From: a virus
IMG/VR virus record: IMGVR_UViG_3300023184_000029
Span: 96,001 to 160,000 of that record
DNA length: 64,000 nt
Reading direction: 5' to 3' (one strand)
Shown: positions 1-64,000 of the stretch, in pieces
Numbering within the stretch: the stretch's first letter is position 1
How the letters are laid out: each line of letters begins with the position of its first letter
Translations under genes and position numbers: made by a program
Notes under the pieces: generated by a model
Databases searched by the model: none
What the model saw: the letters and a program-made list of their open reading frames with translations, nothing else
Told to the model about the DNA's origin: nothing

Positions 1-626
1 TTTTTCCCATAATTAGAATATGATGTCAAATATCCTTGATCAGTCACCGCCGCCACATTAATAACATTAGAACAATCATAAGACCCAGGATACCTTGGAG
101 AAACATCATTATCTGCACCACTATTACCAGCAGCAACCACAAAAGCTATATCATTATTTCCAGCATTATTGATAGCAGCATACAATAAACTAGAATATCC
201 TAATCCCCCACCCCAACTAGCATTAATAGCCACCACATTAACCCCATAATTTTTTTTCATCATAGTAGCATATTCTATACCCTTGATTGCTTCGCCGGTG
301 AATCCTAAACCCTGATTATTTTGAAATCTTAAAATCATCACATCAGAAGTACTATTAGCCACAACCAAACCCGCCACCGCCGTACCATGTCCATACCCAT
401 CCTGCACATTATTATTATTTTCTACAAAATTCCACCCATGAATATCGTCCACATATCCATTATTATCATTATCAACATTATCACCAGCAATCTCTCCAGG
501 ATTGGTCCACAATCTATCAGCCAGATAAGGATGGTTAATGTCTGCACCACTATCAACAATTGCTACCACACTAGATAAAACAGTTCTAGATTCTAAGTTC
601 TCTAAAGATAAAACGTATTGTTTCAT
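1..626 (-). CDS. S8 subtilisin-like serine protease, 3'-truncated at window edge (absent from ORF track)
   Basis: Manual translation from ATG at 626: MKQYVLSLENLESRTVLSSVVAIVDSG...WTNPGEIAGDNVDNDNNGYVDDIHGWNF...GHGTAVAG...VVAAGN...SYSNYG. Catalytic Asp (VDSG), His (HGT) and oxyanion Asn (AAGN) present; AAAGGA RBS upstream. Confidence 0.93.
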   Translation of the reverse strand, partial: MKQYVLSLENLESRTVLSSVVAIVDSGADINHPYLADRLWTNPGEIAGDNVDNDNNGYVDDIHGWNFVENNNNVQDGYGHGTAVAGLVVANSTSDVMILRFQNNQGLGFTGEAIKGIEYATMMKKNYGVNVVAINASWGGGLGYSSLLYAAINNAGNNDIAFVVAAGNSGADNDVSPRYPGSYDCSNVINVAAVTDQGYLTSYSNYGK

Positions 627-708
627 ATCGAGTCCTTTCGTGTTGAGAGTCCAGTCACAACATATAGTGGTTTATACCCGGCGTCGCCACAAGATCAAGA
701 GTGTGTAT

Positions 709-741
709 AAAAAAAGAGACAAACATTTCTGCTTGCCTCTT
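709..741 (-). terminator. Rho-independent terminator after the 771..1082 gene
   Basis: Minus strand reads AGAGGCAAGCA-GAAA-TGTTTGTCTCT then a T tract: 11-bp stem with two G-U pairs and a GNRA loop. Confidence 0.75.
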
Positions 742-770
742 CTTTATTATTCTATCTTTATTGTTATAGA

Positions 771-1082
771 TTAATAATTATATTCATTCCAATTAGTATA
801 GTAATAACCATAATTCTGTGGATAACTATAGTAATGAGAATAATTCATAAAAAACTGGCCAACCACCGGTCTATACTCTATCCTATTCTCCACCACAGGA
901 ACAAACCTCTGTTGCTGCACAATAACAGGAACATATTGATTTCCATAAAGAAAATATGGTGGATAAACTACCACTGGAACTGGTTGAATAGTAGCATGAT
1001 TATACTTTATCCAACATGGACCAGCTCCCATACTACAAAATACCACCAACAGAATACAAAAACTATTGAATAATTTATTCAT
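771..1082 (-). CDS. Small hypothetical secreted/membrane protein, Tyr/Val/Pro-rich
   Basis: 103-aa ORF with N-terminal hydrophobic stretch (FCILLVVFC), abutting the upstream gene, followed by a terminator. Confidence 0.6.
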   Translation of the reverse strand: MNKLFNSFCILLVVFCSMGAGPCWIKYNHATIQPVPVVVYPPYFLYGNQYVPVIVQQQRFVPVVENRIEYRPVVGQFFMNYSHYYSYPQNYGYYYTNWNEYNY

Positions 1083-1303
1083 TATAGATTTTCTCCATTA
1101 GCTTCAAATGTTTTAATTTTGGAAGGACGACCACGAGGCTTCTTTAAACTTAATTTTCTTCTTTGACGACGAACCATAGCTGTTGTTATAGTTTGTCCTG
1201 TCATCTCACTTAACTTAGATGCTAAAACCTCATCACAAATTAGATTATGATTTTTACCAATAAAGTCGGTTTCTGCACTAGTCCACTTCTTATAATTAGC
1301 CAT
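1082..1303 (-). CDS. Small DNA-binding protein (Myb/HTH-like start plus AT-hook)
   Basis: KKWTSAETDFI... helix pattern and KPRGRPSK AT-hook core; GGAGG RBS upstream. Confidence 0.65.
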   Translation of the reverse strand: MANYKKWTSAETDFIGKNHNLICDEVLASKLSEMTGQTITTAMVRRQRRKLSLKKPRGRPSKIKTFEANGENL

Positions 1304-1346
1304 AATTCCTCCAGTATATAAATTTATATTGACTAAAAAGCCATCA

Positions 1347-1366
1347 ACACTACTATATTAGTGTAT
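1347..1366. promoter_or_regulatory. Inverted repeat ACACTA-N6-TAGTGT overlapping a GTGTAT motif in the divergent intergenic region
   Basis: Read directly between divergent genes (1303 minus, 1393 plus). Confidence 0.45.
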
Positions 1367-1392
1367 TGATAAGTTTTGCGCAAGGAGATCTT

Positions 1393-1539
1393 ATGAAAAA
1401 CGATGAATTTAATTTAATAGACTCCGTTTTAATCGTCAAAGCATCAGGATCTTTATCTGAAGATATTCAGGAAGAATTAAAATTACCAGAAGGAAAAACT
1501 ATAGCCAGTTTAATAAATGAGCAAGAAGAAAAAGAATAA
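1393..1539 (+). CDS. 48-aa acidic hypothetical protein (below ORF-track cutoff)
   Basis: AAGGAG RBS, ATG 1393, MKNDEFNLIDSVLIVKASG...EQEEKE stop; overlaps the sigma gene start. Confidence 0.55.
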   Translation: MKNDEFNLIDSVLIVKASGSLSEDIQEELKLPEGKTIASLINEQEEKE

Positions 1540-2179
1540 AGATATTTTACCAAATGGTGTTACTGAAGATGAATTTTTAATAGTATTGGATAATATTAGC
1601 AAAAGATTGGGTTATAAATTTCGTTTCGGATACCATGATTTTGATGATATGAAACAACAAGCCGCCATATTTGCTATGGAAGGTTTGCAAAAATATGATC
1701 GTAGTCGCCCCTTGGAAAACTTTTTATGGACCCATGTGAGAAATAGACTATTTAATTTCAAAAGAAATAACTATCAAAGGCCCGACAAACCTTGCATAAC
1801 ATGTCCACTATTTGATAAAAATTATGCTTGTTCTACCAATCAATGTTCAAAATATTTAAACAAAGATGATTGTGCTCCTTATGCAGCATGGGCCAATAGA
1901 AACGAAGCTAAAAAGAATATTATGCAACCGTCCCATATTGATCAAGACTTATCCATTCCTAATTTACAAATATCTGATTCTACCAATTTTATTCAAAATA
2001 AAGAAATTATATCTTTTTTAGATGAAAATATTCAGTCAGAATTTAGAGAATCATATTTAAAACTAAAACATGGAACCAATATTCCAAAACAACAACTAAT
2101 AAAACTACAAAAACATATTGCGCAATTAATGGAGAATAAAAAATGGGAAATTCAGCCCCCAAAAAAAGAGGACAATTAA
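1517..2179 (+). CDS. Phage sigma70-family (region 2) factor with Cys-rich insert
   Basis: DFDDMKQQAAIFAMEGLQKYDRSRPLENFLWTHVRNRLFNFKR matches the sigma region 2 pattern. Confidence 0.75.
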   Translation: MSKKKKNKDILPNGVTEDEFLIVLDNISKRLGYKFRFGYHDFDDMKQQAAIFAMEGLQKYDRSRPLENFLWTHVRNRLFNFKRNNYQRPDKPCITCPLFDKNYACSTNQCSKYLNKDDCAPYAAWANRNEAKKNIMQPSHIDQDLSIPNLQISDSTNFIQNKEIISFLDENIQSEFRESYLKLKHGTNIPKQQLIKLQKHIAQLMENKKWEIQPPKKEDN

Positions 2180-2976
2180 GCTTAGATGAAGAACAATATA
2201 TAAGGGAAAATTTTGGTTCGCTATCAGTAGAACAAATAGCTTCATCACTAAATAGAAGTACCGCCCCTGTTCAAAGATATATTACAGAAAATAAACTATT
2301 AATATCAGATAGTGATAAAAGCACCCAAGAATTTTTAAAACAAAAATTACACAGCAAAACATTTTGGCCCGAAATAACCAGACAGTTTGATGATGATAAC
2401 GGAGAAAGAGCATATTTTGAAGATACCTGGATTGGACTTATTAAACAGTTTCGTGAAGACGTTTTACCAGCAGAAGAACTTCAAATCAAACAATTTATCA
2501 CTATTGATATTCTTATTAATCGAAGTATGAAAGAAAGAAAAAGACATATTGCTGAAACTGATAAATTACAAAAACTAGTAGACAAAGAATATGAAAAAGC
2601 AGAAACTGACAGAGACATTCCCAAACTTGCTAATATGGAAACTCAATTAAGTTTTGCACGAAATAGTATTGCCAACTATACTAATGAATATACTAAACTA
2701 TTAAATGAGCAGCAGAAGATTAGTAAAGATTTAAAAGCTACCAGAGAGCAAAGAATCAAAAGAATAGAGGACGGAAAAAGTAGCTGGACAGGCTTAATAC
2801 GAATGTTAGAAGACGAAACTATCAGAGAAAAAGAAGGACGAGAAATGGAGATTTTGTCATTAGCTACTGAAAAAAGTAAAAGCAAACTACAAGAATACCA
2901 TACCTATGAAGATAATTTAATAGATAAACCATTTTTAACTCCAGAGTCTGTATTGTTAGAGGAAAATAATGAGTAA
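2143..2976 (+). CDS. HTH plus coiled-coil protein, candidate terminase small subunit
   Basis: N-terminal HTH-like LSVEQIASSLNRSTAPVQRY, long coiled coil, located upstream of TerL. Confidence 0.45.
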   Translation: MGNSAPKKRGQLSLDEEQYIRENFGSLSVEQIASSLNRSTAPVQRYITENKLLISDSDKSTQEFLKQKLHSKTFWPEITRQFDDDNGERAYFEDTWIGLIKQFREDVLPAEELQIKQFITIDILINRSMKERKRHIAETDKLQKLVDKEYEKAETDRDIPKLANMETQLSFARNSIANYTNEYTKLLNEQQKISKDLKATREQRIKRIEDGKSSWTGLIRMLEDETIREKEGREMEILSLATEKSKSKLQEYHTYEDNLIDKPFLTPESVLLEENNE

Positions 2977-3970
2977 AAAAGCTATAATAACAGGAGTCAC
3001 AGGACAAGACGGTTCATATCTGGCCGATCTACTATTAGAAAAAGACTATATAGTAGTAGGCTTACATCGACGATGTAGTTCTAATAATTTTAGTCGTATT
3101 AATCATCTAATAGATAAACCAAATTTTATTTTAGAAGAATTTGATATTACAGATCCTAGTGGATGCTCAAGAGTTATAGACCAGCACAAACCTGATGAAG
3201 TTTACAATCTTGCTGCACAAAGCCATGTTGGTACCAGTTTTAGTCAGCCCCTAACAACTTTTAGTATCAACACTTTGGGAGTTACCAATCTACTAGAAGC
3301 TATAAGATTATTATCTCCATCAACTAAATTTTATCAGGCCAGCACCAGCGAAATGTTTGGGAGAAATTATTCAGTAAATGAAAATCATACCAAGTTCCAA
3401 AATGAATTAACGGCTATGCTACCTCAAAGTCCATATGGAGCATCTAAGCTAGCTTCTCATCATATGGTTTATATTTATAGAACATCTTATAGTTTATATG
3501 CTTGTTCGGGTATACTCTTTAATCATGAAAGTCCTCGTCGTGGCGAAAACTTTGTTACTAGAAAAATTACCAAGTATATCGGTCAATTAGTAAATAACAA
3601 AATTGATAAAAACGAAAAATTAAAACTAGGAAATATTAGAGCCAAAAGAGACTGGGGCCATGCGAAAGACTATGTTTATGGTATGTATTTAATGTTGCAA
3701 AAACAAGAACCGGATGATTATATATTATCAACAGGTCACACATATTCTGTGGAAGAATTTTTAAATAAAGCTTTTAGTTTAGTCAACTTAAATTATTTAG
3801 ACCATATAGCTATTGATCCTGCTTTTTATCGTCCTTGTGAAGTAGACTATCTTAAAGGAGATTCTTCTAAAGCAAAAAATAAACTTAATTGGCAACCATT
3901 AATTTCTTTTGATGCTCTAGTAGAAGATATGGTTAGTAGTGATATAAGAGTATATAAAAATGCGTCGTAA
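2969..3970 (+). CDS. gmd: GDP-mannose 4,6-dehydratase
   Basis: ITGVTGQDGSYLA, YNLAAQSHV, FYQASTSEMFG, SPYGASK, GILFNHESPRRG, LGNIRAKRDWGHAKDYV: all diagnostic Gmd motifs. Confidence 0.97.
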   Translation: MSKKAIITGVTGQDGSYLADLLLEKDYIVVGLHRRCSSNNFSRINHLIDKPNFILEEFDITDPSGCSRVIDQHKPDEVYNLAAQSHVGTSFSQPLTTFSINTLGVTNLLEAIRLLSPSTKFYQASTSEMFGRNYSVNENHTKFQNELTAMLPQSPYGASKLASHHMVYIYRTSYSLYACSGILFNHESPRRGENFVTRKITKYIGQLVNNKIDKNEKLKLGNIRAKRDWGHAKDYVYGMYLMLQKQEPDDYILSTGHTYSVEEFLNKAFSLVNLNYLDHIAIDPAFYRPCEVDYLKGDSSKAKNKLNWQPLISFDALVEDMVSSDIRVYKNAS

Positions 3971-4226
3971 TTTTGATGATCCCCAATATAAGAAGTGGCG
4001 TAAACAAGTTTATACTAGAGATAAATTTCAGTGTAGATGGCCTAATTGTAATAGTAAAAAAAGATTAAATGCTCATCATATAAAAACTTGGGCCGGTTTT
4101 CCAGGATTAAGATTTGATCCAAATAATGGTATAACCTTGTGTAAAGCTCATCATGACCTTATTAAAGGTATGGAAGAAGAATATAGTTTTTCATTTTTAA
4201 TGATATTGTTAAAGGATAAAAAATGA
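3960..4226 (+). CDS. Small HNH endonuclease
   Basis: RDKFQCRWPNC...LNAHHI...NGITLCKAHH: Zn-binding HNH pattern. Confidence 0.9.
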   Translation: MRRNFDDPQYKKWRKQVYTRDKFQCRWPNCNSKKRLNAHHIKTWAGFPGLRFDPNNGITLCKAHHDLIKGMEEEYSFSFLMILLKDKK

Positions 4227-4813
4227 TCACTTTTGATCCCCCAATCACTATAAAGCAGCCCCCATATACCAACCCCACAACAAATAAGGTTATAACTCCA
4301 GAACCCAAAGTTCTAACCTCATTAGATTTGGTTTATATTGATAATCCTCAACGAAAAACTCTATTAGCAAACTCAGAGTCTTTACCCCTAAATTTTCTAA
4401 TTTTTTCTGCACAATCCTATGATGATGCTGGAGACTGGACCCAAGAACAGGCAGAAGCTATAGTTAAAATTCAGATGGGTAAAGATCCCCAGACTTATCT
4501 TCAAAACAAGTTTCCGGTCACTATGGAGCAACATCCTAACGGACCAGGATCTGTTTTATCGGGCATGTTAAAAACTCTTGGTATTAATCCTACTCCTAAT
4601 TGCTCTTGTAGGCAAAATGCTATTAATATGAATATTAAAGGACCAGATTGGTGTGAACAAAATATGGATACTATTATTGGTTGGCTCAAAGACGAATCAA
4701 CAAAAAGAAATCTGCCTTTTATAGATATGGTAGCTAGAGCTATGGTAAAAAAAGCTATCAAAACTTCCAGAAGATTACTAGCCAAAGAAAGTGTGGTTAA
4801 TGTCGAAACATGA
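4223..4813 (+). CDS. Hypothetical two-domain protein with C-terminal GPG...CxC...WC module
   Basis: 196-aa ORF coupled to both neighbours. Confidence 0.7.
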   Translation: MITFDPPITIKQPPYTNPTTNKVITPEPKVLTSLDLVYIDNPQRKTLLANSESLPLNFLIFSAQSYDDAGDWTQEQAEAIVKIQMGKDPQTYLQNKFPVTMEQHPNGPGSVLSGMLKTLGINPTPNCSCRQNAINMNIKGPDWCEQNMDTIIGWLKDESTKRNLPFIDMVARAMVKKAIKTSRRLLAKESVVNVET

Positions 4814-5279
4814 TGACTTTACTATCATTGTTGATACAAGAGAACAACAACCATGGACATTTACGGAATATTCTGTTGCTAATAAAAAGCTAGATACTGG
4901 AGACTATAGCATAGAGGGCTTGGAGAATTTATTAGGCATTGAAAGAAAAAAAAGTATCAGCGAATTTGCTAATAATATTGTTGAAAGTAGATTCAAAGAT
5001 GTAATATTAAGAATGAGCCAGCTTAAATATTCATTTTTATTATTAGAGTTTGATTTAGAAGACATATTAATCTATCCTCGTGGCTCAACAGTGCCTAAAA
5101 GAATGTGGGATAAAATTAAAATATCTCCAGCATTTATTATCAAACACATTTTGGAATTACAAATTAATCATAATATTAAAATTGTTTTTTGTGGTAATGC
5201 AATTAATGCTCAAAAAATAGCAGAGCATATTCTTAAAAAGGTGAACTACATTGAGCGATTTACAAAAAAAGATATTTGA
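4791..5279 (+). CDS. ERCC4/XPF-family nuclease domain protein (probable start ATG 4800)
   Basis: IIVDTREQ, LDTGDYSI and IERK motifs of the ERCC4 domain. Confidence 0.88.
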   Translation: MWLMSKHDDFTIIVDTREQQPWTFTEYSVANKKLDTGDYSIEGLENLLGIERKKSISEFANNIVESRFKDVILRMSQLKYSFLLLEFDLEDILIYPRGSTVPKRMWDKIKISPAFIIKHILELQINHNIKIVFCGNAINAQKIAEHILKKVNYIERFTKKDI

Positions 5280-7284
5280 TAATGCTTGGCTAGGTCTTGG
5301 AGACCTTAATTCATTAGCAATACCTAATAATCTAATGATTAATAGATCTGAACAGGATATAGCATACCCTGATGTTCATCTATTAAAGATTATGAGAGAT
5401 ACAAAATACATAGGAAGTACAGTTAAGCTTCTTTTCGATATAGAATTACATCCTATCCAGATAGCAATATTGCAAGAGTTTTGGCATAGATCTTTTCCTA
5501 TGTTCGTAGCTAGCCGTGGTTTTGGTAAGTCTTTCCTGATGGCTTTATATTGTGTTCTTAAATGCACTTTCGTACCCGGTACAAAAATAGTAGTAGTTGG
5601 TGCAGCTTTTAGACAGAGTAAAATTATATTTGAATATATGGAAACAATATGGAGAAATAGCCCTATTTTACGGAGTATTTTTAATAGCAATGATGATGGA
5701 CCTCGAAGAGATGTTGATAGATGTACTATAAGACTCGGAGATAGTTGGACGATTGCTATTCCTTTGGGAGATGGATCAAAAATTAGAGGATTAAGAGCGC
5801 ACATTATTATTGCTGATGAGTTTGCTTCTATTAGTCCGGATATTTATGAAACAGTAGTATCCGGATTCGCTGCTGTATCTGCTAGTCCTATTCAGAATGT
5901 TAAAGATCAGGCAAAAAAACAAGCGATGATAGATGCCGGAATATGGAATGATGAATTAGAATCTTTAAATATTAAAATGAGCAATCAGGCTATTATTTCT
6001 GGCACAGCTGATTACTCTTTTAAACACTTTGCCAATTATTGGAAAAGATACAAAGGTATTATAGAAAGTAAAGGAGACGAGCAGAAACTAAAAGATATTT
6101 TTAAAGGAGAAATTCCGGATAATTTTAATTGGAAAGACTATTCTATAATTCGTGTTCCTTATGAATTAATACCAAAAGGATTCATGGATGACAAACAAGT
6201 ATCTAGAGCTAAAGCTACTATACATACTGGAATATATAATATGGAGTATGCTGCTTGTTTTATTTCTGATAGTGAGGGATTTTTTAGACGAAGCTTGATA
6301 GAAAGCTGTGTTGTTTCGGATACTAATCCTATTCTGATAGATAATAAAACCATTCTTTTTGAAGCTTCGACTAAAGGAAATACTAATTGCTCGTATGTAT
6401 ACGGAGTAGACCCTGCCTCAGAACAGGACAATTTTAGTATTACTATTATAGAAGTTCACCCAAATCATAATAGATTAGTATACTGCTGGACAACAAATAG
6501 AAATAATTTTAAAGAAAGACTTAAAAAAGGATTGGCACAAGACCATGATTTTTATGGATTTTGCTGTCGTAAAATTCGTAATCTTATGAAAACTTTTCCT
6601 TGTACCAGACTAGGCATAGATGCTCAAGGAGGAGGTGTTGCAATAGAGGAGGCTCTACACGACCCGGCCAAGCTTGAAGATGGTGAGCATTTAATATGGC
6701 CAGTTATAGAAGACTCATCCACTAAAGACACAGATTCTCAACCAGGATTACATATTATAGAACTAGTACAATTTGCTAAAGCAGACTGGACCGCACAAGC
6801 TAATCACGGTTTAAGAAAAGACTTAGAAGATAAAGTATTATTGTTTCCTAGGTTCGATAATTTAACTTTAGGATTAACAATGCAAAAAGACGGTAAAGAT
6901 ATTATAGAAGATGAAATGAATCCTATTTATGATAATTTAAGCGAGTGTTTGTTGGAAATAGAAGAATTAAAAAATGAATTGACCACAATTGTTATGACAC
7001 AAACAAGTACTGGTCCTAATGCTAGAGATCGATGGGATACTCCTGAAATTAAATTACCTAATGGTAGAAAAGGAAGATTGAGAAAAGACCGCTATAGTTC
7101 ATTAGTAATAGCAAATATGCTGGCTAGACAAATGAATAGAAGTTTAAAAAATATAGAATATGAGATTATAGGAGATAATGCCCGAAATTCTAATATAAAA
7201 GCAGACGGAAATATGTATAGAGGACCAGAATGGTTCACCAACAATGCTAATTCTGACATTTATTTAGGACTATATAAAGAATAA
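5251..7284 (+). CDS. terL: Terminase large subunit
   Basis: Walker A ASRGFGKS, Walker B IIIADEF, RNase H-like GVDPA / GIDAQG / KDRYSS acidic residues; precedes portal. Confidence 0.92.
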   Translation: MSDLQKKIFDNAWLGLGDLNSLAIPNNLMINRSEQDIAYPDVHLLKIMRDTKYIGSTVKLLFDIELHPIQIAILQEFWHRSFPMFVASRGFGKSFLMALYCVLKCTFVPGTKIVVVGAAFRQSKIIFEYMETIWRNSPILRSIFNSNDDGPRRDVDRCTIRLGDSWTIAIPLGDGSKIRGLRAHIIIADEFASISPDIYETVVSGFAAVSASPIQNVKDQAKKQAMIDAGIWNDELESLNIKMSNQAIISGTADYSFKHFANYWKRYKGIIESKGDEQKLKDIFKGEIPDNFNWKDYSIIRVPYELIPKGFMDDKQVSRAKATIHTGIYNMEYAACFISDSEGFFRRSLIESCVVSDTNPILIDNKTILFEASTKGNTNCSYVYGVDPASEQDNFSITIIEVHPNHNRLVYCWTTNRNNFKERLKKGLAQDHDFYGFCCRKIRNLMKTFPCTRLGIDAQGGGVAIEEALHDPAKLEDGEHLIWPVIEDSSTKDTDSQPGLHIIELVQFAKADWTAQANHGLRKDLEDKVLLFPRFDNLTLGLTMQKDGKDIIEDEMNPIYDNLSECLLEIEELKNELTTIVMTQTSTGPNARDRWDTPEIKLPNGRKGRLRKDRYSSLVIANMLARQMNRSLKNIEYEIIGDNARNSNIKADGNMYRGPEWFTNNANSDIYLGLYKE

Positions 7285-7287
7285 AGT

Positions 7288-7293
7288 GTGTAT
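7288..7293 (+). promoter_or_regulatory. Putative late promoter motif GTGTAT
   Basis: Intergenic, about 55 nt before the portal start; recurs before other late blocks. Confidence 0.5.
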
Positions 7294-7348
7294 ATTACAG
7301 TATTCTCGATTCAAATATAATCTAATCACAATACAATTATAAATAATT

Positions 7349-9556
7349 ATGGCTAATAAAAAAAATTCTAAACAAAATGCTATTAATAATGCGGCCATTC
7401 CCCAATCAGATGCTTATGTTACATGGGGAGAGGATTTAGCCAGTAAACAAGAAGCTTTTAAAAAATCTGGAGAATCTTTAGAAGAATTTGTTGGTTTAGC
7501 ATCATCTTCAGAAAAAGCAGTAAGTATGAGAAGATACGGATTAGACTATTCTAATTTAGATGGTCTTACTGGTAGCAGACCCGGATTTACCAAATCTGAC
7601 TATGATTATTTTAGACCAGATGAAGCGGTTCCACAAAGAGTAAAAGAAATTCTAAAAAGAGCTGACGATATTTATCAAAGAGTTGGTTTAGTCAAAAATG
7701 TGGTTGATCTTATGGGAGATTTTGCTACTCAAGGAATCAGAATAGTTCATAAGAACAAAAGAACAGAAAGATTTTATCGTCGCTGGTTTAAAAAAATAGA
7801 AGGAAAAGATAGATCTGAAAGACTAATAAATAATTTATACAGATCTGGTAATGTTGTTATAGATAGAAGAACAGCAAAATTAACTTTAAAATCTGGAGTA
7901 CAACTATATCAAAGTCTAGGTACTGCTGATACTATCGTTAGCGATATTGATCAGAACTCTCCCTCTGTTGAGAAAAGAGAAATTCCTTGGAAATATACTT
8001 TTATAGATCCTGTATTTGTTGATGTTGCTGGAGGGTCTTTATCGTCATTTTCTAATAAGAAAAATTATGTCTTACAACTACCGGCGTCTTTGAGTAAGGC
8101 TATAAATACTCCTAAAACACCAGAAGAAAAATTAGTTGTAGAATCATTACCTCAGCAAATTATAGACGCGGCAAAAACTAAAAAACCATTTCCTTTGGAT
8201 CCTGATAAAACTATAGTTTGCCACTATAAAAAAGACGATTGGCAGTCTTGGGCTTTTCCTATGATATATTCCATTATGGACGATATAACTATTGTAGAAA
8301 AACTTAAATTAGCAGATATGGCGGCTCTTGACGGAGCTATTTCTAATATTAGGATTTTTAAATTAGGTAATCTAGAACATAGAATTATTCCTACTAAAGC
8401 AGCAACATCTAAATTAGCACAAATACTAGGAAATAATGTTGGTGGTGGTACTATGGATATTATTTGGGGTCCAGATATAGAAATGTTAGAGTCTAAGACC
8501 ACTGTTCATCAATTTTTAGGAGAAGCCAAATATATACCTCATATGAATAATGTTTATGCTGGCTTAGGTATTCCTCCCACATTAACAGGAACTTTTGCTT
8601 CCGGTGGTACAACGAATAATTTTATTTCATTAAAAACATTAACACAAAGATTACAATATGGTAGAGAAGTATTAACAAAATTTTGGGAAAATGAAATTAT
8701 GTTAGTACAAAAAGCAATGGGTTTTAAGTATCCAGCTAAGATAGAATTTGATAGAATGGATTTATCTAACGAAGATTCAGAAAAAGCACTACTAATACAA
8801 CTAGCTGATAGAAATCTTATATCCGACGAATTATTACAAACTAAATTTGGCATGGATCCTGATATGGAGAAGAGTAGACTTAATAGAGAAAACAGAGAAA
8901 GAGATAGCGAGAGAATGGTTCAAAAAGCCGGTCCTTGGTTCGATCCTACTCCAGAAAATAGTCTTAAAAAGATTGCTTTACAGACAGGGGTAGTGGCTCC
9001 TAGTCAGGTAGGTCTTGAATTAGAGAAAAAGAAATCTGGTGAACAAAGCGCTCTTCAAATGAAAGTACCAAGTTCACCAACCAAGTTGGCAAACGATTCT
9101 CCTGAATCGTTGCCTGGGCAACCAGGACAGGGAAGACCAAAAACTAGCAAAGATCAAGAAAAGCGAAAAACTAAAGTTTTCAAACCTCAAACAGGCGCAG
9201 GTTTAATGATTTGGGCGAATAAAGCTCAAGATAAAGTTAGCGAGATACTTAATCCTATTTTATTAGAATTTTATAATAAGAAAAATTTAAGAAGTCTTTC
9301 TTCAGTAGAATCCCAAGAGATAGAAAATATAAAAACAAAAGTATTATTTGGACTAGATCCATTTTCAAAAGTTGGTCAAGACACGATCTTTGAATCTTTT
9401 GCAAAGATAGACTCTGAGAACCAAACACACCTAGTAGTTGCTTATAAATTATGGCTAAAAAACATAGAAAATGATTTAAACTATAGCTTAACTGTGGATG
9501 AACAAAAACAAGCTAAAGCATCATTTTACTCTACGGTGTATATTAGCAACGCATAA
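7349..9556 (+). CDS. Portal protein with C-terminal extension
   Basis: Position between TerL and protease; size; IYQRVGLVKNVVDLMGDF and YAGLGIPP portal-like segments. Confidence 0.82.
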   Translation: MANKKNSKQNAINNAAIPQSDAYVTWGEDLASKQEAFKKSGESLEEFVGLASSSEKAVSMRRYGLDYSNLDGLTGSRPGFTKSDYDYFRPDEAVPQRVKEILKRADDIYQRVGLVKNVVDLMGDFATQGIRIVHKNKRTERFYRRWFKKIEGKDRSERLINNLYRSGNVVIDRRTAKLTLKSGVQLYQSLGTADTIVSDIDQNSPSVEKREIPWKYTFIDPVFVDVAGGSLSSFSNKKNYVLQLPASLSKAINTPKTPEEKLVVESLPQQIIDAAKTKKPFPLDPDKTIVCHYKKDDWQSWAFPMIYSIMDDITIVEKLKLADMAALDGAISNIRIFKLGNLEHRIIPTKAATSKLAQILGNNVGGGTMDIIWGPDIEMLESKTTVHQFLGEAKYIPHMNNVYAGLGIPPTLTGTFASGGTTNNFISLKTLTQRLQYGREVLTKFWENEIMLVQKAMGFKYPAKIEFDRMDLSNEDSEKALLIQLADRNLISDELLQTKFGMDPDMEKSRLNRENRERDSERMVQKAGPWFDPTPENSLKKIALQTGVVAPSQVGLELEKKKSGEQSALQMKVPSSPTKLANDSPESLPGQPGQGRPKTSKDQEKRKTKVFKPQTGAGLMIWANKAQDKVSEILNPILLEFYNKKNLRSLSSVESQEIENIKTKVLFGLDPFSKVGQDTIFESFAKIDSENQTHLVVAYKLWLKNIENDLNYSLTVDEQKQAKASFYSTVYISNA
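9535..9541 (+). promoter_or_regulatory. Putative late promoter motif GGTGTAT
   Basis: At the end of portal, 40 nt before the protease start. Confidence 0.5.
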
Positions 9557-9580
9557 ACATCATCAAATAAGGTATAAATA

Positions 9581-11083
9581 ATGAAAATTTTTCAGCAAGA
9601 AATTTCGGATGGTCTTGAGCATAAACTCCAAACATCTGCATCAATTTGTTATGCTTCTGCTGTTTCTCCTTCTTCTATAATAGATAAAAAACATATTAAA
9701 AATATGAATAAAAGTTTAGCATCTATTAATGATGGCGATTTATACTATTTACAATCTATTTTAGTTACTACATCATGGAATAAAAATGATGATATTTTTG
9801 ATAAAGAAGAGGTCTGGGCGGCTAGAAATAGCCCAGAGGACAAACCAACAAATCTAGAACATGACGAGAGTACCATTATCGGTCATATTACATCAAATTG
9901 GCCAATAACAGAAAATGGAGAGCTTATCAGTGAGGAAACCCCAGCGTCAGAACTACCTGCAAAATATCATATTTTAACAGGATCCGTTATCTATAAAGGG
10001 TTTTCTATACCAGAACTACAAGAAAGAACGCATAAACTAATATCAGAAATAGAAGAAGGTACTAAATACGTTAGTATGGAGTGTTTATTTACTGGTTTTG
10101 ATTATGGATTAGTTAATAAAAGTACTGGAGAGTATAAAGTTTTAGCTAGAAATGAAGAAACAGCATTTTTAACAAAATACCTTAGAGCATATGGTGGAGT
10201 AGGAGAACATCAAGACTATAAAATTGGTAGAGTTCTAAGAAATATTAATTTTTCTGGTAAAGGATTTGTTGACAAACCAGCTAATCCAGATAGTATAATT
10301 TTATCTAATAATCTTGTAACTAAAGCTAATGAAAATTTTTCTAACGAAAAAAATACAGTTTTACAAGATATGGGTGTATCAAATAAAGTGTCCAACCTTA
10401 ATGCGGAGAACATTACTATGAATTCAGAAGATACTACAGCAACAGTACAAGCATCAGATTGTTCAGAAGCTCACGCTCAAATTGTAGAACTACAGAACAA
10501 GGTTGTTGCTCTAGAAGCTGAAGTTAATACCAAAACAGAATCAGCAAATACAACATTTGCCAGTCTCGAAGATCTCAAAAAGCAAAACGAAGATCTTATT
10601 CAGGCCAATGAAAAATTAGGTCAAGATCTTGCAGGTGCCTCAGAAATTATAGCAGCATATAAGAACCAAGAAGAAGAAATGGCTAAGAAAGCAAAGAAAA
10701 TGAAGAGAGTTGCTGCTTTAGTTGATCTCGGTATCGATTCCGAGACAGCAACATCAACAGCTGATAAGTTTGAGTCATTAGATGACGAAACTTTTGCCAC
10801 TATGACATCTGTTTTTGCTAAAACTCTTCCTCCTTTCCTTAAGAAAAAAGAAGAAGAAGACAAAAAAGAAGATAAAGAAGAAAAGAAGACTGCTTCAAAA
10901 GATCAAGAAGATGCTGATTCAGACAAAAGCACGAAATCCTCAGTAGATATTGAAGCTCTCGACACTGTTGAAGTTGAAGATAGCGTTAGTCTCAGTATTG
11001 GTGGTCAGGTTGAATCAGCCGTTGAAACAACACGCGCCGCCTTGGTTGAATTTATTTCTAGTAGACTCGGTAAAAAACTCTAA
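9581..11083 (+). CDS. Prohead protease fused to scaffold (coiled-coil C-terminal half)
   Basis: NKNDD, NLEH (His) and VSME (Ser) protease-like motifs, then an acidic coiled coil; lies between portal and capsid genes. Confidence 0.78.
   Translation: MKIFQQEISDGLEHKLQTSASICYASAVSPSSIIDKKHIKNMNKSLASINDGDLYYLQSILVTTSWNKNDDIFDKEEVWAARNSPEDKPTNLEHDESTIIGHITSNWPITENGELISEETPASELPAKYHILTGSVIYKGFSIPELQERTHKLISEIEEGTKYVSMECLFTGFDYGLVNKSTGEYKVLARNEETAFLTKYLRAYGGVGEHQDYKIGRVLRNINFSGKGFVDKPANPDSIILSNNLVTKANENFSNEKNTVLQDMGVSNKVSNLNAENITMNSEDTTATVQASDCSEAHAQIVELQNKVVALEAEVNTKTESANTTFASLEDLKKQNEDLIQANEKLGQDLAGASEIIAAYKNQEEEMAKKAKKMKRVAALVDLGIDSETATSTADKFESLDDETFATMTSVFAKTLPPFLKKKEEEDKKEDKEEKKTASKDQEDADSDKSTKSSVDIEALDTVEVEDSVSLSIGGQVESAVETTRAALVEFISSRLGKKL
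10373..10408 (+). promoter_or_regulatory. Internal GGTGTAT motif plus GGAG RBS inside the protease gene
   Basis: GGTGTAT 10373-10379, GGAG 10405-10408, in-frame ATG 10418. Confidence 0.5.
10418..11083 (+). CDS. Probable nested scaffold protein (221 aa, in frame, starting at Met280)
   Basis: Own RBS and promoter-like motif; starts at the protease/coiled-coil boundary. Confidence 0.5.
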   Translation: MNSEDTTATVQASDCSEAHAQIVELQNKVVALEAEVNTKTESANTTFASLEDLKKQNEDLIQANEKLGQDLAGASEIIAAYKNQEEEMAKKAKKMKRVAALVDLGIDSETATSTADKFESLDDETFATMTSVFAKTLPPFLKKKEEEDKKEDKEEKKTASKDQEDADSDKSTKSSVDIEALDTVEVEDSVSLSIGGQVESAVETTRAALVEFISSRLGKKL

Positions 11084-11103
11084 AATTAATAGGGAGAAAT
11101 CAA

Positions 11104-11562
11104 ATGGCTCTTAAACCACATCGTGTTGAATCATACACAGACGTATCGAATTTCATTAACACTGCATCAGAAAGAGGCGGTATTGTAGTACACGTTTCTT
11201 CTGGTAGCGGCGTAGCCCTAGATGATGCTCTAAGTCTAGTAGCATATCCTACTGGCACTCCTAGTGGCACAAAACCAGCAGGCTTGCTACTAAATGATGT
11301 TGTTAGTTATGATCTAACTAGACAGCATCTTAACTGGTACAGAGACGAGGTTCCAGTTGGTGGTAAAGCTACAGTCTTGCGTCAAGGTCAAGTCACAACT
11401 AACCTTGTTGCCAATGGTGTTACTCCAACCGCTGGGGCTGACGCTTACTATGATGGCAGTGGTTATTTAACAACCACAAGCACTAATAGTGTTAAGGTCG
11501 GTAGATTCCTTAGTGTCCTTGATGCAGACGGTTACGTTAAAGTAGATATCAACATTACCTGA
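11104..11562 (+). CDS. Capsid decoration/cement protein
   Basis: 152-aa beta-rich protein immediately before the MCP, GGGAG RBS. Confidence 0.65.
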   Translation: MALKPHRVESYTDVSNFINTASERGGIVVHVSSGSGVALDDALSLVAYPTGTPSGTKPAGLLLNDVVSYDLTRQHLNWYRDEVPVGGKATVLRQGQVTTNLVANGVTPTAGADAYYDGSGYLTTTSTNSVKVGRFLSVLDADGYVKVDINIT

Positions 11563-11576
11563 TAAGGGAGAAAGCA

Positions 11577-12587
11577 ATGTCATCGAAAACGCAAAAATTT
11601 CAGCCCGCTCCAGAATTAACTGAACTTTTAGTTCGTTCTGGTTCACCAAATAGAGAAGTAGCCCTAGCTGCTAATGCAGAAATTGCTAAAGCACTAGAGC
11701 TTCCATTGAGAAAGGGTCTACTCAGTGGGGATATTTTAAATGGTATTTTCGAGCCAATTCAATTAGCTCAAAATGCTACTCCAGAATTTCCATTAGACTT
11801 CCTAGCCCCAGGTACAGAAAAGGACTTTGTTGCCTATACTGTTCCTAATCATGGATATATTCCAGAGCGTCATGTTGAGAGCGATTACGTCATGGTACCA
11901 ACCTACGACGTTGGCTCTTCAATCGACTATCTCTTAAAGTATGCCAGAGATGCCCGCTGGGACGTTGTTGGTCGTGCTATGGAGGTTCTAGAAGGTTCTT
12001 TCGTTAAGAAGATGAACGACGATGGTTGGCATACTGTTCTAGCTGCTGGTGTTGATCGTAACATCGTAGTTTATGATAGTGATGCTAATACAAATCAGTT
12101 TACAAAGAGACTTGTTAGTCTCATGAAGACTGTTATGCGTCGTAACGGTGGTGGTAACTCAGCATCTAATAACAGAGCTATCCTAACAGACCTTTACGTT
12201 TCTCCAGAATCTATGGAAGATATTCGTAACTGGGGTATCGATCAGATCGACGAAATTACTCGTCGTGAGATCTATACAGCTGCTGACGGTACTCTTAATC
12301 GTGTGTTTGGTGTTAATCTTCATGACCTAGATGAACTAGGCGTTGGTCAAGAATATCAGCTATTCTATAGCAATATTCTTTCTGGCGCACTACCCGGTAG
12401 TAAGAGTGAAATCGTTGTTGGTCTCGATCAGAGCAAGAACGATACATTTATTATGCCAGTTCGTCAAGAGGTTCAAATCTTCGAAGACGACACACTACAT
12501 CGTCAGAAGAGAGCCGGTTTCTATGGCTGGTCAGAGCACGGTTTTGCCGTTCTTGACAACCGTAGAGTTGTTCTTGGCGCTCTATAA
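11577..12587 (+). CDS. Major capsid protein (HK97 fold inferred)
   Basis: Position, size, strong RBS, highly biased codons (CGT, GGT, CTA) and a strong downstream terminator. Confidence 0.85.
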   Translation: MSSKTQKFQPAPELTELLVRSGSPNREVALAANAEIAKALELPLRKGLLSGDILNGIFEPIQLAQNATPEFPLDFLAPGTEKDFVAYTVPNHGYIPERHVESDYVMVPTYDVGSSIDYLLKYARDARWDVVGRAMEVLEGSFVKKMNDDGWHTVLAAGVDRNIVVYDSDANTNQFTKRLVSLMKTVMRRNGGGNSASNNRAILTDLYVSPESMEDIRNWGIDQIDEITRREIYTAADGTLNRVFGVNLHDLDELGVGQEYQLFYSNILSGALPGSKSEIVVGLDQSKNDTFIMPVRQEVQIFEDDTLHRQKRAGFYGWSEHGFAVLDNRRVVLGAL

Positions 12588-12619
12588 TTTAATTAGCTAT
12601 ATTAATAGCGAAATAAAAG

Positions 12620-12649
12620 AAGGCTGGCTTTGCGCCGGCCTTTTTTTTT
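12620..12649 (+). terminator. Rho-independent terminator after MCP
   Basis: AAGGCTGGC-TTTGC-GCCGGCCTT followed by a T run. Confidence 0.88.
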
Positions 12650-12650
12650 G

Positions 12651-12657
12651 GGTGTAT
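12651..12657 (+). promoter_or_regulatory. Putative late promoter GGTGTAT directly after the terminator
   Basis: Would restart transcription for 12706 onward. Confidence 0.55.
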
Positions 12658-12705
12658 CTTATTATAGATCGATCAAAATAACTTTTTAAATATAGGGCGA
12701 CAACT

Positions 12706-13110
12706 ATGGCAGCGGCCAAATATGATTTCGCTATAGAACAAGGTACGTCTTTTAGATTATCTTTAATATATAAAGATTCTGAAGGTAATCCGATGGATCT
12801 TACAGGTTGGTGCGCAAGAATTATTTGGAAAACAAGTAGTACTACTACTCAAATATTTTCATCTAATAATAATGATCATGATGTTTATAGATTCGAGATA
12901 GATGAACCAAATGGAAAGTTAACACTTTTATTCCCCTCAACAACTACTAATAGTTTTAATTTTAATACAGCTAAATACGATCTTGAACTACAAAGTCCAG
13001 ACGATCTATATAATGGAGGAGGTAAATATACTACTAGAATTCTTTATGGAGTTATAACTATTGTAAAAAGATTTAGTCAAATTTCATCCAATATGGATTG
13101 TAATATATGA
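12706..13110 (+). CDS. Beta-sandwich virion adaptor (BppU/LtfC-like)
   Basis: YDFAIEQGTSF...DLTGW...AKYDLELQ pattern; paralogous to the N-terminus of 21256..22263. Confidence 0.6.
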   Translation: MAAAKYDFAIEQGTSFRLSLIYKDSEGNPMDLTGWCARIIWKTSSTTTQIFSSNNNDHDVYRFEIDEPNGKLTLLFPSTTTNSFNFNTAKYDLELQSPDDLYNGGGKYTTRILYGVITIVKRFSQISSNMDCNI

Positions 13111-13367
13111 GCAATTTTATAGTTGAAATTACTGATCCTCAAGTGTATACAATAGATATTGAGACTAGTTTTGTTGATAATATTAATAATATTGAAATAC
13201 AAAGATATGATCAATATAATATTGATATAATTAATGTTGAAAGAATACTTCCTAGTGATTTACCAGACTATCCAGTTAATAGAATAATTGGTGATTTTCC
13301 AGTAGCAAGAATTAGTGGATTAGCAGAATATTTAGATAATTATCATTTTGATTGTGGCTCGCCCTGA
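13107..13367 (+). CDS. Hypothetical virion protein
   Basis: 86 aa, ATGA overlap, ends DCGSP. Confidence 0.6.
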   Translation: MSNFIVEITDPQVYTIDIETSFVDNINNIEIQRYDQYNIDIINVERILPSDLPDYPVNRIIGDFPVARISGLAEYLDNYHFDCGSP

Positions 13368-13390
13368 TTATGAAATAATGGAGAAATAAA

Positions 13391-14719
13391 ATGCCAGTTC
13401 AAACAAAAGTACAATTAAGAAGAGGTTCGTCAGTTCAATGGGCCTTATCTTCTGATGCTTTATCAGCAGGAGAAATAGGATATGATACAACACTAAAGAA
13501 ATTTAAAATTGGAGACGGATCAACATTATGGGGCAGTTTAGATTGGGCCACAACATTACCAACAGAACTAAATGAGATTATTGATGATAGAGTTAATGAT
13601 TTAGTAGTTGCTGGCAGTGGTATCGTTAAAAGTTATGACGATTCTGGTAATTCATTAACAATTAGTAGTCCATTATCTGCTGGTAGTGGTATTAGTTTAT
13701 CTTATAGCGGTGGAACTTATACCATCAACAATACCGGCATAATTACTAATGCTAGCGATATTGTTGGTTTTGATACTCAAGTAAGAACAAATAGATTAGA
13801 CCAGATGGCTGCCCCATCAGGATCAGTATCTTTAAATAGTCAAAAAATTACATCATTAGCTACTCCAACATCTGATAGTGATGCTGCTACTAAAGCTTAT
13901 GTTGATGCTGCTCGTAGCGGATTAGACGTTAAACAGAGCGTTAGGGCGGCTACCACAGCTAATATAACGTTGAGTGGCGCTCAAACTATTGATGGTGTAA
14001 ATATTGTGTCTGGTGATAGAGTATTAGTAAAAGATCAAAGTGTTGGTAGTCAAAATGGTATTTATACTGCTGCTGTTGGAAGTTGGAGTCGCTCATCTGA
14101 TGCTGATAGTGATACCGAAGTCACCGCAGGCATGTTTACTTTCGTAACAGAGGGTTCTACAAATAGTGATAGCGGTTGGGTTTTAACAACCAATGATACT
14201 ATTACACTAGAATCCACAAGCCTAACCTTTGCTCAATTTAGTGGTGCTGGTCAAATTACTGCCGGATCTGGTTTAACTAAAACTGGTAATACAATAGATA
14301 TTGGTACCGCTAGTTCTTCTAGAATTGTTGTTAATACTGATAGTATAGACTTAGCAACAGTAAGTAGATCTGATAGTAGCGGTTCAGCAGGAAGCACATT
14401 TCTACAGTCTGTGACCACAGATTCTTATGGTCGAGTAACAAGCTCAGTATCAGGAGTTTTTCACGACGCCTCAACATCTGTTAAAGGAATAGCATCTTTT
14501 GATAGTGGAGATTTTAGTGTAAGTTCGGGAGCAGTAACTATTAAAGCTAGTGGAGTAGATAATAGTCAATTGGTTAATAGTAGCATAACAGTTGGCTCAA
14601 GTTCCGTTTCATTGGGTGGCACTTTGACAAGTATTAATGGTTTAACTAGTATAAGTGGAGTTAGTGCTGGTAGTCCAACAACCCTTTACTATTGTGCTAT
14701 AGATGGTGGAACTCCCTGA
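13391..14719 (+). CDS. Fibre protein with Mtd/hyaluronidase-like N-terminal domain
   Basis: VQLRRG...GEIGYDTTLKKFKIGDG..W; KITSLATPT...DAATKAYVD; DVKQSVRAATT...GDRVLVKDQ fibre motifs; Ser/Thr/Gly-rich. Confidence 0.78.
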   Translation: MPVQTKVQLRRGSSVQWALSSDALSAGEIGYDTTLKKFKIGDGSTLWGSLDWATTLPTELNEIIDDRVNDLVVAGSGIVKSYDDSGNSLTISSPLSAGSGISLSYSGGTYTINNTGIITNASDIVGFDTQVRTNRLDQMAAPSGSVSLNSQKITSLATPTSDSDAATKAYVDAARSGLDVKQSVRAATTANITLSGAQTIDGVNIVSGDRVLVKDQSVGSQNGIYTAAVGSWSRSSDADSDTEVTAGMFTFVTEGSTNSDSGWVLTTNDTITLESTSLTFAQFSGAGQITAGSGLTKTGNTIDIGTASSSRIVVNTDSIDLATVSRSDSSGSAGSTFLQSVTTDSYGRVTSSVSGVFHDASTSVKGIASFDSGDFSVSSGAVTIKASGVDNSQLVNSSITVGSSSVSLGGTLTSINGLTSISGVSAGSPTTLYYCAIDGGTP

Positions 14720-14737
14720 TATTAGGAATTTAGAGCT

Positions 14738-15496
14738 ATGCCAGTTAATGATCTTATTACTATTAGAAAAGGAACAGCATCCGAATGGAGTAGTAGTAAT
14801 CCAGTTTTAGCTAGTGGAGAGCTCGGTTTTGACCTGTCAAACAATATATTAAAAATTGGAGACGGCTCATCAGCATGGAATAGTTTAAATAATCACTCCC
14901 ACTCCAGCATAAATATTAGCGACTTTACTGAATCTGTTCAAGATATTGTTGGTTCTGGATTTTTAGTTGCTGGAACCGGAATAGTTTTAGACTATAATGA
15001 TAGTGCTAATACTTTAACTATTAGTAGTAGTGGAACTGGCGGTGGGGTTAGCATAACTAATTTTAGTGATAATAGAATATTAACATCTGATGGAACATCA
15101 ACGGGAATAAATGCTGAAAGTAATTTAACTTTTGATGGAACTAGTTTAAAAGTTAATAATATTAATGTTAGTGTTAGTGGTCATTTTCATACTAGTTCAG
15201 ATATTAGTAATTTTAATAGTAGCGTTAGTGGACTATTACCAGTAACTAATATCTCTGCTGGATCTAATACTAGTATTAGTTCGGCTAGTGGAACTTATAC
15301 AATTAATTCAATTCCATTAATTAGTTATTCAACTACTACTAGTTTTCCAGCTTCTGGGGTTTCAACATCATATTATTTAGCTAGTGATTCTAGTAGAATA
15401 TATCAGTGGACAGGACTTCAATATGTTGAGTTAGGCGCTCAAACCGTTAGTTCAATAGATAATATTTTTCATCCATTTTTATTAGGAGGCATATAA
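14738..15496 (+). CDS. Second Mtd-N-like fibre/anchor protein
   Basis: ITIRKGT...GELGFDLSNNILKIGDG..W. Confidence 0.72.
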   Translation: MPVNDLITIRKGTASEWSSSNPVLASGELGFDLSNNILKIGDGSSAWNSLNNHSHSSINISDFTESVQDIVGSGFLVAGTGIVLDYNDSANTLTISSSGTGGGVSITNFSDNRILTSDGTSTGINAESNLTFDGTSLKVNNINVSVSGHFHTSSDISNFNSSVSGLLPVTNISAGSNTSISSASGTYTINSIPLISYSTTTSFPASGVSTSYYLASDSSRIYQWTGLQYVELGAQTVSSIDNIFHPFLLGGI

Positions 15497-15823
15497 ATGC
15501 CACAAACACATAAGGTATTAGGACAGGTTAGCCCAGCGGCCTCTTCTCTTACAACACTCTATACCGTGCCGGGAGCTACACAGACTGTTTGTTCTACAAT
15601 AAGCGTTTGCAATCTTGGGGTGTCAGCAACATTTCGAATTGCGATTCGACCAGCGGGAGTAAATCTTGCTAATCAGCATTATCTTGTCTATGACGCTACT
15701 GTTAACTCTAATGACTCTTTTTATTTGACTGTTGGCATTTCGCTGGCTGCTACGGACGTTGTTTCTGTGTTTAGTTCTACAAATACTCTGGCGTTTTCGT
15801 TGTTTGGCGTGGAGATAACCTAA
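15497..15823 (+). CDS. Small beta-rich virion protein
   Basis: 108 aa, GGAGG RBS, TTLYTVP...VCNL...FRIAI pattern common in phage appendage clusters. Confidence 0.65.
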   Translation: MPQTHKVLGQVSPAASSLTTLYTVPGATQTVCSTISVCNLGVSATFRIAIRPAGVNLANQHYLVYDATVNSNDSFYLTVGISLAATDVVSVFSSTNTLAFSLFGVEIT

Positions 15824-17463
15824 TGTCTATTACAACTGAATCACGGCCGAGATTGGCAAGCAAGTTCAATTTGCGATCAGCTGCTACTGTCACATCAAGC
15901 CTGACAACATGGGTGCGACCGGCCGATTGGTTATCATTACCAAGCGTTACCGGCCAGCAACGATTCGCTGGCTTATACCGAATTGACCCAGAAAGCAATT
16001 TCGTCGCTCTTACGGCAGCCGCCGCGTACACGGTGGATTGGGGTGACGGCACCACCACGAACCACGCGACAGGAACAACTGCCTACAAGCAATACGATTA
16101 TTCGACGATTAGCAGCACGGGTGAATCGACGCTTGGGTATCGTCAGGTCATCATTCAGGTCTATCCGCAAGGCGCGGCAAACCTAACATCGCTAAATTTG
16201 CAGACTCGCCACAACCAAAGCGGCCTCAACAGTGCTTATTACGCTGGATGGCTGGATATTGCCGTGAATGGTGCGAGCCTGACATCGCTCACGATTGGCA
16301 GCAGCACTCTTGCGATGCCGTATCTCCAGCAAGTCACGATTGGCCAGCACAACATCACCAATATGACTACCTTCTTTATGAACTGCTGGGTGCTTCAGTC
16401 TGTGCCGTTGTTTTCAACAGGCAGCGTGACAACCATGAGCAATATGTTTCAAGAGTGTCGTATGCTTCAGGTAGTTCCACAATTCAATACGGCATCGGTC
16501 ACAAACTTTGGTGCTATGTTTAGTAATTGCCGGGCACTGATAACGATACCACTCTTCAACACCTCATCGGCAACAAGTATGGCTAACATGTTCAGCGGCT
16601 GTAGGAACCTCCAGTATGTGCCGCTTCTCAATACAGCAACAGTAACCACCATGAGCTCAATGTTCAACGGCTGCTCCATGCTTCAGTCGGTACCGCTTTT
16701 CAACACAACATTGACCACAAACATGAGTTCAATGTTCAATCTCTGTAGTGCGTTGTCTTCAATACCTCTTTTCAATACGGCATCGGCAACGAATATGAAC
16801 TCAATGTTCTACGGCTGCAAGCAGTTGACTACTGTTCCTCTTTTCAATACCGCTCTTGTCACAGATATGAGCAGCATGTTCAACGAGTGCGAAGCACTCA
16901 CCAGCGTTCCACTATTCAATACATCTTCGCTCACAAACATAAATACCATGTTTAGACTTTGTTTTTCTCTTACCACCATTCCTCTTTTCAACACGGCATC
17001 CGTCACTAATTTTACGAATTTGTTTTCCGGCTGTACCGCGCTCATCAGTGTTCCGCTTCTGAATACAGCGGCAGCCACGAATATGAATAATATGTTTGTA
17101 ACCTGCAACGCCCTTCAATCTGTGCCACTATTCAACATGGCTTCAGTTACCAACACACAAGGCATGTTCAATGGATGTTGGTCACTCATCAACGTTCCTG
17201 CGTTGAACACTTCCTCTGTCACTTCGGGCAACTTCGCGTTAATGTTTAGCGGCTGCTCGTCACTATCCTCTGCTCCGCTGTCTGGCACGAACCAGAACAT
17301 CAGCTACGCATCGTGCAAGCTGTCGGCAGCCGCGCTCAACGCTATCTACACGGGACTGTCTGCGACTGGTACTGGAAAGACCATCACTGTTACTGGTAAC
17401 TGGGGAACAGCATCTCATGATACTTCAATCGCCACATCAAAAGGGTGGACCGTAACGGTCTAA
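15823..17463 (+). CDS. BspA/DUF285-like surface repeat protein (LRR-like solenoid)
   Basis: About 13 tandem 24-aa repeats NTxSVTNMxxMFxxCxxLxSVPLF. Confidence 0.85.
   Translation: MSITTESRPRLASKFNLRSAATVTSSLTTWVRPADWLSLPSVTGQQRFAGLYRIDPESNFVALTAAAAYTVDWGDGTTTNHATGTTAYKQYDYSTISSTGESTLGYRQVIIQVYPQGAANLTSLNLQTRHNQSGLNSAYYAGWLDIAVNGASLTSLTIGSSTLAMPYLQQVTIGQHNITNMTTFFMNCWVLQSVPLFSTGSVTTMSNMFQECRMLQVVPQFNTASVTNFGAMFSNCRALITIPLFNTSSATSMANMFSGCRNLQYVPLLNTATVTTMSSMFNGCSMLQSVPLFNTTLTTNMSSMFNLCSALSSIPLFNTASATNMNSMFYGCKQLTTVPLFNTALVTDMSSMFNECEALTSVPLFNTSSLTNINTMFRLCFSLTTIPLFNTASVTNFTNLFSGCTALISVPLLNTAAATNMNNMFVTCNALQSVPLFNMASVTNTQGMFNGCWSLINVPALNTSSVTSGNFALMFSGCSSLSSAPLSGTNQNISYASCKLSAAALNAIYTGLSATGTGKTITVTGNWGTASHDTSIATSKGWTVTV
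16340..17280 (+). repeat. Coding tandem repeats with 72-bp period
   Basis: TTCAAT/TTCAAC anchors recur 72 bp apart (Asn codons at 16486 and 16558). Confidence 0.85.
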
Positions 17464-17470
17464 TCAAAAT

Positions 17471-17659
17471 ATGAATACTAGTGGTTTTTATAAAATCGAT
17501 ACAGAAAGTCTAGAGATATTGTATGCTCCAAATGCGGTTTATGGCCCAGGATTTACACTACTCAAAGAAAAATATAATGAATATAATTATCCAATTGATG
17601 GATGGACTTGGTTTGATAGCGAAGACGAAGCAAAAATTGCTAACAATACTATAACTTGA
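17471..17659 (+). CDS. Small fibre chaperone-like protein
   Basis: 62 aa, GFYK...LYAPN.V...YPIDGWTWF, follows the repeat protein. Confidence 0.55.
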   Translation: MNTSGFYKIDTESLEILYAPNAVYGPGFTLLKEKYNEYNYPIDGWTWFDSEDEAKIANNTIT

Positions 17660-17710
17660 CAAACTTATCAATATGAATATTATTAATCCATAATTTAAAA
17701 GAGTAACATT

Positions 17711-18031
17711 ATGCCATTTAGTTTTCCAAGTAGTCCAACAATCGGCCAACAAAGCACACAGAATGGACGATCATATACATGGTCCGGATCTGTGTGGGAA
17801 TTAACATCTAACGCCACCACCATTCCCGTAGTGGTAAATCAAATACTTAGTTATACAACAGTAGCAAATTTTCCATCATTAGGATCCTCAAGTTCTTATT
17901 ATATAGCAACTGATACTAGTCGATTATACCAGTGGACAGGTTCATTATATGTAGAAGTGGGGCCACCCATGACAGGTTTTACTAATGCTCAAGCAGCAAT
18001 TAATTTATTTTTATGGAGTAACTTTAGATAA
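17711..18031 (+). CDS. Appendage anchor protein (FPSSP...TW.G..W module)
   Basis: Shares its N-terminus with 19316..20284 and an internal module with 14738..15496. Confidence 0.7.
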   Translation: MPFSFPSSPTIGQQSTQNGRSYTWSGSVWELTSNATTIPVVVNQILSYTTVANFPSLGSSSSYYIATDTSRLYQWTGSLYVEVGPPMTGFTNAQAAINLFLWSNFR

Positions 18032-18043
18032 AGGGAGAATATT

Positions 18044-18427
18044 ATGGCAGTTAGTCCAAGTTTCGCAGCAGTACCAAGAATAGGGGCTGTTAGCATAGCA
18101 ACAGCAGAAGCATCCTATACATCTCCAACCAATTTTGGAACAGTTATTACTGGTGCTTCTACAGGAACCCGAATAGCAGAAATTGTTGTAAAAAATGCAG
18201 CTACCAGTGCTGCTGCTATTGTACGAATATTTTTACATGACGGTAGTACATACTGGTTATTTGATGAAGTTACTATAGCCGCAGCAACAGGATCATCCAC
18301 TGTTCAGCAAACTAGAGTCAGCACAACATATACCAATTTGATTCTACCATCCGCTTCATGGAGTGTTAGAGTTACTACAAGTGTTAGTCAAACAACTCAC
18401 GTTACAGCATTGGGGGCAGATTTATAA
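18044..18427 (+). CDS. Small beta-rich virion protein
   Basis: 127 aa, GGGAG RBS. Confidence 0.65.
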   Translation: MAVSPSFAAVPRIGAVSIATAEASYTSPTNFGTVITGASTGTRIAEIVVKNAATSAAAIVRIFLHDGSTYWLFDEVTIAAATGSSTVQQTRVSTTYTNLILPSASWSVRVTTSVSQTTHVTALGADL

Positions 18428-19302
18428 TGAATAACGGTATCTACGGCTTCGGTTCGCTAATCACCAGTGCAATGCCCTACGCGAGTAGTCCAGTGTCGGC
18501 GGCTACCACGGTGCCTGTTACGGCTCTGGTGGTTGGCGGCGGCGGCGGTGGGAATGCCACATTCAATGGTTCGGGGGGTGGCGGTGGCGGGGGCGGATAC
18601 GTTTCAGCGAATCTTTTACTGCCAACAAACACATCGTTCACTGCCGATATCGGCGCAGGGGGCGCGGCCAGTAGCGTGATTGCAACAGCTACTCGTTTTG
18701 GGCCAATCGCCGCTGTTGGTGGTGGGGGTGGAACAGTACAAAACACCGTCAACGGGCGCGGCGGCAGCGGTGGCGGCGGAACTAATAATGCGACGACCGG
18801 AGGCGCGATTATCGTAACAGGGCAGGGCAATTCCGGCGGCAACGGGAACGCAACCGGCGGCGGTGGCGGCGGTGGTGCTGGGGCGGCGGGGAGTGCCGGA
18901 GCAGCAAACACTGGAGGTGCGGGCGGCAGCGGGGCTGCAAACACCATCACCGGTTCATCGGCCACCTACGCTGGCGGCGGCGGTGGTGGAACTAATACTG
19001 TTCCGGGGAGCGGAGGCGTTGGGGGTGCTGGCGGTACTGGTGGTGGCGGCAACGGAGGAGCAAGGTCTGACGCGATAACAGTTACGGCTGGCGGTCCGAA
19101 TACAGGAGGAGGCGGGGGCAGCGGCACTTTTGTCAACGGCAACAGCCAATCGCAACCGGGCGGCAGCGGCGTGATCATATTGCGTTTCTCTTCCGCCTAT
19201 CGAATCAGCCTGTCAGCGGGGCTGACCTCAACCATCGCGCCACTCGGGAGCGAAACTGTCGTGACGATCACGGCCGGAACGGGAACAGTTTCATTTAGTT
19301 AG
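18427..19302 (+). CDS. Glycine-rich domain protein
   Basis: ALVVGGGGGG...AVGGG...YAGGGGG...NTGGGGG...GGSGVIILR family pattern. Confidence 0.8.
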   Translation: MNNGIYGFGSLITSAMPYASSPVSAATTVPVTALVVGGGGGGNATFNGSGGGGGGGGYVSANLLLPTNTSFTADIGAGGAASSVIATATRFGPIAAVGGGGGTVQNTVNGRGGSGGGGTNNATTGGAIIVTGQGNSGGNGNATGGGGGGGAGAAGSAGAANTGGAGGSGAANTITGSSATYAGGGGGGTNTVPGSGGVGGAGGTGGGGNGGARSDAITVTAGGPNTGGGGGSGTFVNGNSQSQPGGSGVIILRFSSAYRISLSAGLTSTIAPLGSETVVTITAGTGTVSFS

Positions 19303-19315
19303 TAGGAGTTTATTT

Positions 19316-20284
19316 ATGCCATTTTCTTTTCCAAGTAGTCCAACAGTGGGTCAATTATCCAGACAGAATGGACGTATCTATCGGTGGAACGGATATTCGT
19401 GGGATTTGTTGTCTGATTCTTTTCAATCAATAAAAGCTTTATTAGTTGGTGGGGGTGGACCGGGAGGATATGGAGGAACTAATGGTGGTTCGGTAGACTT
19501 GGCGGGAGGAGGAGGTGGTGCTGGAGCTTTTGTTGAATTAACATCAGTCAATATATCACTGAACACTCCTTATACGATTTCAATCGGCGCTGGCGGGGCA
19601 ATATCTAGTTCAGTCCCGGTGAACAATGGCAATTTTTCTAGATTTGATGTTTATTATGCTATCGGGGGAGGTTGTGGCGGCGGCATTGCTACTTTGGCAA
19701 GAATTGGAAACTCGGGAGGAAGCGGAGGCGGCAGCGGTAGTTACATGGGAGCTAATACTTTCGGTAAAACTATGATTCCTCTGTACGGAAATAACGGCGG
19801 CAACGGAGCATTTACAGGTTTTTATAATGCAGCGGGCGGCGGCGGCGGAGCAAATACAGCAGGAAACAATAACGCAGGTACCGCAGGCGGTAGCGGCGGA
19901 AACGGAACAACTTCGTCCATCCCAAATACATCAGCAACGCCACCAGCGAATACTAACACCTTTTGTGGCGGCGGCGGTGGTGCCGGTGCGGCAGTTTCTG
20001 GAAGTAGCGGCTCCGGCGGAACTGGTGGCGGCGGAACGGGTGCGGTCAGCAGCCCATCAAGAGCTTCTACTGCCGGAACAGCCAATACCGGTGGAGGTGG
20101 AGGTGGAGGTTACAACGGAGCAACATTAGTTTCCTCTAATGGAGGATCTGGTATAGTAGTTTTAAGGTTTTCATCAACATTAAATTATACGGTAGGTGTT
20201 GGATTAACATACACCTCTTCCACATCTGAAAATGAAACCATTCTTGTTTTTACAGCAGGAACGGATACTATTACATTTAGTTAA
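19316..20284 (+). CDS. Glycine-rich domain protein (paralog)
   Basis: Same pattern: ALLVGGGG...ANTGGGGGG...GGSGIVVLR. Confidence 0.8.
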   Translation: MPFSFPSSPTVGQLSRQNGRIYRWNGYSWDLLSDSFQSIKALLVGGGGPGGYGGTNGGSVDLAGGGGGAGAFVELTSVNISLNTPYTISIGAGGAISSSVPVNNGNFSRFDVYYAIGGGCGGGIATLARIGNSGGSGGGSGSYMGANTFGKTMIPLYGNNGGNGAFTGFYNAAGGGGGANTAGNNNAGTAGGSGGNGTTSSIPNTSATPPANTNTFCGGGGGAGAAVSGSSGSGGTGGGGTGAVSSPSRASTAGTANTGGGGGGGYNGATLVSSNGGSGIVVLRFSSTLNYTVGVGLTYTSSTSENETILVFTAGTDTITFS

Positions 20285-20297
20285 AGGAGAAAAATTT

Positions 20298-20597
20298 ATG
20301 GCACACTATGCATTTTTAGATTCTAATAATATTGTAACCGAAGTTATTGTGGGTAGAGATGAGAATGAACTTAATATTGATTGGGAAAAATATTATGGTG
20401 ATTTTAGAGGCCAAGTTTGTAAAAGAACCAGTTATAACACTTATGCCAATACTCACAAAACTGGCGGAACTCCATATAGGGGTAATTATGCTGGAATAGG
20501 TTATTATTATGATGCTAATTTAGATGCTTTTATTCCTCCAAAACCTAGTGAAGAAGCAGTATTTGACAACAATACCTGTTCTTGGATAGTTTCTTAA
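20298..20597 (+). CDS. Fibre assembly/chaperone-like protein (true start ATG 20298)
   Basis: AAGGAG RBS; MAHYAFLDSNNIVTEVIVG...RTSYN...RGNYAGIGY.YD...DAFIPPKP, typical after Gly-rich genes. Confidence 0.7.
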   Translation: MAHYAFLDSNNIVTEVIVGRDENELNIDWEKYYGDFRGQVCKRTSYNTYANTHKTGGTPYRGNYAGIGYYYDANLDAFIPPKPSEEAVFDNNTCSWIVS

Positions 20598-20634
20598 TTA
20601 GTAACTTAAAGTACAATATACATATATACCAAAG

Positions 20635-20641
20635 GGTGTAT
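20635..20641 (+). promoter_or_regulatory. Putative late promoter GGTGTAT
   Basis: Intergenic, 47 nt before 20688. Confidence 0.55.
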
Positions 20642-20687
20642 TCTTGAATATACTCTATAATTTTTTACTTTTAAGGAATAAAATATA

Positions 20688-21224
20688 ATGTCTTGGCAAA
20701 TAGAAATCCCATTGATTACTAGAACCTTAATTAATGATTTATCAGATCAGCCACAATATAGTGACGAAAGAATAGTACAGCTCGTTACTATAGCTGCTCA
20801 ATATGTTAAGAGCGAAATTAATCTTGGTAGAACATATAATATAGATATTGTTAATCAAATTATTAGTCCTGATCCTACAAATCCTGATCCTGGTAATCCA
20901 TTAGCTAGAGACAATGATTATATCGGTTTTATTGCTTTAAAATCAGCCTGTTTATTAGATCAAAGCACACTAAGAACAAAAGCTTTGATGGAAGGAATTA
21001 GAGCAAGTTTAGGACCAGCAGTTATTAGTGTTGCAGGAAACATAAGAGCTTATCAGATTTTGCTTGAGCAAGGCCCATGCTCAACATATCAAGAACTGCG
21101 TAGTCAATATGAGTTTGGAAACGCTAACGCTATTAGGGCTATGATGAGCCCATTCGTTGGTAACAAGTTTGATCCCAGAGCTATTCAACTCAATCCTTTT
21201 AGAAGCAGAGATATTTACTCTTAG
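20688..21224 (+). CDS. Head-tail adaptor-like protein
   Basis: RTLINDL...YSDERI helical adaptor pattern; position before neck genes. Confidence 0.6.
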   Translation: MSWQIEIPLITRTLINDLSDQPQYSDERIVQLVTIAAQYVKSEINLGRTYNIDIVNQIISPDPTNPDPGNPLARDNDYIGFIALKSACLLDQSTLRTKALMEGIRASLGPAVISVAGNIRAYQILLEQGPCSTYQELRSQYEFGNANAIRAMMSPFVGNKFDPRAIQLNPFRSRDIYS

Positions 21225-21255
21225 TAAATTTTTTTAATTAATCAGAAAGTATTAT

Positions 21256-22263
21256 ATGCCAGCAGCTAATTATAATTTTTTAATCGAACAAAGTTCAGAT
21301 TTTATTATTACTTTTCAGTATACCGATGAAAACGGAGTCTCGGTAGATCTTACAGACAGTTGTGTTAAATTAAGATATCTCACTAACAACAAAATACAGG
21401 GAATATTTACAAATGGTCTGGTTGATGGTCTTAGTCCTAATCTTATCACAAATGGTTATGAACTTACCACAACTAATACTGGGCTTATTATATTAAGATT
21501 AGCTTCTACTCTTACGTCTACTTATATTTTTGATAATGCTGTTTATGATTTAGATGTACAGTTTGATATAACAGATATTAATGGAACTAGAATTAGTAAT
21601 ACTAGGGTGGCGACTGGCACAATAACAATTGTTAAAAAATATTTTCCATCTATAATAGGATGTGATATATCATCTGGTGAATTAAATATTACTCCTACCC
21701 CTACACCAGCCGGATCATCTCCTACTCCAACACCAACACCAGCTTATTCCACGGACCTGTGTTTTCCTGAGTGTATAGATTTAGACGTATATTCAGTAGT
21801 ATATACCGGATCGTCTATGAATATACCAGATAATAATATTTGTAGCGGTATTATTAGTACTTCGGATTCTAGAAGTATAGAAAATGTAGAAGTAGCAATT
21901 AATGGTTTAAGACATAATTCTCCTCAAGATCTAACATTTATTTTGGCCCCGCCCAATGGAAATAAAATTCTATTATCTTCTCATAATAAAATAGGAAACT
22001 ATAATCCTGGATTTAGTTTTATGTTTTCTAATAAAGCTACAGCAGGGAATTATTTAAATAACATATATTCTGGTGGCGTCTGTTCTATTTTGGATAAAAC
22101 CAGTAGTATTAAGTTTCAGAATAGCTCTTTAGAACCAGGATTTAATCATCTATTTGGGTCTTCAACAACAGGAAATTGGACTTTATATATAAAAGATGAT
22201 GATCCTGGAGTTTCTGGTTCTATAGATTCATGGAAGCTTATTATTACATACTTACCAGAGTAA
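21256..22263 (+). CDS. Virion protein: beta-sandwich + PT linker + proprotein-convertase P-domain
   Basis: IENVEVAIN.LRHNSPQDL..IL..PNG...GNWTLYIKD....SGSIDSWKL matches the P-domain. Confidence 0.78.
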   Translation: MPAANYNFLIEQSSDFIITFQYTDENGVSVDLTDSCVKLRYLTNNKIQGIFTNGLVDGLSPNLITNGYELTTTNTGLIILRLASTLTSTYIFDNAVYDLDVQFDITDINGTRISNTRVATGTITIVKKYFPSIIGCDISSGELNITPTPTPAGSSPTPTPTPAYSTDLCFPECIDLDVYSVVYTGSSMNIPDNNICSGIISTSDSRSIENVEVAINGLRHNSPQDLTFILAPPNGNKILLSSHNKIGNYNPGFSFMFSNKATAGNYLNNIYSGGVCSILDKTSSIKFQNSSLEPGFNHLFGSSTTGNWTLYIKDDDPGVSGSIDSWKLIITYLPE

Positions 22264-22266
22264 AAC

Positions 22267-22467
22267 ATGAATATTATTCAAATACTAAATAGATCTTATA
22301 TATTATCGGCATCTACATATTATTTGAGTATTGATAGTATTAATACTGATACTAATACTATTAGAATAAAAAAGAATATAGGTTCAGGATCTGTTAATTT
22401 ACTTATTGATAATAAAATATCTATACAAAAAGAACAGCCTATTATACTATTAATTCAAGAGAGATAA
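22267..22467 (+). CDS. Hypothetical protein
   Basis: 66 aa, tightly packed between neighbours. Confidence 0.5.
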   Translation: MNIIQILNRSYILSASTYYLSIDSINTDTNTIRIKKNIGSGSVNLLIDNKISIQKEQPIILLIQER

Positions 22468-22469
22468 TA

Positions 22470-22997
22470 ATGAATCCATTTTCTGACACCATATCTCAAC
22501 ATCTTAAAAATACGTTTAATCAGGCCATAGACAGCTTACTGCAACAAGGGGCATTGACCATACCGTGTAAACTAGTTTATAGCAATACTACTAATAATAA
22601 TTTATGCAATAATTGTTTTTATGATAATATTTCTAAATTATCTTCTAATTTATATAATAATACCGGCCCACAACCTTTTCCAGATAATACTATTTGTCCA
22701 ATATGTTTAGGAGCAGGATTATTTCAGAATGATTTTACAGAAATAGTGCATATGGCTGTAATTTTTGATAGTAAATATTTTATGAATTGGTCATCTAAAT
22801 CCGTACAGATAAGTAGTGGTCTAGTTCAAACTATTTGTAATATTAATTTAATGTCTAAAATTTTAGATGCTAATGAAATTATTTTTGATAATTCAAATAA
22901 TAATATAAATTATGTTTCTTGTCAAAGAGCAGGACATCCAGAGCCTTGTGGTTTTGGAGATAATAGATATATTATAACAATGTGGAAAAATAAATGA
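22470..22997 (+). CDS. Neck/head-closure-like protein with CxxC...CxxC
   Basis: CNNC and CPIC; position in the neck block. Confidence 0.55.
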   Translation: MNPFSDTISQHLKNTFNQAIDSLLQQGALTIPCKLVYSNTTNNNLCNNCFYDNISKLSSNLYNNTGPQPFPDNTICPICLGAGLFQNDFTEIVHMAVIFDSKYFMNWSSKSVQISSGLVQTICNINLMSKILDANEIIFDNSNNNINYVSCQRAGHPEPCGFGDNRYIITMWKNK

Positions 22998-23638
22998 ATA
23001 TCACTGTTAGTCTCTTAGAAAGCAGTGCTGATATTAAAGATCAGATACTAGTAGCTATAAAAAATCATATAGAATCTAAACTACCCAAAGCTTCTAAAGC
23101 GGCTACAGATAAAATCCATCCATTAATTATAAAAGGATTAAAAGAAGAACCAGAATATCAGTCTTTAGTTGGCGGAGATCTAAGATTAGGGATGGGAATA
23201 GCAGATAGCTCTAAAGTAGATGATATTATTGAAAAATTAGCTTCTACTATTAGTATAGAAAATAAACCAATCACAATTGGCTCAAATGGATTGTTGGGTG
23301 GATTTGTGATCACAGCTATACATTCAGAAAATTTTAATGGCTTGTTAACAGACGACAGCGCTGTGGTTGTTGATACAGAAAAGGGTTACTCTTTACCGTG
23401 GCTTGATTGGTTATTGTTGCAAGGAAATAAAACCATTATTACTGACTATACTATGAAGGTTGGTCCTAATCCAAATTCTAGAACAGGCATGGCTATTATG
23501 GTTGAGTCTGATAGAAATTGGAGAGTGCCTCCCTCTTTTGCTGGTACAAAAACTAATAACTGGACAACCAGAGCAATACAACGAATTCAAAAAGAAGTAG
23601 AGAATATTATACTTAAGGAAGTTGAAAAAATTATATGA
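22994..23638 (+). CDS. Neck/tail-completion-like protein
   Basis: Position and coupled overlaps only. Confidence 0.45.
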   Translation: MNITVSLLESSADIKDQILVAIKNHIESKLPKASKAATDKIHPLIIKGLKEEPEYQSLVGGDLRLGMGIADSSKVDDIIEKLASTISIENKPITIGSNGLLGGFVITAIHSENFNGLLTDDSAVVVDTEKGYSLPWLDWLLLQGNKTIITDYTMKVGPNPNSRTGMAIMVESDRNWRVPPSFAGTKTNNWTTRAIQRIQKEVENIILKEVEKII

Positions 23639-24579
23639 GTACTTTTGATTTTGTAGAAGATATTGGTTCTAGAGGACCAACAGCTAATTTAGAAGATAAT
23701 CTTAAAAGTTTTCTGGACTGGTCTTTTCTGAATATTGGAGGATTTATAAATATCAATATTCCACCAAGCGGATCCCCCGCCACCCAGCAAAGCCTGCATA
23801 AACTAATACCATCTACTGAAACTGGATACTCTCCTGGTCGAGTATGGGAAACAGCAAGAAAAGATTGGGTTTATGAAACTGGTGTTGTTCATAATAATAT
23901 TTCCCCGATTCCTATCTCTGGTATTTATGTTAATAAAACATTTTTACCGGCCCCCACAGGAAATAGCCAATATTCATATACTTTAGACTATCCTCTTGGT
24001 AGAATTATTTTTAATAACAATATTAATACTAATAGTCAAATTGAGTTAAATTATTCTTCTAGATATATACAAGTATATAAATCTAACGAATCTGTTTGGT
24101 GGAAGACTCTAGAGAATATATTTTATAATCCATCTGATTCTAAAGCCAATAATATAAAAGATATAACATCTGTTCATAGAATAGAAATGCCTGCTATAAT
24201 GATAGAATCTACCCCTAGAGTAGTACTTACTCCTCATGAGCTTGGCACAAGGGCTAATATTATTACTCAGGATGTATTATTACATATTTTTACAAATAAT
24301 CCTGTACAAAGAGATAATATTATTAGTATTTTATTATTACAAAAAGATAAGTCTTTAAGACTATATGATATTAATAAGGTGGTCAAAGCAAAAGTTAATC
24401 CGGTGGATAACCTGGGACAACCCAATCCTAATAGATTAAATTATGATCAACTTATAAATGATATATTATATAGAGCTAATTATTTTAATATTAGAAATAT
24501 TTCTATTTCTGAGCTAAATACTATAACCTCTAGTTTATATAATGGTATCTTAAGACTGAGTTTGGAAATTTTTCCATGA
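23635..24579 (+). CDS. Tail terminator-like protein
   Basis: MPAIMIES...QDVLLHIF...RDNI pattern directly before the tube gene. Confidence 0.5.
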   Translation: MSTFDFVEDIGSRGPTANLEDNLKSFLDWSFLNIGGFININIPPSGSPATQQSLHKLIPSTETGYSPGRVWETARKDWVYETGVVHNNISPIPISGIYVNKTFLPAPTGNSQYSYTLDYPLGRIIFNNNINTNSQIELNYSSRYIQVYKSNESVWWKTLENIFYNPSDSKANNIKDITSVHRIEMPAIMIESTPRVVLTPHELGTRANIITQDVLLHIFTNNPVQRDNIISILLLQKDKSLRLYDINKVVKAKVNPVDNLGQPNPNRLNYDQLINDILYRANYFNIRNISISELNTITSSLYNGILRLSLEIFP

Positions 24580-24591
24580 TTCCGTATATAT

Positions 24592-24598
24592 GGTGTAA
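24592..24598 (+). promoter_or_regulatory. Putative late promoter GGTGTAA
   Basis: Intergenic, before the tail tube gene. Confidence 0.5.
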
Positions 24599-24675
24599 CT
24601 AGTATTAGTCTACAATATGATTGATCAAGACTCTTAAAATTTCTTTAAAAAAATCAATGTCTAGGAGAAATTAAT

Positions 24676-25743
24676 ATGCCAGCCACAGCCAATAACAGAA
24701 TTTTTTACGCCACACAAGCTATTCAATTACAGCCTCAAGACAGAGACGGCACAAAATGGCAAGGCGGAAGCGATTGGATTACTCCACTAGGTATCCAAAG
24801 CGCTGGTATGACAACAAACTTTAATTTAGAGCAAGTTTTTACACTAGGTCAACTAGAACTATATGATAACATTGAGAATGTTCCTGAAGTTCAGGTAACA
24901 TTAAATAAAGTATTAGATGGCACAATGCCACTATATCTAATTTGCATGGGTGGATCTGCTCTTGATGCTAGTGGTAAAAATATTGTAGAATTAGCTAATA
25001 ATAGAGTTAATTTTAGACTTGGTATATGGCCCGATAATCAGGGCGCTGCTAGCGGCACTGTTCAGAATTATGTTGATTGCAGTGGTATGTATCTATCTAA
25101 CTTTAGTTATACTATTCCTGTCGAAGGTAACTCCACAGAAGATGTTACACTAGTAGGAAATAATAAATTGTGGAATGCTAATACAGCCATGGCAGCTACT
25201 CAGTTTGATACAGAAAAGAGTTCTGTACAAACTATCAGAAGATACAATATGAATTATAGTGGCTCAACACTACCAACAGGAGTAGCAGGTATTCCTGTTC
25301 CATCTGGCAGAACCAAACCATATCTACAGAGCGTTAAGATTAGCGCAGACCTTGGTCGTGAAGCTATTTATGAACTAGGTTCCATGGCTCCTTATTATCG
25401 TTATGTTAAGTTCCCTCTTGAAGTAACATCAGAATTCGAAATTATTGCTAATGACGGAGATCAAATGGACGCTAGCGACTTTTCAAGTTTAACTGGCTGT
25501 GGTAATGTTTACAAAAATGTTCAAGACAAAACTGTAGTTGTACAGGTTTGTGGTGGTGAATCTGGAGATAATTTAACACTAGATCTTGGGGCCAAGAACA
25601 AGCTAACTAGTGTTAACTATAGTGGTGGCGATACTGGCGGAGCTAATGCTACTATTACTTATAGTTTCCAGACATTTAACCACTTCGTAATGACTGGCGC
25701 TGGCTCATTTAACAATGTAAATCTTGTATGGCCAGAGAATTGA
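24676..25743 (+). CDS. Major tail (tube) protein
   Basis: GIQSAGMTTNFNLEQVFTLGQLELY, strong AGGAG RBS, position before chaperones and TMP. Confidence 0.75.
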   Translation: MPATANNRIFYATQAIQLQPQDRDGTKWQGGSDWITPLGIQSAGMTTNFNLEQVFTLGQLELYDNIENVPEVQVTLNKVLDGTMPLYLICMGGSALDASGKNIVELANNRVNFRLGIWPDNQGAASGTVQNYVDCSGMYLSNFSYTIPVEGNSTEDVTLVGNNKLWNANTAMAATQFDTEKSSVQTIRRYNMNYSGSTLPTGVAGIPVPSGRTKPYLQSVKISADLGREAIYELGSMAPYYRYVKFPLEVTSEFEIIANDGDQMDASDFSSLTGCGNVYKNVQDKTVVVQVCGGESGDNLTLDLGAKNKLTSVNYSGGDTGGANATITYSFQTFNHFVMTGAGSFNNVNLVWPEN

Positions 25744-25784
25744 TAGTTATTAGATAAGTAGATACATAATATAGGAACAAAAGG

Positions 25785-25928
25785 ATGGATGATTTATTTA
25801 TAGTAATAGGTAAATTATATACTGATTTATCTAATAGTCAAAAATATATAGAGATGCTACAACAGCAGCTCAGGGACAAAAATCAGGAAATTCTGGAGCT
25901 TAAGAAGCCCAAAGTAAAAGATGAATGA
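25785..25928 (+). CDS. 47-aa coiled-coil protein (below cutoff)
   Basis: MDDLFIVIGKLYTDL...QQQLRDKNQEILELKK; stop overlaps the next ATG. Confidence 0.55.
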   Translation: MDDLFIVIGKLYTDLSNSQKYIEMLQQQLRDKNQEILELKKPKVKDE

Positions 25929-26961
25929 TCAAGATGTGGAGCTTTATCTTAACAGGATTTTTACAGGAATTCTATATTTTTATTTTAAGAATGAACAATA
26001 TGAATTAAGATCGGCTCCTAATCATATCAAATATCAAGGAAGTTTAATATATAATAATATTATCAATGAAGAAAAATACAACGAATGGATAAGAGAAGAA
26101 AATTTAATTCCCGTAATGATAAACCTAGGATTGTGGCAAAAGGATACTGATAAGCTAATAACTAAATTAGAAAAAAAAATAGAAGACTCTAAAGTGGAAC
26201 TATATAAGAATTCAACACAAAAAGATAATCTTAAGAAAATTAGGAAAAATCTGACAGAAACCAGAGAAAGTATGAATAATATTCTATCAAAAAAGAATGA
26301 ATTTATGAATCATACTTTAGAAGGATATGCAATGGCTATAAAGAACGAATATATTATATGTAATACTATATTCAAAAATAATAAAAAAGTTTTTGATAGT
26401 ACTAATAGAAATACTTCATCTTATACAGACTTTAATGATATAGTTAATGAAATAAATCATAATACTATTAATATGGATCAACTTAAATTTTTGGCTCGCA
26501 GTTCTATGTGGAGATCTTACTGGAATGCTAATAAAAATAATGTTTTTAGTACTCAGGTTATAGATTGGACAGATGACCAAAGAAATTTAGTTAATATTAC
26601 AAAAATGTATGATAATATATATGAAAATGAACATTGTCCCCCAGATTCTATTATTAATGACGATGATATGCTTGATGGTTGGATGATTCTGCAAAGAAGA
26701 AAAAGAGAAAAAGAGAAGACTCAGCAAAGCATAGATGAGCTTAATCCTAATCTTAAAAACGCTAATGAGGTTTTCTTATTTGCTAATAATAATGAGTCTT
26801 ATGAAGAAATTACTTCTTTGAATAGCGCTGAAGCTAGTGCTAGACTTAAGGAAAAGATGAATTATATTAAAACAGCGGGAACCGTAGATGATAGCAAACT
26901 CCCAGACGTACAAAGAGAACTATTACAACAACGAAATGATATGCTTAAAAATAGGAAATAA
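25921..26961 (+). CDS. Tail assembly chaperone-like protein
   Basis: Helical protein between tube and TMP genes. Confidence 0.5.
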   Translation: MNDQDVELYLNRIFTGILYFYFKNEQYELRSAPNHIKYQGSLIYNNIINEEKYNEWIREENLIPVMINLGLWQKDTDKLITKLEKKIEDSKVELYKNSTQKDNLKKIRKNLTETRESMNNILSKKNEFMNHTLEGYAMAIKNEYIICNTIFKNNKKVFDSTNRNTSSYTDFNDIVNEINHNTINMDQLKFLARSSMWRSYWNANKNNVFSTQVIDWTDDQRNLVNITKMYDNIYENEHCPPDSIINDDDMLDGWMILQRRKREKEKTQQSIDELNPNLKNANEVFLFANNNESYEEITSLNSAEASARLKEKMNYIKTAGTVDDSKLPDVQRELLQQRNDMLKNRK

Positions 26962-26964
26962 ATT

Positions 26965-27297
26965 ATGAATAATATAGAAAGATTATTATCTAATATTGAG
27001 ACTAGAATTAAAACTACTATGATAGGTTCATTAGCTAGATTTGAAGAATCTTTTGATCACTTATGGGAAGAAGATACTGAAAAAGCTGCTATGTATTATA
27101 ACTTATGGGAACAAACCAGAAATAATATTTTAAATAATGGCAATAATCAATTAAGAGCAGCCATTGATGAATTATCAGATTATCTTTATAATAATGTGAG
27201 GGTTCCTAACAATAAGCCTAAATTTGAAAATAAGTATCATTATAAGTTGTTTTTTAATAATCCGGACCATAAAAATAATAAAGGAGACAGAGAATGA
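26965..27297 (+). CDS. Hypothetical protein (tail chaperone region)
   Basis: 110 aa, coupled to neighbours. Confidence 0.55.
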   Translation: MNNIERLLSNIETRIKTTMIGSLARFEESFDHLWEEDTEKAAMYYNLWEQTRNNILNNGNNQLRAAIDELSDYLYNNVRVPNNKPKFENKYHYKLFFNNPDHKNNKGDRE

Positions 27298-28160
27298 AGA
27301 CTAAGACTTTTAAAGTAGAAGTAGATACCAAGGAAAGAGAGATACTAGTTAAATCTCCGTCTTTAAATGATCAGAGAGAGGCCCAGAAGATATATAATCA
27401 GGCTTTTACCGACGCTATCAAATCAAAGAGCGTTGTACGAGCCAAGCTGGATGATTTGCTACAAGATCAGGGACTATGGAATGATGAAAAACAGGCTAAG
27501 TTTTCTGAACTACAAAGAAAACTACTAGACGGAGAAAAAAGACTAGCAAAGGGAGGCTTTAGTTTAAATGAGGCCAAAGACTTGGCTATTGAGATGAAAG
27601 ATACTAGAGATCAAATTAGAGATCTTATTAGTGTCAAAACTTCTTTGGATAATCATAGTGCTGAAGGACAAGCAGATAATGCTAGATTTAACTACTTAGT
27701 ATCAGCCTGTGTGGTGTATAACGATACTAAAGAGCCAGTTTTTAGTAATATGGAAGATTATCTAAATAGGGGCTCAGAACAAGTAGCAGCACTTGCAGCT
27801 CAGAATTTGGCTAATATGCTTTACGGTTTGGATAATGATTATGAAAGTAATTTGCCTGAAAATAAGTTTCTAAAGAAATATAAATTTATTGATGACAAAT
27901 TAAGAATGATTGATAAAAAAGGAAGACTGATTGATTCAGAAGGAAGACTGGTGGATGAAAATGGTAGATTCATTGATGATCAGGGTAATTTTATTGATAA
28001 GTTTGGTAACAGAGTAGATGCAGACGGAGAATATATTGTTGAGACACAACCGTTTTTAGACGAAAATGGAAAGCCTATTATTGATGAAGACACTAGTGAT
28101 AAACCAGAATCAAATCAATCAGTATCTGAAAATACTTCAGAGGAAAACAAGACTGGCTGA
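27294..28160 (+). CDS. Tail assembly chaperone-like protein with 7-aa D-x-x-G repeats
   Basis: ILVKSPSLNDQREAQKIY; C-terminal DKKGRLI/DSEGRLV/DENGRFI repeats; directly before TMP. Confidence 0.55.
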   Translation: MKTKTFKVEVDTKEREILVKSPSLNDQREAQKIYNQAFTDAIKSKSVVRAKLDDLLQDQGLWNDEKQAKFSELQRKLLDGEKRLAKGGFSLNEAKDLAIEMKDTRDQIRDLISVKTSLDNHSAEGQADNARFNYLVSACVVYNDTKEPVFSNMEDYLNRGSEQVAALAAQNLANMLYGLDNDYESNLPENKFLKKYKFIDDKLRMIDKKGRLIDSEGRLVDENGRFIDDQGNFIDKFGNRVDADGEYIVETQPFLDENGKPIIDEDTSDKPESNQSVSENTSEENKTG

Positions 28161-28195
28161 TAATATTTATTTTTTATTATATCGATTATATACAG

Positions 28196-28235
28196 ATCCC
28201 TGTGCGCTACTATTGTGCATAGGGATTTGTTTTTA
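28196..28235 (+). terminator. Hairpin terminator/attenuator before TMP
   Basis: ATCCCTGTGCGC-TACTATT-GTGCATAGGGAT then TTGTTTTT. Confidence 0.7.
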
Positions 28236-28265
28236 TACATTTAAATTCTAAGAGAAATTTTATAT

Positions 28266-31200
28266 ATGTCATCAGCTTTTAATTTAACCGCACAGCTAAA
28301 TCTTAGAGGACCATCTAATATTGGAAATATAGTTTCTAATATTCGTAGACAGCTTGGTACTATCAATAGCACTGTTAATTTAACAGTTAATCCAAACGCC
28401 GTTACCGGAGTTGGAAGACTTAATGCTTCATTGGTAACATTAAATACCACATTAGCCCAGACACAAACATCAGCAAATGCCGCAGCATCAGCAATTGCTA
28501 ATTTTGCTCAAGCATTTAATACCAATGCTGTAGGTAGAACTACACAACAGCTTAATGCTGCTGTAAATACTACTAATAATTTATCTAGAGCCACTTCTAA
28601 TACTTCTAGACAAATTCAGATGGCTCATTCAGAAATGGCAGAGTTCGGTAGACAATCTTATCTAGCTATTAGAAGATTTGCTGCATTTAGTATAGTAACA
28701 GGAGGTGTTTTTGCATTAACCAATGCTATTAAAGGAGGTATTTCTGCTTATGTAGATTATAATCAAGAACTGGTTAAACTACAACAGGTTACCGGAGGAT
28801 CCGCAGAATCTTTGAAGGGTTTGGAAAAAGAGATTACGGGCTTATCAACAAACTTAGGAGTTTCTTCTGGAGAGTTAACAAAAATTTCGTCTACTTTGGC
28901 TCAGGCAGGATTGAGCGCTAGAGATACTGAAAGAGCACTTAAGGCTTTGGCTTTAAGCTCATTAGCTCCGTCTTTTGATGATATGAATAGAACGGTAGAA
29001 GGTTCTATTGCTTTAATGAGACAGTTTGATATTAGTGCCAAAGATTTAGAGGCTTCATTAGGCTCTATAAATTCTGTTGCAGCAAAATTTGCAGTAGAAT
29101 CTAGTGATATTATTGCTGCTATTCAGCGTACTGGTGGTGTGTTTGCTGCTGCTAGTAGAGGAGTAAGTGAAGGTAAACAGGCTTTAAATGAATTTATTGC
29201 TGTATTTACTAGTGTTCGAGCCACCACTCGTGAAAGTGCAGAAACTATTGCTACTGGCTTAAGAACTATCTTTACTCGTATCCAGAGAGGTAGTACTATT
29301 GAAGCGTTGAAAGAATTCAATGTTAATCTTACTGACGCTCAGGGTAAATTTGTTGGAGCTTACAAAGCTATTGAACTACTATCCAAAGGTTTGAGTAGCA
29401 TAGATCCTAGAGATTTAAAGTTTTCTCAGATCGTTGAGGAGCTTGGTGGTTTTCGTCAGATAGGCAAAGTTATTCCCCTTATTCAGCAATTCGGCACTGC
29501 ACAAGAAGCTTTAGCAGTAGCTCAACAAGGACAAGGTTCTTTGGCTGAGGATTCTATTAAAGCACAATTATCTTTAGCAAATCAAATATCCAAAGTAAGA
29601 GAAGAATTTTTAGCTTTATTTAGAGATATCGGGGGCTCTGATAGTTTTCAGCTTTTAACTAAAGGAGCGCTTGGTCTTGCAAGTGGTCTCATTAAATTAG
29701 CCGATGGTGCTAAGGGTGTGTTGCCGGTATTAGGTATGCTTTTAGCATTTAAGGGAGCACAGGCTGCTACACAATTTGGATTAGGATTCGTAGGAGCTAT
29801 GAGACAAGGCTCTACTGGTAGAAGACGAGCTAGTGGTGGACCCATCAATAGATATGCTGCTGGCGGGCCTGTGGATGTGGATGTTGCATTAATGCCGGGA
29901 GAAACTGTGGTATATCCTGATGCTGTTAGTAGGATTGGAGTATCTAGATTAAGACAATTAAATCATGCGGATAAAAATGGAATAGCGGGTAAAAGAAGAG
30001 GAGGAAGAGTCTCTAAATTTTCTAAAGGAGGATATGCTGAGGTTCCTGGGTCTGGTCGCACAGATAGTTTTTATACTCAATTACCAGAAGGAAGCTTTGT
30101 TATAAGAACAGATGCTACAAGATCTCTTGGAGGACCAGATGGAGTAATGGATGCTGCTAGAAATCATGCATTTGGCGGAGATGTACAAAAATTTGAAAAT
30201 GGTTCGTGGAGAGAGGTGAGAGCACAGGTACGATCTGGCAGAGGGAGACCATCTAAAACTAAGAGTACAGTAGGACAGGCTGTAGAAAAAATAGAATCTA
30301 CAACATACGATAGAAAAGGAAGATTTAAAACGGATTTTCCTTTTATTATCAGAGGATTAAATAGAAAAGGTACGAAGCAAAAAATCAATGAAGAAGCAAT
30401 ATTAAAGGGGTACCTAAACCAAGGAGTAAACGATCTCTCTAAAGCTATTGTTGATAAAACACAAGGAAATATAACTATACCAACCGGTAATATTAATATT
30501 CAAAATAAAGAAAGTATTTATGGAGGATTATTCGAGACAGCTTTATTAAAAATTAGTGGTCGGTCAAAAGATAAAAAAGATAATAATCAAGCTTTTGATT
30601 TTCCAAGAGGTATAGGGTCAGCTTTATCTCCTATTTTTAGTGGTATGCCACCTGATATATCTACTGATGTTAAAAGAACAGCAGCTGCAAATGCTGCTCT
30701 GAAATCCAATATTGCTAATAAAATAGCAAATGATATGGCTTCTAATAGGCTTCCTCAAAAACCAACGCCCGTTGGAGTAGTATCACTATCCCCAATGGAT
30801 TCTGCTATAGTTTCTAAAATTTCAGGAGTAGAAGTAGATAGATTATTGAAAACTAAACTAAAAATAAAAGAACAAAAAAACAAAAAGAAGAGAAATGCTA
30901 AACGTAGAGCTGATAGATACTATGATAATGCTTTAGAAAACGCTATTAACATGATGCCATATGCTATAGGTGGTATTGTTCAAAAGTTTGGGGTTGGAGG
31001 AGAAGCAGAGCCAGTAAGGCGTACTGTTGGAATTATTGATTCTGACTCATGGAAAGGGGACTCTCCAGATATTGCCGCAGCGATGAAAGAGCTTGGCATT
31101 ACTAAGCCCGATGAATATAAAGCTTATATGTCAAACTTAGCAGCTCAAAAAAGACAATCTAATGGAGTACGAAAACTCAGAGTAGCTACCGCAGTAGCAG

Positions 31201-34200
31201 CTGCTGGCAAGACCCGTATTGCTTTTGGTGGAGCTAGAGGTCAAGAAGCAGATAATGCAACATTACGAAAAACAACCAGAACACAAATAAGAGTACCAAG
31301 TGATTTCGACAAATTAGGACCCACCGACGATATTGTTGATACAACTTCAGTAGTTACCCCTAGAAATTTGGGTGCGTTAAGAGCTGCTGACAGAATACGA
31401 GTTATTTCAACAAGATCCAAAGAAAGTCAAGAGAAGGTTGTTGAGAATAGAGACACTAGAGACATTCTTGGAGCATCTGGACAAGTTGATCCAACTGGAA
31501 CTAATTTTGGACAATATGATCGTGAAGCAAAATCTGTTAGTAAAGCACCAAAAAATAGCGGCCCAATGGAAGCGTTATTAGCAGCCACAGAAGTTTCCGG
31601 AATTGATCCTAAAAAAATTGTAACAACAGATTTAGCCACCGGAAAAAGAATCTCACCTCCAAAAGTAAGAACCCCTGATAAGATGGGTGTTATGACCGGT
31701 AATTTTGGTCCTACTACACCAGCCCATGTGGAAATGGCAAAAATAGGGGCTAAACAAGCAGGAATCAAACGTGAAAATGTAGTCGCTATGGTTGCTAACG
31801 ATGTGCCTATAGATCCATTTAATAGAGATCCAGAAGCAGAAAGAACAGCGTATCTTCCACAAAAATCTAAAACAGGACCTTCTAGATACGGAATGGCCCA
31901 AGCTGTTTTTGGAGCTGAAGGCTTTTCTGTTCATGCTATGGAGAGAGGATCGTCTCCAAATTCTATGCCCTATGCTTTTCAAACTGGAGAAGATACAGAT
32001 ACATATATAGTTCCTAGTGATAAAACTAAAAAATTTGAAATCGGAGGAAGTGATAAGCCAGAAACATCAAGATATCCTGGATACGATCCCATAAGAGTTT
32101 CAAGAACTTCTGGACCAACAGCAGGAATAAGTGCTACTCTTGCTAGAGAAGCTATTAATAGTGGAAATATTAGTGAGATACAAAAATATCTTACGCCAGC
32201 AGGGCTCAAATATATTGAACCACATCTATCTCTTCTGAGAGAAAGACCAAAACTATTAGACAGTATTCTCGATAGACTTCAAAAAGGCAAAGGTGCTACT
32301 GCGAGTAAATATTTAGCTACTCTTGAAGAATTAAAAACACTACCAGCAAGAAAAACTAAAACTACACCACCTGAAGTAGTAGCGAAGATGGAAGCTAAGA
32401 GAGAAGAAAGAGAGAGATACAAAAAAAAACTATTCGGATTACCATCCAGAATGTTACGCAGATTAGAATCTAGACAGGCAAGAGCTATCGGTGGATTAGT
32501 TCAAAAATTTGGAAGAGGCACGGACAAACCCATAAAGTCTTTTAATGAGATGGGCAAATCAGAGCTATTGAAACAAGCGGAAAAATTAGGGGTTTTTGTT
32601 CCTATAGATTTTCGTAGACTATTAGATTCAAGAGCTATTGGATCTGAAGAAATTAGAGCTAAAGTTATAAAAGAATTAGAAGATCAAAGAACCATCATAA
32701 AGGCTGCACAAGAAAAAACTTCAACCAGAGCTAAGAAAAGAAAAATAGGTGTTGTAGGATTAACAGGAGAAAGTTCGTCTACTGAACTCACCACCCCTGG
32801 TTTAAAAAGCAAAAAAGGTGGGCGCGGTTTAACAGGCGTTCCGGCAACTTTAGAAACAGGGTCGTTACCATCCGATTTATCAAAACAAGTACAAGCTATT
32901 ATTCGTAATCAAAGCGAAAGAATAGCAGCAAGAGTAGGAAGATTGATAGCGACTAGAGCAGGATCGTCTCCTGTTACAGATAAAAAACAAATTAGAGCTA
33001 TTGTTAGCAAACAATTGGATAATATCTCGGGGTTATTATTTGAGAGTGGGTTAGCAGTTGCAGGAGCACCATATGACCCAACAGAAAAAACCGGTCCAGA
33101 TTTTAGTAGAGGTTTGGGTAAAAAATTAGGAGCTTTATTTGGTGTTGATCCTAAAGCAATGACAGACGCTACTAATCAAGCTGTAAAAGACGTGGCTAAA
33201 GCCAAAGTAACTAAAGGAACTTTTGATAGAGGTCGCAGAAACGCTATCAGAACAAAAAGATTAGCTAGAAATTTTGGAGGCATGATTCAAACATTTGAAA
33301 TAGGCGGACAGCCTTCTCTTAGCAGATCTTCTAAAGATAAACGATTTGATCCTAAAAAATTAGCAGCTTTTCTAGGAGCACAAACTCCAACTAGCAATAA
33401 AGCAAAAGACTTAGCAGAACGATTAAAAGATTCTAGTTCATCAGCTATTAGTAAGCCTAATTATGAAGAATTATTAAAGGGATTAAAAGGATATGCTAAA
33501 GGAGGAGAAATACCAATAGTAGCCCAAGAGGGTGAATATGTTATAAATAGAACATCGGCTAATCAGATAGGACGCCACAATCTAGATAAACTAAATATTG
33601 GAGGCAGGGTAGGACTAGATAACTTGCCAAAGTATCATACCGGAGGCATAGTTAGATATAATAAAGGGGGATCCGTACAGAAATTAGCTGTTGGCGGAGA
33701 GATAGATAATGCATTATCTGGAATGTCTAATAAAGACACTATTAGATTAAGAGCTAGTATACAAAAAAACTCTCAAGCTTTTGAACAATTAGCTAAATTA
33801 GTTTCTGGCTGGAAAGTTGAAGATGTTGGAATGGCGATGAAAAGATTAGATCGCTCTTTAGAAAAAGGTGTGTCTCAAGCAGATGCTTTAGCACAAAGCG
33901 TGGTTGCTGGTACTACTAGTGCTGCTAGACAACCATCCAAAGCTAGAGGTCCAAATATTTTAGGAGGAACACCAGATACTAGAAATGCCGGGACGGTTGG
34001 TAGAACAGGAGATTTTAAACAAATAACGGGACTAAGTAACAGTAAAGGCCAGCCGCTTAAAGTCAATGGGCCCGGTGATGTTCAAGCTACTTTAGATAGG
34101 ATAGCCCCAAAAATTACTGCTAGATTTAATAGATTAGGCTTTACTACTGAAGCTACAGAAAAAGCACTTCTAGTTTTTAATACACAGGTTAGACAAACCG

Positions 34201-37200
34201 GGGATGCAAACCAAGCATTTAGAGCCGCTGTTCAGAGCGGCAAGGATTCTATGACTATGGTAGGTCGGACGGGAGTTGGTGCTACCGTTTCTGGTATGAC
34301 AAGAGAGAAAGGATCGACCACTCCTGAGCAAAGACTAGCCAGGAAAAAGCAGAATAGAGCGGATGATAGATTCGGTATGTTTCAAGGAGCCACCATAGGT
34401 GGGTGGGCTGGTTTTGCGGCTGGTGGAGCTATCGGTGGATTAGCTGGGGCTCCGCTAGGAGGAGTTATTGGAGCTGTTGGAGGAGCCGTAGCAGGCTCTG
34501 AAAGAGGCAACCGTATAAGATCTATGCAGTACGAAGCAGGAGCAGACAAGCTTAAAGCCAGAGCTAGTAATATGGCTCAAGGAGGATCTTCAGGATCAGC
34601 GACATTAGCATTACTTAATAAGGCTATGAGTCCATTAGTATATAAAGCAGCCCAAGTTAGTAGTGGTATGTCAAAATTGCATTTAGGAGCCGCACAATTA
34701 TCTTCTTCTTTAAATAAAGGAGCATCAGCAGTAGTTTCGTGGGGTTCTGGTATTAAAAATTCTCAGGGGCCTATGGATGGTTTTAAGAAAACTGTAGGAG
34801 GAGTCGGTTCTTTACTTAAAAATTCTTTCTCCTCATTAGCCAAAGGAGCAGATGCCGCTGTTGGTAAATTAATGGGATTAAAGAAAGTAGATATTGGAGG
34901 GGGTAAACAAGGATGGAGAAGTGCTGCTGCTACTATGGGAGCAGATGGTGTTACCAGAGATGCTAGTGGTAGAAGAGCCAGGGGTTTTGGTGGAGGGGGA
35001 GGAGGAGGAAGAGGGGGTAGAGGAGGAGGAGGAGGTATGGGAGGTGGTATGGGTATGTATGGACTAAGCATGGGAATACCTATGGCCGCTCAAATGTTTG
35101 GTACTCAAGAAGCCCAAACAGAGACTCAAGCTTCTAATAATGCTTTTGTTGAACAATCTTCAAACGCTGTTGGAGGAGCTTTAGCAATGGCTACTATGGG
35201 AGGACCAATAGGAATTATTGCAGGATTAGGAACCGCTGCGGCTGGTATAGCAACAGCCTTTGTAACCGCTGAGAATGCTGTTAATGAGTTTGGAAAAAAT
35301 AAAGCAGCAAAACAAATGGAACAGAGTAGTGAAAAAATATCTAATATTTTAACAGAAATTAGCAACGCAGGCGCTGCAACACCAGCTGCCCTTGAGCAAC
35401 TTAAAACGGCTCTAGATTCTAGCACCTCAGCCGCTTTAACATTTGCCGAAAAGAGCGGAACCAAAAAAGGTAGTTTTGTACAAGATATAGTTGGAAATAG
35501 TAATTTGGGAGCATTACTAGGATCATTAGAAGGAGCTACAGATAATAATGATGCTCAAGGAGCTATTAATAGATCTCAAATTCTAGACAAAAAAGGCATA
35601 TTTGCCTATTTGGCATCTGCTGGAGATAAAGATACAGAACTATCGAATATTCGTGATCTTATTCCTGATATGGCAAACGATATATCTAAAAGCTTTGCTA
35701 TACCAGCTGATAATATTAAGAAAGCTTTTGAACAAAGAACTCGTTCTGGAGAATCGTCAGCGAGTATAACGTCATCACCAGAATTTGCTAAACAAGCAGA
35801 GATTTTAGCAAGATCAAATCCAGAAGCAGAAAAACAATTACAACTTATACAAGCAGACACAAGATTAAGTGAACAGGACAAAAGAGCCAGAAGAGAAAAT
35901 ATCATAGCTGCATATGGAAATGCTGCTGCCATGAAAGCTATTAAAACAACTGAGACTCAAATGGCAATAGAAGCTCTTGGTAAATCAGCTAGAAACTTTA
36001 GTTTTAGTTTAAAAAGAATGTTCAATAATATGGATATTGCTATAGCAGCATCGTCTAATTCATTACAATCTTTATCAGAAAAACTAGAATTAAGTGCCGC
36101 TTCTGCCGGTGGCAATGCCAAAGTTGGTAAATCTAGTGAAATACAGAGTATGATAGACGTATTAAAAAATCCAAGAGGTTATTCTGACACTCAAAGATCT
36201 ACTGCTATGAAGGGAGCCTCATCAGTATTTGGACCACAATCTGGTAATATGGAAAAAATGTTAAATTTGGGAGCAAATATTGAAGACACTTTAATGTCCA
36301 CTATTAATAGTACATTACAAGCAAATAGCGGAGCTAATAATGAAGAAGTTGGAGCCAAAGTAGAATCTGCTGTTAAAGATAAATTAAAGAGTTTGAACTT
36401 TCCACCAGATCTGGCCAATAAATTAACAGGACAAGTACAAGCCGCTGTTAGTAAGATGAGAACTAGAGGAGACGAGAAGCTTGACTTTTCTAAGCTAATG
36501 GAGGAAATAGGACCACTAGCTAATAGTATAGAGAGTCTTAAAGGAGCCTCAGATTCAGCAATCAGGGCCTTAGAATTTATAAAGAATTCTTTTGATCAAC
36601 TATCTGACGCTACTAATCAGATAACAGATATACAAGTACAAAACAATAGTAGGCTTAGAAATGCTCAAAATATTTTAGTAACAGGCACAAGAAATTTAGA
36701 TAGAGCATTAGGCAAAGACATAAAATTATCTGATACTAAAACAGATTTCAATAATCAAACAAGAAGTTTCACCGGCGGAGCCACTGACCCTTCTGCTATT
36801 AGAAGAAATATTCAAAATCTAGAAACACAAAGAAATCAACAACAAACAGGACTAGATCAGGCTAAAGCTTCTACTGATATGGGAGGAGTTCTAGCTTTCA
36901 GTGATGGTTTGGTAAAAACTAATAGCGCTATTAGAGAGAACGTCGCAGCATTAGAGCAACTAGCACAGAATGGAGATTTAGCATCTGCTGCATTAGATCA
37001 AGTTAGTAAAATACAAGCAAAGCAAGCAGCTGGAGTATCTATTGTTGAAAGATTGGTGACTAGCACTCCTGGTGAACTTAATAATCTTAATCAAGCATTT
37101 AATAGACTCACCAATAATATGCAAGGAAAAGCTAATTTTGGCACTAGTGCTGATCAGAGAAAAGAATCATTAGATGTTCTTAATATGATTATGCCATTTT

Positions 37201-40200
37201 TAGGAGATAAACAAGGAGGAGTTAAAGCTAATATTTTACAATCTCAATTACAAGAATCTGGTATACAAAGCAATCCTTTTATTGATCAAGTACTAGGCTC
37301 TTTAAGAAATCCAGAAGCTGATCCTGAGATGAAAGCTGCTACAGATACTTATCGAGAAGCAATTACAACACAATCAGAGGCTAATATTCAGTTGGCTAAA
37401 ATTAATACTGATTTGGCCGGGAATATCGCAAGGAGTACGGCAGACGCTGTAGCTGCTGCTATAAAAAATACTCCTCTTAATTTTAGTCAGATGCAAACTT
37501 CTGATGAACAAAAGGGTATAAATAAAGTACCAACAATGGCTACGGGAGGAGTAGTATATAAATCAGTTGGGGGGAATATTTTTCAACCAAAAGGAACAGA
37601 TACTGTACCAGCAATGTTGACTCCTGGAGAATTTGTTGTTAATAGGAGTGCTACTCAAAGAAATCTGCCATTACTGAAGAGTATCAATAGCTATAGTTCA
37701 GGAGGAGCTGTCAAATATTATGCTTCTGGAGGCATGGTTGATGTTAGAGATTCTGGGTCTGGGGCTTCAGCCGGAAAAAGTATCCTATCCGAATCAGCGA
37801 CTGCTACTGATGACGTACGACTAACCAAAGAAGAATATCCTGTTTTATCAGAGAATTTAGTTAAAAATATTCTAACCAAAACAGATGAGGTTTCTCGTTT
37901 ATACGGTACTCCAGCAACTGTTTATGGATCATATAATACTGACCAAGATTTTACAGGACCTATTATTGCTAAATTAGACAAAGAAGCATTTAAAGCCAAA
38001 ACTGATGGTCTGGGCATTAATGAGATTAGAAGATATCTAAAGACTTTTAATACCTCTTTTGATCTAACACCGGACAATTGGGAGTTAGGAGCATCTAATC
38101 CTATTGGTATCGGTATTGATAGAGAAGAAAAAAAAGGATACCTTTGGGGAACCGTTATGGAGGGAAGTAATCTGCCAACATTTGAAAAATATAATACTAC
38201 AGGCGTTGGTATGAGCAGAGAAGAAGAATTAGCTAATATTTTATTACCTTATCAGGCAATACAGACTAATGCATTAGAAACTCATAGTAAAAAGTATAGA
38301 ATAAGTAATAATACCACAGGGGGTAAAGATTTTAAAAACTATAAGATTGAGGATCCAGATAGCTCATTTCTATCTAAACAAACACAGCTTGATCTATTGA
38401 ATACTTTAGTAACTAAATTGGCCGGCTCTACGATAAATAATGACGATACACTTGGTAAAAAAATACTTTCAGCAGAAGACAAATACACAGGGGATAGAGA
38501 ATATAAAAACGGCAATAAACAGTCTCTGGACAAAATACTAGAAAGATCACTATTTATTACAACCAAACCAGTAAAAGATAAATATTATAATGCACAATGG
38601 ACAAACGCCAAGCCTCAAGGATTAGTTACCGGTAATGGTAATGCTTTAACAACTGTTCAAAAAACTACCTCTTTCATGGGAACGAATCTAAAAGGTAGAA
38701 AACAATTAGGAGCAGCTAATACAGACGTTTTGCGCCCTGGTGTTCTTGAGAACACAGCAAAAGGTACTGATGTTGAGAGTAAACAAAAATATATAAAGGA
38801 AAGATTAAAATATTTCGAAGAGTTAAAAAATCAATATGAAAATATTAATAATTTTACTATTATTAATAGCAGTAAAGCTTCTAATAATAAAATGAATACT
38901 TTATTAGAATCATTGTACGATGATAATTTGAGCGGTCTCTTTGTTTCTATTCCTAAAAATCAATTATCATCAAGCTGGGGAGATTACGGGAAAATTACTG
39001 ATTTTGCTTATATATATAGAAAACAATTTAATGATAAATGGAATAGAATTGTTAATTCTTATAAAGATAATAAAGATCATGTATTTTCTAGCGATAGTAA
39101 TAAACTAAACATAGTTAAGGATAGTACTGCGCAGTCTTTTAATTGGAGTAATAAGCCAATAGATCTTGATCGTATCAAAGATATTGTATCTGATATAGAA
39201 GAAAAAAACAAGAAAAGAGAAAGTCTTTTTCAATTGGATGAAGCAGCAACATCTCATGCTTTCGAAGTAGCTATAGGATCAGAAAAATATGAAGGCAAAT
39301 TTAATACTCAAAAAATAAAGATACCCAAGTTAACAGAAGAAAAAGGATATATTCCACCAACAGATGAATTTCTAGATGGATTCTTATTATCCTCATCCAA
39401 AGAAGCTCCTCTACTAAATCCATTTTTAGAGGCTAAACAGCAACTATTTACATCACAAGACCCCGCATTAATAGCACAGTTATTATCAGGATCCTATAAT
39501 ACAAAAGAACCTTTAAAATTAGATAATATAGACTTAGTAAGACTTCTTACACAAGAAGAAGGAATACAGGGAGGTATAGATGCATTAGATATAGATAAAG
39601 CATATACGTTAATTCCCGATCCCAAACCAGAGATTTTCTTATTCCAGCAATTAGAAGATGCCAAAAATAGAATGATGGAACAGAGAGGAGAAACAACACT
39701 CCAGCCTTCTGCTAAACTTGCTACCAGTGTGGATAGAAAAGGAAAAAAAGCAAAAGCTTCATGGCTTAGAAAATCTTATCTTGATTATGCCAATGAAGCA
39801 ATTAAAAATATTATTCTACCATCTATAGGAGTATTCAAAAAATTTATTCCTAATTTTGGTTTAACTAAACTTGATAGTTCTAATCAATTTAAATCATACT
39901 CAGAAGGTTTAAATAAACTACAAACAGAATTTGGAAAAAGAATAACCAATAATAAAGGAGATTTTCTTAATGATCAGCTAGGATCAGCTTGGGGAAATGT
40001 TGGGGCAGTATCGAAATTTATTGGAGCCCTATCCCTATCAGATCCTTCCAAAGAACTAGGATCTATATTAGGGGCTGGAGAATTTGATTTAGAAAAAGTG
40101 AAAAATGTCACACCACTTTTTGAAAAAATTAAATCCTATGGTCAAATACTAAAAGGTGCCGGAAAAAGTAAAATAGCTGCAGAAATGATTTTAGCAGAGA

Positions 40201-41375
40201 CTAATGAGAAAGGGGTGGCTACGGATAAGAAAATTCCAGAAGCAGAACAGCAAGCAGTAGATAGGGCTATTAGAGATACTGTTGGCACTGGTGAAACAGC
40301 CACCGTTGATAATAAAACCGGCATTATAACATATAAAAAATTAACAGATAAAGATACTCCTAAAAGCATAAGAGAGCTAGGAGCACTATCTCTAAATCCC
40401 TATAGCTTTTTCCCCGCACAAGCTAGACAAAGTCTTATAGATCAATTATTATCATTTTTCCCTGCCGATAATAAAAATAAAAATTTAGATAAAGTCAAAA
40501 CTGATATAACTGCACTTAAAACTTGGTATCGCTCTCAAGATTCATATTTATCATCAAAAGATCCTACAGCAGATGATAGTAAATATCTTGATGATAATTA
40601 TAATACGGCTAATACAAGCTTACAAAATTTAACCGCTGGATTTTTTGGACTCTTACCAAGTCGTATTAAATTAGACGAGATGAAAAAAGCTAAAGAGAGC
40701 AGGGATCAAAAGGCGCCAGAATTTCAGAAACCACAGACCAGAGCTAATGGTGGTCTTATTTATGCTAGTAATGGAACACTTGTAAACTTTGCTCCTCGTG
40801 GTACTGATACCGTTCCTGCTATGTTAACCCCTGGAGAGTTTGTTGTTAATAGACGAGCTACTCAGAATAATCTTCCATTATTAAAAAGTATTAATAGTGG
40901 TAATTATAGTACAGGAGGAGTAGTTGTTCAGCCGAAGTACTTTGATAGAGGAGGACTAAACATAGGGAATGCTGTATCTGCTGGTATATCTAGCCTACTA
41001 GGATTAGATTCTGTTTCTTCTACAATCCTAGGCTCTTTTAGTAAGAGTTTTAGTCGAAATGTAAAATCATTATCAACTATTAAATTTGATTTTGGACAAA
41101 AGGTAATGGGGGACTTTGTTTCTAGCTTAAATTCATTAACTAAACAATTATCTTCTATAGATATTCCTCCCACTATTAATATTAGTGCTACTCATGAAGT
41201 AAATATTAATCTTAAAGAAGGAGCTAGTATATTACAAAGTATTGAGCAGACTATAGCGTCTAGCGTAGTAGCAGAAGTTGGTAAACAGATAGACGAATTA
41301 AGAAAAGTGATAACAAAAAATAACGACGGGGCCTTGGAGTTAGGAAGTCCTTCCAAACCAGCAGGCAAACCATAA
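28266..41375 (+). CDS. Tape measure protein (4369 aa) with embedded enzyme-like cargo domains
   Basis: N-terminal TP901-type TMP repeat region (ELVKLQQVTG...LAQAGL...AAKFAVESSDI...GLRTIFTR), Ala/Gly-rich helices, position after chaperones. Confidence 0.9.
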   Translation: MSSAFNLTAQLNLRGPSNIGNIVSNIRRQLGTINSTVNLTVNPNAVTGVGRLNASLVTLNTTLAQTQTSANAAASAIANFAQAFNTNAVGRTTQQLNAAVNTTNNLSRATSNTSRQIQMAHSEMAEFGRQSYLAIRRFAAFSIVTGGVFALTNAIKGGISAYVDYNQELVKLQQVTGGSAESLKGLEKEITGLSTNLGVSSGELTKISSTLAQAGLSARDTERALKALALSSLAPSFDDMNRTVEGSIALMRQFDISAKDLEASLGSINSVAAKFAVESSDIIAAIQRTGGVFAAASRGVSEGKQALNEFIAVFTSVRATTRESAETIATGLRTIFTRIQRGSTIEALKEFNVNLTDAQGKFVGAYKAIELLSKGLSSIDPRDLKFSQIVEELGGFRQIGKVIPLIQQFGTAQEALAVAQQGQGSLAEDSIKAQLSLANQISKVREEFLALFRDIGGSDSFQLLTKGALGLASGLIKLADGAKGVLPVLGMLLAFKGAQAATQFGLGFVGAMRQGSTGRRRASGGPINRYAAGGPVDVDVALMPGETVVYPDAVSRIGVSRLRQLNHADKNGIAGKRRGGRVSKFSKGGYAEVPGSGRTDSFYTQLPEGSFVIRTDATRSLGGPDGVMDAARNHAFGGDVQKFENGSWREVRAQVRSGRGRPSKTKSTVGQAVEKIESTTYDRKGRFKTDFPFIIRGLNRKGTKQKINEEAILKGYLNQGVNDLSKAIVDKTQGNITIPTGNINIQNKESIYGGLFETALLKISGRSKDKKDNNQAFDFPRGIGSALSPIFSGMPPDISTDVKRTAAANAALKSNIANKIANDMASNRLPQKPTPVGVVSLSPMDSAIVSKISGVEVDRLLKTKLKIKEQKNKKKRNAKRRADRYYDNALENAINMMPYAIGGIVQKFGVGGEAEPVRRTVGIIDSDSWKGDSPDIAAAMKELGITKPDEYKAYMSNLAAQKRQSNGVRKLRVATAVAAAGKTRIAFGGARGQEADNATLRKTTRTQIRVPSDFDKLGPTDDIVDTTSVVTPRNLGALRAADRIRVISTRSKESQEKVVENRDTRDILGASGQVDPTGTNFGQYDREAKSVSKAPKNSGPMEALLAATEVSGIDPKKIVTTDLATGKRISPPKVRTPDKMGVMTGNFGPTTPAHVEMAKIGAKQAGIKRENVVAMVANDVPIDPFNRDPEAERTAYLPQKSKTGPSRYGMAQAVFGAEGFSVHAMERGSSPNSMPYAFQTGEDTDTYIVPSDKTKKFEIGGSDKPETSRYPGYDPIRVSRTSGPTAGISATLAREAINSGNISEIQKYLTPAGLKYIEPHLSLLRERPKLLDSILDRLQKGKGATASKYLATLEELKTLPARKTKTTPPEVVAKMEAKREERERYKKKLFGLPSRMLRRLESRQARAIGGLVQKFGRGTDKPIKSFNEMGKSELLKQAEKLGVFVPIDFRRLLDSRAIGSEEIRAKVIKELEDQRTIIKAAQEKTSTRAKKRKIGVVGLTGESSSTELTTPGLKSKKGGRGLTGVPATLETGSLPSDLSKQVQAIIRNQSERIAARVGRLIATRAGSSPVTDKKQIRAIVSKQLDNISGLLFESGLAVAGAPYDPTEKTGPDFSRGLGKKLGALFGVDPKAMTDATNQAVKDVAKAKVTKGTFDRGRRNAIRTKRLARNFGGMIQTFEIGGQPSLSRSSKDKRFDPKKLAAFLGAQTPTSNKAKDLAERLKDSSSSAISKPNYEELLKGLKGYAKGGEIPIVAQEGEYVINRTSANQIGRHNLDKLNIGGRVGLDNLPKYHTGGIVRYNKGGSVQKLAVGGEIDNALSGMSNKDTIRLRASIQKNSQAFEQLAKLVSGWKVEDVGMAMKRLDRSLEKGVSQADALAQSVVAGTTSAARQPSKARGPNILGGTPDTRNAGTVGRTGDFKQITGLSNSKGQPLKVNGPGDVQATLDRIAPKITARFNRLGFTTEATEKALLVFNTQVRQTGDANQAFRAAVQSGKDSMTMVGRTGVGATVSGMTREKGSTTPEQRLARKKQNRADDRFGMFQGATIGGWAGFAAGGAIGGLAGAPLGGVIGAVGGAVAGSERGNRIRSMQYEAGADKLKARASNMAQGGSSGSATLALLNKAMSPLVYKAAQVSSGMSKLHLGAAQLSSSLNKGASAVVSWGSGIKNSQGPMDGFKKTVGGVGSLLKNSFSSLAKGADAAVGKLMGLKKVDIGGGKQGWRSAAATMGADGVTRDASGRRARGFGGGGGGGRGGRGGGGGMGGGMGMYGLSMGIPMAAQMFGTQEAQTETQASNNAFVEQSSNAVGGALAMATMGGPIGIIAGLGTAAAGIATAFVTAENAVNEFGKNKAAKQMEQSSEKISNILTEISNAGAATPAALEQLKTALDSSTSAALTFAEKSGTKKGSFVQDIVGNSNLGALLGSLEGATDNNDAQGAINRSQILDKKGIFAYLASAGDKDTELSNIRDLIPDMANDISKSFAIPADNIKKAFEQRTRSGESSASITSSPEFAKQAEILARSNPEAEKQLQLIQADTRLSEQDKRARRENIIAAYGNAAAMKAIKTTETQMAIEALGKSARNFSFSLKRMFNNMDIAIAASSNSLQSLSEKLELSAASAGGNAKVGKSSEIQSMIDVLKNPRGYSDTQRSTAMKGASSVFGPQSGNMEKMLNLGANIEDTLMSTINSTLQANSGANNEEVGAKVESAVKDKLKSLNFPPDLANKLTGQVQAAVSKMRTRGDEKLDFSKLMEEIGPLANSIESLKGASDSAIRALEFIKNSFDQLSDATNQITDIQVQNNSRLRNAQNILVTGTRNLDRALGKDIKLSDTKTDFNNQTRSFTGGATDPSAIRRNIQNLETQRNQQQTGLDQAKASTDMGGVLAFSDGLVKTNSAIRENVAALEQLAQNGDLASAALDQVSKIQAKQAAGVSIVERLVTSTPGELNNLNQAFNRLTNNMQGKANFGTSADQRKESLDVLNMIMPFLGDKQGGVKANILQSQLQESGIQSNPFIDQVLGSLRNPEADPEMKAATDTYREAITTQSEANIQLAKINTDLAGNIARSTADAVAAAIKNTPLNFSQMQTSDEQKGINKVPTMATGGVVYKSVGGNIFQPKGTDTVPAMLTPGEFVVNRSATQRNLPLLKSINSYSSGGAVKYYASGGMVDVRDSGSGASAGKSILSESATATDDVRLTKEEYPVLSENLVKNILTKTDEVSRLYGTPATVYGSYNTDQDFTGPIIAKLDKEAFKAKTDGLGINEIRRYLKTFNTSFDLTPDNWELGASNPIGIGIDREEKKGYLWGTVMEGSNLPTFEKYNTTGVGMSREEELANILLPYQAIQTNALETHSKKYRISNNTTGGKDFKNYKIEDPDSSFLSKQTQLDLLNTLVTKLAGSTINNDDTLGKKILSAEDKYTGDREYKNGNKQSLDKILERSLFITTKPVKDKYYNAQWTNAKPQGLVTGNGNALTTVQKTTSFMGTNLKGRKQLGAANTDVLRPGVLENTAKGTDVESKQKYIKERLKYFEELKNQYENINNFTIINSSKASNNKMNTLLESLYDDNLSGLFVSIPKNQLSSSWGDYGKITDFAYIYRKQFNDKWNRIVNSYKDNKDHVFSSDSNKLNIVKDSTAQSFNWSNKPIDLDRIKDIVSDIEEKNKKRESLFQLDEAATSHAFEVAIGSEKYEGKFNTQKIKIPKLTEEKGYIPPTDEFLDGFLLSSSKEAPLLNPFLEAKQQLFTSQDPALIAQLLSGSYNTKEPLKLDNIDLVRLLTQEEGIQGGIDALDIDKAYTLIPDPKPEIFLFQQLEDAKNRMMEQRGETTLQPSAKLATSVDRKGKKAKASWLRKSYLDYANEAIKNIILPSIGVFKKFIPNFGLTKLDSSNQFKSYSEGLNKLQTEFGKRITNNKGDFLNDQLGSAWGNVGAVSKFIGALSLSDPSKELGSILGAGEFDLEKVKNVTPLFEKIKSYGQILKGAGKSKIAAEMILAETNEKGVATDKKIPEAEQQAVDRAIRDTVGTGETATVDNKTGIITYKKLTDKDTPKSIRELGALSLNPYSFFPAQARQSLIDQLLSFFPADNKNKNLDKVKTDITALKTWYRSQDSYLSSKDPTADDSKYLDDNYNTANTSLQNLTAGFFGLLPSRIKLDEMKKAKESRDQKAPEFQKPQTRANGGLIYASNGTLVNFAPRGTDTVPAMLTPGEFVVNRRATQNNLPLLKSINSGNYSTGGVVVQPKYFDRGGLNIGNAVSAGISSLLGLDSVSSTILGSFSKSFSRNVKSLSTIKFDFGQKVMGDFVSSLNSLTKQLSSIDIPPTINISATHEVNINLKEGASILQSIEQTIASSVVAEVGKQIDELRKVITKNNDGALELGSPSKPAGKP

Positions 41376-41432
41376 ACCTATATTTGGCCAGTAAATCAAT
41401 ATGACACAATCAATCCAAACTAAATTTTTAAA

Positions 41433-41439
41433 GGTGTAT
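41433..41439 (+). promoter_or_regulatory. Putative late promoter GGTGTAT
   Basis: Intergenic, 30 nt before 41469. Confidence 0.55.
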
Positions 41440-41468
41440 AAACTTACATATTCTTTCAAGGAAAACCC

Positions 41469-44400
41469 ATGATTAATTCACCAATATATATATTTGATAA
41501 TATCGGTTCATATTTTTCTTATCAAAATGATAAGTTTTTAATAGGCTCTTCCCTTCCTGGTTATAAGTCTTTAAATATTGACCATATTAATGCTCATATC
41601 CCATATCTGGTTCGTAACGTTAATAATAGCAAAGTATTGTGGGAGATTGGTATAGGCAAGGTTGTTGTAGTAAATTCTTCTATATGTGTTGAAAGAGTAC
41701 AGGTTGTAAAATCTTCTAATAATGATCAACTTGTTGATTTTTCAGCTGGCGGAACCAAAAGTTTCTACATATTCGCAAACGAATATAATTTTAATACGGG
41801 TTTTAATAATGTAATATTAAAAAATAATAATTTCATTGCTGATTCTGTTCGATGTGTTTATATTGTAGATACTAGTGACAATGCTTCAGAAGCCTCATTA
41901 CCAGATCCTTCAAAGTGTGCTGGATTAGAACTTAAATTCAAAACAGTTGGTTCTGGATCTAATGACTTAATCATTAAAAAATCTAATAATGAAATTCTTA
42001 CAACATTAACAGGTAGCGATAAATTTACACAAGTTATTTCTACTGGCACAGATTGGGTAGAACTTAAAGACCAAATAGACGCACCAAACATAAAAGCTAT
42101 GGGACTTTCAGACGGGTCATACACAATATCCAGTGTAGAAGGAGCAGGAGACGACCGCTCATTACAATTTAATAATGATGGAACCATAGATGGTACAGAT
42201 GTATATTGGTCCAGTAACGGACAACTACTATTTGGATCATCATCGTCATCATCTGCACACTCTATTATACCATCATCTGGCAATTCCCCAACAATAATAA
42301 ATAATGATGGTACAAATTCTAACTTTTTAGTTAAGGGCTCAGGACTTAATAATAGTTTATTTTTCACATATGATGGTAAACTTGGTCTTAATATTCCTTC
42401 TGGCGCCACACCTCAAACGGTTCTGCATCTAATTAATAATAATTGTAAAGAGGGTATAAGATTAGAAAATAGAAGTTCTTGCTATCCTGCTAATATAACT
42501 CTATATCATAAACCAGCATCTTCTATCGACGCCAACTCGGTTGTTTCATCACTTTCTCTTGCTGCTAAAAATAATTTGGGAAATAAAGTAGAATATGGAA
42601 AATTACAATCTAAAGCCCTGGTTTTAACAGAAGGTTCTACGAAAGGACAAATTGAATTATTAGTGGATAGCTCAGGATCCGGAGTTTCTGTATTACAAGC
42701 AAATCCTAATGCCGTAACTGTTGGATATACTAGTGGCAATGCTCTAGTAATTAATAATCAAGGAGCTAGTGTTTTAGGATACTCTAATAATAATATTACC
42801 GTAACTAATAATGCTATCAATATTAATACTAATAATATTAGCATGACCGGAATTTTCAATGCTACTAAAATTAATATAGGTTCAGGCTCTATCTCTACAC
42901 TTTCATTACCAAATATTTCTCCTAATAAATTATTGATGGTAAATTCTTCAGGAGTTTTGACCACAAATGATTCTTCTTTTAGTATAGCGTCTATTCCTTC
43001 TGGTAGAATATTAACAACAAGCGCTAGCGGAGTAATAGTTGGTTCATTAACTCCGGAACAGTTTTTTATTACTGAAAAATCACTATCATGGAATCAGTAT
43101 CCCGCAAGAACAGCAAATGTCTGTTTGAAACAAATAGCCCCCATAGACCCTATTCCTGTAAAAGAATTTGCTATAGGAGATCAAGTTGCTATAGAAACAG
43201 ATACTGATGTTTTTTATAGAATAGTAAAAGATATCGAAATAGAAAATAATAATATTATTTCAATTTTAGTAGATAGCAATATCACAGTAAATACTGTAGC
43301 AAATGTTAAGGTATATTCTATAACTCAGGGCGGGTATCTTAAAAATACCAGATATGTTAAAAGCGGCAATGTTTCAGATTCAACAGCAAATATTCTGAGC
43401 ATCAGACCCCAAACAGATACGGTATTTAATAATCTGCATAAAGATATTAATTTTCTAGTTTATGGAATAGATAATATTCCAGCTCTAGAGGTATTTGCAA
43501 ATATTAATCAGTCATCATCTTCTAAGGGAGTATATACATCCTATAATCCTAGCACCACAGGAGTATTAAGGATTGTTGGGGATGATATTACAAAAAGTTA
43601 TTATGGAACATATGATCAGGGAGATAATGTTTCTGAATGGATAGAGAATGATAAAATATACTCTACTGATAATATAGAATATGTAGCTGGTGGTTCTTGG
43701 AATTCCACTAATGCTAATGAGTATAAGAGTATCAGAGCCTTCCCAAATAATACAGAAAATAATAAGATAGGATTTAGAGTTCGTAATAATCTAGACGCTG
43801 CTGGTAGCGCATATATATCCAATTTACTAGATCTTAAATTTGTATCAGTAGACGATATGAATAATCCTGAGGATACATCAGGACTATATGATTATACATC
43901 CTCTCCCGAACTATTAACTATTCCTAATCTTGGCTCTGTTCCTTATAGTTTCGGCATGACCGAATCAGAAATAACTAATAATCAATATTGTAAATTTTTA
44001 AATTCTGTTGCTTTGTCTGGGGATCCATACTCTTTATATAACTCCAATATGGCTTCGTCTGGTTTATTAGGAGGTATAGCAAGATCTGGCTCTGGCCCAT
44101 ATAGCTACTCTACAGTATCAGGAATGGTATACAAGCCGGTTGTATATGTAGATTATTTGTCTGCTCTAAGATTTATCAATTGGATAGACCAAGGCGCTCC
44201 GTCCGGATCCTCATATGATCCAGATTTATTAAATGACGGGGCATATACTATATCTGTTGAGGACTCATCCGTTCAAAAGAAAAGATTTCAAAAATATGGA
44301 CTTCCATCTTTGAATGAATGGTATAAGTCTGCTTATTATCAGCCTGTTGAAACTATTCCTTCAGTAGGCCACTCTGCAGTAACAGTTAAAAGAAACCTAC

Positions 44401-46655
44401 CTTATTCTTTATCTAGCGGCAACTATGCTTCTTTAAGCGTAAGCGGTTGTTTATATTCTGATAGTTTAAAAATTAGTAATCTAATAGATGCTGATAGTAA
44501 AAAGGTTTCTTTGATTAAGAATAGTGGCATATTATCTATAGGTCCTTCTATACCTCTAGGAGGTTCAACATATACAACAACAATTAGTACTACTGGTATT
44601 ATACTAGCTACTAGTGGAGCTGTCTTAATTAAAACTCCACAACCATTAAATATTAGCGGGATAATAGTAGATACTTTAAGCGTAAAGAATATTATTAATT
44701 TAAAACCGGATGGTAATCCTGTAACTAACTATCCTGGCGGAGTATTCTATAGCGATGAGAATACGGGACAAACTAATACTTATCAGAATCTTCTTATCAA
44801 AGCAGGATCTGATGGTTCTGGTATTCAGATCCCTAATGGTTCTATTTTAAGTCCTTTATATTTGGATTCAGAAAAATTTATCAGACAGTATGAAGATATT
44901 GTTTTGGATCCATCTGGCGTAGAAATAAAAACCTCTTTTAAAACTCCTTCTATACAGATAGGTGAGGATAATCCATTTTTTTCTGGAAGTATACTTACCC
45001 ATAATGGTGAAGGAGATGCCCTTTGGCAACCAGCTACTTATTTAAATGCAGACGGTGTTAAATGGACTAGATATCTCAAACGATCAGTTTTAGTTAAAAA
45101 TAATGAGATAGTTTTTACAGAAGGAGATTTGGCAACTTTACGAAAAGAGTTTCCATATACTGATACTATCGCTGTAGTAAATAATGAAACTAGACAAATT
45201 AGTTATGTTAAAGCGGCTGATGGAGATTTTATTATAGATGGTGTTGGGTCGGTTACTCCGTCTACAGACACTTTCTACACAACAACCGATGGACTAGGAA
45301 TGAGATTCTGTCCTGTTATTCCTTGGTCTACAGCTTCTGGAGTATCTGGTGTAGCTTTTGCTGTTAATAGAGGCGGATATTTATCTATGCAGTTAGAGCC
45401 CTCTGCGATCAATGGATTTTCTTGTGAATCCAATGATCCAAATAGTCCGTATAGATTTAAACCTAGTACACTAAATACTATTAGTATTCGTCCAGATACG
45501 GCTACCACATTTAATACTCTAGCTGAAAGAATAGACTTTGCCATATATGGACACAAACCCACCCAATATAATAGATATGAAGAGAATATTTTTGCTAAAG
45601 ATGCACTAGGATTGCCTAGTGGTTTGATCCCAGCATTCAAGGTTGATTCTCATACATCTAATGCTGTTTCTGGAAGTTTAATTTCTGGAGTTTATCTATC
45701 TGGATATTCAGATATAGGTAAAACTTTACCAATAGGTTTTAATAAAGACGAATCAGCTAAAACCTGTATCAATACAAAAACTCCTTATATCATTAATAGT
45801 ATACCTAGTGGATCTTCAACATTAGCTCTATATGCAGATTTGACTGTTAACAAATATATATACGCAGAGGGTCTGATAACTCAGAGCATCGTATTGAAAC
45901 AAGGAGTAAATACTTTTGTTCCAAATGCTCCTTTAACTATTAATGCTTCTGGTTATTTGGTATCACAAGTACCCACTGCGCCAGCGTCCATCCCAGATTC
46001 TCCAACATCGCTAGTAGGAGTAGAAGGCAATTCTTCTGTATCATTAACATGGACCTCTCCAGCTGATGACGGAGGATCTCCTATAACTAATTATCTAATA
46101 GAATATAGTGCTAATGATGGCGGGACATGGACAGTATATAACAAAGCTCCATCAACTGATACATTCGCCAATATTACAGGTTTAACTAATGGTATAGATT
46201 ATTACTTCAGAGTTTCTGCAATAAACGAAATCGGGAATGGAGCTGCTTCAGAAATTTCTAATCAAGTTACACCGGATACTGATGTTCCTGGGGCGCCAAC
46301 TAATTTACAAATTACTAGACAAAATTTACAAGCAACTTTAAGTTGGAATAGTCCATCTAATGTTGGTAGTTCTAGCGTAACGGGATACTTTATACAAAGA
46401 TCTTCTGATGGCGGAAATACCTGGATTAATGCTACTTCAGAAATTAATAATATAGTAGCCGCATCTCCAAAAATTTTAACTGGACTAAATAATAACTCTA
46501 GATATATATTTAGAATAAGAGCTATTAATAGCAGTGGAGGAGGAATGTATGCTAGTATAGCTAGTATAGGCACAGACCCATACAATCCTCCAGAACCAGT
46601 AGATAATAATGTCTGGGATTTCGGCAAAGTATCGTTCACAGGAGTTTGTTCATGA
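41469..46655 (+). CDS. Large fibre protein: fibre-attachment N-terminus, permuted FGE-sulfatase domain, two C-terminal FN3 domains
   Basis: WEIGIG...ERV.V.KSSN...FSAGGTK start; YGTYDQG.NVSEW/GGSW/GFRV; EITNNQYCKFLN; PDSPTSL...LTWTSP..DGGSPITNY.IEYS FN3 pattern twice. Confidence 0.82.
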   Translation: MINSPIYIFDNIGSYFSYQNDKFLIGSSLPGYKSLNIDHINAHIPYLVRNVNNSKVLWEIGIGKVVVVNSSICVERVQVVKSSNNDQLVDFSAGGTKSFYIFANEYNFNTGFNNVILKNNNFIADSVRCVYIVDTSDNASEASLPDPSKCAGLELKFKTVGSGSNDLIIKKSNNEILTTLTGSDKFTQVISTGTDWVELKDQIDAPNIKAMGLSDGSYTISSVEGAGDDRSLQFNNDGTIDGTDVYWSSNGQLLFGSSSSSSAHSIIPSSGNSPTIINNDGTNSNFLVKGSGLNNSLFFTYDGKLGLNIPSGATPQTVLHLINNNCKEGIRLENRSSCYPANITLYHKPASSIDANSVVSSLSLAAKNNLGNKVEYGKLQSKALVLTEGSTKGQIELLVDSSGSGVSVLQANPNAVTVGYTSGNALVINNQGASVLGYSNNNITVTNNAININTNNISMTGIFNATKINIGSGSISTLSLPNISPNKLLMVNSSGVLTTNDSSFSIASIPSGRILTTSASGVIVGSLTPEQFFITEKSLSWNQYPARTANVCLKQIAPIDPIPVKEFAIGDQVAIETDTDVFYRIVKDIEIENNNIISILVDSNITVNTVANVKVYSITQGGYLKNTRYVKSGNVSDSTANILSIRPQTDTVFNNLHKDINFLVYGIDNIPALEVFANINQSSSSKGVYTSYNPSTTGVLRIVGDDITKSYYGTYDQGDNVSEWIENDKIYSTDNIEYVAGGSWNSTNANEYKSIRAFPNNTENNKIGFRVRNNLDAAGSAYISNLLDLKFVSVDDMNNPEDTSGLYDYTSSPELLTIPNLGSVPYSFGMTESEITNNQYCKFLNSVALSGDPYSLYNSNMASSGLLGGIARSGSGPYSYSTVSGMVYKPVVYVDYLSALRFINWIDQGAPSGSSYDPDLLNDGAYTISVEDSSVQKKRFQKYGLPSLNEWYKSAYYQPVETIPSVGHSAVTVKRNLPYSLSSGNYASLSVSGCLYSDSLKISNLIDADSKKVSLIKNSGILSIGPSIPLGGSTYTTTISTTGIILATSGAVLIKTPQPLNISGIIVDTLSVKNIINLKPDGNPVTNYPGGVFYSDENTGQTNTYQNLLIKAGSDGSGIQIPNGSILSPLYLDSEKFIRQYEDIVLDPSGVEIKTSFKTPSIQIGEDNPFFSGSILTHNGEGDALWQPATYLNADGVKWTRYLKRSVLVKNNEIVFTEGDLATLRKEFPYTDTIAVVNNETRQISYVKAADGDFIIDGVGSVTPSTDTFYTTTDGLGMRFCPVIPWSTASGVSGVAFAVNRGGYLSMQLEPSAINGFSCESNDPNSPYRFKPSTLNTISIRPDTATTFNTLAERIDFAIYGHKPTQYNRYEENIFAKDALGLPSGLIPAFKVDSHTSNAVSGSLISGVYLSGYSDIGKTLPIGFNKDESAKTCINTKTPYIINSIPSGSSTLALYADLTVNKYIYAEGLITQSIVLKQGVNTFVPNAPLTINASGYLVSQVPTAPASIPDSPTSLVGVEGNSSVSLTWTSPADDGGSPITNYLIEYSANDGGTWTVYNKAPSTDTFANITGLTNGIDYYFRVSAINEIGNGAASEISNQVTPDTDVPGAPTNLQITRQNLQATLSWNSPSNVGSSSVTGYFIQRSSDGGNTWINATSEINNIVAASPKILTGLNNNSRYIFRIRAINSSGGGMYASIASIGTDPYNPPEPVDNNVWDFGKVSFTGVCS

Positions 46656-47167
46656 AATTTAAACCTAAAAGAGACGAGACATCAACCTCTGCACCAGCTT
46701 CTAATCAATTGGAAGTAGGGGAACTTGTAATGAATAGTGTCACTGGTAAACTTTATACCAAACTAGTGTCAGGAGCAATTGTAGAGTTTGTAGGACAACA
46801 AGTATGCTATATAGCAGTACCAGATATAGAGTTCGATAATGTTTCCGATTTTTGTTGTTATGGTGATGTTTTAACTGTAAAAATCAGAGGATTACAGCCT
46901 TCTCCGAAAACTTATTCTTTTGAAATACAAGAACTAACGAATAATAATTCAACAACTACTGTTAGAACACCGGTATACTCTAATTATACAGGATCCTCCG
47001 TGGCTGGTTCTAATCCTGTAGCTCTTAGAGAAGCTATTATTCCTATAGACGTAGAGATAAATGGTAATAATCCAATTAGTATTTTTAAGTTTACTGTATT
47101 ATCTGGTAATATTCCACTAACAGAAAAAACAATATCTATCTGTTGTAAGAATTGCGGGACTACATAA
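46652..47167 (+). CDS. Fibre-associated protein (K.KR...P....L..GEL..N..GKLY start; probable ATG 46652)
   Basis: GGAG RBS at 46641 and ATGA overlap with the upstream stop. Confidence 0.65.
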   Translation: MKFKPKRDETSTSAPASNQLEVGELVMNSVTGKLYTKLVSGAIVEFVGQQVCYIAVPDIEFDNVSDFCCYGDVLTVKIRGLQPSPKTYSFEIQELTNNNSTTTVRTPVYSNYTGSSVAGSNPVALREAIIPIDVEINGNNPISIFKFTVLSGNIPLTEKTISICCKNCGTT

Positions 47168-47168
47168 T

Positions 47169-48158
47169 ATGTTTTTAAATGAAGCCAATATACCTATTAA
47201 TGTTTGTACAGATGGTACACTGATCAAATTTTCTCCGGTGTCATGCACAGGATCAGGAGCGAATATTAAACCAGCAGATATTTATTTGATAGAATTTTAT
47301 ACAGAAACGACTATTCCTTCCGGAAATATTGTTAATATATCTCCATCAGGTTATACAATCTCTTCTACCAAATCATTTGTGCCTATGTGTGCTGTTAATA
47401 TTCAATCAAAGTATCAAGAAGGTAGTCAAACATTAATAAAATTAATTATCAAAGATCTATATGAAAATACTTTAAAAACAGAGTATAAAAAATTGGTCTG
47501 TTCCTCAACCTCTTCTTCAGTTTGTATTAAACCAGAAGACGAGCCCATTACTAATTTATATATAGAACTTAATGCTCAAAATGATTGGGAGTATAAATAT
47601 AATGGATATTCAATTGCTAAATTTGTACCAGCATCTGTACCATCCACTATAAAGATAAAATTGCCTCGTAAAGATATTGCATATTTACCACCAAAAGGAC
47701 AAAATGACCAATTTAAAATTATTTTAGACACTTCCAAACTATTACAGTATAATATTACAGCCACTTCTATAAGAGGTACTGTTGGAGGTAATGCTTCTTT
47801 AAGTTCAGATAGTGCTGGAAACCAGATTATTATTGTAGATGCTTTAAATCGTCCATTAGAGCTTATGGTTAATCTACAGATAGGATCTGTTACTAACACT
47901 ACTACTGGTGGACAAACAGCAACCTTGCCAATATCACTAAAACAAGTTTCTAAAAATATAGGCTATAATTCCTCTAAAGCTGCCCCAATTCCTGGTATTA
48001 GTATTATAAACTTACGAAATAATAGTAGTCAAACTTATTTGGGACAATTAATATATAATCCACAGACCTACTTATTAAATGATAAAATAATAGTTATTTA
48101 TAATACAAATACTATTAATGGAGTACTACAAAGTCCCCTATTATTGCTAAATTCCTGA
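47169..48158 (+). CDS. Beta-rich virion/appendage protein
   Basis: 329 aa; shares a Cys-terminated beta module with neighbours. Confidence 0.6.
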   Translation: MFLNEANIPINVCTDGTLIKFSPVSCTGSGANIKPADIYLIEFYTETTIPSGNIVNISPSGYTISSTKSFVPMCAVNIQSKYQEGSQTLIKLIIKDLYENTLKTEYKKLVCSSTSSSVCIKPEDEPITNLYIELNAQNDWEYKYNGYSIAKFVPASVPSTIKIKLPRKDIAYLPPKGQNDQFKIILDTSKLLQYNITATSIRGTVGGNASLSSDSAGNQIIIVDALNRPLELMVNLQIGSVTNTTTGGQTATLPISLKQVSKNIGYNSSKAAPIPGISIINLRNNSSQTYLGQLIYNPQTYLLNDKIIVIYNTNTINGVLQSPLLLLNS

Positions 48159-48169
48159 TTTGAAATTGT

Positions 48170-48176
48170 GGTGTAT
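48170..48176 (+). promoter_or_regulatory. Putative late promoter GGTGTAT
   Basis: 35 nt before ATG 48211. Confidence 0.55.
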
Positions 48177-48210
48177 ATCTTATTATAAAAGTAAACCTGA
48201 AGGCTATAAA

Positions 48211-49413
48211 ATGAATATTATATCGGAATTTTCTATAGAAAAGTATAATGGAAAGCTACCTTTTAATTTGATGGTGGCTCCTAGTGGATATATACCAGAT
48301 CCTAATAATCCTTCCTCGAATATAGTAAATCCGTTATTTGTTCAGTATAATGAATTCATCAATGGTATTTCTACTATTTATAGTAATCAAACTGTTAATG
48401 GTTCTATACCGGTTTTCTGGACTATTCCTAGTGGCGAAAGATATGTTCCTAGTAGTGATTCATCATTAACACAATTATCTTCTGATGAGTCATATTATTT
48501 TATAGCAAGATCATCTTATGTATTACCTCTTACAATACCGGCTATAGGAGGATCTCTTCCGGATGAAAATGCCATAGGCCCGTGTATAAAAGATGTTAAT
48601 TGTTGTCCTCCTATTTCTTGTTTTATCAATGGAGATCTTAGTAAAGCCAACAACAAATTTATGAACGACGGACTAGGAGCTTATCAGATCACCATGTCTG
48701 GAAATAAGCATACTTTATCCATTCTGGTTAGTGGTTTGATACCACAAGAAGAATATAATTATGTTTTATCTAAAGCAGCTGGTAACTGGGACAGCTATAT
48801 TGCTCCATCTAGTGGTATAATTAAACCTACAAAAGATCTTTCTCTTATAGAAGCGCAGTTTTATTTTGATCCTTTATATGTTGGTATTGGGGAGGGAAGT
48901 TATAGTATATACAACATGCCTCCGGTTATTTTTAATATTTTTGATTTTAATCTAACTCCTTCATATGAAGGTTGTAATGTTTTTACTCAAGATATTAGTT
49001 TTATATGTAATAGTTGTATTACACAGCCTACTCCTAGTCCAACCTCAACTCCTACTAGGACTCCTACGCCTACACAATCAGCTACTCCTGGTCCTACAGC
49101 TACGCCCGGTCCTACAGCTACTCCTACTCCTACGCCCGGTCCTACAGCTACTCCTGTAGTATATACCAATAATCTTACAGGTGGTCAAAATGCAGCAGGG
49201 GTAACTTTTGCTAATGGTAGTCTTGGTACTTTTGCTTTTAATAGTTTATCAGGAGGGACTCTACCTTTTATAATGAAATTATTTATAGGAGGTAATCAAG
49301 TTGGACAGGTAACAGCCTTTAGTAACTATTCAGGACAAAACTTTAGATATACATCTTCTGGTGGACAATCATATACTAGTACATTTGCCGAAGGCAATGT
49401 AAGCTTATCGTAA
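48211..49413 (+). CDS. Modular appendage protein with PT linker (probable start ATG 48211)
   Basis: Paralogous modules to 49427..50896; PTPSPTSTPTRTPTP linker. Confidence 0.7.
   Translation: MNIISEFSIEKYNGKLPFNLMVAPSGYIPDPNNPSSNIVNPLFVQYNEFINGISTIYSNQTVNGSIPVFWTIPSGERYVPSSDSSLTQLSSDESYYFIARSSYVLPLTIPAIGGSLPDENAIGPCIKDVNCCPPISCFINGDLSKANNKFMNDGLGAYQITMSGNKHTLSILVSGLIPQEEYNYVLSKAAGNWDSYIAPSSGIIKPTKDLSLIEAQFYFDPLYVGIGEGSYSIYNMPPVIFNIFDFNLTPSYEGCNVFTQDISFICNSCITQPTPSPTSTPTRTPTPTQSATPGPTATPGPTATPTPTPGPTATPVVYTNNLTGGQNAAGVTFANGSLGTFAFNSLSGGTLPFIMKLFIGGNQVGQVTAFSNYSGQNFRYTSSGGQSYTSTFAEGNVSLS
49025..49155 (+). repeat. Pro-Thr coding repeats (others near 21691-21744, 50530-50596, 52475-52565, 52850-52955, 54010-54090)
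   Basis: ACTCCT/CCTACA arrays encoding (PT)n linkers. Confidence 0.85.
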
Positions 49414-49426
49414 ATAGGAAAAACTT

Positions 49427-50896
49427 ATGTCTAAAACAATCACTAAACAAATAGAACTAGTACAATTTTTAACAGATAATAAAAATATTGTTGATTTACC
49501 AGGGTATTTAAATTTAAAGTTAATATATAGAGTATCATCAAATGGAACTTACTATGAAGGCTGGGATAGTAGTTCAGTATTTAATGATTTCGATAGTTTA
49601 GAAAAATATAAATTTTATCTTATTGTTAGTAAAACTACAAACTATACTTTATATAGCGAGCCTGATCAATCTCCTACTATAAATCCCCCACTACCCACAT
49701 GTCCAACCATAGCCGTTACTCCTACTCCGATTGAGAATTGTAGTATGCAATTAGCTATTAATGGAGATGCTAGTAAAAAAACAGGAGCTTATGTTTTTGA
49801 TGGCCTTGATCACAGAACAATAACTCTATCTGGACAGGGAAACAATGAACATAGACTATCAGTTATGGTAACGGGCGTTTTACCCGGTAGAGCATATAGC
49901 TATAATATTACAGAAGTTGATAGCAATGCAGATTATATATTGTCTGTATCCAGTGGTACATTTTCTCCTAGTAATAAACACCATATTATTAATACTAAAT
50001 TTTATTTTGAAAATAATGAGAATAATAAAGAAACATTTGGATATTGCGGAACGACCGAAAATTCTTGTCCACCATCTAAACCATATGTATTATTTAATAT
50101 TTATATTAGTGGACCAAATGGCTTGTCGTCTACATGTTATGCTATTAATGAAAGTATAGATATTTTATGTAATGATTGTTTATCTTTTTGTTGTGATGTT
50201 GCTGTTCCAACAGCTTCTTTTAGTCCGGCAAATATGATAGTACCCGCTGGTAGATGTGATTTAAATAATCCTGTTGATGTTAATATTACAAATGGACAAC
50301 CAGGATATAATTACAATTATTTATTTAGTAGCGATAATCCTGATATAACAATAAGTCCTGTTAGCGGAATATTTTCTGTTGGTTCTACAGGAAGTGCAAA
50401 TTTTTCTACCCTGGTAAATGTTAATGATAATTCACCGTCTATTATCAAGGTTACAGTTACCGATCCTATAACAAATAAGAGTAGCATGGATTTCTTAACA
50501 ATTACTTGTACTAATATCATAGTACCTTCTACCCCAATACCATCAAGTCCACCAACAACTCCGGTTCCAACCCCGGTTCCAACCCCGGTCCCAACATCAT
50601 CAGTAGCATTAAATACAACTATTACTGCTAATGTAGATTTGGGAGGATTTTTCCAAGGAACATCTTCTGGTATAACATTTGTTGCTGGTTCAAGAAATAG
50701 TAGATTCTCATTTAATGCTCAGAACTCCCCTAGCCAACTTCCTGCCGTTATGGAAATACGCAAGAATGGTGTTGAAGTTGCTAATGTAACATTTTTAGGA
50801 AGCTATACTGGAACAGATTGTTCTATATTTATTAATGATGGAAGTATGACTACTCCGTTTGTTACGAAATTTATAGCTGGCATAGTGAGTATATAA
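49427..50896 (+). CDS. Modular appendage protein with PT linker (paralog)
   Basis: INGD.SK module and C-terminal GITF..GS module shared with the previous gene. Confidence 0.7.
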   Translation: MSKTITKQIELVQFLTDNKNIVDLPGYLNLKLIYRVSSNGTYYEGWDSSSVFNDFDSLEKYKFYLIVSKTTNYTLYSEPDQSPTINPPLPTCPTIAVTPTPIENCSMQLAINGDASKKTGAYVFDGLDHRTITLSGQGNNEHRLSVMVTGVLPGRAYSYNITEVDSNADYILSVSSGTFSPSNKHHIINTKFYFENNENNKETFGYCGTTENSCPPSKPYVLFNIYISGPNGLSSTCYAINESIDILCNDCLSFCCDVAVPTASFSPANMIVPAGRCDLNNPVDVNITNGQPGYNYNYLFSSDNPDITISPVSGIFSVGSTGSANFSTLVNVNDNSPSIIKVTVTDPITNKSSMDFLTITCTNIIVPSTPIPSSPPTTPVPTPVPTPVPTSSVALNTTITANVDLGGFFQGTSSGITFVAGSRNSRFSFNAQNSPSQLPAVMEIRKNGVEVANVTFLGSYTGTDCSIFINDGSMTTPFVTKFIAGIVSI

Positions 50897-50899
50897 ATT

Positions 50900-53800
50900 A
50901 TGAGTATAAAAGTTAATGTTACATTTTTAGATAAGGGTATTAATATATTCTCAACGTGGATGTCACCGAACGGTGGTCAGCAGATCAGTGTTCAGCCCCA
51001 ATATATAGATATCAAGACAGAGACAGGAACCCTATTAACCAAAATCCAGAACGGTACTAATTATTCTGGACAAACTGGAGTTCGTCTTAGATGTGATATT
51101 TATTACTTTCTTTTATCAGGAACAACAACCTTACAAGACTATCTGTCTTTTAATTTTATATTATATGGATATGCAAACCCTTTTTATTATTATATTAATA
51201 CTTCTCCTTCGGATGTTGATAATCTTACTGATATAAACAATACTATAACTATAGTAGGCAATAAAATACTTGAATATAGTGGCGACGGCATACCCATATC
51301 TAATGGTTCTTTGAGGATATCTGTACCAGATATTTATAAAACAACAACGTCGCCAGCAGAACTAATTTTTCCAAGAACTATCAATGGGCTGATCGTTAAC
51401 AATATTGGAAGAAGAAGTAATTCTGTTCCCTCGCTAGCAAAAGACCCGCCCTATAATCTCAGTCCTATGTACTATGGTAAAGGCCCCACAGAAGATAGAC
51501 AAACGTTTGTGCCAGTTTTTGATATTGCAAATACAACAACTATTAAAATACCATATAATATTCGAACAATAGGACAAAGTGTATTTTGTCCAGAAAGTTT
51601 TACACGCGGAATTAATCCTCCTGGTTTACTTTTTGGATTGAACCTTAATTCTGATAAGCTTAAAAGAGTAGAATTGCCTGATAGCTTACAGACTATAGAT
51701 ACTGAAGCATTTTTTAAGTGTAAAAATCTAGATACTATTAATTTTCCATCTTCTTTAAAGTATATTGGGAATTATTCTTTTTCACAAACCAAATTATCTA
51801 ATATCGATCTATCATTATGCAATGATTTGAGAGATCTTAAATTTGCAGCCTTTAGCGATTGCAACTCAGGCCCACTAAATAATATAATTTTGCCTTCTGG
51901 TGTTAATTCATATATTGATTCACCAGCTATTTTTGATAGATCTAATTATATTACTAATATTAGTGTTCAGGGTACAGGAAAATACTTCTCCAATAACAAT
52001 ACTATCTATGCAACAATTAACCCTAATTCTGCATTAGCTCCTCTTTTAAATACTACCAGCGCAGCTCCTGTTATATCTATAAATACTAATTTAACTATTC
52101 CTCCACAGGTCGGAAATTATGTTATTGATAATATACTAGCCAACTTTTATCCAGAGGGATACTCTTTTACCAAATTAAATATATCCGAAAGCTATATTAG
52201 AATATTGCTACCCTCAAGCCTAGAAGCATATAATAGCACATCTAATATTGTTATGCCTTCTTCTTTAGTAGATGTGCGTGGGGATATTTTTCGAAGAAAT
52301 CCCTATTCTACTGTCTCTTATGCAAGACCTAGCAGTATTTATTTTCTTGGGAATCAACCAGCTTTTGATAGCAACATACCTAATAGTTTGTCGTATGATG
52401 CAAAATTTTATAGACTCTCCAATAAAACATGGAATTCTTCTAATATTTATGGTATACCAGTAGTTATAAGTGTTCCTCCTCCAACACCCACACTTCCTCC
52501 TCCAACACCAACAGCCACACCCATCCCGCCAACACCAACACCCACAATTCCTCCGACCCCTCCCGGTGTTGTACAAAATTTTACAACAACTTCTGTGGCG
52601 GGAGGTATTAGTTGTTCTTGGAGTGCTCCTAGTAGTGCTGGAAATGCCGGAGCAAGAATAATATCTTATATATTACAAGTTAGAAACCCGTCTAATATAG
52701 ACGATCTTAATAATTTAAATTATAGCACATCATCTACTTCTTTTTCTTTCTCTTTTCCAGCACTTAGTGTTATTGGTTATAATGTTTCTATAGCTGCTGT
52801 TAATTCAAACAATTTGGTATCAAATTATTTAACTTTTTTCTTAAATGAAACCCCACCACTACCAAGTCCCACAAACACCCCTGTTCCAACAGCTACTCCT
52901 ACTAGTACTCCTGGTCCTACTACTAGTCCTACACCAACAGCAACTTTGCCGCCTTTAGCACTACAAGAATATCTTACGTTTACCATTCCCAATGGCCCTA
53001 AGATCATAGATATGACATGCTCAGATGATCCTTATGATATATCATTGATTGCTGGAGATTCATTCAATAATGGTATATGGACAGAAGAGGTTTATATAAA
53101 GGATATTGATACATGGACAAAGCCTCTTATGCCTCCATCAGATGGTAGTATTAGATATTCTAGTATTTCTTCTTTTAATAATAATAGCGGCTTGCTCATT
53201 GCTGGTACTAAGCCTAGTGGTGGTTTTCCTTACTCATATAATAGTCCAGCTCCTGTTTATCTAACAGCAGATAAAGGAAATAATTGGAAAAATATAGGAT
53301 CTAATACTAGATGGTTGCAGGTTGTTAGTTCTAGTAGTGGTGCTGTTGTAGCGGCACTCAGTATGTCTTCTTCTCCGTCTGAGCTTTATGTATATACGGC
53401 TACAGGAGATCCAAATGATCTAGTTAATACTATTGGTGATTTGACCCTTAAAAAAACTTTCACATTGTTCAGTATTAATCTGGCTTCATCTAAAATATGT
53501 ATTTCTGATGATGGGACTAAAATTGTGGTTGCTGTATATGGAGGAGCAGTATGGTTATCTGAAGATTCTGGAGAAAATTGGACATCAAAATTTGTAAATG
53601 CTGGTTGGACTCAATTAGCCTGTTCTAGTGATTGTTCCAAAATTGCTGCTTGGGATGATGGAAATTACCGTTTATTTTTATCAAATAATACAGGAAATAC
53701 ATATAGCATTATTAGTAGTAATAAAATTAAAGGAAATTATCCTCATAACATAAGAATGGATGTTGATTTAGGTAGATGCACTCGTAGATTATCTATGAGT

Positions 53801-55543
53801 AAAAATGGTCAGAATCTTGTATTATTGGTATTTGATTCTAGTGGTAACTATGCTATTTTTTATTCCAGAGACGGAGGGAATAATTGGTTTTTATATAAAC
53901 AGTATACCTTTGGAGGTGGTATTGTCAAATTGGATAATATATTATATTCTGGTGATGGATCTACTATTTTCTATGCACGGGGAGCATCTTTTTATGAAAT
54001 AAGTACTGCTCGTGCTACTCCTACCCCAACCCCTACTCGTACTCCTACTCCTACCCCAACCCCAACCTCTACTCCTGGTCCTACTCCTACTTTAAATATT
54101 CAGTCTATAAATATATCTAACAATATAGAATTATTATCATATCCAGGAACACCAACTTATATATCTTCGTTACCAGGAGTAGTTTCTAATAATGTTCAGT
54201 CTATAATTTCTATAAAGAATAATAGTGTTTCTTCCTGGAGGAAAAATAGTAGCTTTAATAGCCTTATTCTGCTAGACGGAGCTTCTACTACACAAAGTCA
54301 AGGATATTTAGTTGAAAGTAATGGATCGCCATATGTTTTTTATAATGGGCCGATAATAGATCAGACAACAATCAATATACAACCAGGAAATAATATAGTA
54401 AAAATTAAAATGGGAGCTAAAAATAATAGTATTAATAATAAATATTTTCTGGGAAATGATGGTCGTGGAGGTCCTGGTGACATATTCTTAACTAGTGCGA
54501 TCTCTATTGAAAACGGTAGTCCAAAAAGCTGGCGATCTAATAGCTCTTTCAATAGCTTAAAATATTTAGAGAATGGAAAGACATATTTACTTCAGAGCAG
54601 ATCAGATTTCCCTAGTAGTATTACTACTCTTTATAGATTTTTAACAAATTCTGCTAATATAGGATCACCAAGCAATAACTCTAGAGTTGGATCTAGTGGT
54701 AGAAGCAGTTATTATGGAACTTATGATCAAACTGGTACGATATCTAGTGATATTGTATCTCTTGGAAGTCAGCATTACTATGTGAATGTAGCTGATGGGA
54801 ATTCTCCTTATTCTTTTATTTTCGACAGTCGTCCTGTTGTAAACGATCAAGCTCGTTCTACTAATTTGCGTATTGCTGGAAGTATTGAAGACCCATTTAC
54901 AGAATTTGTATTTGTCGGAGATGTAGGCAATACTGGTATAGTGGAAAATATGTCAAATATGGTAAATTATAGAGGCGATGTTAATTATACTTATTATATA
55001 CAAAAATACAAATTAACAGTAGCAGAATATTGTGTATTCTTGAATAGTATCTATAAGAGTGGTGAGGTTTTTTATCAAGGAAAACAATATTTTTTCAGTG
55101 ACACATTAGACCCATTTGCTCCTGGAGAAGTGATTCGTGCATTTTCTTCTTTTAAACGTACAGGAATTAAAGGAGCTTATGTATATGAACCAGATAACCT
55201 TAACAATGCAGATAATACTATGATCTGGAGTACTAGTACAACAAATAATACTTCTTCTGAGTTTTTTCAAGTAGCAGCTTTGATTAATTGGTTAGATAAT
55301 GGCAAAAATGATGGAGATTTAATAAGCGTACTCAATGGAGTTTATGACCTAACATCTTCTAATCCTGTCAAACAAAATATAAATCCAGTAACAAATTTAC
55401 CACCTAAATTTTGGATCCCTACTGCTAATGAATGGATCAAAGCAGGTTTTTACAAAGGAAATGGTACCAATTCTGGATACTGGAAGACTAGTGTTATGAG
55501 CGACACTAAAACTACTTTAGACCCAGGATATTTAGACTCTTAG
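50900..55543 (+). CDS. Multidomain adhesin: BspA-type LRR, FN3, BNR/Asp-box propeller, permuted FGE-like C-terminus
   Basis: LKRVELPDSLQTIDTEAFFKCKNL; four Asp-boxes (TADKGNNW, SEDSGENW, SNNTGNTY, SRDGGNNW); SSYYGTYDQ...FVFVGDVGN...WIPTANEWIKA. Confidence 0.82.
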   Translation: MSIKVNVTFLDKGINIFSTWMSPNGGQQISVQPQYIDIKTETGTLLTKIQNGTNYSGQTGVRLRCDIYYFLLSGTTTLQDYLSFNFILYGYANPFYYYINTSPSDVDNLTDINNTITIVGNKILEYSGDGIPISNGSLRISVPDIYKTTTSPAELIFPRTINGLIVNNIGRRSNSVPSLAKDPPYNLSPMYYGKGPTEDRQTFVPVFDIANTTTIKIPYNIRTIGQSVFCPESFTRGINPPGLLFGLNLNSDKLKRVELPDSLQTIDTEAFFKCKNLDTINFPSSLKYIGNYSFSQTKLSNIDLSLCNDLRDLKFAAFSDCNSGPLNNIILPSGVNSYIDSPAIFDRSNYITNISVQGTGKYFSNNNTIYATINPNSALAPLLNTTSAAPVISINTNLTIPPQVGNYVIDNILANFYPEGYSFTKLNISESYIRILLPSSLEAYNSTSNIVMPSSLVDVRGDIFRRNPYSTVSYARPSSIYFLGNQPAFDSNIPNSLSYDAKFYRLSNKTWNSSNIYGIPVVISVPPPTPTLPPPTPTATPIPPTPTPTIPPTPPGVVQNFTTTSVAGGISCSWSAPSSAGNAGARIISYILQVRNPSNIDDLNNLNYSTSSTSFSFSFPALSVIGYNVSIAAVNSNNLVSNYLTFFLNETPPLPSPTNTPVPTATPTSTPGPTTSPTPTATLPPLALQEYLTFTIPNGPKIIDMTCSDDPYDISLIAGDSFNNGIWTEEVYIKDIDTWTKPLMPPSDGSIRYSSISSFNNNSGLLIAGTKPSGGFPYSYNSPAPVYLTADKGNNWKNIGSNTRWLQVVSSSSGAVVAALSMSSSPSELYVYTATGDPNDLVNTIGDLTLKKTFTLFSINLASSKICISDDGTKIVVAVYGGAVWLSEDSGENWTSKFVNAGWTQLACSSDCSKIAAWDDGNYRLFLSNNTGNTYSIISSNKIKGNYPHNIRMDVDLGRCTRRLSMSKNGQNLVLLVFDSSGNYAIFYSRDGGNNWFLYKQYTFGGGIVKLDNILYSGDGSTIFYARGASFYEISTARATPTPTPTRTPTPTPTPTSTPGPTPTLNIQSINISNNIELLSYPGTPTYISSLPGVVSNNVQSIISIKNNSVSSWRKNSSFNSLILLDGASTTQSQGYLVESNGSPYVFYNGPIIDQTTINIQPGNNIVKIKMGAKNNSINNKYFLGNDGRGGPGDIFLTSAISIENGSPKSWRSNSSFNSLKYLENGKTYLLQSRSDFPSSITTLYRFLTNSANIGSPSNNSRVGSSGRSSYYGTYDQTGTISSDIVSLGSQHYYVNVADGNSPYSFIFDSRPVVNDQARSTNLRIAGSIEDPFTEFVFVGDVGNTGIVENMSNMVNYRGDVNYTYYIQKYKLTVAEYCVFLNSIYKSGEVFYQGKQYFFSDTLDPFAPGEVIRAFSSFKRTGIKGAYVYEPDNLNNADNTMIWSTSTTNNTSSEFFQVAALINWLDNGKNDGDLISVLNGVYDLTSSNPVKQNINPVTNLPPKFWIPTANEWIKAGFYKGNGTNSGYWKTSVMSDTKTTLDPGYLDS

Positions 55544-55569
55544 AATAACCAATAATTAGGATATAATTT

Positions 55570-57525
55570 ATGCCATATCTTGCTCCATCAGAAAATTTAT
55601 TCACTATTCAAGAATATCCTGCTAGTCCTAGTGTTCAAGTTAAATACAACGGATCTGGTATACACTCTATAACCGGTCCTGTTCCTATGGTTTCTTTGAA
55701 TAAGAGCATCAATAGATCTGGATCAGGACAGATAGATAATATAGCTACAAACATTAATTTAAGCGGCAAGATTGTTAGATACTCTGGAGAAAGCACTAGC
55801 GATCCTAATGGAAGTGGTATAAAAAGTATAACAAAAGCCATAGCTGATCTTCAGCAATTGTTTGCATCGTGTCCTATTGCTCCTTTTGAAATTACCTGTG
55901 GTACTGACACTGTTTTAGCCGTTAGCGGAGCTAGGGTTAAAAGTTTTAATGCTGAAAGATCAGAAAATAACTGGGTATTAACAGCGGATTACTCTATAGA
56001 GTTAGAGTACTACGAACCCTCGATAGAAGGATCCCCATTAGTTTCTAATACTAGCGATACTTGGTCTATAGAACCGTTGGATGATTATATTTATTCTTCT
56101 TTTAGCATCGGGGTATCACAAAGACCAGAATATAATAATCCTAATTTAAAACCAACCGCCCCAACCGCCGGAAGCACACAGCCAGCGGGTAGTCTTAATG
56201 GATCCAACTCTTCTGCAACATTAAATATTATTAATGTTCCACAATTTAGAATTAGTCATAGATTATCAGCAGTTGGTTTACCAGCTACTGGTTTATGCTA
56301 CTCAAATACCGATAATACCAACGCAGGACCAGGAGCAGCTTATTTAGAAGCAAAAAAATGGGTACAACAAAGAGCAGATATTAGTTTAAACTATAGTCAG
56401 TATAATCAAAATGCTAGTTATAGTGGTTATCCTAATTTTATGAATACTCCTAATATTGGAGGATTTGACAAAACCTTTTTATATAACCATATTAGAACTA
56501 CTAATTTTAGTGCTAGTGAAGGAAGTTATGAAATTAATGATACATGGCTAGCTATGCCAACAGGTATCAAATATGTAGAAGATTATAGTATAGATTCTTC
56601 TACAGATGATAAATTTGTTAAAACTGTAAGAATTCAGGGGAATATCAAAGGACTTAGTATTGAATCATTCGACATAATGGGATCTGGAGGTATGGTTCCA
56701 GATAAGGACGGAAAGATAGATCTAACATATTCTAGTGGACAATTATCTGGACCTCTTAATGGTGTTGGGGGCTTATTAGACGTAAACTCTCAATCATCCA
56801 GTACTAATATCCATAAAAATAAATATGAAAATGCTGTTGACGCATGGATAAATGATATAAAACCATATTTATACCGTAGAGCTTCTTTGGTGCTAAATTC
56901 GCCGGATAGAACATCAGACTATATAAATCCAGCAGCATCTCCAGCACCACCCCCAAATAATCCTATTTATTGTAAAGAAAATTTACTTAATATTATTCCA
57001 GTATCTACAGCGGAAGGACATGATCCAAGAAAAGGTACAATTTCTTATAGTTGTGAGTTTACTAATAGGTTTAAATTAATTAGTGGAGTAATATCAGAAA
57101 GTATTAGTATTAGCGATACTGGACCAACAGATTCTATTAGCGAAACTGTTGTTATTGGTCGTAGATTAGGACCTGTTATTCAATCGTTGAATACAAAAAC
57201 GTCTACTCGTAAAGATATTTCTATAGAAGTTACAGTAGTTCCTCCTTCTAGTGTTAATGGCTTATTTATGACTAATAGTTTATGTCCATTATATACAGGA
57301 GGTACGGTGTATACTACTATAGATCAAATAGTTGAAGGATTAAAGCCATTCGGAGATAGGCCAGCATCTATTTTTGGTAATTTAAGCCGTAGGAATGTGG
57401 CTGGACAGGCATATGTATCAGCGGACAATCAATCATGGAATCCGGCTGATGGACGATATAGTAGACAAGTAACATGGATTTATCAGCATTGTGATAATAA
57501 TTATAGTAATTATCTGGACACATAG
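55570..57525 (+). CDS. Distal tail / baseplate-like protein
   Basis: P.VSL...INLSGKIV...RVKSF...ADYSIELEY tube-like beta pattern; precedes the hub-like gene. Confidence 0.5.
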   Translation: MPYLAPSENLFTIQEYPASPSVQVKYNGSGIHSITGPVPMVSLNKSINRSGSGQIDNIATNINLSGKIVRYSGESTSDPNGSGIKSITKAIADLQQLFASCPIAPFEITCGTDTVLAVSGARVKSFNAERSENNWVLTADYSIELEYYEPSIEGSPLVSNTSDTWSIEPLDDYIYSSFSIGVSQRPEYNNPNLKPTAPTAGSTQPAGSLNGSNSSATLNIINVPQFRISHRLSAVGLPATGLCYSNTDNTNAGPGAAYLEAKKWVQQRADISLNYSQYNQNASYSGYPNFMNTPNIGGFDKTFLYNHIRTTNFSASEGSYEINDTWLAMPTGIKYVEDYSIDSSTDDKFVKTVRIQGNIKGLSIESFDIMGSGGMVPDKDGKIDLTYSSGQLSGPLNGVGGLLDVNSQSSSTNIHKNKYENAVDAWINDIKPYLYRRASLVLNSPDRTSDYINPAASPAPPPNNPIYCKENLLNIIPVSTAEGHDPRKGTISYSCEFTNRFKLISGVISESISISDTGPTDSISETVVIGRRLGPVIQSLNTKTSTRKDISIEVTVVPPSSVNGLFMTNSLCPLYTGGTVYTTIDQIVEGLKPFGDRPASIFGNLSRRNVAGQAYVSADNQSWNPADGRYSRQVTWIYQHCDNNYSNYLDT

Positions 57526-57530
57526 TTTTT

Positions 57531-60500
57531 ATGACAACATTATGCTCCAATTCTAAACTAACAGCTCAAACACTATTCCTAGGAGCTAGTGTTGTAAATT
57601 TTACAACAAATATGGGATGGGGAGGCCAACCATCTCAATTAACTGTGAATCTTATAGAAGATACCTCCCCATGTTTTTCTAATCAATCTACTATTAGACA
57701 ATCTCAATTTACATCAAGATCTTATGCCGATAATCATCACCATACTTGTGTTGATGATGCTTGTTATATAGATGAATTGGGCAGACCTTTTGATTCTAAA
57801 AATGATCCATCTCCTAAAGAACGTATAGTTCCGGGCAAAGTTTATTATGCTTGGGACAATAATAACGGGTTTGTATCACGATACTGGTATGATCAAGACC
57901 CTGGTTTTTTCGGAGACAAAACAGCAATTTCGGTTGATGGAACCTATTCCAATGACCAGAAAACAATCGACGAGTCCAAGGGCTTTGATATAATAAATAC
58001 CCCTGTTTGTTTCAAAATGGGAGATTTCTCGTTTGCTGGTATTGTTAGAGACTGGAGTAGAGATTATGGTAGTGGGGGTAGAAATTATAGGGTTTCTATA
58101 GAAAGTGCCGATTCTTTTTTGGATCAGTGTCATATTATTCTGGGTCAATATGGTGGTTCTATTTTTAGTAAACTATCATCATCTACTTATGGTTCTGGTA
58201 GCAACTATCTTGGAGACAATGACGCCGTTTTAAATTATGGAACTCTAAAACAAGGAAATCTTCCTAATGTATTTAATGTTTATGGTTTTTTAGAGTCTAT
58301 GGGTTTGAATTATTTCGGTGGTTCTAAGTATAATGATGAGGGTATAAGTGCTGTATCTATCATAGATGCACTGTCTGTGCTTACATCAGCAAGATCAGAC
58401 TCCCCCAACGACCCTGCCGCACCACTAAATACTTCTCAAAAAAGAGCCTTTTCTCCATTTGGTAGAATCTTATTAAAAACTGTACAAGAAAATACAACCT
58501 ATACTAGAATTAAACCAGCGTTTGGCTCTTATAGTTTTGGCGTTATACCTCCATCACTAGATATAAATGGTATTGAAAGATGTCACATAGCTTTGGATCT
58601 GTCTGAATTACCTAGACCTCCAATGGACTATAGAATATCTGAGACTGTTATGAGCATAATGAATCTGATCAGAAGAATAACAGATGATACGGGATATGAC
58701 TTCTATTTCGATATGATTCCTGCAACATATTTATCTCAACCTTATACTATTTTAAAAGTTAGAACAGTTTCTAGAGCTAAACAACCAATCCCTAATCAAG
58801 TTGTAAATACTATAGAAGAATTTAAAAAGAATAATATGCCTATATCTGCTAGTAATATAGGTAAAGAAAAAAATGAAACTGCGCCACGAGCAATGTATTT
58901 TGGACCACAGCAACAAAGATTATATCAAGCAAAAAATTATAGACTAGCATACAATCAAACATCATATGTCTATCACCCTGTTTTGCAAACTTTTGTTAAT
59001 TTTTTCCAGCATGAGGGACAAGCAAATCTGGGTAAAATGAGACTTCCTACTAGTTTATCCACAAGAAATCCAGCTTTGTCAACAAAAATTAATGGAGAGG
59101 ATATTACTGCTTTATTTAATAATGACGAAGATATAAAGAATACTCTAGAATTAAATAGGTTTGAGGACATAGATGATATATGGAACGATAAAGAAATTAC
59201 AGATAATAAAACTAATAATAATGTTTTATCTGGAAATTATGGCCCAGCAAAAGCTGTTACAAATAGCAGAGACACCACAGCTAGATTTTTTCCTTTATAT
59301 AAAGATGTTATTTGTCCATTTTTTGGATTTCAGATGGAAGAGACTTTGACCGTTGATACAAATCCTGACAACAACACTTATAGATTAGTTCGTCCAGTAT
59401 TTCTAGACACATGGACTGGCCAATTAGTAGTAAGTATAAATATAGCAGATTTACCAAAAATTAGCGTATCTTTGAATCCTTTTAATCAGGATAAATATTT
59501 TTTACTCTTTGAAACAGAGATGAGAGCGGCTATAGCAGGATTTGATAATTTCTTATTATATTGTTTGGGTAAGATTTTTAAACCGGGTATTTTTCTAATG
59601 CTTGTAGAAGCATATTCTAATCTTGGTATATCTCTTGGTATTTCTAATTTCGATAGTTGTTGGGATAATTCACCCGCTAATATTGCTGCTCGTTCTACTA
59701 CTGGTCATCCTTCTGGTTTTGTGGCTCAAAATACATCTACCAATATTAACGGCGATTTTTTTATTAATCCTAATTTTCTAAAAGACTTAGAGATAATTCA
59801 TTCATATATTCAAAAAATAGCTAATAAATATTATGGCAGAAAATACATGGTAAAAGTTCCAGAATTGGTAAGCTATAGAGACACCCAATATTCTGATATA
59901 CAAATACCAGCAGGATCAGATACTATATCGGTATTTCAGGGTAGTGGTAAAATATACTATAATTATGAGCCAGCTGATGATGGGGCATGGGAAGAATATG
60001 GAAATATTATAGACGATAGTATTTTTGTTGGTAGTCCGTATTACTATGTATTAGCTGATGATAATGGTAAAATTCCTCCCCTATTAGGATATAATGCGTC
60101 AGATTCTTTTGATTATGTTAGTAGGGCCATGTGTGGACTGGATATTTTAAACAAAGCTATCTATGTAGACCCGGCCGCTACCAATTATTATAATTCTCTT
60201 TCGGAGGAACAAAAAGCGGGATATCAATGGAAAAAAGATTATATAAAAACCAACTATGATTATTTATTCCAAGCTAATCTATCAGGAGCTTGTGATGATT
60301 CAAAATTTATTTTTCCATCTTTGGATGTAACAGCTTTATCTGAGGGTAGTTATGTTGTAACCCCTTGTGCAAATCCTGTAAAAAGTGCATTCAATAGAAA
60401 TAACATCCCTTTATCCGCATCAAAAAAACTATATTGTAAAACAAATGTAGAAGATAAAATTATTTTTCTCTCTCCAAAAACATTACAAGAACCCCGTATT

Positions 60501-63500
60501 ATTATAGATTCTCCCGGTATTCCTTTAACGACTACAAGCTATTCATACGAAACAGATCCTAATATTACGATAATAGCTAATGTTGCCTTAGAAGACTTAT
60601 TAATTTATTTGAAAAAAATACCAGTAGGCTCTGAAGATCCTAATTTTGTAGGATATATGATGAGTTTTATTTCTCCTATGATTGGAAATAATGCTTTATT
60701 GTTAGGAAATAATATGGGAAATAATAGTCCTAAATATATGACAATAGCTCCAAAAATGGCGCATCCTTTTTTTGCTGGAATACCCATTAAGAGTAATCAG
60801 TTTTGCTATGGTCCATGGACTAATTATCCTAATCTTATAGCATCAGATATATTTCCAGATGCTAGTAATCCTAATGAAGCTATAGAGAATCTTATAGGAG
60901 GAGTAAAAATAGATCAAAACCAAGATTTTGCTCCGTGGAATTATGGAGGAATGAGTTTCTTAGATCAAAGAGTGATTTCAGAAATACAAAATAATGTTAA
61001 TTACCAACAAGTTCTTGAAACAGCACAGATAGATATGCCTGGCTTGCCTATTTTTGGTTTGGGTTCTAGATTTACCTATTTTACCCCATCTGTTCAAGGA
61101 AATAATCAAATCAAATTTAATAATCAATTATATGATGTAGAAATTGATACTTTAAACTATACAGATGTGAAATATAATACTTCAAATTCAAATCCTGTTC
61201 CTAATGCTCCGTTAGCGGGACAAGTTCTTGTGGGTTTTGACTATAGTAATAGTTCTACTACAAGTTCACCTATTACATATGAGACTATAAAGCTATCATC
61301 AATAAATCCTAATCCTATTGCTCCTTTGATTAGTAGTATTCAGGTAAGTGTAGGAGGATCTATCACAACAACTTATGGTTTTAGAACATATATTAGAAAA
61401 TTAGGATTTTTTAATAAAGAAACCGGCGATAGATTGAAACAAAATGCTTTGATGGGAATCAAAAGAAATAAACAATTTGCATCAATGTCTGGTAGTATTA
61501 TTAGTAGAGTTAATAATGAAAAACAAAGAAGATTAAATGATATTGGCGATAATAGAAAATTAGGCGCTAGGGAAGTAACTTCTAAATTTTATGCTACTAG
61601 TCCCGTAGAAGTAATGTGTGGTTTGGCAAGACCTTTTCTGCCTAATGATAAATTATTTAATGTAAAAAGATTAAGTTATTTACGGCAGAATTTAGAAAAT
61701 CTTGAAAACACCGAAGAAAATACGAATAATGATCAACTAAAAAAACAAATACAAGAAAAAATAAAACAACTTGAGGAGGAAATCAATAATATAATGAGTT
61801 TGCCTTATGGCAGAGACTTGGGGGATGACTCTTCGAAAAACGGCAGTATAACCGGTGATTCTAATGGTATCAATCAGAATAAAAAAAACTTAAGGTATAA
61901 TACCTTTGTTGGTATATATCCAACAAAAGAAATCGCGGTAGAGATGAATGCTGAGTACGCTAATAAATCATTAATGAGTTTAGATGGTTTATTTTCCCCC
62001 GTATCTTTTTATCCGACACTTTTTAATACCACATATCCTTTAGTTCCGTATACATCATCATCATGTCCATATTGTAAGGGTACAAAATCAATATCTGACA
62101 CATATGTTAATAAGCAAGGACAAAACGCTACTGGAACATTCTATTGTTCTTATTGCGCCAATAAAAGAAAAACTATATCGTATTCTTCTAAAACAACCAA
62201 AACATCATCTAGCATAGAAACATTACCTCCTTATATTATTACTGATACTAATGATATTGATACTTTAATTAATTTTAATACAGCTATTAGTAGCTCCTCA
62301 TCAACTTCAGCTGCTAGTAGTTCAGACTCTTCTTCGTCTTCGGAGGAAATACCGGTTAATTTATATAGTTTACAACCAATCGTTGTTCCTTATGGTGAGT
62401 TTAGAAATCCTAATGTACAAAACAATGGAACATATGTAGACAGATGTCGGCACAGCATACGAGTTGTTGCTAAAGGAACTGTGGCTCCTAAAAAAAATCA
62501 GTCTTTAGACATATCTCAAAACTTATTAAAATATATAGATCCGGCAACAAATAAAGAACAAACAGAACGTGGCTTAGGATTTAATGCCGATTACTATCAA
62601 AAAGATATTTTGAATAAGGATAATCCCCAGTTTTTAAATAATCAAAGATTTTTGGGTCTTAGAGGACCCATAATGCTCCACGGATGGGGTTATGATAAGG
62701 AGGGATATCCTATTCCCAATGCTGCTGATGAACCGAAAGAGGTTGATGAATTTGGTAATCCTAAAAGATTTAAATTAACTAGATCAGTATCTACCAGTTC
62801 CACAAAATATTCAAAACTAAAAAACGGAGATCTATTTGTATTAAATAAGACAGATACTATTGATCTTATTAAATCTCCATCTTTATTATTAGATGATTTC
62901 ACTAGTATAGCTGATGATAGAGATGTTCTTAAAGTTGAATATACTAATGATTTATCAGATGAGACAGGTGGTTTTTTACAAGGTCAAAACTCAATATTAG
63001 GAGATATTATTGGTAAAACACAAGAATTTAAGGAGGGTAAATGGACATCAAAGAAAAAACTAAAGCAGTTTTATTTAAACTGGGCGGAAAGGCCAGATTT
63101 ATGGCCAGTAGGACCAATAGACTTAAGATGGGATGAAGAAAAAAGAGTATGGTCTACTACTAGTGATCAAGCTAGTATTTATAAAATGGTTTATGTGGTT
63201 TTGGAAGAGGATTTAGTTAAAGAATATAACTATGATGAAACCTATGTAGCAAGAGGGTTTCTAGATGATTTAGAATATTCATCAGAACCTTTACCTAATG
63301 GACAAAGAAGATTAGTATATGTTAAAGATAGAGCGGGATATACAGCTCCTAGAGGGTGTAAACTTCTCTGTCGATATGATACAGACACTGGTTTCTATGA
63401 GCCGATTACTAAGCCCTCTTTTATTTGTAAAGGAATTATTGATAATGGTAATAAAGCAGTAATACAAATGGCTTATGCTGCTGGTAAAAAAGCAGGTGAA

Positions 63501-63617
63501 ATACCAACAATGTTGGTTTCTTTTAGTAATCCTTTTAATTACACAGTAGTAAAGGATAAAAAAGGAATGTTTACTTTTATGGATGGTAACTGGACTATAA
63601 CCGCTGTTGAGCAATAA
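57531..63617 (+). CDS. Baseplate hub / central tail protein (2028 aa)
   Basis: QTLFLGASVVNF...GWGGQPSQLTVNLIED and FSFAGIV.DW hub-like N-terminus; size and position. Confidence 0.55.
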   Translation: MTTLCSNSKLTAQTLFLGASVVNFTTNMGWGGQPSQLTVNLIEDTSPCFSNQSTIRQSQFTSRSYADNHHHTCVDDACYIDELGRPFDSKNDPSPKERIVPGKVYYAWDNNNGFVSRYWYDQDPGFFGDKTAISVDGTYSNDQKTIDESKGFDIINTPVCFKMGDFSFAGIVRDWSRDYGSGGRNYRVSIESADSFLDQCHIILGQYGGSIFSKLSSSTYGSGSNYLGDNDAVLNYGTLKQGNLPNVFNVYGFLESMGLNYFGGSKYNDEGISAVSIIDALSVLTSARSDSPNDPAAPLNTSQKRAFSPFGRILLKTVQENTTYTRIKPAFGSYSFGVIPPSLDINGIERCHIALDLSELPRPPMDYRISETVMSIMNLIRRITDDTGYDFYFDMIPATYLSQPYTILKVRTVSRAKQPIPNQVVNTIEEFKKNNMPISASNIGKEKNETAPRAMYFGPQQQRLYQAKNYRLAYNQTSYVYHPVLQTFVNFFQHEGQANLGKMRLPTSLSTRNPALSTKINGEDITALFNNDEDIKNTLELNRFEDIDDIWNDKEITDNKTNNNVLSGNYGPAKAVTNSRDTTARFFPLYKDVICPFFGFQMEETLTVDTNPDNNTYRLVRPVFLDTWTGQLVVSINIADLPKISVSLNPFNQDKYFLLFETEMRAAIAGFDNFLLYCLGKIFKPGIFLMLVEAYSNLGISLGISNFDSCWDNSPANIAARSTTGHPSGFVAQNTSTNINGDFFINPNFLKDLEIIHSYIQKIANKYYGRKYMVKVPELVSYRDTQYSDIQIPAGSDTISVFQGSGKIYYNYEPADDGAWEEYGNIIDDSIFVGSPYYYVLADDNGKIPPLLGYNASDSFDYVSRAMCGLDILNKAIYVDPAATNYYNSLSEEQKAGYQWKKDYIKTNYDYLFQANLSGACDDSKFIFPSLDVTALSEGSYVVTPCANPVKSAFNRNNIPLSASKKLYCKTNVEDKIIFLSPKTLQEPRIIIDSPGIPLTTTSYSYETDPNITIIANVALEDLLIYLKKIPVGSEDPNFVGYMMSFISPMIGNNALLLGNNMGNNSPKYMTIAPKMAHPFFAGIPIKSNQFCYGPWTNYPNLIASDIFPDASNPNEAIENLIGGVKIDQNQDFAPWNYGGMSFLDQRVISEIQNNVNYQQVLETAQIDMPGLPIFGLGSRFTYFTPSVQGNNQIKFNNQLYDVEIDTLNYTDVKYNTSNSNPVPNAPLAGQVLVGFDYSNSSTTSSPITYETIKLSSINPNPIAPLISSIQVSVGGSITTTYGFRTYIRKLGFFNKETGDRLKQNALMGIKRNKQFASMSGSIISRVNNEKQRRLNDIGDNRKLGAREVTSKFYATSPVEVMCGLARPFLPNDKLFNVKRLSYLRQNLENLENTEENTNNDQLKKQIQEKIKQLEEEINNIMSLPYGRDLGDDSSKNGSITGDSNGINQNKKNLRYNTFVGIYPTKEIAVEMNAEYANKSLMSLDGLFSPVSFYPTLFNTTYPLVPYTSSSCPYCKGTKSISDTYVNKQGQNATGTFYCSYCANKRKTISYSSKTTKTSSSIETLPPYIITDTNDIDTLINFNTAISSSSSTSAASSSDSSSSSEEIPVNLYSLQPIVVPYGEFRNPNVQNNGTYVDRCRHSIRVVAKGTVAPKKNQSLDISQNLLKYIDPATNKEQTERGLGFNADYYQKDILNKDNPQFLNNQRFLGLRGPIMLHGWGYDKEGYPIPNAADEPKEVDEFGNPKRFKLTRSVSTSSTKYSKLKNGDLFVLNKTDTIDLIKSPSLLLDDFTSIADDRDVLKVEYTNDLSDETGGFLQGQNSILGDIIGKTQEFKEGKWTSKKKLKQFYLNWAERPDLWPVGPIDLRWDEEKRVWSTTSDQASIYKMVYVVLEEDLVKEYNYDETYVARGFLDDLEYSSEPLPNGQRRLVYVKDRAGYTAPRGCKLLCRYDTDTGFYEPITKPSFICKGIIDNGNKAVIQMAYAAGKKAGEIPTMLVSFSNPFNYTVVKDKKGMFTFMDGNWTITAVEQ

Positions 63618-63623
63618 TATATT

Positions 63624-64000
63624 ATGTACCTAAAAGATAATCTTAAAAAATGCACTATAAATAATAGTGTTCTAGCAAATGATTTATCTCCTTATAGTTT
63701 AATAGAAACGTCTAGCTCTATAAAAATTAAATATGAAGAGAATGGTACTGAAAATGAAATTTTTCTTAAATATGATATTTTAAATACTTTGCTAGATAAT
63801 ACTACAGATTTAGATATTTGGCTTCCTGTATTTATCAAGGATGATGCTCATGTTAGTAATAAAGTTTTAGGTAGAAATTCCTCTTTCAGACATAAAAGAT
63901 ATGGTATTGAAAATTTTCTATCATTTGTTCCTTCTTTTAATACCTGGAAAGTATCTAATCCTGACACATTAATAAAATATGATTGGATCATAAACTCATA
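63624..64000 (+). CDS. Hypothetical protein, 3'-truncated at window edge
   Basis: ATG 63624, MYLKDNLKKC..., open to the end of the window. Confidence 0.65.
   Translation, partial: MYLKDNLKKCTINNSVLANDLSPYSLIETSSSIKIKYEENGTENEIFLKYDILNTLLDNTTDLDIWLPVFIKDDAHVSNKVLGRNSSFRHKRYGIENFLSFVPSFNTWKVSNPDTLIKYDWIINS

Follow-up and report, generated by a model that had tools for sequence, protein, structure and literature searches.

Lambda-type joint motifs and cassette exchange in a giant phage tail tape measure protein

Why a phage should maintain a tail tape measure protein (TMP) of 4,369 residues, punctuated throughout by a paired Gly-Gly motif, is the question raised by a locus in the window examined here, a 64,000-nucleotide stretch of DNA from an uncultured phage that is represented by a 186.5-kb (~187-kb) record from a metagenome assembly. 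The original prediction read this protein as a cargo polyprotein in which the motifs are processing or recombination joints between unrelated, globular domains. To evaluate this reading, we compared the protein (P0001) with its relatives in other phage assemblies, modelled the structure of selected segments, and weighed the competing explanations for the motifs and for the segments that lie between them.

Identity of the gene and its relatives

The whole region in question is spanned by one uninterrupted open reading frame, directly downstream of two overlapping genes:

26965-28160 (+): two overlapping genes of 110 and 288 aa, in the position of chaperone genes
28266-41375 (+): TMP gene encoding P0001, a single open reading frame with matches to PF10145 and phrog_28 and more than 160 full-length relatives

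The product matches PF10145 (PhageMin_Tail) at aa 188-393 with an E-value of 2e-22 (80.5 bits vs a curated cut-off of 33.2) and the phrog_28 tail length tape measure family with an E-value of 6e-30, both matches falling in aa 51-506. By these profile matches P0001 is a phage tail tape measure protein of the PF10145 / TP901 type. The full-length relatives range from about 2,000 to 7,600 aa, come from independent assemblies and several sources, and belong to uncultured phages with genomes of 60-250 kb, many of them from lake metagenomes. In a set of 50,697 phage records, megablast and tblastn matched neither the gene nor its cassettes to cultured relatives, except for ~25% identity in the N-terminal domain, and the SPbeta-type TMPs are distant relatives in the N-terminal part only. 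No sheath family was found in the phage genome, and the tail is probably non-contractile.

A pair of genes of ~100 and ~290 aa also lies 5' of the TMP gene in four related contigs (L002, L003, L004 and L101). In three of these (L002, L003 and L101) the order of a ~347-aa gene, the ~100- and ~290-aa genes, the TMP gene and a ~1,730-aa fn3/FGE-sulfatase protein is kept, while L004 has just the upstream genes in common; the neighbours, including the 110- and 288-aa products upstream of P0001, are without a family match. Judging from position, this pair may encode the tail assembly chaperones.

It is scarcely conceivable that the giant frame results from misassembly of a chimera or from fusion of adjacent genes; although the record is a metagenome assembly, the TMP frame is free of stops over 13 kb, the same architecture recurs in more than 160 independent assemblies, and the contig of a sister phage is collinear at 97% identity. 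The family also has a marked compositional bias: 163 giant TMPs hold 35 cysteines in 789,518 residues and 147 of them have none, vs a cysteine content of 1.0% in the other open reading frames of the window. We read this near-absence as an adaptation to the TMP context.

Form and origin of the joint motif

All twelve motif clusters of the original prediction are present in the translation where it had placed them, at aa 522, 577, 635, 900, 1407, 1669, 1743, 1791/1799, 3092, 3144, 4160 and 4215. The strict pattern GG.[VIL]..[FY]..G occurs seven times in the TMP, whereas 2,000 shuffled sequences average 0.036 copies (maximum 1); the basic unit [FYLH][ANSTGK].GG.[VILM] is present eleven times vs 0.56 (maximum 5) after shuffling. 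Across 120 relatives there are 429 copies of the strict motif with the family consensus [YF][AN]xGGx[VI][QR][KR][FY]AxGGxV, and longer proteins have more units (r = 0.74, n = 163). Two elements that had previously not been told apart make up the joints, a double Gly-Gly 'hairpin' and a 'PGE box' which reads ..VPAMLTPGEFVVNR.AT...LPLLKSIN and lies at aa ~540, ~605, ~1755, ~3118 and ~4187. A joint takes the form either of a doubled [FY]-A-x-G-G-x-[VI] unit or of a unit, a PGEFV box and a second unit. The full order of [FY]AxGG, a hydrophobic-x-GE[FY]V box followed by a helix, and [FY]AxGG is present at aa 3091-3160 and 4156-4232 (full joints 3 and 4), with variants at aa 521-650 and 1743-1815; P0001 has four to five full modules in all, and at least five hairpins stand alone in addition to those within the joint clusters. 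Full joints 3 and 4 are 61% identical to each other; tblastn with the former gave matches in the TMPs of 211 phage records, and the latter has more than 500 related stretches in IMG/VR.

At the DNA level, the two PGEFV boxes form a 98-nt repeat that is just 80% identical, the differences being mostly at third positions and largely synonymous. This pair is the sole repeat, and the hairpins are not covered by any direct repeat of at least 18 nt. For these reasons a DNA-level recombination site at the joints was rejected in favor of a conserved peptide, and on the evidence of these comparisons the joints are maintained by selection on the peptide rather than on the DNA. A LysM identity for the PGEFV box, raised by its spacing (G-[DE]-x-h...A...G...L...N), was likewise set aside when a Pfam scan of 41 module-bearing sequences at E <= 10 returned no LysM match. 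In an AF2 model of the last 240 aa, of too low a quality for fold searching (41 sequences; pLDDT 64.7, pTM 0.22), the joint, as a monomer, is mostly coil with one helix, and the hairpin residues are of low confidence or unstructured in both AF2 models that were made.

The motif is found beyond this phage. As judged by sequence comparison, it is probably the [FY]-A-x-G-G-x-V unit of the C-terminal region of lambda gpH, where residues ~731-785 read FATGGFTG...PAGIVHRGEFVFTKEATSRIGVGNLYRL..YATGGYVG and comprise a module of the form FATGG...RGEFVFTKEATSRIGVGNLYRL...YATGG. Joint cluster 1 of P0001 matched this region in pairwise BLASTP (E 9e-5) and weakly in hhalign (E 0.0055, probability 6.7%); no Pfam model lies over the lambda-type module, PF09718 stopping at gpH ~701. 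The joint peptide is best explained as a derivative of an element that is present once near the gpH C-terminus. In both proteins an N-terminal TMP region precedes a Gly-rich hydrophobic stretch, the succession of unit, GEFV box and unit, and a C-terminal tail (tip-binding in lambda and presumably so here), but gpH has a single module, no inserts and a length of 853 aa. A module of GG, GEFV box and GG also occurs in the TMP of mycobacteriophage Cheetobro, directly before an embedded NlpC/P60-like domain.

Chassis, bays and cassette exchange

Alignment of 119 relatives to P0001 gives almost full coverage at aa 1-640, about 2450-3160 and 4150-4300, and drops to 1-50 relatives between these regions. 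Short relatives (1,958-2,381 aa), whose contigs reach 160 kb, keep the N-terminal domain and a few joints and have few inserts; among nine that were compared, the helical region aligns in six and the C-terminal tail in three. The arrangement is best explained as a fixed chassis of about 1,970 aa (aa 1-650, 2041-3160 and 4156-4369) with two insertion bays, aa 651-2040 and aa 3161-4155, that are occupied by exchangeable cassettes. The inserts of P0001 amount to about 2,400 aa. Named according to this reading, the parts of the protein are as follows:

28266-29825 (+), aa 1-520: chassis part 1, N-terminal TMP domain, covered by 112-117 of the 119 relatives (identity about 50-65%)
29826-30215 (+), aa 521-650: joint cluster 1 (hairpin, PGE box, hairpin, PGE-like box, hairpin), kept in most relatives
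30216-30962 (+), aa 651-899: cassette A, in 8 of 119 relatives
30963-31001 (+), aa 900-912: hairpin joint YAIGGIVQKFGVGG, left breakpoint of the swap relative to the sister phage
31002-32483 (+), aa 913-1406: cassette B, predicted P-loop domain and HIGH-family nucleotidyltransferase (AF2, Foldseek, profiles)
32484-32522 (+), aa 1407-1419: hairpin joint RAIGGLVQKFGRG, with a pile-up of relatives' HSP ends
32523-33269 (+), aa 1420-1668: cassette A', in about 20 relatives at varying positions
33270-33710 (+), aa 1669-1815: joint cluster 2 (hairpin at the right swap breakpoint, YAKGG with PGE-like box, two hairpins)
33711-34385 (+), aa 1816-2040: segment C, variable, in 1-9 relatives
34386-35255 (+), aa 2041-2330: chassis part 2, Gly-rich (24% Gly) hydrophobic membrane-like segment
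35256-37535 (+), aa 2331-3090: chassis part 3, Ala/Gln/Ser-rich presumed helical ruler, where coverage rises to 85-117 of 119 relatives
37536-37745 (+), aa 3091-3160: full joint 3 (hairpin, PGEFV box, hairpin)
37746-40730 (+), aa 3161-4155: cassette D, aromatic-rich (FWY 8.6%)
40731-40961 (+), aa 4156-4232: full joint 4
40962-41372 (+), aa 4233-4369: chassis part 4, C-terminal tail, kept in 67-112 relatives

Within the chassis, hydrophobic runs lie at aa 2058-2077 and 2301-2335, and a poly-Gly DNA repeat is found at 34989-35042 in part 2. Part 3 extends for 760 aa without any joint and is present also in the relatives of ~2,000 aa. The stretch at aa 2041-3090 is conserved in most relatives from about aa 2450, and by this pattern of conservation its conserved part is the ruler itself and not cargo. 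The expectation of unrelated globular domains between successive clusters fits at least one insert, which is confidently folded in prediction, and fails for this Gly-rich and Ala/Gln/Ser-rich region; as a whole, the original reading stands with regard to modular recombination joints and falls with regard to every inter-motif segment being cargo. In the C-terminal tail AF2 predicts helices with pLDDT values of up to 93, and by analogy with lambda gpHC (PMC12617516) this tail may bind the tail tip.

The relatives differ in their inserts. Cassette A is a weak paralogue of cassette A' (E 6e-5), and cassette D is covered by 6-22 relatives up to aa ~4000 and by 44-69 thereafter, its last ~150 aa being more widely shared. 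The conserved joint peptide is found at the cassette boundaries of the first bay and at both ends of cassette D, and internal HSP ends cluster at joints, 53% being located no more than 20 aa away vs 11% with circular shifts (p ~0.0015). Among relatives the position of cassette B varies from aa 592 to 1756, and cassette A', which follows B in P0001, precedes it in P0006 and P0007. Division of 163 proteins into segments gave 307 segment families, of which 211 are singletons.

The sister phage L101 provides a comparison at the DNA level. Its flanking DNA is collinear with the window and 97.5% and 96.8% identical on the two sides, with essentially no DNA similarity to window positions 31008-33317, where the cassette has been replaced. 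The left breakpoint falls inside the hairpin at aa 902-912 (nt ~30993-31007) and the right one just past the hairpin at aa 1671-1683, with DNA identity back at nt 33318; an 81-aa indel lies exactly between LKG and YA(K/V)GG at nt ~33484. The proposal that the motifs mark recombination or module boundaries is borne out by the clustering of HSP ends and by the L101 breakpoints at two hairpins, and the alignment of related TMPs, suggested at the time as a check on segment swapping, reveals inter-motif segments that are swapped, reordered, inserted and deleted. In these alignments the joints are points of cassette exchange, reordering, insertion and deletion among related phages. They are not the sole exchange points, because sub-block boundaries within cassette D carry no joint.

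The cassettes and the possible roles of the joints

Fold prediction and Foldseek searches of the inter-motif segments, also suggested originally, succeeded for cassette B, which has a predicted enzyme-like fold; the profile of cassette A' had no match in the PDB. No recognizable fold or family was found for cassettes A, A', C and D in Pfam and profile searches, cassette D having no Pfam match. The AF2 model places a folded unit at aa 902-1408 (pLDDT 82.9, pTM 0.79), comprised of a P-loop domain at aa ~917-1132 with a Walker A motif at aa ~977-983 and a nucleotidyltransferase with a helical extension at aa ~1137-1408. The motifs GNFGPTTPAH (nt 31698-31727) and GISATLAR correspond, at the level of primary structure, to the G-x-F-x-P-x-[HT]-x-x-H and I-S-x-T-x-x-R motifs of the HIGH superfamily. 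The best Foldseek matches are NadM/NadD/NMNAT (E 7e-5), and VIA-align gave Z 14.8 for NadD 4rpi (rmsd 2.9 over 156 aa), 13.2 for PPAT and 10.6 for TmcAL; the best fold match of the N-domain, zeta toxin 6epg, reached just Z 7.7, and the Pfam AAA-type matches are weak. Profile matches in the PDB are MJ0951 (2.5e-5) and PfNaMNAT (1e-3), PF16581 is found in 11 of 13 relatives (best E 1.4e-5), and PF01467 is under the gathering score in the window (12.9 vs 21 bits) with weak matches in 6 of 13 relatives. The subfamily signals differ, fold matches favoring NadD/NMNAT and sequence matches an MJ0951/TmcAL-type C-terminal region.

Relatives of cassette B are only 31-50% identical, with little or no variation in the Walker A, HIGH-like and ISxTxxR columns of 13 sequences. 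Among these, G244, P248, G386, S388, R393 and the Walker A residue K81 are invariant, while G252, H253 and the Walker A residue G80 are conserved in at least 90%; the HIGH motif of the window is TPAH vs xxGH in the relatives, with Ala for Gly before His. On the models and alignments, cassette B is an enzyme-like unit consisting of a P-loop domain and a HIGH-superfamily nucleotidyltransferase with predicted nucleotide-binding motifs intact. No standalone form was found among 1.84 billion representatives, where the complete-length matches are all giant TMPs and the shorter ones resemble contig-end fragments, nor in GTDB species genomes (one pattern) or an IMG/VR single-sequence scan. P0001 has this one two-domain, enzyme-like cassette; elsewhere in the family, P0026 and P0111 each have an ADP-ribosyltransferase (ART) domain, PF03496, that passes the threshold and is flanked by GG-type motifs, and EF-hand domains are present in TMP relatives. 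The case for enzyme cargo is thus made by one cassette here and by ART domains in two relatives, because cassettes A, A', C and D are without a recognizable fold or family.

These data bear on whether the TMP is simply a ruler for a tail of great length (0.15 nm per residue would give about 0.65 micrometres), with the inserts as spacers and the enzyme fold as a relic. Tail length is set by TMP length in studied siphophages, the Thermus phages P23-45 and P74-26 reportedly combine TMPs of about 5,000 aa with tails of about 0.8 micrometres, and embedded motifs are said to count towards tail length in a study of TM4. Weighing against a ruler alone are the invariance of the cassette B nucleotide-binding motifs at such low overall identity, the high confidence of its predicted fold, the ART domains over the Pfam threshold in relatives, and the 307 distinct families, for which spacers would have no need; we regard this explanation as quite improbable.

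In a true polyprotein, as first proposed, the joints would be protease sites, and the TMP would be cut at most of them during maturation or after ejection to release the cassettes. Lambda gpH is cleaved to gpH* and gpHC in a Gly-rich region just upstream of its module (PMC12617516), and the joint is probably homologous to the region adjoining that stretch. The joint is moreover a specific conserved sequence and no loose linker, and its low-confidence or unstructured hairpins would fit an accessible site. Even in lambda, however, the exact cut site and the protease are unidentified, and lambda and T5 are alone among TMPs in being known to be cut (PMC12617516). Searches of the 186.5-kb record for the protease families PF03412 (C39) and PF04586 (S78) found neither, no relative was found with its gene split at a joint (the two short matches examined, P0132 and P0122, are contig-end fragments), and cuts at all joints would separate the chassis parts too. 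We consider the polyprotein somewhat unlikely; cleavage at one or more joints is possible, with the balance tipped against it.

A serious candidate, just short of even in our estimation, is that the joints stay uncut and serve as hinge or register elements, or as docking sites for tail assembly chaperones, keeping parallel TMP chains aligned and extended across non-helical inserts, such that recombinants are viable only if joined at joints. Selection on the peptide rather than the DNA argues for such a role, as does the restriction of joints to domain boundaries with none in the helical ruler. The module also flanks an embedded hydrolase in the mycobacteriophage TMP and lies in the unresolved N-terminal part of lambda gpHC (PMC12617516), and the predicted coil with one helix in the monomer would fit a peptide that needs oligomerization or a partner in order to fold.

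The explanation that we prefer, and think likely as a whole, combines a TMP chassis with two bays, lambda-type joints as exchange points, and cassettes that would be stored, ejected and active in the host. The whole chain including the cassettes would lie stretched out along the tail lumen; several copies of a folded domain of 55 kDa are too large for a lumen of ~4 nm, and storage is therefore assumed to be unfolded. The chain would exit the tail before the DNA, as TMPs do, and the cassettes would be active, once refolded, in the envelope or cytoplasm of the host. The joint peptide may be cut, may act as a hinge or keep the chains in register, or may dock a chaperone. A more specific scenario, which we hold to be unlikely in its entirety, is that this family uses the TMP to deliver Cys-free cassettes that are threaded unfolded, injected before the DNA and freed at the lambda-type joints as host-takeover or anti-defence effectors, the joints serving to re-arm the phages. 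Its cargo would include the P-loop and NMNAT-like nucleotidyltransferase, ADP-ribosyltransferases and hundreds of further families, and an effector might, for example, restore NAD+ against NAD-depleting immunity.

Several known systems share parts of this architecture. Hydrolase-bearing TMPs (TM4 motif 3, Cheetobro, T5 pb2 and SPbeta YomI) likewise contain a globular enzyme domain, but these are one or two wall hydrolases, whereas the P0001 family has many shuffled cassettes, and its P-loop and nucleotidyltransferase domains and the ADP-ribosyltransferase of relatives represent cytoplasmic-type chemistry. The pre-toxin motifs of polymorphic toxins (CdiA VENN and Rhs PxxxxDPxGL) are short conserved peptides where variable domains recombine; the likeness is one of analogy only, as these proteins have a single variable C-terminal domain, another context and a motif other than the GG joint. 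Polyvalent proteins are giant virion-associated chains of unrelated enzymatic domains, including ART, for which entry into the host along with the DNA has been proposed and autoproteolytic release discussed (Iyer et al. 2017, PMC5512222); that paper leaves tape measure proteins unmentioned (0 occurrences of 'tape'). Unlike P0001, they are head-packaged and have neither a TMP chassis nor a common joint peptide, and their hallmark domains (MuF, MPTase, DarB-type helicase and methylase) gave no Pfam match in P0001 (whole protein E < 0.1, segments E < 5). Effectors of actinobacterial contractile injection systems such as Sle1 (PMC13277306) have, by their description, a TMP-derived scaffold with exchangeable domains that is packaged in a tube and ejected, but they belong to a bacterial injection particle rather than a phage and have one C-terminal functional domain. 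In literature searches we found no published description of a giant modular TMP architecture with joints.

The scarcity of cysteine over 790,000 residues offers a simple, checkable signature of constraint on giant TMPs, and the joint is a natural site for engineering cargo into phage tails. Host immunity can be countered no earlier than by pre-made proteins that enter before phage gene expression, and those known from phages (T4 Alt, P1 Dar and the N4 virion RNA polymerase) are head-packaged. If the proposed explanation is true, a route through the tail lumen that combines a standard joint with hundreds of exchangeable cassettes would constitute a second, modular delivery system, would account for TMP lengths of 4,000-7,500 residues, and would provide a testable function for the C-terminal element of lambda gpH and perhaps for gpH cleavage.

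The tape measure gene and its surroundings

The window spans positions 96001-160000 of an IMG/VR virus record of 186,542 bp, which CheckV rates as complete, and its giant tape measure protein (TMP), P0001, is followed by a second large gene.

28266-41375, plus strand: TMP gene, a single ORF of 4,369 aa (P0001)
41469-46655, directly after the TMP gene: protein of 1,728 aa with fn3 repeats

Residues 51-506 of P0001 match tape measure families of PHROG as well as PhageMin_Tail (PF10145, 80.5 bits). Its gene lies downstream of terminase, portal and head genes, with a conserved pair of small genes just before it in the tail-chaperone position, and no sheath family was found in the record. These matches, the gene order and the absence of a sheath family identify P0001 at the sequence level as a tape measure protein, probably of a phage with a non-contractile tail. 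At aa 1503-1597 the 1,728-aa protein matches tail PHROGs, both minor and major; its orthologues have a weak FGE-sulfatase match. It probably belongs to the distal tail or to a fibre.

Other genes of the window have features of their own. A 442-aa protein (13391-14719) has a strong head-decoration/fibre-type PHROG match (phrog_2647, 1.4e-53), and its first 50 residues match 'hyaluronidase' and tail-fibre families. We read the translation of 15823-17463, 546 aa of ~26-residue repeats (FNxCxxLxxVPLFNTxxxTxMxxMF), as a candidate BspA-like leucine-rich repeat protein. Two glycine-rich paralogues of 291 and 322 aa, each with a ..RFSS.. terminus, occupy 18427-20284, where G+C rises to 0.45-0.53 (background 0.33); small ORFs ahead of them, at 17711 and 19316, both start MPFSFPSSPT. 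No protease domain was seen in a 335-aa protein (21256-22263) whose orthologue in the sister phage locus L101 has a weak proprotein-convertase P-domain match (PF01483).

The joint peptide and its relatives

All twelve Gly-Gly peptide clusters of the original prediction were found in the translation where they had been placed. The strict motif pattern occurs seven times in P0001 (0.036 in shuffles) and the 7-residue basic unit 11 times (0.56 in shuffles). Two elements can be told apart within these joints. The 'hairpin' is a doubled [FY]-A-x-G-G-x-[VI] unit with the family consensus [YF][AN]xGGx[VI][QR][KR][FY]AxGGxV (429 copies in 120 relatives), and the 'PGE box' is VPAMLTPGEFVVNR.AT..NLPLLKSIN, flanked by two units in full joints. 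The number of units climbs with protein length (r = 0.74, 163 proteins).

Joints and inserts (cassettes) of P0001, in amino acids
521-650 and 1743-1815: more diverged PGE-box forms
3091-3160 and 4156-4232: full joints (unit, PGE box, unit)
651-899, 913-1406, 1420-1668: cassettes A, B and A'
1816-2040 and 3161-4155: segment C and cassette D

No DNA repeat was found for the hairpins, and the two PGEFV boxes are 80% identical over 98 nt with differences chiefly at synonymous positions; what is conserved at the joints is therefore the peptide and not a DNA site. Recombinants fused at joints are presumably those that stay functional. Hairpin residues have low confidence in both AF2 models and the full joint is predicted as a monomer to be coil with one helix, which would fit either an accessible site with a flexible chain or an element whose folding requires the oligomer.

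Other phages share the full joint, judged by its matches: tblastn hits fall in the annotated TMPs of 211 phage records, those of Gordonia, Mycobacterium, Nodularia, Ralstonia and Synechococcus phages among them, and more than 500 related stretches occur in IMG/VR. Lambda gpH carries FHFATGGFTGTGGKYEPAGIVHRGEFVFTKEATSRIGVGNLYRLMRGYATGGYVG at ~731-785, and comparison of this module with the first joint cluster of P0001 (pairwise alignment E 9e-5; profile comparison weak) indicates a lambda-type ancestry of the joint. No Pfam model spans the lambda-type module. In mycobacteriophage Cheetobro the module lies immediately upstream of an embedded NlpC/P60-like hydrolase. Cleavage of lambda gpH, in a Gly-rich stretch close to the C-terminus, yields gpH* and gpHC (~690-853); neither the precise cut site nor the responsible protease is known even in lambda, and the TMPs of lambda and T5 are the only ones for which cleavage is known (PMC12617516). 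The lambda module thus lies just inside gpHC, beside the unmapped cut.

Chassis, bays and exchange at joints

A search of 5.8 billion proteins yielded 178 relatives, 2,400-7,600 aa long, whose contigs reach 250 kb; a second search extended the range down to 1,958 aa, with contigs reaching 160 kb. Across 119 mapped relatives, coverage of P0001 is near-complete at aa 1-640, ~2450-3160 and 4150-4300, and low and patchy at aa 650-2250 and 3160-4000. Short relatives retain a few joints along with the N-terminal domain; alignment extends to the helical region in most of those compared and to the C-terminal tail in some. The shared parts, or chassis, of P0001 sum to ~1,970 aa, matching the shortest relatives in size. 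Inserts account for the other ~2,400 aa and lie in two bays (aa 651-2040 and 3161-4155). When 163 proteins were segmented at joints, the pieces fell into 307 families, of which 211 are singletons. The comparison indicates a chassis-and-bay architecture for the family. In one relative (P0018), aa 2310-3960 hold five nearly identical full joints in 1,650 aa (GGVVYAS.GKLINFQPKGTDTVPAMLTPGEFVVNR.ATQANLPLL.SINSG), so several short cassettes can fit the C-terminal bay.

These alignments indicate that cassettes are exchanged at joints. Of the internal alignment ends on P0001, 53% lie no more than 20 aa from a joint, versus 11% when the joints are circularly shifted (p about 0.0015). Cassette B alignments begin at query residues 899-906 in most relatives, its own start ranges over residues 592 to 1756 from one relative to another, and the order B then A' in P0001 is A' then B in two relatives (P0006 and P0007). 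Exchange is plainest in L101: its DNA shows 97.5% identity over window 20468-31007 and 96.8% over 33495-49103, and 31008-33317 has essentially no DNA similarity to it; across the non-matching stretch P0001 and the L101 TMP (P0002) are just 30-55% identical. The left breakpoint falls within a hairpin, with identity up to GGIVQKFG and divergence after, and the right directly after the hairpin NFGGMIQTFEIGGQPS. L101 also carries an 81-aa insert (13174-13457), absent from the window, exactly between LKG and YA(K/V)GG and bounded by YAVGG and KKAKGG, a small case in which one basic unit served as the insertion point. Joints are not present at all boundaries: those of the sub-blocks within cassette D lack one. 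Inter-motif segments are thus swapped among relatives as anticipated, with breakpoints at joints in L101. The motifs had been proposed as processing or recombination joints; alignment ends, reordering and the L101 swap support the recombination part, and proteolytic cutting at the joints is possible, though less likely than not.

Cassette content and proposed delivery

Cysteine occurs 35 times in the 789,518 residues of the 163 giant TMPs and is missing altogether from 147 of these proteins, P0001 included; the other ORFs of the window have 1.0% Cys. Because the cassettes share this near-absence, they are adapted to the TMP setting. Low cysteine may be a sign of a chain stored and moved unfolded, possibly through an oxidising compartment.

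Cassette B (aa 902-1408) has 79 matches among 1.84 billion representatives, none a free-standing complete protein, and none was found in GTDB genomes by the single pattern used; it appears confined to giant TMPs. Its AF2 model (13-sequence alignment) has pLDDT 82.9 and pTM 0.79, and the C-terminal half is, on modeled fold and profile, a HIGH-superfamily nucleotidyltransferase. The top 40 Foldseek matches in the PDB are all NadM, NadD or NMNAT, VIA-align of this half gives NadD Z 14.8, PPAT Z 13.2 and TmcAL Z 10.6, and matches among viral structures are cytidylyltransferase-like proteins. The sequence profile matches MJ0951 (2.5e-5) and Plasmodium NaMNAT (1e-3), and PF16581 is matched in 11 of 13 relatives. 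The N-terminal half has a conserved Walker A and a modest zeta-toxin-type kinase match (Z 7.7), and the columns of the Walker A, HIGH-like and ISxTxxR motifs show little or no variation among relatives of 31-50% identity. As a kinase and an adenylyltransferase form the NadR activity pair, NAD+ salvage is one possible role; fold and profile support the predicted fold and not a specific NMNAT function. Elsewhere in the family, ADP-ribosyltransferase domains lie between GG-type motifs above the Pfam threshold in two relatives, and further relatives have EF-hands or a sigma-70 region 3 match. The predicted globular inter-motif domains are represented by cassette B, folded and enzyme-like by AF2; no assignable fold was found for A and A', which are weak paralogues, or for C and D.

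The original prediction as a whole is partly supported, in the motif, the exchange of cassettes at joints and one folded, enzyme-like cassette. No published description of a joint-and-cassette TMP architecture was found in the literature searched; the nearest concepts are TMP-embedded hydrolases, polyvalent proteins and the TMP-like modular effectors of contractile injection systems. In the proposed delivery, the cassettes would be held in the tail lumen, would be ejected ahead of the DNA, and may then be active in the host.
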